NCBI GenBank assembly: GCA_965240325.2
Contig: OZ251225.1
Span: 124,001 to 188,000 of the forward strand
Length of the DNA: 64,000 nt
Source of the DNA: Rebecca billardiae RCC1528
Lineage: Eukaryota; Protista; Haptophyta
Reading direction: 5' to 3'
The notes below the pieces were generated by a model that searched no databases, was not told where the DNA came from, and saw only the letters and a program-made list of their open reading frames with translations. This document shows, in pieces, positions 1 through 64,000 of the stretch. The translations under genes were made by a program, and so were the position numbers. Position 1 is the first letter of the stretch. Each line of letters opens with the position of its first letter.

Positions 1-1385
1 CGCAGCCGCAGCCGCAGCAGCCGCAGCGCGCGGACGCGAGCGCGCGCCGCGCGTCGCCGCCGCTGGACGAGCTGGCCCCGCTCGGCGCGGGCGCAACCGC
101 CATCGTGCGGCTCGTGCGGCACGCGCGCACGCGCCGGCTGTACGCGCTCAAGTCGATGCCGCACGCGCTGCTGCTCGGCGAGGCCGCGGGCGCGGACGGC
201 GGCGCCGAGGCGGAGGCGGAGGAGGAGGGCGCGCGCCCCGCCGAGCCGTGCGCCGAGCGCCCCTCCTCGGCCGCCACCAAGGCCGAGCGCAAGCTCGTGC
301 GCGCGTGGCGCGAGCGCGACGCGTTGCTCGCGCTCGCGGGCCACCCGTGCATCGTGCAGCTGCACGCGCACTGGTGCGACCCGCACGCGCTGCAGCTGCT
401 GCTCGAGCCGCTGCTGGGCGGAGACCTGCACGGGCTGCTCAACGAGTGCGGCGCGCTCACCGACGAGGCCGCCGCCTTCTACTGCGCGGCGGTGGCGCTC
501 GGCCTGGGCGCGGTGCACGAGCTGGGCTGCGCGTACCGGGACGTGAAGGCGGAGAACGTCGGCATCGACGCGGCGGGGTGGCCGCGGCTGCTCGACCTGG
601 GGGGCGTGGTCAAGGTGGCGCCGCCCGCGCGCGCGGGCGGCGGCAGCGCCGGGCTGCTGCCCGTGCCCGCCGCGCCGCCCGGCGGCGGCGGCGGCGGCGG
701 CGCGGGCGCGGGCGCGGGCGCGGGCGCGCCGTGCGCCGTCTCGGCCGCGGGCGGCGCGGGCGGCGGCTGCGCGTCGCCCGAGCCCGCGCCCGCGCCCGGC
801 TCGCCGTGCGGAGGGCTGTGCGCCGAGCCCTCCGCCCCCTCCGCGCGCACCGCCACCCGGTTCGGCACAGTCGAGTACATGAGCCCCGAGATGGTGCAGG
901 GGGCGCGCGCGGACGGCTCCGCGCCCGGCCGGCCGTCGGACTGGTGGTCGCTCGGCGCGCTCTGCTTCGAGATGCTCGTGGGGCGCACGCCGTGCGCCAG
1001 CGCCGCGGACGACGTCGACGCCGTCGCGATCGCGCGGCGCATCCGCGAGGGCGCCGTGCTCTGGCCGCGCCCCGACGAGCCGCAGCTCTCGGCGGGCGCG
1101 CGCGACCTGATCGAGCGGCTGCTCACCGTCGACGACCGCGCGCGGCTGGGCACGCACGGGGACGAGGCGGCGGTGCGCGCGCACCCGTTCCTCGCGTCGG
1201 TCGACGTGGACGCGATCATCAACCGCGTCGGGCTGCACCCGCCCTGGCGCCCGGAGCTCAGCGGCGCCGCGGACGTCAGCCGCTTCGCCGACCTGCCGCT
1301 CGACATGTTCGAGCACAGGAGGCGCGCGCTGCGCAAGCTCTCGGGCGCGGCGCGCGCGTGGGAGCCGCTGCTCGCCGACTTCTGA
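1..1385 (+). CDS. AGC-group Ser/Thr protein kinase (PKA/PKG-like), probably 5'-truncated by the window edge
   Basis: Gly loop LGAGATAIV just upstream of the called ORF start; YALKSM; YRDVKAEN catalytic loop; LLDLG (DFG variant); GTVEYMSPE; DWWSLG; AGC C-tail PPWRPELSGAADVSRF. No in-frame ATG before the Gly loop within the window. Confidence 0.9.
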   Translation, partial: QPQPQQPQRADASARRASPPLDELAPLGAGATAIVRLVRHARTRRLYALKSMPHALLLGEAAGADGGAEAEAEEEGARPAEPCAERPSSAATKAERKLVRAWRERDALLALAGHPCIVQLHAHWCDPHALQLLLEPLLGGDLHGLLNECGALTDEAAAFYCAAVALGLGAVHELGCAYRDVKAENVGIDAAGWPRLLDLGGVVKVAPPARAGGGSAGLLPVPAAPPGGGGGGGAGAGAGAGAPCAVSAAGGAGGGCASPEPAPAPGSPCGGLCAEPSAPSARTATRFGTVEYMSPEMVQGARADGSAPGRPSDWWSLGALCFEMLVGRTPCASAADDVDAVAIARRIREGAVLWPRPDEPQLSAGARDLIERLLTVDDRARLGTHGDEAAVRAHPFLASVDVDAIINRVGLHPPWRPELSGAADVSRFADLPLDMFEHRRRALRKLSGAARAWEPLLADF

Positions 1386-1825
1386 GCGCTCTGCGCAGGG
1401 CTACGTACTGGGCGCCGCAGTGCGGCCGAGTCGTACTGCCCTGCCCGGGCTGCGGGCGCTGGTTGGCACTGCCGCGGCCCACGGCCCTGCCACGGCCACG
1501 GCGGACGGGCTGCGGTCGGTAGTGGCTAGTACCCAGCGGGTGTCTACCCGGCAGCGCGTAATAGTCACGCGCACGCGGCTGACTCAGTGACTCCGCTTAG
1601 GACTGACAGCAGCCCGAGGTCGCTGTCCGACAGCCCCAACGACCCGGTGACAATGTACGGGCGGTACTGTAATGGCGTCAATCACGCCTTAACCAAGTGT
1701 GCACGTTAAAACATAGTAAACTGTACACAAGCAGTGCACAAATAGCTTTTCGCGCACGCATCAGTGCTGATAGGCAACGGAGCAGCAAGCAAGCACTCCC
1801 GCAAACCCAGCGCGTGATCGGAACG

Positions 1826-3519
1826 ATGTCCGCCGCCGACGCCGAAGCCGGCGCCGGGCGCACAAAGCCGTCGTGCAGGGCGTGCCGCCTGTCCAAGGTG
1901 AAGTGCATCTACTCGAACGGTGACGAGGTGGGCGCGTGCGACCGCTGCGCGCGGCTCGGCCTCGCCTGCATGCAGGTGCCGCCGGGCAAGCGCGGGCGCC
2001 CCGCTGGCCTGGTCGGGCCCGCGCTGCAGAAGATGAGGCAGCCGCCCGACGGCTCGCCACCGCCTGCCGCGCGCGGGCACGCCGTGCGCGCCACGCCGAT
2101 ACCGCTTGCCGCGCCCGGCCCGACCACCAGCCTCGCCAGCCCCGCCGAGCCCCTCCTCCCGCCCTCCACGGGGCCGGACATCCTCGAGCAGCTGAGCGAG
2201 CGGCTGATGAAGACGATGATCAGCGGCTCGCGCGCGGAGACGCAGGAGCACAAGGCGAGGGTGCAGCGCACGCTCGTCTCGCAGCTGGTGCTCGTCGCGC
2301 AGCGCGACGGCAACTGCGGTGCGCGCAGGCGCGTCGTCCGACGGCGCGCGGCTGCGCGCGCACCGCCCGCGGCGCGCGCCGGCACGCCCGCGCACCGCTT
2401 GCTCGCAGCCCACGCGCCCCGCCCCGCGCGCTCGCGCGCGCCCCGCGGCGCCCCGCAGAGCGCCTCGGCCGCGCGCTCATCTTCGCCGGGCGCATCGGCC
2501 TCACCCCCGCCGAGGTGCTGCGGCCGCTCTCCGCGCCGGGTGCGAGCATGGACGATCTGCTCGGGCACATGCCCGACTTCATCGCCGAGTGGTTCCACGG
2601 GGAGCGGCCGTGCGTGTTCCGCGCGTTCGCCGACGGGTACGTGCGCGTGCGCGCGAACGGTGCGATGCGTCGGGCGCTCGGCATGGCCGGCACCGCCGCC
2701 GCCACGCCCAGCATCACCGCCGCCGTGCAGCCCGGCCGCGCGGCCACTGGCTTGGCCGCTGGCTTGGCCGCTGGCTCGGCCGCTGGCTCGGCTGCTGGCT
2801 CGGCGGCGCTGCCGGGCCGGCTGGGCACCTCGGCGGCCATCGACGTCGGCGTGGTGGAGGCCGGCCTGCTGCACGCGGTGCTGATGGTGCCCAACGCGGG
2901 CGAGGTGCTCACGAGCGTGCTCGCCAGCATGCTCGAGCAGATCATGTCCGGCGGGGCGCCGCCCGCCCCGGACGTGCACCGGCACGCGCACGGGCACGCG
3001 TCGCAGCCGCTGCTGATCGTGGGCGTGGGCGAGTGCCGCCTGAGCGGCCGCATGGTGGTGCTCGGGGACTCGCAGGCGATGTGGAGCGCGCTGCGCTTCG
3101 TGCCGGTGGGCGCGGCCGAGGACGGCGCGGCCGAGCGCGGTGCGGAGGCGCGAGCGCAGCCACAGCCCGCGCCCACGCCACCGCACCCGGCGCAGCCAGC
3201 GCCCGCCGCCCCGGCACCTCAGCCGCCCACCTCGTCCGCCGACAGCGACGAGCCCCAGGGCACGGTGCAGGAGCTCGCCAGCCTCGTGGGCGACGCGGCG
3301 GACCTCGGGCTCACGCTCGAGGACGTGCATCAAATCCTGTTCAGCACCGGCGCCGACGCGCCTCCTGTCGCGGGCGTGGGCGGCGAGACGGCGCCGGGCG
3401 GCCGCCAGGGCGCGCTGACGGCGCACTCGTTCGCATCGGACGCGGCGTTGCTCGTCGGGCTGAGCGAAGAGGAGGTCGAGCGGCTGCTGCGCGGGCACGG
3501 CGGCACGGCTGGCGAGTAG
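1826..3519 (+). CDS. Zn(II)2Cys6 (GAL4-type binuclear cluster) transcription factor; join(1826..2318,2459..3519)
   Basis: CRACRLSKVKC-x10-CDRCARLGLAC followed by basic KRGRP. A GT..AG intron at 2319-2458 joins the two track ORFs in frame (NC/ERLGRALIF). Confidence 0.88.
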
Positions 3520-3874
3520 CTCGTGTCATCAGGACTAGTGTAAGCATCCTCGCATCTATCATGCAATGATTGTACGTAGTAGGAGTGCTGCTACAGTACT
3601 GCTACTGTACTACTGTATCATGTACTGTACTGCTAATATAGCAGTACTGTAGGAATCTAGCTAGCTACTCTCGGCCCTCAGCTGGTCAGGACGCGCGGTG
3701 TTGTATTTTTGGTTGATACCAGGCCGATCCAAGGGACGACCGCCGCTTGGGCGCGGTCCACCTAGACGCCCTCGAGGTGCCCACAGCGCCGAACGCCCCT
3801 GCACGCCTCACCTCGCCGCGCGCGAGCGCGTTCAAAACGGCCTCCATCGAGGCCCTCTGCCGTGGCCAGCCTTT

Positions 3875-6055
3875 ATGGGCGACCGCTCCGAGTCGGCAGT
3901 GCGCGCGCTGCTCGAGCGCGCGGCGGCGGACGGGCGCCGCCGCCGCGCGCTCGTGCGAGGCCCGACCCTCTTGCTCGGCTCCGCCTGCTGCCTGGTCGGC
4001 CTCCCGCTCATGATCTTCACGAGCAACGTGTGGACGGGCCGCGCCGGGGTGGCTTTCATGCTCACGGGCGGCTGGTTCCTGGTGTGCGCCATGGTACCCG
4101 ACGACGCGGACGCCCCGTACTATGTCGCCGGCTGCTCTGCCGCTGTCGAGCTCGTGCTGGGCGTGTGGGACGTCTTCAACACGCTCAACCAGTTCCGTGT
4201 GACGGAGGCGCAGTGCGGGGCAGGTGCGCCGCGCACGGCTGCGTGCCAGGCGCTCGTCGTCGGCCAGGTCACGCAGGTGTGGGACACGTGCGCCGCCTTC
4301 CTCTCGCTGGGTGTGTTCGTGCACATCCTCGTCGGCCGGTGGCAGCGGCGCGGCCAACCGCGCCGCGCGCGCCGTCGGCTGCTCCTGGTCATGCGCGCGG
4401 TGCTGTTCAGCTACACGCTCACGACCGCAGCGCGCGACGTGGCGGGCGCGGCGGCCTTTGTGGAGGGCAGCAGCGAGCGGCTGCTCGTGCTCCTGCCCAC
4501 GCTCCTCGTCAGCGCGTACGCGCTCGCCATCGCGCTCGTCGGCATGTCCCCCGGCGGGATCGCGCGAGTCCACCGGACTCTGGTGAGCAGGGGCTGGACA
4601 GACGGCGCGAGCTCCGCCGCAGCGATCGCCACCCTCGTGGGTGGCACGCGCCACCCGACGGAGTCGATGGCGCGCGGCATCGCGACGTTGCGCTGCGTGC
4701 CGCTCGATCGGCTCGAGCGCCGCCACCTGCAGCCGCGCGCTCAAGGCCAGCCGCCCATGCTGCCGCGTCGCCGGCTGCTCTCGCAGGCCCAAGCGGGTGC
4801 CTCGCGCCTCTCCAACGCGCTCGGCGCGGAGGCCGGGCTGCGCACGAGCGGCGCGCTCGCGCGGCTGTCGGGCGGTGACGCGCGGCGCAGCTCGTTGGGG
4901 GCGCAGCGCGGTGCGCAGCCGCCGCCCTCGAGTCACGACCTGAGCGTTGACCTGAGCGCGCAGCCGCCATCGGCCACGCCCGGTGCGTGCCTGGACACGT
5001 GCGCCGCCGCGGGCACGGCTGCCGAAACCGGGCCCGCCACGGCAGGGCGGGGTGAGGCGGCTGAAGGGGGGGGCGGCGCGTCCGGCGCGCCGTGGGTCCC
5101 CGCCGAGTACGGCCGCATCGACGCGTTCGTGTCGCACTCGTGAGCGCGCGTGGCCGCGCCGCGCCGCGCCAGCGCCGCGCGGCGGTGCCATGCGCGCACT
5201 GAGCACGTGCGAGGCGCGCGCGCCCCTCCACGCGCCCGTCCGCGCGCCCCATCCTCTCCCAGCTGGAGCGACGACGCCGACCTCAAGTGGGAGGCACTGC
5301 AGGCGTGGCGCGAGCGCTTCAAGGCCAAGCACAGGCGCGAGCCGACGGTGTGGTTCGACTCGCTGTGAGCCGCGCGCGCCGCGCGTGCGCGCCCCGCCCG
5401 TGCCGTTCGGCGCACGGGGGCGTGGCCCTCAGGGCTCACGCGCGAGCCGAGCGCGCCGCCCGCCGCCCGGCGCGCGCCGCGCGTTGCGTGGCAGGTGCAT
5501 CGACCAGAGCTCGATCGGCGAGTCGCTCGCGTTCCTGCCCGTGTACATCGCCGGCTGCCGCGCGCTCCTCGCGCTCGTCGGGCCGACGTATGCGCGCCGG
5601 CTGTGGTGGTGCGCGCTGTGCGCGCTGTGCCGCAGCAGCGCACCGCGAGCGCGCACCGCGCGCCGCGCCGCGTGCCGCCGTGCGTCACGCGCGCTACCGC
5701 GCGCGCCGCGCGCTGCTCCGTGCGCAGCGTGATGGAGCTCTTCGTCTTCGTCGTCACGGGCGGCGAGGAGGACCAGATCGAGTGGGTGGAGCTCGGCGAC
5801 GGGGCGGAGGTGGACGTGCGCGCGTTCGACGTGCGGCAGGCGCAGTGCACGCTCATCGCCGACTCGGACAGGCTGCTCTCGACGATCGATGCGACGTTCG
5901 AGGGCATCGACAAGTTCAACGCGAGCATTCGCGATCTGCTCTACCGCGCCACGGAGAAGCGCAGTAGCGCGCGGCCGGCCCCGGAGCTGGTGTGGCGCAA
6001 CACGTCTTTTTCGGCAAGCGGCCGCAGGGCAGATCGTCGACTACCAGCAGCCTGA
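3875..6055 (+). CDS. Multipass membrane protein with C-terminal TIR-like domain; join(3875..5139,5263..5364,5495..5608,5728..6055)
   Basis: About 6 hydrophobic segments in the N-terminal half. Removing three GT..AG introns gives a continuous DAFVSHSWSDD...VWFDSLCIDQ...LPVYIAGCRALLALVGPTYARRLWCVMELFVF, matching the TIR_2 pattern (FxSHS, W.D, WCxxE). Confidence 0.82.
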
Positions 6056-6400
6056 GCCCTGATCGTCCGGCCGATCGCGACATATATATATCGATTATCA
6101 GCAGCCTCATTGATGAGCCCGCCCGACTGCTCGTCGCCGTCCGATATCAGCAGTATCGCGCGTCGTCTTTATATTAATATAATTTATAATAATCGTATTG
6201 ATGATAGTCATCAGTAGTGCCCGGGCCGCTGCGCCCCCGAAGAGGCCGAAGGGCCGTCGGCGAGTGCCGAGCCCGAGTCACGGTTGGTCCGACCATTCAT
6301 CGTACAGATTGGCCCGCGCTGAGAGTGAGAAGAGTGAGAAGTGAGGCCGCATGCAGATCAAGACGTATATAGGTAGAGTGTAGCCACCTGGGGCCTGCCC

Positions 6401-7510
6401 CTACACGTCGGTGTAGCCGAGCCTGTGCGCAACGGTGCGCAGTCGATCTGCGAGGCCGGCGTTGATGTGGCGCAGGTCCTCGAGCGTGACGCTCACCAGC
6501 CCGGTGTTGCGCCTGTTGCGCCGCGCCTCCGTGTCGAGCGAGACGGCGGCTCGGCCGCTGCCGTCCGCGGCGGGCTCGCCGCACGCGCGTGCGAACGCGT
6601 CGCGCGAGGGCGGGTACGAGGCGTTGGCGAAGCCGCCGAGCCTCGCCACCTCGCACGCGCCCGTCGCCTCCACGTGGTACGCCCCGCCCAGCGCGCCCGC
6701 CTCGAGCGCGTCCGCCATGTGCTCCGAGTAGAGCGTCCAGTACCACGCGACCGCGCCCACACACGGCTTGATCGGCACCATCTCCGTGGGGAAGAGCGCG
6801 CGCACGAACGCGGAGAACATGGGGTTGGCGCCGCCGGCCTCGACGCGGCAGAACTTGACGGTGAGCGACTCGATCGTGCGCAGCGGGTGCCGCGCCTGCA
6901 GCAGCGCCCGCGCGTACGGCGTGACGCAGCCGGCCTCCGTGCGCGCGCAGCCCCACGTGGCGCGCACCACGTGCGCGCACTCGCGCTTCCAGCAGTCGCC
7001 CCACTGCACGCGGTACGAGCAGTTGGGCGCGCGGCGGAACATGGCGGGGTGGAACCCGAGGTTCCGCCAGCTCCGCGCGCAGATCACCGTGACCGAGTCC
7101 TCGGGCGCGCGCCCCGGGAAGTAGCGCAGCCCGTGCAGCCAGCTCACCGTGCCGTCGCGCGAGAAGGACGACTGCGTGTCCGAGTGCTCGTGCTCGAACT
7201 CGAGGCCGAGCGCCTTGAGCGACGCGGTCATCTGCACGGTGCCCGAGGACTGCGTCCCGACCACGAGCAGCTGGCGCATGTCGCCCTCGCCCACCGCGGG
7301 CCGCAGCCAGCCCGACTCGAGGTGCAGCCACAGGTAGCCGCTGTACAGCGCGTACGGCCCGCCGATCACGGAGGTGATCAGGAGCAGGTCCCACACGACG
7401 GAGCGCGGGCCACCGCCCGCCCTGCTCGGCGCGCCCGCCGCCGAAGGCGCGCCCTCGGTCGACGCCGCCGCGCCCTTCCCCCCGCCCTTGCGGCGTCGAG
7501 CCGCGCCCAT
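6401..7510 (-). CDS. Type II membrane sulfotransferase-like protein
   Basis: Basic N-terminus, one TM segment (VVWDLLLITSVIGGPYALYSGYLWL), PAPS-loop-like VVGTQSSGT and 3'-PB-like LLQARHPLRTIESL. Confidence 0.65.
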   Translation of the reverse strand: MGAARRRKGGGKGAAASTEGAPSAAGAPSRAGGGPRSVVWDLLLITSVIGGPYALYSGYLWLHLESGWLRPAVGEGDMRQLLVVGTQSSGTVQMTASLKALGLEFEHEHSDTQSSFSRDGTVSWLHGLRYFPGRAPEDSVTVICARSWRNLGFHPAMFRRAPNCSYRVQWGDCWKRECAHVVRATWGCARTEAGCVTPYARALLQARHPLRTIESLTVKFCRVEAGGANPMFSAFVRALFPTEMVPIKPCVGAVAWYWTLYSEHMADALEAGALGGAYHVEATGACEVARLGGFANASYPPSRDAFARACGEPAADGSGRAAVSLDTEARRNRRNTGLVSVTLEDLRHINAGLADRLRTVAHRLGYTDV

Positions 7511-8578
7511 GCCACTGCCGTCGTCGTCGGCGCGCCCGCCGAGCTTCAGCTTGCCGGTTCACGAGTTCCCGCCACTGCCCCACCCACCGTCGTCAGGAAC
7601 AGTGCGCGGCCTGCCAAGTCCTGGTCTCTGGAGGCACCGCTGCACCGGACTGGGGTTGCCGAGCTGCGCGCTCGCGCCGCGCGCCGAGCGCTTCCCTCTC
7701 AGAGCGGTCCAGCGATGGCGGCAGTGGGCGAGTTCACACTCGTCAAGATGAACCCTAACCCTTAACCTAGGCGCATCGCTTCTCTTTGGCCTTTTTCCGC
7801 GCGCTTTTGGGCTTCACTAAAAGCGTCGCGCGCTGTTTCATCGTCTGGACCGCTGGGCGCCTGCCGCTGATGCTCGGGGGGAAGATGTGTGCCGACGGCG
7901 CGCGCCGGCCACGCCACACGTCTGGGGTGGCGCGCACGCACGCGTGCGCGCCGCCCTGCAGACCGTGGCGGGAAAGGTTCGCCCTTGCTGCCGGCGATGC
8001 GTTCGTCGGCGCAATCGACCCCCATCCAACGAGCCGGCACGGCTACCCGAACTCTAGTTCTTTTTATTTTTTTAACCGCATGCGGTGCTGTGTCGAGCAC
8101 GGCCCGTGAGATGCCGAGCTCAACCAGCAAGCGCGCACATGCTCGGCGCGCGCCCATGGCGCCGGGGCGCGCGAGCGTGCGTTGACTCCCGGCGTGCCGT
8201 GCGCTCCCCCCGCTCCATGCCGCGCGCAGCAGGCCGCCGCGCACGCCCGCCGACCTCCTCGGGCTGGGCCAGCAGCAGCGCCGCGTCCGTGCCGCCGGCC
8301 CCGAGGCCCGGGCGGAGGACATGCGGCGAGGACTGGACGCGCACCGTGGCGCTGTTGGCGGTGCAGCACGCCATGGCGGTGCGGTGCGCGCGGCGCGGCG
8401 CCGTGGTCGCGCGCGGACCGACGCGCGCCGGCATCGCAGCCTTGCCTGAGTCCTGTCCGCGCGCTCGGTGCCCGACTGCGGTGGTGGCCACCGCGCCCGC
8501 CCGCCCCGCGCCCCCCGCCCACCGCCCGCGTGGCACGCAGACCGAGCACGCCGACCTCGCCGAGCACGCCGACCTCAT

Positions 8579-8603
8579 ACACACACACACACACACACAC
8601 ACA
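8579..8603. repeat. (AC)n microsatellite
   Basis: About 12 AC units, preceded by two copies of ccgagcacgccgacctc. Confidence 0.9.
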
Positions 8604-10702
8604 TGTATGACGACAGGGCACTGCACCTGGCCCAGCACTGGCGCCTAACAGTCGAACCACTAAACCAGCAGGTCCCGAGCACTCCGAGCTGGCACAGCCG
8701 CTGACCTCTTGTAGGGGTCACGGACCGATGCCGGGTCCCATAGTCGTCCGAGACTCCTGGACGACCTGGAGCTGATGAGTATAGTGATGATACGATCGGA
8801 TGCCATATCGCACGCGCATGCATCACGCCCGATCCGCCGCCGCCGGCGCGTGCAGAGCGGGCTGACGCAGCAATTAACCGCCCGAGTTATAGGGGGGCCA
8901 AACCGCTCATTAAAAAAAGAAAATCAAAGCCGCGGCGCATTTTCGCTCCTCCCTCGGCCTTTTAGGGTGGCGCGGAGCCTTTTTCTCGGACCCCGCTCGA
9001 AAATCGAGCTCCGACGCGTTCGGGCGCTCAGAGCTCGGTTCCGCTCGAGCACGAGCGGCCGGAGGCAGTGGACCGCCGCGCGCTCGCGTCCCATGAGACG
9101 CCGATATGGTCTCGGGAGCGCGCGCGCGTGACGCTGGTGGGCGCTTCTGACCCTTGTCTTTGCGCCACCAGCGGCTCACCACCCGGTTCTTGGCCACCTC
9201 GCGCCGTGCGCGGCGCGCGTCGGCCGGCTTGAATTGGTGCGCTGCGTACGCCCGTCACGCTACCGCTCCTTGTGGCTCAAGATCAACTCGCCCCGGGGAG
9301 ATCGATGCTCGCCCCGAGTGTTCATGTGTATCCGTGGATGCCCAGCTCGCCTAACCTGCCCTGCTGCGCCGGAATCGCCGTCAGCAGACCTGCGCGAGCT
9401 CGCGCGCAACACCTCCGCGGAGCCCGCAACTGTCATGTTCCGCTCGTAGGGCCCGTGTTTGCACCTGCCGTGGCACTGGCGATGGTCAGCACGTTGGGTA
9501 TGGGTCATGCGTGCCCCCAGATGGCGTCGGGGCGCCTCCCATTCGCCTCTCAGGACGTTGCGGACGTGCTCGCAGGCAGCGGTTGGCTCATTCGACAGGC
9601 CTCCGACGTGCACTCGACCGTGCCTACAAGCGCGCCCCTGTGACGCGCATGCCTGCAGAAGCAGACGCAGATGGGCCTCCATGCACGTGGTGCGCCCAAG
9701 ACCGGCGGGAGCGTCAGAGATCGTCTCAATCTTGACACCTTGCACACGCCGGCGCTTGCCATTGGGCTCCGCGCAGCCAGCCAGGAGCGCCGAACAGCGC
9801 CGGATCAGCCTCTGTAGGCCGAATATCCGCCCCAACGCCCAGAAATAGCGCGGAACAGGGTAGGGCGTACATATATGGACCGATCCCATCCGGCCTGGTT
9901 TGGTGCAGAGACGCCAGCCACCACCTGGAGCAGGCGTTTGCTGCCGAATCGCATGCTCGGCACTGTGCCGCACTGCGATGACGACAGATTTGACCTGCCT
10001 CGTAGGTCTCGGCCATGGAGCGGTGACGGTTGGCTCGAGTGACTTTAAACCTTGATTATGACCGAGAGTACTCCCGGGCTGAGGACATGGGGCCGGTGCT
10101 TTGGGTCTACTATGTCTGCAATACGCCGTACGCGTGGCCGTATACACAGTCTGAAAACGTATCTCGCGGCTCGAGATCAGACGAGACTGTATTCATCAGA
10201 ATGGCGTCTATATACACGGTGGGTATGTAACGACCAGTGGCTTCCGGGAAACTACGTGTTTGACAGCCTGCCAGTACACAGCTTATATCGCATGTTGGGA
10301 CCTGCTGCTGCTGGGGACTCAGAACGATCTCGCCGAGATGCTCTATCAAAGTGAAGTCGACATGGTCTATATGTCACATATAAGACAGCCGTTACATGCC
10401 GTTTCCAATAAGTTCAGGCTCATTCTAATAAGTAAATATGCTAGCCGTTACGCCCTATATTCAGGGTATGTGCACCTGCTTTTTTTACTTGGCTGGCCCA
10501 GACCCCTCCAGAGGGCATATGATCCAGCCCCAATTCAGCGCTAAACACTCGCTAGGACCAGCGCTCGTAGCCGTCAGTCACGTCACAGTGCCACTTTGGC
10601 CCCCCTACCGAGTACCGTGAGACGGCGAGTCGACAGGCAGTAGACGTAGTCATCTGTCAGTAGTGACTGGCCTGTTTTATTTCGCTACCAGATCCATCCA
10701 GC

Positions 10703-10780
10703 ATATATATATATATATATATATATTTACTATGTCACGGCATCAATAATGATATATATATATAATATAATATAATAATC
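10703..10780. repeat. (TA)n / AT-rich microsatellite cluster
   Basis: (AT)12 at 10703-10726 followed by TATAA-type runs. Confidence 0.85.
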
Positions 10781-11022
10781 TGCTATACTTCGCTACGATA
10801 TACTTTATTATTATTAAAGTTACTGAACTGCTGGCCGGATAGCTACCCGAGCATAGTATCAGGACTCAGGAGCATAGCACTTACGGCAGACGACTCATCA
10901 GACATCATCAGCGCAGTAGTCGTCATATATATCGTAGTAGTCGCGTCGTCGTCGTCATCAGCAGTTATACATAGCGCTGCCATCAGCATGATGTGGCCGC
11001 CCGATCAGCATCATCGTCGTCA

Positions 11023-13046
11023 TCATCGCGCGGTGCCGGAGCCGCCGCCCGGCGGGCTGGAGCCGCTGACGGGGACCTGCAGCACCCTCGACGGCCTGCG
11101 CGAGCTGGAGCCCACGGCGCCGGTGTGCGGCACCAGCTCTGCGAGGGCGTTGGCCGCGCCGCGCGGCGCCGCGGCGCCAAAGTGGTGATCGACCGCGTCG
11201 ACGATGGTGGGGGAGGGGCACTTGCCCGGCTGCTGCTGCAGCGAGCCCAGCCGGCGGCGCGTGGGCGAGGCGCCCGAGCTGGGCGGGGGCGCGGCGTGCC
11301 CCAGGCTGGGCGAGGTGGGGTGGGTGCTGGCGGGCCCGCTGGGTGCGCCCGCGCCTGCGGCCGTCGCGGCGGCGGCGCACGCAGCAGCAGCGGCCATGTC
11401 GGGCGGGAGCTGCTCGGCGTCCGACGAGCCGCGCCGGCTGCCGTTGCGGCCGCCGTCCGCGCACGCGTTGGGCGCGTCCGCCCCGCCGGCGTCCGAGGCG
11501 CGGCGGCTGGCGCTCCTGGAGGCGCGGCGGCTGCCGTTGATCGAGGGCGCGGACGAGCGCGTGCTCGCGCCCAACGCGTCGATCCCGGCGCTCAGCCGTC
11601 GGCGCGAGCCCTCGTCGCCGCTCTGGACCGCGCCGCGCACCTCGCGCATGAGCAGCCGCGTGAAGCGCGCCGCGTGCTTGGGCGTCGCGAAGAAGGGCAT
11701 CGTGCGCACGCGGCTGCGGCGCCGGCCGCCGGCGGGCGAGGCGGGGTCGTCCGCTGCGGGCGAGCCCGCGCCCTCCGCCCCCGGCGCCTCCGCCCCCGCC
11801 TCCGCCCCCGCCTCGCCCTCCGCCTCCTCCTCGCCCTCCGCCTCCTCCCTGCGCGCCGCGTTGTCGCGCAGCCGCCTGCAGAACGCCTCCATCTCGGGCA
11901 CGAGCTCGCCAAACAGCGGGCGCACCTCCGTGGAGCCGTCGGCGTAGCGGAAGGTGAACTCGCGCGGGAACATGCGCGCGCGCTGCGCCGGGTCCGTGTC
12001 GATCTGCGGGGCGCGCGGCGCGCGGGCGGGGCGGGCGCGCGCGGCGCGGCGCGCATCAGCCGGGCGCACGCGCCGCCCCGCCCGGTGGGTGCGCGCGCGC
12101 GCGCGTGTTTGCGCGCGTGCGTGTTTGCGCGCGCGCGCACAAGCCTGAGCTGCATGTCCTGCATCGTGCTGCGGCGCGCGATCTCGTGCGCGCGCGCGCG
12201 CAGGCCCTCCGTGTCCACGCTCGGCTGCACCGACAGCCGCGAGTCGGTGCGCGGCGCCGTGCCGAGCAGCATGTTGGAGCTGCGCCGCGTGAGCAGCGGC
12301 GGCGGCTTGAAGGCGGACTGCCCCGAGGCGGACGAGGCGGAGGACTCGCGCCTCGGCCGCGGCCCCGCGCCCTGCCCCGCCGCGCGCTCCATGCCGCAGG
12401 CGCTCTCGCCCGATGCGACGCGCCGCATGCGCGCCTCGGCGGCGGGCGAGGGCGGGAGCTCGGACTGCGCGCCCGGGCTCGGCGGCGCGGCGGCGTACGC
12501 GGGCCAGCGCCGCACGCTGCGCGGCGAGGCGCGCAGGGACGCGTTGCTGCTGGGCGAGGCGCGCGGCGAGCGGCGCGCCGCCGAGTGGCGCGGCGGCAGC
12601 GCGGCGGGCGCGTCCGCGCCGCCGCCGGGCAGTTCTTCGAGCTGCGCGTCGAGCGAGGCGGACGAGTCGGAGCGGCGCATGGAGCGCTCGCCCGGCTGCA
12701 GCAGCAGCAGCTCCGCCGCGCCCGCGCCGTGCGGCGCGGCCTCGGCCTCCGCCGCGGCCTCGGGCGCGGGCGGGTGCGCGGGGTGCAGCAGCGAGACCAC
12801 GTCCGAGCGGCTGAGCGGCGGCGGCTGCACGACGATGGAGGGCGCGCGCACGACGCGCGGCTCGGCGCAGGGCGGCGCGGCGGGCTCGCACGCGTCGCGC
12901 GCCGCCTTGGCGCTCTCGCGCAGCGCCGTCGCCTCCGCGCTCCTCCGCGCCTCGCTGCGCGCCTCCATCGACGCGCGCAGCGCGCGCGCGAGCGCGCGCG
13001 CGTCGTCGGCGCCGTCCGCGCCCGCCGCCGCCGCCGCCGCGGCGGC

Positions 13047-13081
<35 letters not shown>

Positions 13082-16000
13082 CCGCGCGCGCGCCTGCACC
13101 GCCGTCGGCGCACTCGGCGCACACGGCGTCGGCGCGCGCGGCGCGCAGCCCCGCGCCCGGCGCCGCCTGCCCCTCGCGCGCCCCGCTCCCGCCCTCGAGG
13201 TGCGCGAGGAACAGCTCCCCGTACAGCCCCAGGATGGGGCCCACCAAGCTCTCGCGGTCACAGCGCTCGCGCTGCACGCCGCCGATGAGGTGGCCGAGGC
13301 GGCAGCAGGTGGAGTCGCCCTCGAAGACGAGGAGGAAGGAGCGCAGCTCGTCGTCGTCGATCGCGACCGGCCCCTCGGAGCCGTCCGCCGCGGGCGCGAT
13401 GTACATCCGCTCCGGCCCGTTCGCCAGCGCGAAGCACAGCTGCTCGGTGCGCGTCCACAGCCGGCGCGAGTAGGACGCGCGGCCGCACGGCTCGCCCGTG
13501 TCCGCGTGCACGGCGGCGGGGGCGATGGCGAGGCACGCGTGCGCGAGGGAGGAGTAGTAGCCGAGCGAGGCGATCGCGAGGTCCTGCAGCTTGGCGTGCG
13601 CCTGCGGCACGCACATGAAGTCCACCCACACGCGCACCTCGTCCAGCGCCCAGCCGTTGAGCTGCGCCACGCTGCGCGCGCCGCCCACCATCAGATCGTA
13701 CTGCGCGCCGCAGGGGTCGGGGTCGGACCAGGAGTGCCACTGGTGCGAGATGAAGATGAGCCGCTGCGACTCGAGCGCGCACAGCGCGGCCGGGATGTCG
13801 TCGTGCACCTCGTGCGCGCCCTCCGCGCGCAGCTCCTCGAACGCGCGCAGGCAGCCCAGCTGCTCGAACAGCCGGAACGGCACGACACACAGCGGGAACT
13901 GCAGGTGCGCGCGCGCCTGCAGCGCGGCCTGCACCTCCGCCTCGAGCCACTGGCGGCGCTGGCCCTCGCGCATCTGCCGCGCCTTCCACCGGCGCAGCGC
14001 GAGGAGCGCGCAGGCCAGCACCAGCCCCACCGCGCCCGCGCGGCGCAGCACCTGCTGCCACGACATCAGCCGCGCGTGCGACTCCGCGAGCACCTCGTAC
14101 TGCGCGGTGATCGTCTGGTCGCACGCGCCGTCCTCGGCGTACACGCCCGACGCGCAGTCGACGCGGCAGAAGGGCGCGGCGGCGGAGACGCCCGAGACGA
14201 CGTGGTACCCGGGCTCGCAGACGATGGTGCGCTCGGGCGGCGCCTCGAAGTACCAGCGCGCCAGCTCGGGCTCGGCGGGCGCGCAGCTCGGCGGCGCGCG
14301 GCCGTCCGCGGGCGCGGCGGCCGCCGCGTCCGCGCCGCCGCCGTCCGCGCACGCGTCCGCGCCTCCGCCGTCCGCGCCGCCGCCGCCGCCTCGCGGCCGC
14401 CACACGCCCCACTTGCTCCCGCCGTCGGGCGTGCGCTCGGCGGGCCGCGCGCCGAGGACGAGCCAGTCCGCCGCGAGCAGCGCCTCGTCCGTCAGGCAGC
14501 ACCCGCCGCCCGGCGCGGGCGCGCACAGCGGCCCCTCCTCGATGCCCGAGCCGTTGGCCAGCTCGACGCGCGCGCCCGCGGAGGGCGCGCAGAACACGCC
14601 GCCGCCCTTCGAGCGCAGCTCGGCGTGCGCGCTCTCGAGCGTGGCGAGCGCGGCGGGCGAGACGCGCTTCGAGACGGCGCTCAGCGAGTTCGCCCCCTCG
14701 CCCCCGCTCTCCCACGACGCCTCGTGCGCCACCCACTCGTCGCGCAGCACGCGCCCCACAAAGTGGATCACGCCCGGCGCCCAGCCCATCACCGCGGACA
14801 CCAACACCGACTCGCCCAGCAGCGCGCGCACGTCGCCGTTCACGCCGATCGAGGCGCCGGGCTCGGGGCGCTCGCGCGCGCGCGCGGCCTCAGCCTCGTC
14901 CAGGCAGTACGCCGTGTGCGCGTGCCCCTCCAGCGCCAGCTCCGCGCACACCGGCGGCCCCGAGCGCGCGAAGAGGCGCGGCGCCGCGAGCGTGTCGGTG
15001 TGGTGCGCGACCACGCGCGCGCCGTCCTCCACCCACAGCTTCATCGCCGCGGCGGTCTCGCGCCACTCGTGCTCCCACGCGCCGGTGGCGAGGACGCGCA
15101 CCTCGCACCGCGGGTTCGCCCGCCGGCAGCCCAGCGCGAACGCGTTCACGTTGAGCAGCACCACCGGCACCGCCATCGCGACCACGTACCCGGCCACGTG
15201 CACCGGCCGGCGCGCGGCGCCCGGCGCGTCCGCCATGTGCGCGCCCGCGAGCACGCCCGCGAGGTAGAGCTCCTCGTACACGCGGGTGAAGAGGAGCGCC
15301 ATGTGCGGGTGGGGCGTGCGCGACGCGCCCACGCCGCAGATCACGAACCGCGTGCGCGCGCCCTCGCACGCGCGCGTGCCCAGCGCCGCCTGCACGCCGG
15401 CCGCGTGCGCCTGCGTCGTGCCGATCACCAGCTCGTACCCCGAGGCGCACGCGCGCTCCGCGATGCCCGCGACGGCGTCGGGGGCGAAGGGGACGCGCTC
15501 GAGCGCGTCGGTGGCGATGTACGCCTGGAAGTGCGCGTCCGCGCCGATCCGCGCGCGGTCCCAGTTGTGCGTCCACCCCAGGTCCGTCGCCTCCCCCGGG
15601 TAGAGGAACAGCACGCGCAGCTGCGGCCGCGCGGCCACCAGCAGCGGCGTCACCGGGCTCAGCGCCGCGTCGTAGTGCGAGCCGCCGTCGAGGGAGAGCG
15701 CGAGCTCGGCGGGGAGGTGGCGCGACTCGCCCGGCGCGAGCGTGCTCCCGTCCAGCGCCGACGACACCGCGGGCACGAGCGGCATCCGCGCGACCAGCGT
15801 GCGCTCGTCGATGAAGTGCGGGGACACGCTCACGCTCGCGCCGCCCACGCACATGCGCAGCGTCGCGCGCGGCGTCGGGATGAAGCCCGAGCCGTGCACG
15901 GTGAGCTCGACGCCGCCCGTCACGGGGATCACCGACGGCTCCACGCTGAGCAGCGACGGCGCGGGCACGACGCGCAGCAGCGCCGCGTTCGACTCGGCCG

Positions 16001-16370
16001 CGCCGTCGGACACGCTCAGCAGGTACTGCGCGGGCGCGGACAGCAGCGGCGGCGGCAGGTCGACGCGGAGCGAGTGGACGTGCCCGCGCGTGCATGCGCG
16101 CGCGCGCCGGCTCGCCTCCAGGACGTGCACCCCCGTCTCGTTGCCCGCGCGCGGTGAGCCGCCGCCGCCTCCGCCGCCGCCAACCGAGCGCACGAGCACG
16201 CGCAACGGCTGCGCATCCGCGCCGAGCCCGGCGATGCCAGTGAGCGTGAGCTCGACGGACTCGTCCGATCGGCGTGCGACGAGCGGCGACGGCTCGACTG
16301 CCTCGAGCCAGATCGCCGATGGCGCGGCTGCCCCCACCGCGCCGCACACGAGCGCGAGCGCCCCCAGCAT
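11023..16370 (-). CDS. Single-pass receptor-like protein: signal peptide, IPT/TIG domain, Bmp/PnrA-type periplasmic-binding domain, TM, cytosolic TIR/HET-like domain; complement(join(11023..12003,12141..16370))
   Basis: Signal MLGALALVCGAVGAAA; IPT-like SVEPSVIPVTGGVELTVHGSGF; Bmp motifs VLFLYPGEATDLGWTHNWD, GYELVIGTT, YLAGVLAG, NVNAFALG, HHTDT, SIGVNGD; TM AGAVGLVLACALLAL then RRWK; IFISHQW..PDP, VWVDFMCVPQ, YSRRLWTRTE. Phase-0 GT..AG intron at 12004-12140. Confidence 0.8.
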
Positions 16371-16899
16371 GGCAGCAAAGGACGAACGAAAGCTTTGACC
16401 CTGACGTATCTTGCGCGTCGTCGTACTCGTCAGTTGTCACAGGCTTTCATCAGCGTGAGTCTGATTCAGTATTCATTGACGCAAAGGCCGTCATATATCA
16501 AGGGTGTCCTGGACACCCTTGGTCATATGTTCATGAGGCAGCGGATTAATACCGAAATACCCCGTTGTGACTTGTGAGTGTGTCGTGTGACGTCGGGTTA
16601 TCATATGATACACAGAAGTCTCCCTCTTCCGATGTATGATAGATACCAGTACTTACCCCTTGTTTTTCTGGGAATGTTCTGCTTGCTCTCTGAACTTGTC
16701 AGTGGTATCTGGCTTCGAACACTGATCGAACATGTCAGTTGAGCACAGGATAGCCCGGCCCGGACGAGTAGGGCCGTAGGGGCCGTGGTACGTGACGTAA
16801 GCACGGCAGCTAGCGCGCAGCCGAGCACGGGCCAAGCTCGGCCGGAGTCCGAGCAGCCACCAGATCTACTCGAGACGGAGGTGGTCGGTGCAGCTCAGC

Positions 16900-18315
16900 T
16901 CAGGCCGTGCCCGTGCCCAGCTCCGTGGCCGGGTCTGCCGGGTAGGCGGAGACGTCGACCACCGCGCCGTCCGCGTCGCCGTCGCTGGCCTTGAGGCTCC
17001 CAGCGTTGAGGGTGGCCTCGGCGATCTGCACGGCCTCGGCCGCCGCGTCTTTGACAGCCTGCGGCACCTGCGTGTCGGCGAGCTCGACGAGCCCGAACAT
17101 CTCCGTCATCGTCTGCGCGGCGCGGCACCGGGCGGGCGGCGTGCACGCGGCGGCGGCCGTGAGCCGAGCGGCCGCGGCGCGGTGCGCGCGCCGCGCGCGC
17201 GCAGGCCAGCTCGCGAGCGCGCGCACACACGCACACGCGCACACGCACACACACACACCTGGATGTACAGCCGATTGCGCTCCTTCTCGACCATCGAGCG
17301 GATCTCGTCCTCCTTCTTGCCCGACGACTTGAGCGCGGCGGCGCCGAGCATCAGCGCCGACTCCTGCGGCCCGGTCACGATGCCCTCCACGCCCACCTCC
17401 AGCAGCTTCTCGCGCGCCTTGTCGTCGTTGGCGCGCGCGTAGATGGTGAGCTGCGGGTAGTCGCGCCGCAGCGCCTTGGCCACGCGCAGGCAGTCGGCGG
17501 ACTTGTCCAGCGCGATCACCACGGCCTTGGCTTTCTGCGCGCGCCGCCACGCCGCGCGCCGCGCGGCCGCTCAGCCGCGCGCAACGGGCCTCCTCCGCGC
17601 CGGCGCGCCGCGCGGGGCGCGCGCGCGGCTGATGCGCGGCTGCTGCGCGCGGCTGCGCGCGGCTGTGCGCGCACGTTGAGCAGGCCGAACGCGCGCAGCA
17701 CGTCCGGCCGGCGCGCGTCGCCGTAGAAGACGGGGAGCCCCTTCTCCTGCGCCGCCTGCACGCGCTTCGCGTCCATGTCGCACGCCGTGTACGGCACGAA
17801 CATGTTGCCCAGCAGGTCACACACGACGTTGCCGACGCGGCCGTAGCCGCACACAAGCACCTGCCCGCCGCGGCCGTCCTCGGGCTCCTCGGCGGTCGGC
17901 GAGTCCTCGGCGACGGCGAGGCGCTTCCTGCGCTCCTCCCACACGGAGGCGAGCGTGCTGCCCAGGTCGGCGAGGAACGGCGTCGTCGCCATCGAGAGCG
18001 CCGCGAGCAGCAGCAGCTTCTTGCTCAGCTGCGCGTCGATCACGCCGTGCCCCTGCGCCAGCCCGAAGAGCACAAAGGCAAACTCGCCCGCCTGCGAGAG
18101 CATCACGCCCGTGCGGATCGAGGAGCGCATCTGCAGCCCGCCCAGCTTGCACAGCACGACGGTGATGAACGCCTTGAGCGCGTGCAGCAGCACGAGCAGC
18201 ATCGCCATCTGCGGCAGGTTCGCCGCGAGCAGCCGCAGGTCGATCGCGTACCCGATCGTGATGAAGAAGAGCCCAAAGAGAATCCCGCGGAAGGGCGCAA
18301 TGTCCGCCTCGATCT

Positions 18316-18357
<42 letters not shown>

Positions 18358-19327
18358 GGCGCCAAAGAGGGGCGGGCGGTTGGGTCAGCGGCTCCACCCG
18401 GCGCGTGCGCGCGGCGCGCGCGCGCGCGCGCCCCCTGCCCCCCTTGTTGCGCCTTGCACCTGGTAGCGGTACTTGGACTCAGCGAGCAGCACGCCCGCGA
18501 GGAAGGCGCCGAGCGTGTCCGACAGCCCGAGCGCCTTGGTGAACGTGGACATGGAGAGCACGGTGAAGAGCGTGACCGCGACGAAGGCCTCCTGCGAGTT
18601 GGACCTCGAGACGGTGAGGAACGCGCGGCGGAGCAGCATCGGCCCCACGCCCGCGATCAGCGAGAGCGCCGCCACCGACTTGATGGCCGCCTGCAGCAGC
18701 ACCGCGCCCAGCGCCGCGGACGAGCCGGCCGGGTCGAGCAGCGGCACCAGCACGAGCATTGGCACGACGGCGATGTCCTGGAAGAGGAGGATGCCGAAGG
18801 AGGCGCGGCCGTGCCGCGTCGAGAGCTCCTGCCGCTCCTGCAGCAGCTGGATCACGAACGCGCTCGACGAGAGCGCGAGCGAGCCGCCGACGACGAGCGC
18901 GGCCGCGCGCGGCAGTCCGAACAGCAGCTCGCCGCCGCACGCGAGCGCGAGCGTGGTCAGCACAAACTGGAAGGAGCCGAGGCCAAACGCGTCCCTCGAG
19001 AGCGACTTGAGCCGGTCGATGGAGAGCTCGAGGCCCATCTCGAACAGGAAGAACACCACGCCCAGCTCTGCCAGCACCTCCGTCGTGTGCACGTCCCGCA
19101 CGAGGTGCAGCCCGTTCGGGCCGAGCGCCATCCCGGCCAGCAGGAAGCCGAGGATGGGCGAGAGCTGCAGCTTGGCCAGGATCGGCACGACGAGCGCGGT
19201 GGCGGCGAGGAGCACGAGCGCGTCCTGCGTGCCGGGGGGCAGGCTATTGCTCAGCTCGCTCGCGCTCGCGCGCGCCTGCGCCACCGCCGACTGCACGCCC
19301 GCGGGCAGGGCGGGCAGGCTGATGCCC

Positions 19328-19366
<39 letters not shown>

Positions 19367-20145
19367 GCTCGCTTCGCAGCGCCGGCCGCGGGCGAGGCGG
19401 TCGCGAGCTCGGGCGCCGCGGCGAAGTCCGCCCGCTGCGGAGCGCGCCCGGCGTGTGCGCGTGGCACGCGTAGCCGCCCGGCCGTGGCCTGCTCGGCGGC
19501 TCTCCCGTCGGGCGCCGCCCTGCGCCGCCATCGCCCGGGCCGCGCGCCGCGCGCCGCCGCATGTGTCGCCTGCGCGCACGCGCGGCGCGTGACGCGCGCG
19601 CATCGAGCGCGCGGCGGTGAGCGGAGCGACGCGTGGGGGGCGCAGCACGCCCCGCGCAGACCCGTTCACGCCCGCACATCGCGCCCATCCACCGCCACCC
19701 GCCTGCCCTCCGCCGGGGCGCGCCGCCGAGATGTCGCGCCAGCGCACGCGCGCCCAGTGCGGCGCGCCCGCACCGAGTCCTCGCGCGGCGGAGTCGCTGC
19801 GTGCGACGAGCGGCCAAAGTGTGCGCACTTCAAGACGGCGAGCGAGATGGCCAGGACGCGAAGCGTGCGCGCCAGCCAGCTCGTCAGCTTCCGCCGTATC
19901 CGCGGCGCAGGCATCGGCTGCCCATCGCCGTCGGGCTCGGCCGCGAGCGCGCTCATGTGCGCTGCGCCGCGCGCGCCGGCGCGAGGCACGTGCACGTCGA
20001 GCGCGAGCGAGCGCGGCGAGGTGCGCATGACCGCGCGACGAGCGGCTAGTGGCACGCCATACGGCCGGAGCGCGCGCACGCCCGGCGCGAGCGCGCAGAG
20101 CGCGCCGAGCACGGCGCCGAGCAGCCGTGCGGCATGACGCGGCAT
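16900..20145 (-). CDS. CPA2-family K+/H+ antiporter (KefC/KEA-like) with KTN/TrkA-N domain, probably plastid-targeted, multi-exon
   Basis: LSPILGFLLAG, AELGVVFFLFEMGLEL, LALSSSA, GILLFQDIAVVP, LGAFLAGVLLAESKYRYQ/IEADIAPFRG, SQAGEFAFV, CGYGRVG, FYGDA. Introns resolved at 18314-18459, 17535-17674 and 17113-17258; exon structure between ~19435 and ~19830 not resolved. N-terminal signal peptide MPRHAARLLGAVLGALCALAPGVRA. Confidence 0.92.
18316..18356. repeat. (CAG)n/(CTG)n trinucleotide repeat at the 3' end of an antiporter intron
   Basis: About 13-14 uninterrupted units running up to the acceptor AG at 18315-18314 on the minus strand. Confidence 0.9.
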
Positions 20146-20383
20146 GACGCCGATCGGGGGGCACGGCGCAAGAGCTGATTCGTCATTCGTCCGCTGCGCG
20201 GAGTGTTGAGTGTCAGATGACACTCAACACTGTCTTCACGCTGCACCTTGCACACTTGTGTGTGGATACATACTACTGAACAGTACGACTGTAACACGAC
20301 TGTGAAAGCCTCAGTGGGCAAGCTGCGACGACGAAACCGAGCCGCGCAAATGCGCATTCAAAATTAACCGTGCGCGCGGGACG

Positions 20384-21565
20384 ATGGCGACGCGCGCGCT
20401 CACGCTCGCGTTGACCGCGGCGGTGCTGGCACTCACGCGGGTGGAGGAGGCGTCGGCCTTGCGCGCAGCATCGTCGGTGGGCAGATCGGCCGTCCGCGCC
20501 TCGGGCAGCAGCCCGTGCGTCATCCGCATCTTTGGCGTCGGCGGCGGCGGCAGCAATGCGGTCGGGCGCATGCTGAGCGCGGGCACAAAGGGCGCCGACT
20601 TCTTCTGCGTGAACACGGACGTGCAGGCGCTCGACGCGAGGCACCCAGGGTCGGAGGTGCTGCAGATCGGCACGACCGTCACGCGCGGCCTCGGCGCGGG
20701 CGGCGACCCCGCTGTCGGCAAGCTCGCCGCCGAGGAGAGCCAGAAGCTCGTGCTGGACGCGGTGACGGGCACCGACCTCGCCTTCGTCGTCGCCGGGATG
20801 GGCGGCGGGACGGGCTCGGGCGCGGCGCCGGTGATCGCGCAGTGCGCCAAGGAGGCGGGCTGCCTCACCATCGGCGTGGTGACCAAGCCCTTCCTCTTCG
20901 AGGGCGCGCGGCGCATGCGGCAGGCGGTGGAGGCGGTCGCGGCGATGCGCGCGGCCACGGACGCGCTCATCGTCGTGTCCAACGACAAGCTGCTCGCGAG
21001 CGCCTCGGCGGACCTGCCGATCGAGAAGGCGTTCGAGGCAGCGGACGACGTCCTGCGCCAAGGCGTCGTCGGTGCGCGCGCGCGCGCCGCCGCCGGACCC
21101 CGCCCGCGCAGCCTCGCGCCTCGCGGCGGCGCGCTCAGCAGCCGCGCGCGCGCGCGCGCGCCTGCCCCTGCCCGCCGCGCGCCGCCAGGCCTGACCGACA
21201 TCATCACGACGCCGGGGCTGATCAACGTGGACTTTGCGGACGTGTGCGCCGTGATGGCGGATGGCGGCCTCAGCCTGATGGGCGTGGGCAGCGGCAGCGG
21301 CGAGGGCCGCGCCGTCGAGGCCGCGCGCGCCGCCGTCGCCTCCCCTCTGCTCGACTTCCCCGTGTCGAACGCGGCGGCCGTGCTCTTCACGCTCACGGGG
21401 CCAACCGACCTCGCGCTGAGCGAGGTGAACGCGGCGGCGAGGCTGATCACAGAGAGCGCGCGGGACGACGCGAACATCATCCTCGGCGCGCTCGTCGACC
21501 CCAGCCTCGACGCGTCCTCGACCGTCACCGTCACGGTCGTCGCCACCGGCATGGACGCGGACTGA
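20384..21565 (+). CDS. ftsZ: Organellar (probably plastid) division GTPase FtsZ; join(20384..21071,21189..21565)
   Basis: GVGGGGSNAV, NTDVQAL, TRGLGAG, AGMGGGTGSG, VVTKPFLFEG, NDKLL, T7 loop GLINVDFADV, VTVVATG. Signal peptide plus Ser/Ala/Arg-rich transit-like segment. A 117-nt GT..AG intron accounts for the low-complexity insert in the track ORF. Confidence 0.97.
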   Translation: MATRALTLALTAAVLALTRVEEASALRAASSVGRSAVRASGSSPCVIRIFGVGGGGSNAVGRMLSAGTKGADFFCVNTDVQALDARHPGSEVLQIGTTVTRGLGAGGDPAVGKLAAEESQKLVLDAVTGTDLAFVVAGMGGGTGSGAAPVIAQCAKEAGCLTIGVVTKPFLFEGARRMRQAVEAVAAMRAATDALIVVSNDKLLASASADLPIEKAFEAADDVLRQGVVGARARAAAGPRPRSLAPRGGALSSRARARAPAPARRAPPGLTDIITTPGLINVDFADVCAVMADGGLSLMGVGSGSGEGRAVEAARAAVASPLLDFPVSNAAAVLFTLTGPTDLALSEVNAAARLITESARDDANIILGALVDPSLDASSTVTVTVVATGMDAD

Positions 21566-23096
21566 GCGCACCGCCCTTCCTAGTGGCCAGTGCCTTGGTT
21601 CATTCATGCCTCGGGCCCCGCGCTGCCCTCGCCCCACCCGCGGCTGTCCCGCCCCCACCGCACGCCCGCCCTGCGCCTGACGACGGCTTGGGCCGGCTGG
21701 AGAGGGGTGGCGGTCCATCCGGCGCTCGAGTGCTGGGCACACCCTTGATTGATCTGTCCGTGCTGTCATCACCTTGTCAGAGTCATTCAACGCACATCAT
21801 CAGGCCGCACGCCGATGGCCCGGGTCCGCCGACAGGCGACAGCAGGCGACAGCCCGGCTGGGCGGCGGCGGAGCCGCGGAATAATTTTGCGTCGTACGTT
21901 ATGTGAGTTAAGAGTAGCGTGCGATGATCATGAAGGACTCTCACTCTGGCGCGCGGCACTCTGCCAGTGCCACCGTGAGCCTTACGCACGTTAAAACAAA
22001 TAATAATAATAAACTGTAACTGACGATGATGTATAAGTCAGTCGATATATAACGACGACGTCACTCACTCGAGTAACGACGACCCGTCGGAGCGGCTACT
22101 GCTGTGCTGCCCTCGAACGTGACCGTGACCGTGTCCTCACCGGCTGGCATCAGTGAGTCACTGAGCAGAGTAGTCTGAGTACTGAGACTACGTGAAACTC
22201 CGCGACCGCGTCCTGACGACCACTGCTGCGACGGGGTTGGCACACGAGTCACGACAGTAGTCACTGCTAGTCAGTACTCAGTAGGCGCTTTCGGACACTG
22301 CCGACAGAGCAGAGTGAGACTACTGTACAGTGCCGTCGTCACGACCGACTCCTCACGGCGACTGCGGATCAGTCCCGGCGCGACCGCGCCGGCTGACTGC
22401 TCCTAGTCACGACTGAGTCACTCACACCCGTCACTAGTCTGTAGCTACTAGTCACTGACACACTGTCGAAGCTGCTTCACTCTCTAAACGTATTAAACTA
22501 GCTCCGATCTAACACTGGCACAAGTCACAGGCGCTGGTATGTGACGACAGTCTAACACTCTAAGAGTGACTACTCACTCCCAGTCCCTGCGATCGCGCGG
22601 CGCTTGGCCGCATCTGGCTGCGGCACCAGACATCAGTCCGGCATCGTCACTGATACTCACGCCCACGGCGGCATCATTAAGTTGTCGTCGTCACGTCGCC
22701 AATATAATGCTGCCCGGGATGATAACTGGCACAGCGCAGCCGCGCGGGAAGTCATCACTGATCTCTTGCTGCCGACGACGCTGTCATCGGACGTCACTGT
22801 TCGCCATCGTGACGATGATCCGGGTCACTGACGATAGTAGTGATCAATTCGTATGTCGTCGTGCCCGCACGAAACTCGAAAGCACTTTCACTTGCTGTCT
22901 GTCTGTCTGTCTGTCTGTCAAGGGCCTGTGCAGTGTTCATCACGACTCACGATTCTGGCAATAATCTGCGTGCGTCGGCCGCCAGTCTGATCACCCGGAG
23001 CCCGTTATAAAGGGGAATTTGAAAACTCCAGTCCCCCGAAGGACTGGTTTCATCATCAACTCGACTCCAATCTCGATCACGAGCGGCCGGACCAGC

Positions 23097-25031
23097 ATGC
23101 CGACTCGGGAAGAAGAAGCGAGGCTCGCCGCGCTCGAGGCGGCGCTCGAGCGCAAGGACGCCGAGATCCGTGAGCTCACGGCTCTGGTCGCGCGGCTGAC
23201 GCATGCCGTCGAGGCCCGAACGGATCCCCCCGCGTCTGCGTCGGCGCGGCCGCCAAACGGCACGCGGCCACGGCCGCAGACGGCACCGCAGCCGCAGCCG
23301 CCGCACCGCTCGGGTGCGCGGCGGCCGCGGGCTGCAGGATCGACGGCGGGTGCGCACACGCCGCGCCAATGGCGCTCCGCGGAGCCGCGCCCGGGCACGG
23401 GCGGGCGCGTCGCGATGCGCAGCACGCACGCCGTGCGCGCCGTCCCGCCGCCCCTGTCGCCTCCGGTCGAGGTGCCGCCGACGCGCGCGGCGTCCGAGGA
23501 CATTGCCGAGGCGATCGCCGCGATGGGCGTGCCCGACGAGGCGTTCGTCACGCTCTTCTGCTGCTCGCTCGTCTGCCGCGCGTGGCGCCGCCCCTTCGCC
23601 GAGCGGCTGCGCTCGCTGCCCGGCCGCATCGCCGAGCGCATCGGCGCGCTCGGCAGCCGCGCGGACTCGGCCGCCGTCGTGGACGCGCACGAGCGCGCGG
23701 CGCGCGACGCGGACGCGCTCGCGCCGGGCGCGCTCGACCGCGTGGCCGCGCTCGTGCGCCCGCAGCCGCTCTCGCGCGAGGTCGTGATCTCGCTCTTCGC
23801 GCTCCTGGCGCCGGCCGAGCTGCGGCCGCTGCTGGCCGTGTGCCCGCGCACGGGCGCGCTCAGGGTGTGCGGCGGCGTGGAGCAGCTGCGGCTGCGGTGG
23901 AAGGCGCGCACCGCGTGGGGCTGGGACGCGCGGGGCGAGCTGCTCGGCTTGATCCGGCGGTACGGCGGCTGCGGGCTCGGCCGGCAGCAGCTCGCCCTGC
24001 TCGCGCCGCTCATCGAGCGCCCCGCCGCGCCGGGCTCGACCGAGGCGCGCGTGGCGTCCGTGGTGCGAGCGCTGTGCGACGCGGCGTGGCGGCTGCAGCT
24101 GCACGCGGAGCGGCCGGTGGTGCCGCCCGCGGTGCGCGAGCTGTACGAGCTCGCGCAGCTGCTCGCGCACATCGCCGACGCGCAGGAGTACGTGCGCGCG
24201 CACCCGCACATCTGCCCGTTCACGCGGCGCCGCTTCCAGCGCCCCTCCGACCTCTCGAAGCACAAGGCGGCGCTGAGCGCGCACGAGCGCACGCAGCCGC
24301 TGGCCGTGAGGCTGGCCGCGCCGCCACGGGGGGTGGCGCGCGGCGCGAGCCCGCCCGCGCGTGGCCGGAGGCGCGAGGCCGACACGCAGCGCCCGGCCGG
24401 CACGGAGGCGGCCGCCGCCCACGCCGCGCTCGCCCACGTCGGCGGCGTGAGCATGGGCGTGGGCGTGGGCGTGAGCGTGAGCGTGGGCGCAGACGTGCGC
24501 GGGCCTGGGCCTGCGCTGGCAGAGCATGGCGCGCAGACGGAGCCGCCGCACGCGGAGGAGTCAGGCAGCGGGGCGGCGGGGCACGCGGGCACGGCGCCTC
24601 CGCCCGGCACGGCGCTGGCGCGGCCTGGCTCTGGCGTACCCGCCTGCTCGGCCGCCCCGGCTGGCGCGGAGCCATTGCCATCGGAAGCCACCGCAGCCCC
24701 GGGCACGCCCCTGGTCGCTGCCGCGCCCGCAGCGCAGCATCAGCCGGTTGATGCGCCGCCTGCGGCTGCGGGGAATGCCGGTGCACGCGGGGCGGCATCA
24801 GAGGCGGGTGAGAACATCGCGCCCCCTCGTCCATCGCCACCGGCCGCTGCGGATGATGAGGAGGATGGCGATGGCGGCGCGCTGACGAGGTCCAGTACTA
24901 CTGCATCGACGCCGCCGCGAGCATCAGCAGCAGCGCAGAGCAGCAGTCTCAGCCGGGGGGGCGCAGCCTCGTCCGCAGCGGCAGGCGGGCCGCCGCTGCC
25001 ACCGTCGTACTATTGGATGAGGCACGTCTGA
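23097..25031 (+). CDS. Hypothetical protein (N-terminal coiled coil, helical core, low-complexity C-terminus)
   Basis: Long ORF with protein-like core (EEEARLAALEAALERKDAEIRELTALV; ELYELAQLLAHIADAQEYV). Only weak F-box-like (CSLVCRAWR) and C2H2-like (ICPFTRRRFQRPSDLSKH) fragments. Confidence 0.6.
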   Translation: MPTREEEARLAALEAALERKDAEIRELTALVARLTHAVEARTDPPASASARPPNGTRPRPQTAPQPQPPHRSGARRPRAAGSTAGAHTPRQWRSAEPRPGTGGRVAMRSTHAVRAVPPPLSPPVEVPPTRAASEDIAEAIAAMGVPDEAFVTLFCCSLVCRAWRRPFAERLRSLPGRIAERIGALGSRADSAAVVDAHERAARDADALAPGALDRVAALVRPQPLSREVVISLFALLAPAELRPLLAVCPRTGALRVCGGVEQLRLRWKARTAWGWDARGELLGLIRRYGGCGLGRQQLALLAPLIERPAAPGSTEARVASVVRALCDAAWRLQLHAERPVVPPAVRELYELAQLLAHIADAQEYVRAHPHICPFTRRRFQRPSDLSKHKAALSAHERTQPLAVRLAAPPRGVARGASPPARGRRREADTQRPAGTEAAAAHAALAHVGGVSMGVGVGVSVSVGADVRGPGPALAEHGAQTEPPHAEESGSGAAGHAGTAPPPGTALARPGSGVPACSAAPAGAEPLPSEATAAPGTPLVAAAPAAQHQPVDAPPAAAGNAGARGAASEAGENIAPPRPSPPAAADDEEDGDGGALTRSSTTASTPPRASAAAQSSSLSRGGAASSAAAGGPPLPPSYYWMRHV

Positions 25032-26279
25032 TGATGCAGTGGTGATGATGATAGGCCAGTCTGGCTTCGGTTGACCCGCCCGTGCCGGCAGAGACGGGCG
25101 CAGCACGGCTCTCCGTATGAGCTTCATATATAGTCTGCTACTTCAATGTCTTCATGCGCCGTAAAAGACCGGTCTGAGCGAGGGGGGCGACGATTCAGAT
25201 CGTCCGGCCTACGGTCTCAACGGTCTGACTGCTGTAAATTCCCCGTTGATGAACCTCGCCTGATGTCTCGCGGTGAGCCTTTGCGCTATGGCTGCTGCTT
25301 GACGATGCTCGCGTATAAGAAGATGGCGGAGGCAAAGCCACGTATATACGAACTATACGCCCGGGCCGAAAGGCTCGGGCGTCCGCCCCCACACTCGTTC
25401 TGGTCGGGGGCCGCACTCAAAGCAAGGACGCATCAATGGGGGGAGCGGGAACCTCGGCGCCCGCGCTGCGCGCGCGCCGCGGTATAGTTTGCCAGCTGAG
25501 ACTTCAGACTAGCAGTGTTAACCTATCCGCGACTATAATGGGCAGCAACCGCAAGCGCCGCGCACAGTCAGTGATCGAGCTCCACCGGACTCAGACACGT
25601 TTTGACTGACGACACGCTCAGCGACGCGCTCGGGCTCGTCGTCCGGGAAGCCGGAAGACCAACAGCACCGAGGGGTCACGGCGCGACAGCACACAGGGCG
25701 GCAGCTAGTCGGCGGGACGTACGGCATTAGCGGCTCCATCAACCGAGTTGGCGAGCGCGCGGTGGCAGCGGCGCGATGTCGACTGTCGTCGCACCTGCAA
25801 CGCCCTGCTAATCAGGCACGGCGGCCGCACCGCGCTGCTGGCCACGCCCCTGGCTCGTGCCGCGCCGCCGCAGCGGCCGCGCACTTGCCGCTTGCACTGG
25901 CGCAACGAGTACTGGCGTGGCGTGCGGCAGCGCGGTGGCACTCGGGGCGATGACGTTGCTGACGATGATGATGACGCGACGAGTAGTAGAGGTTATTATA
26001 TATATGACCGCGTTCCGCGGTCCTTCCGTAGAACCAACGCAGTTAGGGGCCCGCGGTGCACCCTCCGTCGGCTGCTGTCTCAGTCGGACATGTGTAACAG
26101 TTCGTTTGCCTCGGAGCTGCCACCGCCACAACTCAGTTACCGCCCACCGGGCCGGCGGGCCGAGGACTGTCGCCGGCGGGCCGCCGCGCGGGGAAGCGGC
26201 CGCCGCGGGGCGGCGCGCGCGCGCAGGCAGGGCGATAGGCGCCGCGCGGCGCGGGCCAGCGCGTGCGCGCGTGCGGGCG

Positions 26280-27229
26280 CACAGTCTGCTTGACGTGCTC
26301 GCGCGGCGCCATGCGCTCGACGATGGGCCGCTGGTCGCTCACTCAGCCGGCGCACCTCGTGCCGGCAGACGGAGCGAGAGCGCGCGCCGCGCAGTGCTGC
26401 CCCGGCCTGCGCTGCCGGCAGCCGCACACCGAGACCGAGCGGAGCTCGGGGTGGAACGAGGCGAGCGGCGCGTCGCGCCTGCCGCCGCGCGTGCGCGCCT
26501 GCTCCACCGCGCCGCCGTGCTCGCCCGCCGCCTCCTCCGCCGCGTCGGCCTCGAAGACGGCTGCGGCGGCCCGAGCCAGCGGCACGGGCTGAGCCCGTGC
26601 GCGCTGGCGCCCGGCGCCGATCGCCTCGACGGCCGTCTACTCCACAGCTGGCTGCTCGAGCTGCTGCACGGGGCGTCGCGACGAGGGCGCCACGCGCGCC
26701 CAGCGCGTCCGTCTCCGCGTCGCGCAGCGCGTCGAGCTCGGCGCCGCGCTTCGCCAGCTCGGCGCCCAGCGCCTCCGCACTCGCAGTTGGCATGCGCGAG
26801 CGTGCTCAAGCTGCTCGCGTGTGCCGCGTGTGCACTGGGCGCGGCGGCGGGTGCGCTGTGCGCCGCCGACACGTCCGCAGCGCGCGCCGCGCTCGGCGCC
26901 GCGCTCGGCGCGCTGCACGCCGCGGGCGCGGGCGGGCGCGCGGCGGCGTGGGCACGAGGGCTGTCCGTGCTGTGCGCGGAGCTCGGCGCCGCCGGCGCGG
27001 GCGCGTGCCACGCGGCGCTGCTCGAGCTGCCGGCGGGTGCGCAGCTGCGCGCGCTCGGAGGGCTGCTCGGCACCGCGCTGAGCGCCGCGCGCCCGCCCGC
27101 CGGCGCCACGCCGGCCGGCGCGCTCTGGCGCCGTCGTGCTGTTCCGCGAGCACCTGCGCGGCGCCGCGCTGGCGGAGGCGCTGGCGCACGGCGGCGGCGC
27201 GGACGACGAGGAGGATGAGGAGACGATGA
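26280..27229 (+). pseudogene. Possible fragmented or intron-containing coding sequence of unknown function
   Basis: Host-like Ala/Leu-rich helical peptides (LLHSWLLELLHG; QLACASVLKLLAC...) after an acceptor-like tcgcag at ~26786, but frames shift and no clean start is visible. Confidence 0.25.
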
Positions 27230-28674
27230 AGATGAGCAGGGCGAGGGCGGCGGACCGTGGGCCGGCACGCCACACGTCTACCGATGATGCTCGGGCGCCG
27301 AACGAAGGCCAGCGCCAGACGCATATGCCTGCGGGTTGAAGGCCAAAGCTCCTTTCGCCCGCTCGAAAGTGAAGGTTGTCTCGTTTGCTGTGTGCTGATT
27401 GGTGGTCGTCTTTCTATGGGTCGTAACCAAGCCGCTGCGTTTTTGTCAATAGCAAAGTTGGCATGGGCGAAGAGCAAACATCATAGTAAATGCGTGAGTG
27501 ATTCTCGGTTTTCGAGTCTCTCCGCTCGCTGCGCGCTGATTGGTCGTTGTGCAGCTAACCCAAGGTTTTTAGTACACAGGTTGGTAGGAGTTGTGTTGTG
27601 TCGATATGGAATTGTGGACATGGAATGCTGAGCGTTTGACCAATCAACGTCTCGGAAAAAAGGACGAAACATGACTCACACGTGTGAGTACTCCCGATCT
27701 CCGGGAGATATGGCCATTTCCGCCCACTGGGGTCATTCAGGTGTAAAGTTGAGTAATTTGGCAGCGCGCAATAAAGGTTCGTCGTTAGTAAAGTTGAGTA
27801 CTTGACGAAGACTTTTTGCCAGGAGCCCAGGACCTCCAGCGCACGCGCTGGGTCCTCGTCCTATTCGGCAATATGCTATGAAGATTTACAACAAATCGCA
27901 GATTCGTTCACCCAGATATACTGACAAATGCACGTCCGTCCATCGACATATGCGAAATGGCCCGGGCGCGGCTATTTCGTCAATCGCGTCTTGCTAATGC
28001 AGAGCAATGGGCGAATGTACCCCTCGAAAAAGCGAAAACTCACCCTCCAACAGCCCTCAAAATCGTCCCCCGTCCCCTTTTCTTTGATCAAAAGATCTGC
28101 TTTTTGACAACGTAGTGAGGGCCCCCGGCGGGGCTCCACGCTACGCGCTCCGCCCTGCACCGCGGGCCATTATACATTGCTCCGCCGCCAGTATCATGTT
28201 TAAGAGTACGTACGCGGCGCCGTCATGGTGATGACATATGGTCATCCGTCATGAATCATCAGCGCAGCGCATCAAATATGCTGCTGATGATGCGATTCAT
28301 CATGTATATATCATCAATCATGCAGACTCAGTGGAGCTCACCCGCGCCATTAGGGCGCCATCGAAGATACTAGCTACGCTAGTGTATCTTCCCCGGTGCC
28401 AACAATAAGGGAATAAAATATATATGCGCTATACCACTATAGCAGCAGCAGCGAGACTGCGCGGGATGAGTCGTACGTCGTATAGCTTATATATATCCCC
28501 TCTTAGACCACAGTGTCTAACGAGAACTTTAGTCGGGCCAACCGCGTCGGCGGCCCTTATTGGCAACATAGCCACTGACGGCCTGGTAGAGGCCGGCAGT
28601 ATGAGTAAGGCAGGATCCAGGCGGAGGCTCTCACCAGAGTTGGCGGCGTGTAGTCACTTATAATATTAATATTA

Positions 28675-30219
28675 TAAACTGTGCCCTGGCGGGCGGGGGG
28701 GGGTCGGCGGGCCGTGCCAGTGCTGTCGCAATGTATCCTTTGCGGGGTCGCGTCTTTCCACATTCACTCGTGGTTGTGGGTGACGGACAGTCGAGTGCAA
28801 GGACCAGTGACACGTGAAGTTGGCTCCCCGACGTGATGTACACACGTCTCACGGTCTCAGTACTCTTAGAGCAGTAGTTGCAGTATGCGCATCAGCGAGG
28901 CCCACACCCACGAGGGAATGTGCAGCACGCGGGGCGGGGCGGGTAGCCCGTTGCTCCGCGCGAGCGCGGGTACGCGCTGTATGTGCCGCATCTCGACCGC
29001 GATGGCGTAATCGAGCGCCTCGCCGCCGACGAAGCCGCCAGAGTAGATCATGTGCATGTCCTCCTGCTGCCAGCCGAGAGCGGTCGTCGCGAGGATGCTT
29101 GTCGATGTCGGCTCCAGGCATGATGGGCTCGGCGCAGGTCGCGTTGACGTCGTACACGGCCACCACGCTGAGCACGAGCGCGTTGACGTCACGCGGTCGT
29201 CGCTCTTCGCATCTTCGACAGGTCTGGCGCTCGCGTGCTCGGCGGCACGAGGAGCTGTTGGTTGTGCGCGCGCGCGCGCACAGCGACAGCGTGTGCCACT
29301 CGCGATCGAGAGTGGGCAAGCGCTGCGCACGCAGGCACACGAATCGCAGCGCATCCGTCACCGGCGTGACGACTTCCGCCTCGTCCCGCAGCGCCTGCGC
29401 CATGGACGAGGCCATGGCGCGGCGATGTTGCATGCTCGACGATTCATCTCTCTGCGGATGGCATCACGGGCTTGTCTGTGTCGCGCTGCGGCGAGGGTCG
29501 CCAACTCGCTATGACGCGGTTGCTGCCACGGCGACAGACCCGGGAGGTGCGTCCGCTGCGCGTCGTACGCCGTTGGCGCTGCGCTTCCGTCGCATTGGTC
29601 ACCGTCGACGCCATGCACGCCGGACGTGGACTTCGGCTGGGAGCCACCGCGAGCGACAGTCCGGTGCGCGCGGATTCCGGCGATCGAGTTCAGAAGGCCG
29701 CGCCAAATCTTGCGTCGCGTGCGCCCGCGAGACCCCTCGTGATGAGGGCTTTCTCGCACCGAGCCCGACGCGCGACGGTGGATCGCGCGAGGCGGTCATC
29801 ATGCGCAGCGCATGATGCTATGGCCGGTGCGAGCTTTCGACGTGCACGTCGGGCGAGGATCGCCCCAGGTCGCACGATCGTGTCGACGCGCCGAGCGTAC
29901 CGCTCCAAACGCGTCGATTTAGCCCCCGTTCGACCTGCACGCGAGACGACGAGGGCAGCAATCGCGAATCGGGCGAAAATCCCCCTCGGGAGTCTTCTCA
30001 CGATGTCCGCGCCGGCGTTGGATTTGGCGCGCGCGGCCCACGCGCTCCGCGCCATGGCCAAGATGGTTTTCGGCCGAGCGTCCCCAGTGGGAGCTGCGAG
30101 GGCGCCCGGTAGTGAGCGAAGCGATTTTCTTTTCTCTGCGAGGCGATTTTCTTTTTTTCTTTTTCTTTTCTTATCTTTTTCCCGGGCACTACAAGGGGCG
30201 GACCTACGGCCCGCCATAT
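28675..30219. mobile_element. Non-autonomous DNA element, copy A (~1.55 kb), TA-flanked, with Ulp1-protease-like remnant on the minus strand
   Basis: Colinear with 39111-40691 and 63404-64000. Left end TAAACTGTGCCCTGGCGGGC..., right end ...GACCTACGGCCCGCCATATA; both ends abut TA-rich sequence. Coding remnant is frameshifted. Confidence 0.85.
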
Positions 30220-39054
<8,835 letters not shown>

Positions 39055-39110
39055 AATATATAATATATATTAAGTCAGGGTCAGACTTCAGTACCAGTAT
39101 TGTTAATATA

Positions 39111-40691
39111 TAAACTGTGCCCTGGCGGGCGGGGGGGTCGGCGGGCCGTGCCAGTGCTGTCGCAATGTATCCTCTGCGGGTTCGCGTCTTTCCACATTCG
39201 CTCGTGGCCGTGGGTGACGGACAGTCGAGTGCAAGGACCAGTGACACGTGAAGTTGGCTCCCCGACGTGTAGTGAGGTGCTGTACAAGTCTCACAGTAGT
39301 CTCTACTCTTCATGCGCATCAGCGAGGCCCACACCCACGAGGGAATGTGCAGCACGCGGGGCGGGGCGGGTAGCCCGTTACTCCGCGCGAGCGCGGGTAC
39401 GCGATGTATGTGCCCCATCTCGACCGCGATGGCGTAATCGAGCGCCTCATTCGCCGCCGACGAAGCCGCCAGAGTAGACTGTGTGCATGTCCTCCTCGGC
39501 CGCCAGCCGAGAGCGGTCGTCGAGAGGATGCTTGCCGATGTCCGCTCCGGGCATGATGGGCTCGGCGCAGGTCGCGTTGACGTCGTACACGGCCGCCACG
39601 CTGAGCACGAGCGCGTTGACGTTCACGCGGTCGTCGCTCTTCGCCTTTTCGAAGGTCTGGCGCCCGCGTGTTTGGCGGCACGAGGAGCTGTTGGTTGTGC
39701 GCGCGCGCGCGCACAGCGACAGCGTGTGCCACTCGCGATCGAGATTGGGCACGAGCTGCTCACGCAGGCACACGAATCGCAGCGCATCCGTCACCGGCGT
39801 GACGACGTCCGCCTCGTCACGCAGCGCCTGCGCCATGGACGAGGATGGCGCGGCGATGTTGCATGCTCAACGATTCATCTCTTTGCGGATGGCATCACGG
39901 GCTTGTCTGCGTCGCGCTGCGGCGAGGGTCGCCAACTCGCAAAGACGCGGTTGCTGTCACGCCGACAGACCCCGGAGGTGCGTCCGCTGCGCGTCGTACG
40001 CCGTTGGCGCTGCGCTTCCGTCGCATTGGTCACCGTCGATGCCATGCAGGCCGGACGTGGGCTTCGGCTGAGGGACCGGACCGCGAGCAATGACTGAGTC
40101 CGGTGCGCGGATTCCGGCGATCGAGTTCAGAAGGCCGCGCCAAATCTTGCGTCGCGTGCGATGGCGCTTCCCGCCCGCGAGACGCCTCGTGATGAGGGCT
40201 TTCTCGCACCGAGCCCGACGCGCGGCGGTGGATCGCGCGAGGCGGTCATCGTGCGCAGCGCATGATGCTATGGCCGGTGCGAGCTTTCGACGTGCACGTC
40301 GGGCGAGGATCGCCCCAGGTCGCACGATCGTGTCGACGCGCCGAGCGTACCGCTCCAAACGGGTCGATTTGGGTCCCGTTCGACCTGCACGCGAGACGAC
40401 GAGGGCAGCAATCGCGAATCGGGCGAAAACCCCCCTCGGGAGTCCTCTCACGATGTCCGCGCCGGCGTTTGATTCGGCGCGCGCCGCCCACGCGCTCCGC
40501 GCCATGGCCAAGATGGTTTTCGGCCGAGCGTCCCCAGTGGGAGCTGCGAGGGCGCCCGGTAGTGAGCGAAGCGACCCGGCAGTGAGCGAGGCGATTTTCT
40601 TTTCTTTGCGAGGCGATTTTCTTTTTTCATTTTCTTTTTCTTATCTTTTTCCCGGGCACTACAAGGGGCGGACCTACGGCCCGCCATATAT
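39111..40691. mobile_element. Non-autonomous DNA element, copy B (~1.58 kb)
   Basis: Same termini and colinear body as copy A, with scattered substitutions and indels; TATA at both junctions. Confidence 0.87.
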
Positions 40692-41421
40692 AACTGCTAC
40701 GACTAATAACTAGCAGTCAGCCACTCAGCCAGCGGCTAGTGAGCCAGACACTGCGCCGCGTGCGCCGCGCGCGCGCGCGAGACGGAGAGACTCCATTCGG
40801 CGGACCGTTGCTGGCAGCCAAGGCCCGCAAGGGCGGCCCAGTAGGCAGCCGAACGCGTGAGGCCTCGGAGAGAGGTAGCTGGCAAATGGAACATCCAGGA
40901 CGTACAAACGTACTCGGATGCAGCCGTACGGGCAATACGTATGATGCAGAGGTACACTGTCGCGCGACAGGAAGTGTGAAGTACGGTCAGTCATCGCCGC
41001 CGCGCGCGCGCGCGCGCGCCAGTGCAGAAGTGAGAGGACAGGCGGAGCCGGGACCAAACGCGGAGCCCACGAAGGCAGAGGCTCGCGTGCGACACACGAG
41101 GATCACACGCCGCGCGAGGACCGTGGCCGGGTGCGGCCCCCGAGCAGCGGGCAGAGGCGACCCATCGACGGTCGCCGCACTGGCAGCCATCGTCCTGCGG
41201 CGTGAAGTCTCCCGGCCGGGCGCGCCCCCTGCGCCGCGCCCCTGGCAGCGCGGAGCGTGGACGGGCGCGGGTTTGCGCCTCGCGCCGGCGCATCTGGGGC
41301 GCGTGCCCGTCGAAGAGCACGTGTTTGCGTCGCGCTTCGAAGGAGGGGGCTGGCAGCTCTTGTGAAGGAGGGCTCGCAAGACGAGCAAGGGTCGCCTCCT
41401 TCCGCACAGGAATCAAAGCTC

Positions 41422-41426
<5 letters not shown>

Positions 41427-41500
<74 letters not shown>
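41427..41500. repeat. (TA)37 microsatellite
   Basis: 74 nt of perfect TA at the right edge of the element cluster. Confidence 0.97.
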
Positions 41501-41504
<4 letters not shown>

Positions 41505-41614
41505 CGGCGCTGCCTGCCGGCGGGCACTTGGCGGTACCGCGCCCGTGTCGGGCCGCGGCGGGGCCGGCGGCCCGTGACACGAGCCCGTGACGGCCGCCGC
41601 GCGGGCACGTAGTA

Positions 41615-43638
41615 CTAGGCGGACAAGCCGGCGCCGCCAAACACCCACTGCAAGCAGCGGCCGGCGAGCGACGCGAGCGCCTCGTTGATCGCGTCGCCCA
41701 CGGACGCGCCAAAGTGCACCGTGCGCCGCGCAGCGGACTCAGCGCCGAGGCGCGTGAGCGTGAGCAGCGGCTCGACGAGCGCGAGCCGCTGCGCCTCGGC
41801 GAGGCCCCAGCTGAGCATCATGCGCCGCGTCTTGGCGCGGCCGAAGCGGTAGCCGTACGCGAGTGCGGAGAGGCAGCACGCGCACACCGTCACCACCGAG
41901 ATGAGCCAGCCGAAAGCCGTGCGCACGCGCGCGCCGCACGACGCGCCGCATGCCAGCCGCGCGAGGCGCGGCGCCCACGCCTGCGCGCGCGCCGCGCGCC
42001 GCGCGCTCGCGCGCGCCTCCGCGTCCACGCGCGCCGCGTACCAGCCGCACAGCGCGCGGAACGAGACGGCGCCGCCCGCGCCCGCCTCCGTCTCGTCGGC
42101 CGCAAGCCTTGCGACCGCGCGCGCCGCGAGCCGCTTGCCAAAGCCGAGCTCCTCGAGGAAGCGGCGCGCGGCGGCCGGGTGCACACAGCCGGTGAGCATC
42201 GGGTCTGTGAGGACGAAGCGGTAGCGCAGCAGCGAGGCGGACGCGGAGTCGAGGCCGTACGTGTGCGGCGCGGAGAGGACGGAGACGGAGGCGAGGCTCT
42301 CGGCCGTCAGCTCGGACGCCTCCGCCACCGAGACGCCGTCCGTGCCGCGCGTGAGCTGCGTGCCCAGCTCCGCGCTCAGCGAGGAGAGACGCGCGGCGCG
42401 CAGCGCGGGCGGCGCGGGCGAGAGCCCCGCCGCGCGCCGCCGCTCCGCCTCGGTCGGCGCCTCGAAGCGCGAGCTCGCCGAGGGCACGTACTGCTGCAGG
42501 GACTGCTGCTGCTGCGCGAGCGGTGCAGAGAGCGGTGCAGAGAGCGGTGCAGAGACGGGGCGCACGCGCGCCGGCGACTCGGCCGACACGCTCGAGCCGC
42601 GGCGCTGCGCCTCGAGCTGCGAGCGGCCAGGGGGCGAGGGCAGGACCAGCTGCTGACGCCCGCCGCTTGCGCGCGAGCGCCGCCACTCGCCGCCCGCCGT
42701 ACCCGGCGGCGGCGGCGGCGGTGGCGGCGCGCAGCTCGAGCGCAGGGGCACGACGCGGTCCTCAGCGCCGCGCTCGGCGGCGGGCGGCGGCGGCGCAGGC
42801 GGTGGCGGCGAGCGCGGCGGCGAGCGCGGCGACGCGCTGGCGGCTACGCACGCCACCCACTCGGGTAGCGGCGAGGCTGCGGCCGAGCCACCGCCCGAGC
42901 CCGACCCCGCGACCACGCCCGGCTGCCCCGGCTGCCCCGGCTGCCCCGCGCACGCGTGTGGCGAGGAGCGGCCAGAGAGCCGGGGCGATGCCCACGCGAG
43001 CGTGACGCTGGACGAGCCACCGCCTGAGCGAGAGGAGAAGCGCGGGGCGAGGCTGCGCATGCCGCTGCTGGGCGCGCGCGAGGAGGAGGAGAGGCAGCTC
43101 CCGCGCTCAGCGCGGTGGTGCAGCCCGCTGCCCTGGCTGCCCGACCCTTCGGGCGAGTCGAACGCGCGGGCGAAACCGACGTGGGCGCGCGCCCGCGCCG
43201 GCGACGCGCCCGCGCGCACGCCCGCGCCCGCGCCTGATGCCCCGCCGCGCGGCTCGCGCGGCGTGCTGCTCAGGCTGCTGAGCGTGAGCCCGGGCTGCGG
43301 CGGGGAGAGGCAAGCGGGCAGCGCCGACGCGTGCTCGATCGGCGGGAGCACCCGCGGACGCCGCGCCGCGCCCGCGGGCGGCGTGCCTGGGCAGCTGCAC
43401 CCTCCGCCCTGCAGACACGCCGGCTGCCGCACAGCAAACCGCAGCGGCGCGCCGGGCGCGGCGGCCCGGTGCGTGCGCGGGGGAGAGCGCGGCTGCCGCG
43501 CAAGGGGCGTGCTGCGCGGCACGAGAGCGGAGCCGCGGCGCGCGGCGCGCGCAGTGTGCTCGAGCATGCGTGCCGTGTGCTCGCGCAGCGCACGCTCCGT
43601 GAGCGCGCTCGGCACCGAGCCGAGCGCACTCGCCGGCG

Positions 43639-43673
<35 letters not shown>

Positions 43674-46600
43674 GCGGGGTCTGGCAGCTCGTCGGCGGAG
43701 ACGCGCGAGCGCACGCCTTCGGGCGCCGCGCCGGCGCGCGCGAGCGCCATCGCCGCGAAGTAGCTCCGCTCGGAGCCATCGGAGCTGGAGCCGCTGCCGC
43801 CCGCGTCGCGCGCGGCCGCCGGCGCGGCCGCGGGTGCGGGTGCGGCCGCGCCCCGTGCGCACCGCGCGGGCGGGTCGGGCGGCGTGTCGACAGACACGGC
43901 GATGGCGACGGGCGAGGGCTGCTGGCGGCGTGACGGGCGGACGCGCTCGTGCGCACCGCCCGCGGGCGCGGCCGCGCGGCCCCGCCGGTCCCACCAGCTG
44001 AGCTCGCGGCGCGGTGCGGCGTGGCCGGTGCGTCCGCGCGCCCGCGCCCCTTGCCCGGGCGCCGGCTCGGGTGCGCCGAGCGCGGCAGCGCGCACACGCA
44101 CCGCCTCGGCATACACGAGCCTCGCGCGCTCGGCGCGGCTGAGCACCCTCTGCGCGGCGCCCTGCCGCGGCCTGCGCACGAACAGCGCCTTGACGACGAA
44201 GAGCAGCGGCGCGCTGAGCAGCGCGGTCGTCGCCGCGGCGAGCAGCTCGTGGATCAGCACAACGGGCGCGCCCTCGGGCGCGTCATCGTAGAGCGCGCAC
44301 GAGAGCACGAGGCCGAGCGCAGCCGCCGCCCAGAAGAGGATGGCGAGCTCGGAGGGCAGGAGCAAGGGCTCGCGCCGGCCGATCAGCGCGCCGAGCAGCG
44401 TGTGCTCCGACCCCGCACGCGCTGCGAGCGCGCGCGCGAGCCCGAGCGCGTCCGCGCCGCTCAGCCGCCGCGCGGGTGCCCACAGCGCCGCGAGCCGCGA
44501 GCGCTTGCCACCGCCGCCGCCGCCGCCGCCGGGCAGCGAGCTCGCCGCGTGCGACTCCGCCTCGTCGAGCGCCGCCCTGCGCGCGAGCAGCCCGCGGACG
44601 TACCGCTGGATCTCGCACGCGGCGTGCTGCTCGGCGAGCGCGGCGAGGAGCGCGGGCGAGATCTCCGCATCGCCGCCGGACGAGGCGGCCGCGCCGGGTG
44701 CGCGCGCGCCGTGCATGCTGAGCGCGCGCCGGAAGACGCGCTGCCCCGCGGGCTGCTCCTCCGCCGCGCCCTCGTCCGCGACCACCTGCGCGGCCTTGCG
44801 CCGCGCGGCCTGCCGGTCGCGCCAGCCGAGCGCGCACACGGACGCGAGGCACGCCGCGGCGAGGCTGCCGATCAGCGCGTGCAGCGTCGGGTCGCGCTCG
44901 GCCGCGGGCGCGAGCAGCGCGCCCGCCACGTCGTCCGCGCCGAGCGGCTCGAGCCTGAACGCCTTGGCGTCGTCGAGCGCGTCCGCCGCCGAGTCGGGCA
45001 CGTCGAGCGCCACGCCGGCAAACTCGGTGAGGTGGTCGCACGCGCACCAGAGGAGCGTGGAGCCGTCCGCCGGCAGCGTCGTGCACCCGTCCGCCACCCA
45101 CGCGCCACGTGCCTCGTCCCACCAGCGGCACTCCGTCACCGCGCCCGCCGCCGCCACCGAGCCGTTCGGAGCGCCCGCCGCGGCCGGCGGCAGCGGCGGG
45201 ATGCCGAGCAGCAGCGGCTCGGCCAGCCCCGAGATGGCCAGCGCCGAGCCGCTGGCCGCGGAGGCGAGCGTGACCGAGAAGACGCTCGTCGCGGTGGGCG
45301 TGGCCGCCGAGCCGTTCAGCGCCGCGTCCGCCGCCGGCGCGCGCAGGCCCGCTCTGCCCACGCTCCACAGCAGCACGTCCACGCCCGAGCCGCCCAGCGC
45401 CGACGCGTCGACGCCGGCGAGCGCGCTCGGCGGCACGCGCAGCGCGCCCGCGCCGCCCGCGGCGGCGAGGCTGGCGTTGAGCAGCGCGGACGGCGCGAGC
45501 CGCGCGGCGGACACGTTGAGCGCCGCGCCCATCGCCGTGACCGCCTGCTCGCCGGGCAGTGCCCCGACCAGCAGCGAGCGAGCAAGGCTGTGCGCGGCGG
45601 TGGCCGCGGCCGCGCCCACCGCGGCCGCCTGCGCGCGTGTGAGCGCGTCTGCGGGCGCGCTGAGCGCCGCGTCCATCGCGTCGAAGAGCGCGGCGCCCTC
45701 GGCCGCGCCCACGCCCGTCTCCGCCGCCGCCGCGCCGATGGCCGCGGCCTGCGCCAGCGCGCTCAGCTGCACCTCGCCCGCCGCGAGCGCCTCAGTCGGC
45801 GCCGCGCTCAGCACCGCGCGCAGCGCCGCGGCCGTGTGCGCGCGCGATGCCTCCTCGTCGAGGGCGCCCGCGCCCGCCGCGCCCGCCGTGAGCTCGAGCA
45901 GCGAGATCGAGGTTGCGACCTCGGCATCGAGCGACGTGTTGGCAGGCACGGGGCCGCCCAGCTCGGGGGCGATCGCGCCGGCGAGCTGCAGCGAGCGAGT
46001 CGTGTCGCCCGCTGCGAGCGCGAGCTGTGCGCGCGCCACCGCCGCGCTCACGGCCGCGTCCGCCACCGCGCCGCCCGAGCCGGGCACGGCGGCTTCAGCT
46101 GCGGCGGCGGCGTCGGCGCGGAGCGAGTACACGCGCACGGACGTCGCGGCGCGCGCGCTCGCGCCCAGCGCGTCCGCCACGCGCACGTACAGCGTGCGGT
46201 TGCCCGCGGGCAGCAGCGCGAGCGCGTGCGCCGAGCGCTGCGCCGCGCCGAGCGCCGCGGCCGCGCCCTCGTCCGCAGCCGCGTGCGAGAAGGCGTAGCT
46301 CAGCGGCAGGTCGTCCGCGTCGTCGTCCGACCAGCTGATCGCGTGCAGCGCGAACGGCGTGAGCGCGGCGACGCCGTGCGCCGGCGAGACCGCCAGCGCC
46401 CCGCCGTGCGGCGGCCGGTTGACCACCACGACCAGCTCCGCGACCGCCGCGCCGCCGGCCGCGCCGTCCGCGCGCCGCGTCGCGCGCACCTCGAACGCGT
46501 AGGTCGCGCCCGGGCTGAGCGCGCCGCTGCGGAAGGCGAGCGCGGGCTGCGCGGCGCCCGTCGTCGTGACGCCGGCGCTGTCGGCCAGGTCGATCGGCGC

Positions 46601-49600
46601 GGGCGCGCGCGCGCCGCCCGCGCCCACGAGCCACGCGCGCCACGCAAAGTCGTGCGCCGCCTCCGCCTCTGCGCCGTCGGCGAGCTCGGCGTCCGCAGCG
46701 GCGTCGATGGTGGCGCGGAGGACGAGGCGGCCGCTGCTGCGCTGCCACGTGGGCGCGGCCTTGCGCGCGGCGAGCGGCACGAGGCGCAGCGCTGGCAGCG
46801 GCGCCGAGGCCGCCGCCACCTCGACCCTCGCCTCCGCCGCCGCGGGCGTGAGCGCGGGCGCGCCGGGCGCGGACACGAGCACGCGCACGAGATACGCCGC
46901 GCCGTGCGGCAGCGCGCCCGGCGGCAGCAGCAGCGTGGGCGAGGTGGCGTTGGGCAGGTCGAGCTCGACGGGCGCGCCGTCTGCCGCGCGCGCCACAGCC
47001 CACGCGAACGCGAGCCCGCCGCCTGCCGCCTCGTTCGGGTTGGCCGAGGCGGAGGCGTCCAGCCGCACCGCGTCGGCGCCGCCCACGCGCGCGGCGTTCG
47101 GCGTGAGCGCGGCGCGCAGCGGCATGTACGGCACGCGCAGCGAGACGTCGGCGCTCGCGCTGAGCTCGGGCGCCGCGGCCATCGTCGCGAGCACGCGCAG
47201 CGTATACGCGTGCCCCGCGCTGAGCGCCCACGGCGGCAGCCGCAGCGTCGCGCCGGCGGCATCGCTCAGGTCGGGCACGCGCGGCGCCGCGGCACTCGGC
47301 GCGGCCGAGCCGCCGGGGCCGTCGCCGTCGTCGCGCGTCACGTTGAGCACCGCCCAGCCGAAGCGCACCTGCGCGGAGAGCGTGGATGGCCAGCACGGGG
47401 ACAGCCCGACGTTCGCCGAGAGCCGCACGGCGCTGTCCGCGCGCGCGAGCACGCCCGACGACCGCCCATCCACCTCGACGCTCGGGCCGTCCGGCGGCGC
47501 GCGCGCCACGGCGTGCGTCGCGGGCGCGGACGCGATGCCGAGCGCGGAGGTAAGGACGAGGGAGAAGACGAAGCCGCCCTCGGCGCCGAGCGCGGACGGG
47601 CCGAGCTCGAGCACCGCCTGCGTCGGCGGCAGCGCCTCGAGCAACGCCGACAACGCCGCCACGGTCGCGGCGGGCGGCGGGTCTGCCGCAAGCGGCGCCA
47701 CGCGCCACTCAAAGGAGAGAGGCAAGACACCGCCCCCGCCGCCCACGCCGCCGACGAGGCGGAGGGAGGCGTCGGCGCACGTCGGTAGCACGCGCGCGCC
47801 GGACACGCTTGCGATGGGCGCGGCGCACGCTGAGCTCACGCCGCACGGGGCGTCCGCCGAGATCACCACGCTCGCCGCAGCCGCGTACGCGTGCGCCGCG
47901 CACGGCGCGGCGGGCGCGCGCGCCGCGCACGCGACGTGGGCGATGACCCCAGCGCGCACGCCCACGCGGTCGCCCGGCCGGACGCGCGAGGCCGCGCGCA
48001 GGTTCACGACGAGCGAGCGGTCGTCCCGCCAGTAGCACTGCCGCTCGCCTTCGCCGCCGTCGGCCGCGTCGGCCGCGGCCGCGTCGCCGGCCACGAGGCC
48101 GAGCGTCTCGTCGTCGAGCAGCGGCGCGCACCGCGCCAGCCCGGCGTTCAGCCCGCCGCGGTCGGTCGGCGCGTCGAAGCGAAGCACGAGGCTGGTGGCG
48201 CTCGAGTCGAACGCGGCGGAGAGCAGGGCCGGCGCGGCGAGCGGCGGCGGCGGCGGCGGTGCCGACGGCGGCGGCGGCGGCGGGCCTGGCGGCGGGCTCG
48301 GCGGCGGCAGCGGAGGCTGTAGCGGTGGCGGCGCGCTCGGCGGTGGCGCTGACTCGCCGGAGGGCGGTGGGCTTGACGGCGGGCTCGGTGACGGTGGCGC
48401 GAGCAGCAGGCTCGGCGGAGGGCTTGGAGGCGGGCTCGGTGGCGGCGGCGCAGGTGGCGGCGAAGGAGGCGGACTGGGCGGCGGGTTCGGTGGCGGTGGC
48501 GCAGGTGGCGGCGACGGAGGCGGGCTTGGAGGCGGGCTCGGTGGCGGCGGGGCCGGCGGCGAGGGCGGCGGGCTCGGTGGCGGGCTCGGCGGCGGTGGCG
48601 CCGGTGGCAGCGACGGAGGCGGGCTGGGCGGCGGGCTCGGTGGCGGTGGCACAGGTGGCGGCGACGGAGGCGGGCTTGGCGGCGGGTTCGGAGGCGGCGG
48701 CGCCGGTGGCGGCGACGGAGGCGGGCCGGGCGGCGGGCTCGGCGGCGGTGGCGCCGGTAGCAGCGACGGAGGTGGGCTGGGCGGCGGGCTCGGCGGCGGC
48801 GGCGCCGGTGGCGGCGACGGAGGCGGGCTCGGAGGCGGGTTCGGTTGCGGCGGCGCACGTGGCGGCGACGGAGGCGGACTGGGCGGCGGGTTCGGTGGCG
48901 GTGGCGCAGGTGGCGGCGACAGAGGCGGGCTTGGAGGCGGGCTCAGTGGCGGCGGCGCAGGTGGCGGCGAAGGAGGCGGGCTTGGAGGCAAGCTCGGCGG
49001 CAGCGGCGCCGGTGGCGGCGACGGAGGCGGGCTTGGAGGCGGGCTCGGCGGTGGCGATGGCGGCAGCATCGGCGGCGGAGTCGGCGGCGGCGATGGTGGC
49101 ACCGATGGCGGTGGTGACGGTGGCGGCGCCGGCGGTGGCGGGCCCGGCGGCGGGCTCGGCGGTGGCAATGGCGGCGGCACCGGAGGTGGGCTCGGCGGCG
49201 GCGATGGTGGCACCGATGGCGGTGGTGACGGTGGCGGCGCCGGCGGTGGCGGGCCCGGCGGCGGGCTCGGCGGTGGCAATGACGGCGGCACGGGAGGTGG
49301 GCTCGGCGGCGGCGATGGTGGCACCGATGGCGGTGGCGACGGTGGCGGCACCGGCGGTGGCGGACTCGGCGGCGGTGGAGGCAGCGGCCTCGGCGACGGC
49401 AGGCTCGATGGCGGCGGGCTGGGTGGTGGCGGCGGCGGCGGGCTCGGCGGCGGCGGTGATGGCGGCGGAGGCGGCGGCGGGTTGGGTGGGGGCAGGCTCG
49501 GCGGTGGCGGCGGCGGCGGGCTGGGCGGGGGCGGGCTGGGCGGCGGTGGTGGTGGCGAGGATGACGGTGGCGGATTAGGTGGCGGGCTCGGCGGCGGGCT

Positions 49601-52600
49601 CGGCGGCGGCAGTGACGGTGGCGGCGAAGGCGACGGTGATGGCGGAGGGCTAGGTGGCGGCGGCGCTGGCGGCGGGCTCGGTGGAGGGTTTGGCGGCGGG
49701 CTCGGTGGCGCCGGTGGCGGCGACGGAGGCGGGCTGGGCGGCGGGCTCGGCTGCGGTGGCGCAGGTGGCGGCGACGGCGGCGGCTTCGGCGGCGAGCTCG
49801 GTGGCGGCGACGGCGATGGCGACGGCGGAGAAGACGGCTGTGGCAATGGTGGTGGCCCGGGTGGCGGCGGGCTCGGCAGCGGGCTCGGGGGTGGACTTGG
49901 TGGTGGGCTAGAAGGTGGACTCGGGGGGGCGGGTGGTGGTGGCGATGGTGAGGGCGGCGGCGGCGAGCAGGCACCACCGCCCTTGCCCTTACCCGAACCG
50001 CCGCAGAGCTCGCCAGTAGGTGGCGGCGCCGAGGGCGGCGGTGGTGGGCTTGGTGACCGGCTCGGCGGCGGGCTCGGCGGCGGCGGTGACGGTGGCGGGC
50101 TCGGAGGCGGGCTCGGCGGCAGGCGCGGCGGCTGTGGCGCAGGTGGCGGCGACGGAGGCGGGCTCGGCGGCGGGCTCGGCGGCGGTGGCGCAGGTGGCGG
50201 CGACGGAGGCGGGCTCGGCGGCGGGCTCGGTGGCGGTGGCGCAGGTGGCGGGCTCGGAGGTGGGCTCGGCGGCGAGCTCGGTGGCGGCGGCGCAGGTGGC
50301 GGGCTCGGAGGCGGGCTCGGCGGCGGGCTCGGTGGCGGTGGCGCAGGTGGCGGGCTCGGAGGTGGGCTCGGCGGCGGTGGCGCAGGTGGCGGCGACGGAG
50401 GCGGTCCGGGCGGCGGGCTCGGCGGCGGTGGCGCAGGTGGCGGCGAAGGAGGTGGGCTCGGCGGCGGGCTCGGTGGCGGTGGCGCAGGTGGCGGCGAAAG
50501 AGGTGGGCTCGGCGGCAGGCGCGGCGGCGGTGGCGCAGGTGGCGGCGACGGAGGCGGGCTCGGCGGCGGGCTCGGCGGCGGTGGCGCAGGTGGCGGCGAC
50601 GGAGGCGGGCTCGGCGGCGGGCTCGGCGGCGGCGGCGCCGGTGGCGGGGACGGAGGAGGGCTTGGCGGCGGGCTCGGCGGCGGTGGCGCAGGTGGCGGCG
50701 AGGGCGGTGGGCTCGGCGGCGGGCTCGGTGGGGGTGGTGCGGGCGGCGGCGAAGGTGGCGGGCTTGGGGGTGGACTGGGTGGTGGCGGCAATGGTGGCGG
50801 GCTCGGAGGAGGGCTCGGAAGCGGGATCGGCGGCGGAGAGGGTGGCGGCGAGGGCGGTGGCGACGGTGGTGGTGGGCTCGGAGGCGGCGACGGTGGCGCC
50901 AAGGGCGGCGGCGACGGCGGCGGTTCTGGCGGCGGTGGGCTCGGCGGCGGGCTTGGCGGTGGCGATGGCGGCGGTAACGGTGGCGGGCTTGGAGGCGGTG
51001 ATGGTGGCAGCGTTGGCGGTGGCGAGGGTGGCGGTGCCGGAGGTGGCGGGCTCGGTGGTGGTGACGGTGGCGCCAAGGGCGGCGGCGACGGCGGCGGTGC
51101 TGGCGGCGGTGGGCTCGGCGGCGGGCTTGGCGGTGGCGATGGCGGCGGTAACGGTGGCGGGCTTGGAGGCGGTGATGGTGGCAGCGTTGGCGGTGGCGAG
51201 GGTGGCGGTGCCGGAGGTGGCGGGCTCGGTGGTGGTGACGGTGGCGCCAAGGGCGGCGGCGACGGCGGCGGTGCTGGCGGCGGTGGGCTCGGCGGCGGGC
51301 TTGGCGGTGGCGATGGCGGCGGTAACGGTGGCGGGCTTGGAGGCGGTGATGGCGGCAGCGTTGGCGGTGGCGAGGGTGGCGGTGCCGGAGGTGGCGGGCT
51401 CGGTGGTGGTGACGGTGGCGCCAAGGGCGGCGGCGACGGCGGCGGTGCTGGCGGCGGTGGGCTCGGCGGCGGGCTTGGCGGTGGCGATGGCGGCGGTAAC
51501 GGTGGCGGGCTTGGAGGCGGTGATGGCGGCAGCGTTGGCGGTGGCGAGGGTGGCGGTGCCGGAGGTGGCGGGCTCGGTGGCGGTGACGGTGGCGCCAAGG
51601 GCGGCGGCGACGGCGGCGGTGCTGGCGGCGGTGGGCTCGGCGGCGGGCTTGGCGGTGGCGATGGCGGCGGTAACGGTGGCGGGCTTGGAGGCGGTGATGG
51701 CGGCAGCGTTGGCGGTGGCGAGGGTGGCGGTGCCGGAGGTGGCGGGCTCGGTGGTGGTGACGGTGGCGCCAAGGGCGGCGGCGACGGCGGCGGTGCTGGC
51801 GGCGGTGGGCTCGGCGGCGGGCTTGGCGGTGGCGATGGCGGCGGTAACGGTGGCGGGCTTGGAGGCGGTGATGGCGGCAGCGTTGGCGGTGGCGAGGGTG
51901 GCGGTGCCGGAGGTGGCGGGCTCGGTGGTGGTGACGGTGGCGCCAAGGGCGGCGGCGACGGCGGCGGTGCTGGCGGCGGTGGGCTCGGCGGCGGGCTTGG
52001 CGGTGGCGATGGCGGCGGTAACGGTGGCGGGCTTGGAGGCGGTGATGGTGGCAGCGTTGGCGGTGGCGAGGGTGGCGGTGCCGGAGGTGGCGGGCTCGGT
52101 GGTGGTGACGGTGGCGCCAAGGGCGGCGGCGACGGCGGCGGTGCTGGCGGCGGTGGGCTCGGCGGCGGGCTTGGCGGTGGCGATGGCGGCGGTAACGGTG
52201 GCGGGCTTGGAGGCGGTGATGGTGGCAGCGTTGGCGGTGGCGAGGGTGGCGGTGCCGGAGGTGGCGGGCTCGGTGGTGGTGACGGTGGCGCCAAGGGCGG
52301 CGGCGACGGCGGCGGTGCTGGCGGCGGTGGGCTCGGCGGCGGGCTTGGCGGTGGCGATGGCGGCGGTAACGGTGGCGGGCTTGGAGGCGGTGATGGCGGC
52401 AGCGTTGGCGGTGGCGAGGGTGGCGGTGCCGGAGGTGGCGGGCTCGGTGGTGGTGACGGTGGCGCCAAGGGCGGCGGCGACGGCGGCGGTGCTGGCGGCG
52501 GTGGGCTCGGCGGCGGGCTTGGCGGTGGCGATGGCGGCGGTAACGGTGGCGGGCTTGGAGGCGGTGATGGCGGCAGCGTTGGCGGTGGCGAGGGTGGCGG

Positions 52601-54805
52601 TGCCGGAGGTGGCGGGCTCGGTGGTGGTGACGGTGGCGCCAAGGGCGGCGGCGACGGCGGCGGTGCTGGCGGCGGTGGGCTCGGCGGCGGGCTTGGCGGT
52701 GGCGATGGCGGCGGTAACGGTGGCGGGCTTGGAGGCGGTGATGGTGGCAGCGTTGGCGGTGGCGAGGGTGGCGGTGCCGGAGGTGGCGGGCTCGGTGGTG
52801 GTGACGGTGGCGCCAAGGGCGGCGGCGACGGCGGCGGTGCTGGCGGCGGTGGGCTCGGCGGCGGGCTTGGCGGTGGCGATGGCGGCGGTAACGGTGGCGG
52901 GCTTGGAGGCGGTGATGGTGGCAGCGTTGGCGGTGGCGAGGGTGGCGGTGCCGGAGGTGGCGGGCTCGGTGGTGGTGACGGTGGCGCCAAGGGCGGCGGC
53001 GACGGCGGCGGTGCTGGCGGCGGTGGGCTCGGCGGCGGGCTTGGCGGTGGCGATGGCGGCGGTAACGGTGGCGGGCTTGGAGGCGGTGATGGCGGCAGCG
53101 TTGGCGGTGGCGAGGGTGGCGGTGCCGGAGGTGGCGGGCTCGGTGGTGGTGACGGTGGCGCCAAGGGCGGCGGCGACGGCGGCGGTGCTGGCGGCGGTGG
53201 GCTCGGCGGCGGGCTTGGCGGTGGCGATGGCGGCGGTAACGGTGGCGGGCTTGGAGGCGGTGATGGCGGCAGCGTTGGCGGTGGCGAGGGTGGCGGTGCC
53301 GGAGGTGGTGGGCTCGGTGGCGGTGACGGTGGCGGCGACGGCGGCGGCGACGGCGGCGGTGCTGGCGGCGGTGGGCTCGGCGGCGGGCTTGGCGGTGGCG
53401 ATGGCGGCGGTAACGGTGGCGGGCTTGGAGGCGGTGATGGCGGCAGCGTTGGCGGTGGCGAGGGTGGCGGTGCCGGAGGTGGCGGGCTCGGTGGTGGTGA
53501 CGGTGGCGCCAAGGGCGGCGGCGACGGCGGCGGTGCTGGCGGCGGTGGGCTCGGCGGCGGGCTTGGCGGTGGCGATGGCGGCGGTAACGGTGGCGGGCTT
53601 GGAGGCGGTGATGGCGGCAGCGTTGGCGGTGGCGAGGGTGGCGGTGCCGGAGGTGGTGGGCTCGGTGGCGGTGACGGTGGCGGCGACGGCGGCGGCGACG
53701 GTGGCGGCGACGGTGGTGGTGGGCTCGGAGGCGGCGACGGTGGCGCCAAGGGCGGCGGCGACGGCGGCGGGCTGGGCGGCGGTGACGGCGGGGGCGAGGG
53801 CGGCGGCGTGGGTGGTGGCGTCGGCGGTGGCGGGCTCGGTGGCGGGCTCGGAGGCGGTGGGCTCGGCGGCGGTGATGGCGGGATTTGCGGGGGCAACGGG
53901 AGCGGTGGCGGGCTCGGCGGTGGGCTTGGAGGTGGTGGGCTCGGTGGCGGGCTCGGCGATGACGGGCTCGGTGGCGGGCTCGGTGGCGGGCTCGGCGGCG
54001 GCGGGCTCGGCGGCGGGCTCGGCGGGTTGGGCGGCGGGTACGGAGGGCAGACCGGCAGCTTCTTCGGCTTCACCGCGTCTGTGGGGCTGGCGCCGCATAT
54101 CGACGTTGCGGACACATCGAACGCGGTGTTGGCCGCCATCAGCGCGACCTCCGTCGGTACCGTGCCGAACACGTCGATGTTCTTGAGCACGTAGAACTCG
54201 ATGCAGCCGAGCATCCTCCCCACCTCGGTCGGCACCGTGCCCGTCATGATGTCGGTCTTGGTGCTCTCGAAGTACGTGAGGTCTGTGAGGCGGCCGATCT
54301 CGGTGGGCAAGGCGCCCGACAAGAGCCCGTCTTTGAAACTGAGCGCGAAGACCAGCCGCGAGAGGGATCCGAACTCCGTGGGCATGCCGCCAACGCCGAG
54401 CCCGTCGTTGTCCGCGAGGTTGAGCATGGTCAGCATGGTGGGCCCGCCAATCTCGGTGGGCAGCGAGCCGGTCAGCGCGCCGTTGTTCATATCGAGCGTC
54501 GTGAGAGCCGTGAGCAGGCCCAGCTCGGTCGGCAGCGTCCCCGTCAGGAACCAGTGGGGCGTGAGCACGAGGTGGGTGAGCGCTGTGAGTGCGCCGATCG
54601 AGGAGGGCAGCGTGCTCGTCAGCTCGTTGTCCGTGATCACCAGAGAGGTGCAGCTCGGCACATCGGCGAGGCAGGCCAGGTAGGCGAGATCGGTGGCGAG
54701 CGGACGGTTGACGGCGACGAGCGTCGTGGGCAGGCTCGCCAGCACTAGGAGCGAGGCCCACCGTCGCCCGCCGAGCTCGGTTCCCATCCTCCTCACCGTA
54801 CTCAT
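41615..54805 (-). CDS. Giant polycystin-1/REJ-like surface protein: signal peptide, LRRs, extensin-like Ser-Pro stalk, REJ/PKD region, GPS motif, several TM segments
   Basis: Uninterrupted ~4,400-codon ORF (ATG at 54805 or 54787). Plant-type LRRs (LTGTLPTELGLLTALTTLDM); ~1,900 aa of SPPP repeats; REJ motifs (LDASASANPN, VNRPPHGGALAVSP, WSDDDADDLPLSYAF); GPS CRWWDE..W...GC...CACDHLTEF; TM helices downstream. Confidence 0.88.
50880..53760. repeat. Coding minisatellite, 174-bp (58-aa) unit, ~16 near-identical copies
   Basis: gtggcgccaagg recurs at 50893, 51067, 51241, 51415 and onward; the lines starting at 51061 and 52801 (10 x 174 apart) are identical. Confidence 0.95.
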
Positions 54806-55204
54806 TCTATGATTTAACGACACAGGTGCGCGGCAACCTGCCACCGTGAGCCTTACGCACGTTAAAACAAATAAACTGTAGGACGGCAAGGAGAGATGAG
54901 ATGCAAGATGCGTCTGCTAATTTGGATGACCCGCTTCTAATAAGCTGCTTGAGTTTAGAGTGCTTGCAGCTTCTTACTGTAGCATAGTATGACGATAGTA
55001 CTACCCCCATATGCCCTGTTCGGCTGTTTGGCGGGCTTATTGCTATTTTTATCCGCCTGCTATTTTTATCCACGGTCGACCGACGAGTTGAGAGTCGACG
55101 ACCGGTGAGATGCAAGTGGGAGCAGCAGCGCGGTGCCCAACGGCACGCCTCGCACCGTTGCGGAGCCCTCCCGGTGGCGCGGTGGCGGCGGCAGCCGCGC
55201 CGCC

Positions 55205-57394
55205 TCACCGGATGCGCGCGGCTCGCCAGTTGCTCGGCACCAGCCCGTACTGCCGCCGCACCGCGTCGAGCCAGTTGACGACGGCGAAGAAGGCGAGGGC
55301 GCGCGCGGCGCGCAGCAGCTGGACGGCGCGCGCGCGGCGCGCCTCGTGCGCGGCCAGCTGCGCGCGCACCGCCCGCCGCTTGAGGTACGCCTCGTTCTCG
55401 AGCTCGTCGATGGGCGGCGCGCGTACGCCCCAGTGCTCGGCGAGGGCGTCCACCTCGGCCCGCGCCGCGGACACCAGCCCCTCCAGCTCGCGCTCCAGCC
55501 GCGCGCGCACCTCGTCGTACGGCGTGCTCCAGCGCAGCCCGGCGCGCGCGTCCAGCGCGCGGACGCGCGCGCAGCCGCGCTCGCACAGCAGCGCCGCGTG
55601 CTCGTGCAGCGCGCCCGCCGCGAGCGACGCGTACCGGCCGAGGGCGCCGTTCATCTGCTCGTCCAGCTTCGACTCGAGGTACGCGCGCTCGCGAGAGACG
55701 ATGCCCTCCCAGTCCGTGCCGTCGTCGGCGTCGGCGTCGGCGGCGTCGGCGTCGGCGGCGTCGCCGTCGGCCACTGCGCCGTCCGCGCGCGCGGGCGCGG
55801 CGCTCGCGCGGCCGGCAGGGCCTGCGCGCGCCGCGGCGGCGCGCGCCGACGCGCCCGGCGCAGCGCCTCCGCTCGGCGCCGCCCGCCTCGCCGCCCCGCG
55901 CGCCCCTCCGCGCGGTGCGCCGCGCCACTTCTCCCCGAGCCAGCGCGTGCACATGCGCTCAAACTCCAGGCACACGTCCGTGCGCAGCCGCACGCACCGG
56001 CCCTCGAGGGCGGAGAACGGCTCGGACAGCGCGCCGGGCAGCGAGGGCGGCACGGGCGCGGCGGGCGCGCGGCCGTCCTCGGCGGCGTGCGCGGCGGGCA
56101 CGAGCGCCGCCGCCGCCGCCGGCTCGGCGCCGCCCGCCCCGTCCGCCCCCGCCTCGTCCGCCCCCTCCGCCGCGCCGAGCGCGCGCGCGTACTGCTGCAG
56201 CAGCAGCACGCACGCGCGCCGCAGCCGCGCCTCCGCGACCGCCGCGGCGAGGGAGGGCTCGGGCACGTGGATCGCGCCCTCGAGGAGCCAGCGCTCGAGC
56301 TGCCAGTAGAACGCCTCGCCGCTCAGCTCCTCCCCGCCCACGCGCAGCGGGCGCAGCGCCCGCTCGCACGTCGCCCGCAGCGCGCGCACGTCCGCCACGA
56401 AGGGCGGGGCGAGCCGCGCGTCGGGCGCTGCGCTCAGGTCGGCGAGCACGGCCTCGTCGTGGTGCGGCGCGTGGAGGGGCACGAGCTGCAGGGAGGCGAA
56501 CTCCGAGCGCATCACGCCGCGGAGGGGCGCGCCGTCGGGCGCGCCGTCGCGCGGGCCCGCCCCCGCCCCCTCTGCCGCGCTGCCCTCCGCCACCGTCTCC
56601 GCCTCCGCCTCGGAGCCGCCGCCGCCGCCGCCGCCGTCGCTCGCGCCGCGCAGCAGATGCGCCAGCAGCCGGCGCAGCTGCGGCGCCGAGGGCGCGGCGC
56701 CCTCGCTCGGCGCCGCGCCGCCCGGCTCGAGCCGCGCGATCGCGCGCTCGAGCTGCCGGAAGTTCATGCCCTGCACCGCCCACACGACCGCCGGCCTGGG
56801 CAGCGCGTCCGCGGCCGCCAGCCCGCGCTGCGCCAGCTCGCGCCGCACCAGTCGGGTCGTGCTCGCAAACGCGCGCAGCCGCTCGACGTCCTTCGCGTCG
56901 AGCGGCGCGCGCGTGTTGTAGATGATGCACGCCGACATCAGCCGCACCGCGGCGAACATGTTCGCCTCGAACGAGCGGCTCGTCTGCTGCAGCACGCCGT
57001 GGAAGCCCTCCGTGTCCACCAGGTACACCGCGAGATCGCGCCGGGACGCGCCCTCGCCGAGCGGGAGGATGAGCGGGCGGTCGGAGATCCACACGCCGGC
57101 GGTCTTGGAGAAGAGATCCGCGCCCACCTCGAACGACTGGCGGTCGGCGAAGCACCGCCCGAGCAGCGAGGACTTGCCCGTGCGCGTCGGGCCGACGATG
57201 CTCACGATGCAGAACGGGCGCGGCGCGTTGCGCAGGATGGCGGCGCCCTCGCGGGTGAACTCGAGGTGCGTGCGCGTGCTGCGAAAGAGCTGCACGCTAC
57301 GCGTCCGCCCGTCCGCGCCCGCGTCGCCGCTCCCCCGCGCGCCCAGCGCGCACACGAGCGTCGCGAGCGCGCACGTCCACCGGCGGGCAGGCAT
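55205..57394 (-). CDS. Guanylate-binding protein / atlastin-like (GB1/RHD3 family) GTPase
   Basis: G1 IVSIVGPTRTGKSSLL, G2 SKTAGVWI, G3 YLVDTEGF, SACIIYN; helical C-terminal region. ATG 57394 chosen because the longer ORF overlaps the divergent gene. Confidence 0.88.
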   Translation of the reverse strand: MPARRWTCALATLVCALGARGSGDAGADGRTRSVQLFRSTRTHLEFTREGAAILRNAPRPFCIVSIVGPTRTGKSSLLGRCFADRQSFEVGADLFSKTAGVWISDRPLILPLGEGASRRDLAVYLVDTEGFHGVLQQTSRSFEANMFAAVRLMSACIIYNTRAPLDAKDVERLRAFASTTRLVRRELAQRGLAAADALPRPAVVWAVQGMNFRQLERAIARLEPGGAAPSEGAAPSAPQLRRLLAHLLRGASDGGGGGGGSEAEAETVAEGSAAEGAGAGPRDGAPDGAPLRGVMRSEFASLQLVPLHAPHHDEAVLADLSAAPDARLAPPFVADVRALRATCERALRPLRVGGEELSGEAFYWQLERWLLEGAIHVPEPSLAAAVAEARLRRACVLLLQQYARALGAAEGADEAGADGAGGAEPAAAAALVPAAHAAEDGRAPAAPVPPSLPGALSEPFSALEGRCVRLRTDVCLEFERMCTRWLGEKWRGAPRGGARGAARRAAPSGGAAPGASARAAAARAGPAGRASAAPARADGAVADGDAADADAADADADDGTDWEGIVSRERAYLESKLDEQMNGALGRYASLAAGALHEHAALLCERGCARVRALDARAGLRWSTPYDEVRARLERELEGLVSAARAEVDALAEHWGVRAPPIDELENEAYLKRRAVRAQLAAHEARRARAVQLLRAARALAFFAVVNWLDAVRRQYGLVPSNWRAARIR

Positions 57395-57543
57395 GCTGAC
57401 CGCCACTCGCCACTCGCCACGTGTTGATCCGTGATCACTGATCTCCCGATCGCTCAGATCGCAGAACGATGGCAGATCTGAGCAGATTTCTGAGCACCGT
57501 TCACCGCCGCGTTCAGCCAAAGGAATGATAAGTGCGCAGCAGA

Positions 57544-58881
57544 ATGATGACGATGCCGCGCGCCGGTGGCATGACGCGCGCCGCGCGCTGGTGGGCGATG
57601 GGGCTGTGTGCGGCTCTCGGCGCGAGCGCGCGGCCGTACATCCTCGAGGACGACTTCGGGCACACCCTGTGGAACGCGCACCTGCGTGACGGCGTGTGGA
57701 AGGGCGCGTATGAGAGCGACAAGCAGCAGAGGCATCCGCCCAGGCCACGGCGCCTGCTGATGCGCGGCCTCTTCAACACGGGCACGAATCTGATGCAGCA
57801 GCTGATCGAGCGCAACCTGCGCGCGACGGTGTATAACTACTGGCCGCGCGCGCGTCAAAAGAACCTCGCCTCCACGCCGCACCCCGTGCCGTACGGCTGC
57901 CACAAGCACACGCCGCTCCGGCTGATCTCACCCGCCGTGATCGACCCACTCTTCGTGCAGGACGCGTGGCTCTCGGTGGTCATGGTGCGCCACCCGGTGC
58001 AGTGGCTCGCGTCAATGCGCAAGGCGCACTACGACTTCTTCTGCGCCGACTGGTGCAACCTCACCGCGTGCCGGCAGGAGGTGTGGCGGCAGTCGATGCT
58101 CTGCGCTATGCCTGCGGGCTCGCTGCGATTCGGCCGGCTGGAGGACGCGTGGATGGACTGGGCGGCCGCGCTGATGCGCTGGCGCGCTCCGCACGTGGTC
58201 GTACGGTACGAGGACGTGCTGCTCCGCCCGTACGCCGTGCTCAAGTCCGTCGCCTCCGCCGCCAACGCCTCCTTCGTGCCCGAGCACGCGACGGAGGCGA
58301 CTCTCGCCCTGGTCGAGCGAGCGGCCAAGGCGCACGGCGGCGCGACCGGCCGGCAGCCGAAGCTGGCTGAGCTGGAGGCCGCGCGGATCGAGACGCTGCT
58401 GGTCGACGGCAACGTGCAGGCCGCGTCGTGCCTGCCCGAGCTGCGCCACGTGCAGCGCCCGGGGCTCCTCCCACCCTCGAAGCTGCCCGCGGGCGCGCTG
58501 CCTGCGGCGGCCACGGCGAGCAGCAGCCGCGACGCGGGCGCCCACAAGCCCGCAAAGCCCAAGCCCAACGTCCTGCCCGAGCTCGACACCACGGCGCGGG
58601 CAAGGGGGCGTGAGGTGGCCGCGCAGGTGAGCGAGCACATCCTCGCGCGCATCGCGGCGAACCCGACGCTGCAGGAGCTGTGCCACACACTGGGGTACGT
58701 GTGCACACCCGATGCGCGGCTGCGGAGCGCGCAGCCGTGGGCGATGGCTCGAGCGCTGAGCGGCCGAGCATTGGCGCTGGCTTCGGCCCCGGAGACCCAG
58801 CCGTCGCTCGCAACGATCGCGCGCAAGCCACTCGCGGCAGGGAAGCTCCCGCACGCCGGCAGCACGAGCCGGTATAGTTGA
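57544..58881 (+). CDS. Secreted/Golgi sulfotransferase-like protein
   Basis: Signal-like WWAMGLCAALGASA; LLMRGLFNTGTN (5'-PSB loop); CHKH; VVMVRHPVQWLASM; VVVRYEDVL. Confidence 0.75.
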   Translation: MMTMPRAGGMTRAARWWAMGLCAALGASARPYILEDDFGHTLWNAHLRDGVWKGAYESDKQQRHPPRPRRLLMRGLFNTGTNLMQQLIERNLRATVYNYWPRARQKNLASTPHPVPYGCHKHTPLRLISPAVIDPLFVQDAWLSVVMVRHPVQWLASMRKAHYDFFCADWCNLTACRQEVWRQSMLCAMPAGSLRFGRLEDAWMDWAAALMRWRAPHVVVRYEDVLLRPYAVLKSVASAANASFVPEHATEATLALVERAAKAHGGATGRQPKLAELEAARIETLLVDGNVQAASCLPELRHVQRPGLLPPSKLPAGALPAAATASSSRDAGAHKPAKPKPNVLPELDTTARARGREVAAQVSEHILARIAANPTLQELCHTLGYVCTPDARLRSAQPWAMARALSGRALALASAPETQPSLATIARKPLAAGKLPHAGSTSRYS

Positions 58882-59369
58882 GTCGCGCCCGCAGTCGTGT
58901 AATCCGCGGGCCTTGACTACTAAGTATAGCAGTAGCACGGTATATATATATAGGAGTAATGAGTAAAGGCCGCTTAGCCGAACCCGCCGCCACCTGGTCC
59001 TGACCAAGGGGGCAAGGGCTTGTCCTGACAGACGACCGCCTGATGACTCCTGAGACCTGAGCGCGCGCGCCCGACCTGTCAGTTTCGGGTATGGACCCGA
59101 GTTTCTGCTACCGCATATGTTACCTTCATAGGGGAAATGTTTTCTATAGGGATTTTTGGCCCTGTCGGCCGTAGCGATGGTAACACCCCGGTCACCCGCC
59201 CGCGCAGGCACGCGAGGGACTGCAGCTCGACAGCGCGCGCGTCAGGCGCGCGCGCGCGGCGGCGGCCGCGGCGGCGCGCCGCGTCGCCGCCGTGACGCCG
59301 TCGGCGTCCTGAGTCAGCGGCGCGGTCGGTCCGCGGCAGCACTCCTGGGCCGGCGGGCCCGGGCCTCGC

Positions 59370-59902
59370 GGCCCGGGAGGAGGCCCCCTGTAACAGCTGT
59401 AACACCGTAACACGTAACAAGTTCGGCGCGTCCGGGTCCGGGGCTGCCGGCGGGCCGGCCGCGCCGGGCCCGGGAGGAGGCCCCCTGTAACAGCTGTAAC
59501 ACCAGTAACATGTAACAAGTCCGGCGCGGCGAGTCCGTGAGCCGGCCGGTCCGGGTCCGGGGCGGGCGGGCCGGCGCCGGGCCCGGGAGGAGGCCCCCTG
59601 TAACAGCTGTAACACCGTAACACGTAACCAGTCCGGCTCGTCCGGGTCCGGGGCTGCCGGCGGGCCCGGCCCCGGGCCGCGCCCGGGGCCCGGGAGCCGG
59701 GAGCGGCCCCCTGTTAATGACTGAGCTGTAACACCGTAACACGTAACAAGTCCGGCGCGTCCGGGTCCGGGGCTGCCGGCGGGCCGGCCGGCGCCGGGCC
59801 CGGGAGGAGGCCCCCTGTAATAACAGCTGTAACACCGTAACACGTAACAAGTCCGGCGCGTCCGGGTCCGGGGCTGCCGGCGGGCCGGCCGGCGCCGGGC
59901 CC
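59370..59902. repeat. Tandem array of five ~100-113-bp units, each with a cluster of GTAAC(A) subrepeats
   Basis: ggccccctgtaacagctgtaacaccgtaacacgtaacaagtccggcgcg core at 59382, 59479, 59592, 59705 and 59809. Confidence 0.92.
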
Positions 59903-60078
59903 TGACGAGCCGGTGGCGCCCGGCAGCACAACCACCGCTTCAGCAGTGGCACCGGATGAAGAGCTGATGAGAGCTTTGTCGGGCAGCGCGCTACGCATAT
60001 GCTACTTCCGGTCTAAATAATAATGTCAATGAGCGGCGGGCGCGGGCGCACAGTCATTAGTCAGGTAGTAGCGTAGAA

Positions 60079-61230
60079 TCAGCACAGCTGGTGAAGGTCG
60101 TGGAGGAGGCTGAGCAACGACTCGAGCGCGGCGGTGTTATGCTGACCGTATTCGTCCTGCGCCGGCGACGACACATGCCGAGACGATGAATGCGCCTCTG
60201 CCGGCAGCGTGCCCAGTGGTGGTGGTTCGCTTCGACCGAGTGCCTCGAGTGGACCGCTGCACTCTGAGTCCAGCATTCCCATGTCGTGCGCGCTGTGCGC
60301 ACTGACAGCGGCAATGATGGCCGTCGCAAGGTCCGCCTCCGAAGACGATGGCGCCTGCCGTGCGAGCTGATGAGCCGCGTTGTCGTTGCCGTTGGCCTTG
60401 AGGGCAGTGGTAGTGGTTGCGTGCCATGGTGGCATCGTTGCCTCCGGCACCACCGCCGCTGTCGGCTCGCCAGCCACCACGGCGATGTGCGCGGAGAACT
60501 GCGACACGTCCTTGGGCGTGGGAGCAGAGCCCGACTGATCGGCAGGCGAATACGCAGCGGTGGTCGTGGCCGTGATCATGGTCGTAGCCGAAGTAGTAGA
60601 GGAGCCGGGCGCCGCAACCGAAGTACGGAGGCGCGCGGCGATGTCCATGTTCTGGTTGCTTGGCCGCGTCTGCGACTGCGTGATGACGGCTGTGCCGGGC
60701 AGCAACAAGGTGTTGCCGAGGAGCGGCGGCGGCGCGGGCGAAAGCGCATTCGTCGGGCCTAGCTGCGCCCCCCCGACCGGCATGCCGGCCGGCATGGCGG
60801 ATGGCTGCCACACCGGGTAGGCGGGCACGCTCGACGCGTGGAACGTCAGCGGTCGTTCGGTCACCGGAACGGGCATTGCTGCCATGGGAACCGTCGGAGC
60901 TATCGCGCCCGTGTGCGGGAAGAGCGTGGTGGGCATGCTCGTGCCGATGGGCGCCAGCAACGCGGCTGGGCGTGGGCCTTCAGGCACACGCACCGCATCA
61001 GCAAGCAGCCCGGCAGTGGTGTCCGCGGCCGAACTCGTCGGCGGCGGGCGGCGGTGCCGACGGTTCTGAAACCAGATCTGCACTTGGCGCGGAGTCGCGC
61101 TGAGCGAGCGCCCAAGCGTCTCGCGCAGTGCACGAACTGGGTACGGGTGCGTCTCGAACACGCGCTCGAGCACCCGCCGCTGTGACGGCGTGACGTTCCA
61201 CTTCGTCTCGCCCGCGGGCCCGACTGGCAT
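60079..61230 (-). CDS. Homeodomain transcription factor (paralogue 1)
   Basis: KWNVTPSQRRVLERVFETHPYPVRALRETLGRSLSATPRQVQIWFQNRRHR; first in-frame ATG at 61230 (track uses GTG at 61266). Confidence 0.9.
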   Translation of the reverse strand: MPVGPAGETKWNVTPSQRRVLERVFETHPYPVRALRETLGRSLSATPRQVQIWFQNRRHRRPPPTSSAADTTAGLLADAVRVPEGPRPAALLAPIGTSMPTTLFPHTGAIAPTVPMAAMPVPVTERPLTFHASSVPAYPVWQPSAMPAGMPVGGAQLGPTNALSPAPPPLLGNTLLLPGTAVITQSQTRPSNQNMDIAARLRTSVAAPGSSTTSATTMITATTTAAYSPADQSGSAPTPKDVSQFSAHIAVVAGEPTAAVVPEATMPPWHATTTTALKANGNDNAAHQLARQAPSSSEADLATAIIAAVSAHSAHDMGMLDSECSGPLEALGRSEPPPLGTLPAEAHSSSRHVSSPAQDEYGQHNTAALESLLSLLHDLHQLC

Positions 61231-61870
61231 GGTGCAGACGCAAGTCACCGCGCGCTCGTTGTCCACGTGCGGGAATCAGGCCGAGTTTCCGCCGGTTCGA
61301 AAAACGAATTTGGCGCGGCACATTACAACGCCAGCTTCTCTATTCATTCGCCGTCGTATGCTAATATTCATTTGGGATCCGCCGCGCACATGGGACGTTC
61401 AAGCCCATTCATTTGGCAGGCTCCGGTGGCCTAGCACCAATAATCGCCTACCTGTATGTATTAATTGGGATCTGGACGGGATCGTTTTAAAACGGGCGGT
61501 CGGGATGAAAAACGGCGCGCTAAAATTCAAGCAAGACCATCGTCCAATCAGTCGATTCGGCGAATTGCCGCTGTCCAACGTCATTCGCGAGCGAGCAGAG
61601 CCTGTAGGGCGCGCATATTAATCACGATACCTACCGAGCCGTAATGTATGAATAATAATCTTGACGACCGCGGCCGCGCGTCCGACACTCCGACAGATTG
61701 GAACGACGCGGGCACATCAGTACTTCCGACCTCCGGGTGTGCCGATGGACCGACGGCGATCGTCAGCACTAGCATCACTGCTCATCCCCTCTCAACTCAT
61801 CCCTCGCCCACCTCTTGTCTACTCTCCAAATGCCGAAATGCAGCCGCGGGTGCACGTCGTGCCAGCGGAA

Positions 61871-62998
61871 TCAGCACAGCTGGTGGAGGAGGCTGAGCAA
61901 CGACTCGAGCGCGGCGGTGTCATGCTGACCGTATTCGTCCTGCGCCGGCAAGTGCGGAGACGATGAATGCACCTCTGCTGGCAGCGTGCCCAGTGGTGGT
62001 GGTTCGCTTCGACCGAGTGCCTCGAGTGGACCGCTGCACTCTGAGTCCAGCATTCCCATGTCGTGCGCGCTGTGAGTGTGCGCACTGACAGCGGCAATGA
62101 TGGCCGCCGCAAGGTCCGCCTCCGGAGACGACGGCGCCTGCCGTGCGAGCTGATGAGCCGCATTGTCGTTGCCGTTGGCCTTGAGGGCAATGGTGGTGGT
62201 TGCGTGCCATGGTGGCATCGTTGGCGGGGGCACCCCTGCCGCTGTCGGCTCGCCAGCGTTCGCGGCGACGTGCGCCGAGAACTGCGAGTGCGAAACGCAC
62301 CGGGGCGTGGGAGCAGAGCCCGACTGATCGGCCGGCGAAGACGCAGCGGCGGTCTTGGTAGTAATAGTGGTAGAGGAGCCGGGCGTCGCAACCGAAGTAC
62401 GGAGGCGCGCGGCGGTGTCCGTGTTCTGGTTGCTTGGCCGCGTCTGCGGCTGCGTGATGACGGCTGTGCCGGGTAGCAAGGCGTTGTCGAGGAGCGGCGG
62501 CGGCGCGGGCGAAAGCGCATTCGTCGGGCCCAGCTGCGCATCCCCCGCCGGCATGGTGGATGGGTGCCACACCGGGTAGGCAGGCACACTCGACGCGTGG
62601 AACGGTAGCGGTCGTTCGGTCACCGGCGTAACGGGCATTGCCACGGGAACCGTCGGAGCTATCGGCGTCGCGGCCGTGTGCGGGAAGAGCGTGGTGGTGG
62701 GCATGCTCGTGCCGATGGGCGCCAGCAACGCGGCTGGGCGTGGGCCGTCAGGCACACGCGCCGCATCAGCAAGCAGCCCGGCGGTGGTGTCCGCGGCCGA
62801 ACTCGTCGGCGGCGGGCGGCGGTGCCGACGGTTCTGAAACCAGATCTGCACTTGGCGCGGAGTCGCGTTGAGCGAGCGCCCAAGTGTCTCGCGCAGTGCA
62901 CGAACTGGGTACGGGTGCGTCTCGTACACGCGCTCGAGCACCCGCCGCTGTGACGGCGTGACGTTCCACTTCGTCTCGCCCGCGGGCCCGACTGGCAT
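61871..62998 (-). CDS. Homeodomain transcription factor (paralogue 2, tandem duplicate)
   Basis: Same homeodomain with two substitutions; colinear with paralogue 1 through to the stop codon. Confidence 0.9.
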   Translation of the reverse strand: MPVGPAGETKWNVTPSQRRVLERVYETHPYPVRALRETLGRSLNATPRQVQIWFQNRRHRRPPPTSSAADTTAGLLADAARVPDGPRPAALLAPIGTSMPTTTLFPHTAATPIAPTVPVAMPVTPVTERPLPFHASSVPAYPVWHPSTMPAGDAQLGPTNALSPAPPPLLDNALLPGTAVITQPQTRPSNQNTDTAARLRTSVATPGSSTTITTKTAAASSPADQSGSAPTPRCVSHSQFSAHVAANAGEPTAAGVPPPTMPPWHATTTIALKANGNDNAAHQLARQAPSSPEADLAAAIIAAVSAHTHSAHDMGMLDSECSGPLEALGRSEPPPLGTLPAEVHSSSPHLPAQDEYGQHDTAALESLLSLLHQLC

Positions 62999-63403
62999 GG
63001 TGAAGTCCGCGCGCTCGTTGTCCACGTGCGCCGTGCGGTGAGCGGTAATTGCAAGGCGGCTTCAACTTTCAAGGTGTGCGCCGGGCCGAGTTTCCTCCGG
63101 ATAGTTCGACGATGATGAACTTCTGACGACAACATGACTATCATACAACGGCACAACGCTACCGTCTGTATTAATTTATCAACGCACGGGTACGCACCAC
63201 GCTCAATCATTGGCGCAAAGAGGTGGGGGACGAATGTGAATCGCTTGCATTTTGAGCAGCAAACGACATACGGTACGCATATTCATTGGGATCCAGCCCT
63301 CACAGGGCATGTTAATCGGGGTCTTCACCGACGCCGCAAGCGGCCAAGCGCAACAAATTCCAAGGGGTTTTGAAACATAGTACTTCGGACATGTGTCCCT
63401 GAA

Positions 63404-64000
63404 TAAAACTGTGCCCTGGCGGGCGGGGGGGTCGGCGGGCCGTGCCAGTGCTGTCGCAATGTATCCTTTGCGGGTTCGCGTCTTTCCACATTCGCTCGTG
63501 GCCGTGGGTTACGGACAGTCGAGTGCAAGGACCAGTGATGACACGTGAAGTTGGCTCCCCGACGTGTGACACGTCTGGCAGTCTGTACTCTTATGCGCAT
63601 CAGCGAGGCCCACACCCACGAGGGAATGTGCAGCACGCGGGGCGGGGCGGGTAGCCCGTTGCTCCGCGCGAGCGCGGGTACGCACTGTATGTGCCGCATC
63701 TCGACCGCGATGGCCTAATCGAGCGCCTCGCCGGCCCTCGCCGCCGACGAAGCCGCCAGAGTAGATCATGTGCATGTCCTCCTGCCGCCAGCCGAGAGCG
63801 GTCGTCGCGAGGATGCTTGCCGATGTCTGCTCCGGGCATGATGGGCTCGGCGCAGGTCGCGTTGGCGTCGTGCACGGCTGCCACGCTGAGCACGAGCGCG
63901 TTGACGTTCGCGCGGTCGTCGCTCTTCGCCTCGTGCGACAGGTCTGGCGCCTGCGTGTTCGGCGGCACAAGGAGCTGTTGGTTGTGCGCGCGCGCGCACA
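63404..64000. mobile_element. Non-autonomous DNA element, copy C (runs off the window edge)
   Basis: Starts TAAAACTGTGCCCTGGCGGGC... and is colinear with the first ~600 nt of copies A and B. Confidence 0.87.

Follow-up and report, generated by a model that had tools for sequence, protein, structure and literature searches.

A gene of the haptophyte Rebecca billardiae RCC1528 adds a new sensor version to a large receptor family of marine algae that has hardly been studied. It lies on the minus strand of the stretch of DNA that was analyzed (the window, 64,000 nucleotides in all), where two exons encode a predicted product of about 1,736 residues. Judged by its sequence properties, the locus is one gene of the expressed type for a type I single-pass receptor-like protein, and we consider the assignment of its architecture and of its family membership very likely to be correct. 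The overall reading that we favor, and hold to be moderately probable, is that of an algal type I receptor with a Bmp sensor outside the cell and a HET-type domain, a distant relative of TIR, inside it. All elements listed for this gene in a first-pass annotation were found on the minus strand, in the same order and at about the same positions (Table 1).

Gene model and layout of the predicted receptor

The ORF containing exon 1 runs from 16370 to 11592 on the minus strand. In-frame GC3 ranged from 0.88 to 1.00 between the ATG and the end of exon 1 at 12141 (at least 0.97 from codon 121 onward) and from 0.92 to 0.98 between 12003 and the stop codon at 11025-11023. The switch between these two GC3-rich frames is explained by the intron, whose GTGCGC donor resembles the GTGAGC donors of a neighboring gene and which contains a C-rich tract ahead of its AG as well as (CG/CA)-rich simple sequence. 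The peptide across the exon junction, compared by eye, agreed with the family motif of the relatives. Upstream of the ATG and downstream of the stop, GC3 dropped to about 0.5, and the limits proposed in the first-pass annotation (11023-16370) are therefore those of the gene.

The predicted signal peptide precedes an IPT/TIG domain, and a second TIG-like beta domain, recognized from the sequence pattern only, probably lies ahead of that match at residues ~20-135. Between the Bmp domain and the membrane, the stalk contains five cysteines (C696, C718, C735, C739, and C750), four of which belong to the small Cys-rich segment already pointed out in the first-pass annotation; a Pfam search with the spacer and stalk returned no match, and relatives have Ephrin_rec_like or EGF modules at this position. 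The transmembrane helix is bordered by Arg-Arg on either side and followed by RRWKARQ, in keeping with a positive-inside orientation; its hydrophobic core of only ~15 residues counts against the favored explanation. The linker that follows the cytosolic domain had no match in Pfam, and relatives have only 45 to 135 residues at this position. Of the 136 family tails compared, 61 have the C-terminal motif.

Table 1. Features of the receptor gene, with positions in the window
Feature	Position	Strand	Details and basis
Coding exon 1	12141..16370	(-)	1,410 codons, ATG at 16370; ORF and in-frame GC3
Predicted signal peptide	16320..16370	(-)	aa 1 to ~17; predicted from the hydrophobic N terminus
IPT/TIG domain	15768..15959	(-)	aa 138-201; Pfam PF01833, E 4.7e-6, 26.9 bits (cut-off 20.9)
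Bmp/PnrA-type periplasmic-binding-protein domain	14511..15623	(-)	aa ~250-620, both lobes
Gly/Ala/Asp-rich spacer and Cys-rich stalk	14052..14510	(-)	Direct reading
Single transmembrane helix	13995..14051	(-)	aa 774-792; hydropathy
Juxtamembrane helix and HET/TIR-like cytosolic domain	13191..13994	(-)	aa 793-1060; family search, alignment, AF2
Codon of E976	13443..13445	(-)	Invariant Glu of W-x-x-x-E, start of predicted alpha-C helix
Low-complexity Ala/Gly/Arg/Ser/Pro-rich linker	12141..13190	(-)	aa 1061-1410; coding by GC3
Intron	12004..12140	(-)	137 nt, GT..AG, phase 0; direct reading
Coding exon 2	11023..12003	(-)	326 codons plus stop at 11025-11023; in-frame GC3
Conserved C-terminal family motif	11869..11973	(-)	FPxxF ... 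LFG[D/E]L[V/I] ..ME

Neighboring genes encode FtsZ, a kinase, and an antiporter of the Kef type. The further TIR-like membrane gene that the first-pass annotation had placed 5 kb away is present on the plus strand at ~3.9 to 6.05 kb, where all three motifs (FVSHS/W, WFDSL/CIDQ, and YARRLW..MEL) were found, interrupted by introns.

The Bmp/PnrA-type sensor domain

The Bmp-like nature of the ectodomain, proposed in the first-pass annotation, was borne out by profile, sequence, and structure searches. The domain matched Pfam PF02608 with 41.1 bits on its own and 36.1 bits within the whole ORF (cut-off 24.1), and a phmmer search of the PDB retrieved AtzT (6pi5, E 1.3e-16) and Brucella Bmp (3s99, E 2e-15) with both lobes aligned. 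In Foldseek, the best 20 chains all belonged to the Bmp family, with AtzT at E 6e-14 and TM scores of 0.55/0.61, values obtained from a model with a pLDDT of only 59.5. Five bacterial-size Bmp relatives share 26 to 33% identity with the domain. The receptor has the homologous two-lobe fold of bacterial Bmp/PnrA/AtzT proteins (SBP cluster B-I) and keeps their aromatic sandwich residues. Unlike these proteins, it is neither a lipoprotein nor the partner of an ABC transporter: no lipobox was found, and the Bmp part is embedded within a eukaryotic protein that crosses the membrane once. It also differs from them by added Cys pairs and two insertions, the Cys-containing insertions being eukaryote specific, and by the loss of a purine-bonding Glu.

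The closest solved relatives bind purine bases (guanine or adenine), not nucleosides. The purine pocket of AtzT is formed by Tyr45, Ser97, Glu165, Trp194, Asn218, and Asn220 (PMC6834077). In the phmmer alignment, Tyr45 corresponds to Trp in the receptor, Ser97 to Thr, and Trp194 to Trp, while Asn218 and Asn220 correspond to His and Asp, matching the adenine-bound Brucella protein 3s99. Because a Trp/Trp sandwich and this His/Asp pair are kept, a purine base or a close analogue would be the most likely ligand; the purine-bonding Glu165, which the five bacterial relatives all keep, is replaced by Val, so the ligand may be something else. Taken as a whole, a purine-type ligand is a tentative prediction from these residues, one that we would rather doubt than assume.

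The cytosolic domain and its algal family

The cytosolic domain is 260 residues long; in the favored reading, a long juxtamembrane helix is followed by a HET-type domain of 230 residues, a member of the family of fungal cell-death domains. Each of the motifs FISHQW (13737-13754), WVDFMCVPQ (13602-13628), and YSRRLWTRTE (13443-13472) has a single occurrence in the window, and they are not there by chance, since their key residues are invariant in an alignment of 106 homologous domains (S875, W878, Q923, R970, W972, R974, and E976; E845 is also listed as invariant). The three correspond, in order, to blocks that fungal HET proteins share with the receptor (F/Y-x-S-H/Y-x-W, W-x-D-x-x-C/S-I/V-x-Q, and R-x-W-x-x-x-E). 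The block definitions are partly drawn from a published account, according to which HET is remotely homologous to TIR and is present in both haptophytes and stramenopiles (PMC4986451).

Profile searches support the HET side of the TIR/HET-like label given to this domain in the first-pass annotation, through the relatives. The window domain itself (aa 790-1060) matched no Pfam family, HET and TIR included, at E<=10. Among the 106 relatives, Pfam HET (PF06985) matched 36 at E<=1 (best 1e-5), always colinearly, with protein positions ~75 to 170 aligned to profile positions 1 to 100 of 146, and relative P0027 passed the cut-off of 22.5 with 23.7 bits; no other Pfam family matched more than two of them. 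The TIR side received no direct profile match: Pfam TIR families matched neither the window domain nor its 106 relatives, PADLOC TIR models matched none of these relatives, and a PDB profile search found no TIR. In the Atlas, the top cluster of the language-model search was named heterokaryon-incompatibility protein (score 0.94), and the fold search returned two Ascomycota clusters, one of HET (TM 0.52) and one of TPR (NLR-like) proteins (TM 0.70).

In an AF2 model of the domain with a pLDDT of 95.5, the invariant residues occupy the C-terminal ends of strands A and B and the beginning of helix C. E976 falls within the helix at model positions 179 to 192, and its invariant W972-x-x-x-E976 spacing is identical to that of W638 and E642 in SARM1 (PMC8266388). 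This spacing suggests a possible equivalence to SARM1 E642, and E976 is a candidate catalytic residue. TIR-like catalysis by the domain is plausible, and we would place it a little short of even.

The family search with the cytosolic domain gathered 2,341 representative clusters from haptophytes, diatoms, and dinoflagellates, of which 386 reached E<=1e-30. The window domain is 28 to 41% identical to family members and, against a family HMM whose underlying alignment contains it, scored 279 bits (E 1e-84). A transmembrane helix stands ~30 residues ahead of the domain in the receptor and in nearly every full-length relative, and the receptor likewise combines a ligand-binding ectodomain with the invariant residues and the FP..LFG[DE]L motif. 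The first-pass annotation had suggested looking for the same cytosolic domain under other ectodomains, and the sensors do prove interchangeable (ANF/PBP1, Cache, SBP, phosphonate-binding, LRR): ectodomain matches of 76 members included ANF_receptor (11), Peripla_BP_6 (10), Ephrin_rec_like (10), dCache_1 (5), SBP_bac_1 and SBP_bac_8 (4 each), Phosphonate-bd (2), and LRR_8 (2), as well as PBP_like_2, NMT1, and CUB. No second Bmp-type version was seen among the relatives. All family members that were looked up are annotated as hypothetical or uncharacterized. The closest homologue, P0005 from E. huxleyi (in a cluster with XP_005792397.1), is encoded by a single ORF, and the 4.9-kb contig that carries it may be a transcript assembly; it has the same layout and the same C-terminal motif and is 38 to 41% identical over the whole cytosolic domain.

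The first-pass annotation knew of no description of this architecture. The class, however, is described, as a Gephyrocapsa (Emiliania) huxleyi gene of the PBP-like/TM/TIR type with a conserved Glu, induced 0.5 h after virus addition, was already published in 2025 (PMC12489294, New Phytol). Receptor-like TIR proteins of G. huxleyi such as cogent1101_i1 share with the receptor a PBP-type ectodomain, a Cys-rich module, one transmembrane helix, an intracellular TIR-superfamily domain, and the conserved Glu, and the membership of cogent1101_i1 in the receptor's exact family is presumed. The sensors of these proteins and of P0005 are PBP1 domains of the leucine-binding/ANF type, whereas the sensor described here is of the Bmp/PnrA type and follows TIG domains; the tail is also far longer in the receptor.

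Fungal HET proteins (PF06985; Podospora HET-E, Neurospora TOL, and HET-6), in which HET triggers incompatibility cell death, have the three blocks in the same colinear order and a similar predicted fold, with Pfam matches that are sub-threshold to threshold for the relatives and below detection for the receptor itself. They are soluble or carry HET N-terminally on an NLR, whereas the receptor's domain is membrane anchored under an ectodomain and has an additional N-terminal beta-alpha extension and C-terminal helical cap. The Toll-like topology put forward in the first-pass annotation stands, with ectodomain, one transmembrane helix, and cytosolic HET/TIR-like domain in that order. Compared with Toll-like and IL-1 receptors and with TIR NADases (SARM1, plant TIR-NLRs, and bacterial ThsB/SpbK), however, the receptor lacks an LRR or Ig ligand domain, having TIG and Bmp domains instead of the LRR ectodomain that some relatives carry as LRR_8; it has no TIR HMM match, and its sensor is a small-molecule clamshell. 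Receptors of the natriuretic-peptide/guanylyl cyclase type share its design, in which one helix links a type I PBP clamshell outside the cell to an enzyme-like output inside, but their binding-protein family and output domain are different, and no homology to them was detected in the cytosolic part.

Possible signaling and competing explanations

If the favored explanation is right, a small heteroaromatic ligand, most likely a purine base or close analogue, would enter the Bmp cleft, and cleft closure would alter the pairing or clustering of receptors. Clustering would join the cytosolic HET/TIR-like domains, as in TLRs, SARM1, and plant TIRs. The joined domains might then cleave NAD+ or a related nucleotide via the invariant Glu976, yielding a signal or NAD+ depletion, or they might recruit a partner by homotypic contacts and the C-terminal motif, the short conserved family motif borne by a long, presumably disordered tail after the HET-type domain. 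The role of such a receptor could be to sense extracellular purines as a cue of damage, infection, or nutrients.

The same architecture might instead end in a non-catalytic adaptor or scaffold that signals by homotypic association and the conserved C-terminal FP..LFGEL motif, in a family of nutrient or chemical sensors rather than receptors for defense or cell death. The TIRs of animal TLRs are such adaptors, the family's sensors are typical binders of nutrients and metabolites (phosphate- and phosphonate-binding, SBP_bac_1/8, NMT1, amino-acid-type PBP1, and Cache), the C-terminal motif occurs in the 61 tails counted above, and even the fungal HET domains have no established enzymatic activity (PMC10197012). 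We nevertheless regard this proposal as rather unlikely: the Glu of W-x-x-x-E is invariant, as are a Ser, a His, a Gln, and an Arg at strand ends in 106 of 106 members, a pattern that looks more like an active site than an interaction surface, and the G. huxleyi receptor-like TIR gene answers virus within 0.5 h (PMC12489294).

Two further readings fare worse. That the cytosolic domain is another Rossmann-like enzyme, for example glycosyltransferase-like (GT-B half, fucosyltransferase-type) or a nucleoside deoxyribosyltransferase/LOG-type nucleotide-processing domain, and that its likeness to HET and TIR merely reflects a shared fold, seems very unlikely, given that the sequence profiles of the relatives indicate HET alone, that all three HET blocks are there in order, that a GT-B fold would be only half complete, and that the rows of the fold search are tied because their Z values differ by less than 1. 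The locus could also consist of two separate genes or be mis-joined or decaying, its long ORF an artifact of 80% GC DNA in which stops are rare; spurious ORFs of hundreds of codons are indeed present in every frame of the window, and the 350-residue linker and the tail are of low complexity and lack homologues. Against this, GC3 is ~1.0 in the proposed frames only and breaks down right at the ATG and the stop, the cytosolic domain needs an upstream transmembrane helix, as in nearly all relatives, every family-invariant residue is intact, and exon 2 carries the family motif in the frame predicted by the intron, leaving such an origin extremely improbable.

The boldest form of the favored explanation, a novel type of purinergic receptor in eukaryotes in which a purine-bound Bmp clamshell directly activates a membrane-tethered nucleotide-cleaving enzyme of the HET/TIR type, is improbable on present evidence. 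If true, purine bases, for instance from lysed or virus-infected neighbors, would be converted into a second messenger or NAD+ depletion; haptophytes, diatoms, and dinoflagellates would share "one-component" receptors that wire bacterial-type PBP, SBP, or Cache sensors to a TIR-superfamily output standing in for kinases or cyclases; and a HET-type domain would have its first biochemical function. To our knowledge, almost no surface receptors are known from marine phytoplankton, although these organisms must sense dissolved metabolites, neighbors, and viruses. Here, a large family wires bacterial-type small-molecule binding modules to a single cytosolic HET/TIR-like domain. The receptor gene is a single locus and serves to generate hypotheses; because its Bmp sensor offers a narrow guess at a purine ligand, it is a possible entry point to de-orphan the family, and it could help show whether HET-type domains are enzymes like TIRs. 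The response of the G. huxleyi relative-type gene in the first half hour after virus addition may point to a connection with the infections that terminate blooms (PMC12489294).

Gene model of the receptor gene and its surroundings

All domains of the receptor are encoded in one ORF on the minus strand (16370..11592), whose best protein relatives are those of Emiliania/Gephyrocapsa huxleyi and other haptophytes. The GC content of the window ranges between 62 and 81% (per 2-kb segment), and the introns follow the GT-AG rule, as in eukaryotic DNA. An open frame alone is little evidence for a gene in 80%-GC DNA, since long ORFs occur there in every frame. The GC3 periodicity does show continuous coding across the gene: GC3 lies between 0.88 and 1.00 in the first frame (codons 1 to 1410; at least 0.97 from codon 121) and between 0.92 and 0.98 in the second frame as far as the stop at 11025-11023, and goes down to ~0.5 directly beyond either end. 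From ATG to stop, the limits of the gene are exactly those proposed in the first-pass annotation, 11023-16370. The C-terminal motif FPxxF ... LFG[D/E]L[I/V], conserved among homologues, starts at 11973 in a different frame from that of the main ORF, and a predicted 137-nt phase 0 intron connects the two frames. A GC donor (CAG/GC) was rejected since it breaks the frame, while the GT at 12140 fits. The predicted product comprises ~1736 residues, and the peptide around the exon junction (..QLRL / IDTDPAQRARMFPREFTFRYA..) resembles, when compared by eye, that of P0015, a relative in the algal receptor family (..FLDLIDANRDKIFPPRFTFRVA..). Similar (CGCG/CACG)n simple sequences, which translate to Ala-Arg-Thr-His runs, are present in introns of two genes (12004-12140 and ~17150-17250) and may be a useful intron flag for this genome.

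Predicted intron borders of the receptor gene and other genes of the window
Feature	Position	Strand	Description
Predicted intron donor	GT at 12140-12139	-	After codon CTT
Predicted intron acceptor	AG at 12005-12004	-	Before ATC
ORFs	105-1385 and 1697-2884	+	Protein kinase; fungal-type Zn(2)-Cys(6) cluster, 22.7 bits vs cut-off 21
Second HET/TIR-like membrane gene	3698-6052	+	Multi-TM ORF plus three short exons
Kef-type cation/H+ antiporter	17516-19467	-	Na_H_Exchanger + TrkA_N, intron-split; unrelated to receptor
FtsZ with N-terminal extension	20384-21565	+	Tubulin + FtsZ_C; unrelated to receptor

No paralogue of the receptor was found within the window by tblastn of the ORF or by the family HMM against the six-frame translation. 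The second TIR-like membrane gene that had been noticed nearby did not emerge from these searches; introns interrupt its domain, which has diverged too far, and the separate exons match neither Pfam nor the family HMM. The gene is real, with HET/TIR-type motifs on successive exons and a GC3 phase that tracks each exon's frame. Its multi-TM ORF (3698-5140) contains at least four hydrophobic helices and ends in ..IDAFVSHS; the three exons (5261-5365, 5496-5606, and 5732-6052) carry W.., VWFDSL/CIDQ, and YARRLW/..MEL, motifs that are interrupted by introns with GTGAGC donors. Among the other features of the window, FtsZ is presumably an organelle-division gene, and the Zn(2)-Cys(6) cluster domain is uncommon in algae. 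A G-rich tandem array of ~5.7 kb (48240-54000; 80% GC, GC skew +0.34 to +0.46) has periods of 51, 102, and 174 bp, with 17.5 copies of the 174-bp unit (97% identity) between 50804 and 53842, and would encode Gly-rich repeats if coding.

The Bmp ectodomain and its putative ligand

In the predicted protein, both the TIG domain (aa 138-201) and the Bmp domain (PF02608) exceed the curated Pfam cut-offs. Both lobes of the Bmp region (aa ~250-620) align with AtzT, which binds guanine (6pi5; E 1.3e-16), and with the Brucella Bmp solved with adenine (3s99; E 2e-15). A word-index search with this domain among 5.8 billion proteins returned only five Bmp proteins, all of bacterial size and sharing 26 to 33% identity. 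The AF2 model built from this shallow five-relative alignment was poor (pLDDT 59.5, pTM 0.62), and its best 20 Foldseek matches were all Bmp proteins (AtzT, 3s99, RfuA, PnrA, Lbp, and BmpD). The residues of the AtzT pocket (PMC6834077) were then transferred to the receptor via the sequence alignment to 6pi5 and 3s99. The stacking pair is retained (Tyr45 and Trp194 of AtzT both correspond to Trp), Ser97 is replaced by Thr, and Asn218/Asn220 by His/Asp, the same as in 3s99; Glu165, kept in all bacterial relatives, is Val in the receptor. Pfam, PDB, and Foldseek together thus identify the core of the ectodomain as a Bmp, for which a purine-like ligand is our best guess. Judging from the nearest relatives, a purine base would be favored over a nucleoside.

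Beyond the bacterial Bmp fold, the ectodomain carries two insertions and extra cysteines (20 in total), which are eukaryote specific, and the Bmp domain is followed by a spacer rich in Gly and Asp and by a Cys-rich stalk. The membrane helix corresponds to a hydrophobic stretch (aa 774-792) with Arg-Arg at each side and then a basic segment; the remaining stretch of strong hydrophobicity (aa 396-414) belongs to the core of the Bmp fold. The Bmp HMM detected no such ectodomain among the 150 family members listed, and two metagenome-contig scans, one with the Bmp and one with the cytosolic domain, revealed no orthologue.

The cytosolic domain and its family

On its own, the cytosolic domain has no match in Pfam (E ≤ 10), NCBIfam, or PDB sequences. 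A word search found it in E. huxleyi proteins (38% identity over 100% of the domain, E 1e-39) that comprise two ANF_receptor/Peripla_BP_6 domains, a TM helix, and the same cytosolic domain, and an exhaustive profile search retrieved 2341 representative clusters at E ≤ 1e-3, including 386 at ≤1e-30. Nearly all full-length matches have a hydrophobic helix ~30 residues upstream of the domain. As the first-pass annotation had suggested looking for, the domain occurs under other ectodomains, which in 76 matches include ANF_receptor (11), Peripla_BP_6 (10), Ephrin_rec_like (10), dCache_1 (5), SBP_bac_1 (4), SBP_bac_8 (4), Phosphonate-bd (2), LRR_8 (2), PBP_like_2, NMT1, sCache_2, CUB, and others. 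Named members come from E. huxleyi, Isochrysis, Chrysotila, Thalassiosira, Skeletonema, Polarella, Effrenium, and Yihiella, and all those looked up are annotated as hypothetical or uncharacterized. A single ORF of a 4.9-kb contig, perhaps a transcript assembly, encodes the 1510-aa E. huxleyi form. In the cluster of this E. huxleyi relative (P0005), contig-derived forms (IMG/MMETSP records) span 1510 to 1570 aa and include the TM helix and HET/TIR-like domain, whereas the public models XP_005792397.1 and XP_005774933.1 ("Receptor ligand binding region domain-containing protein") stop at 879 aa; the E. huxleyi reference annotation therefore seems to truncate the family.

In an alignment of 106 homologous cytosolic domains, E845, S875, W878, Q923, R970, W972, R974, and E976 (ORF numbering) are invariant. 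Pfam HET (PF06985) is matched at E ≤ 1 by 36 of these sequences, and any other Pfam family by at most 2. The HET matches are colinear, residues ~75-170 aligning with positions 1-100 of the 146-position profile, with one member passing the gathering score, and an Atlas language-model search ranks a "heterokaryon incompatibility" cluster first (0.94); an Atlas search with the domain core, limited to named clusters, gave no usable match. The AF2 model of the domain is very confident (pLDDT 95.5, pTM 0.92). Its ESM Atlas fold matches include haptophyte clusters that join the same fold to Ank, MORN, LRR_6, or HNOB domains, as well as two clusters from Ascomycota, one TPR (TM 0.70) and one HET (TM 0.52). 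Assignment as a divergent HET-type domain is thus well supported at the family level. As for TIR, no TIR HMM matches any of the 106 members (Pfam; PADLOC scan), a PDB profile search with the alignment gave a single spurious PAS match (E 0.64), and Foldseek of the model against the PDB gave no significant match, its nonsignificant list having a TIR-STING protein in the first row and plant TIRs amid flavodoxin-like folds. Kinship to TIR is suggested by the published relation between HET and TIR (PMC4986451), by the compatible fold, and by the invariant W-x-x-x-E where predicted helix C begins, spaced as in SARM1 W638/E642 (PMC8266388). HET catalysis itself is unproven (PMC10197012).

The proposed architecture, i.e., a Bmp ectodomain, a TM helix, and a TIR/HET-like domain, is confirmed. 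The interpretation put forward with it is supported in part: the reading as a receptor holds, while the ligand and the TIR-like activity are inferred.

Published precedent and proposed mechanism

In the literature searched, no paper dealt with Bmp domains in receptors of eukaryotes or with algal HET-type receptors. However, a comparable G. huxleyi gene, cogent1101_i1, was described in 2025 (PMC12489294); it combines an extracellular region akin to leucine-binding and EGF-like domains, a TM helix, and, inside the cell, a TIR domain with a conserved Glu836, and is induced 0.5 h after virus addition. It very probably belongs to the same family. The receptor gene thus adds a new sensor version (Bmp) to a kind of receptor, with a ligand-binding ectodomain, a TM helix, and a HET/TIR-like domain, that has come to notice only lately, rather than a wholly new architecture. 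The earlier claim that the architecture was undescribed is reduced accordingly, the class itself having already been reported.

The modular layout of the family is shown, with sensor domains interchanging over a fixed TM helix, juxtamembrane helix, HET-like domain, and C-terminal motif. In the mechanism we propose, ligand binding would close the Bmp clamshell and alter receptor pairing, which would bring the cytosolic domains together. Once gathered, these domains might act either as TIR-like enzymes processing NAD+ or nucleotides via E976 or as homotypic adaptors. Since the sensors of the family include nutrient types, a chemosensory role is as plausible as an immune role.
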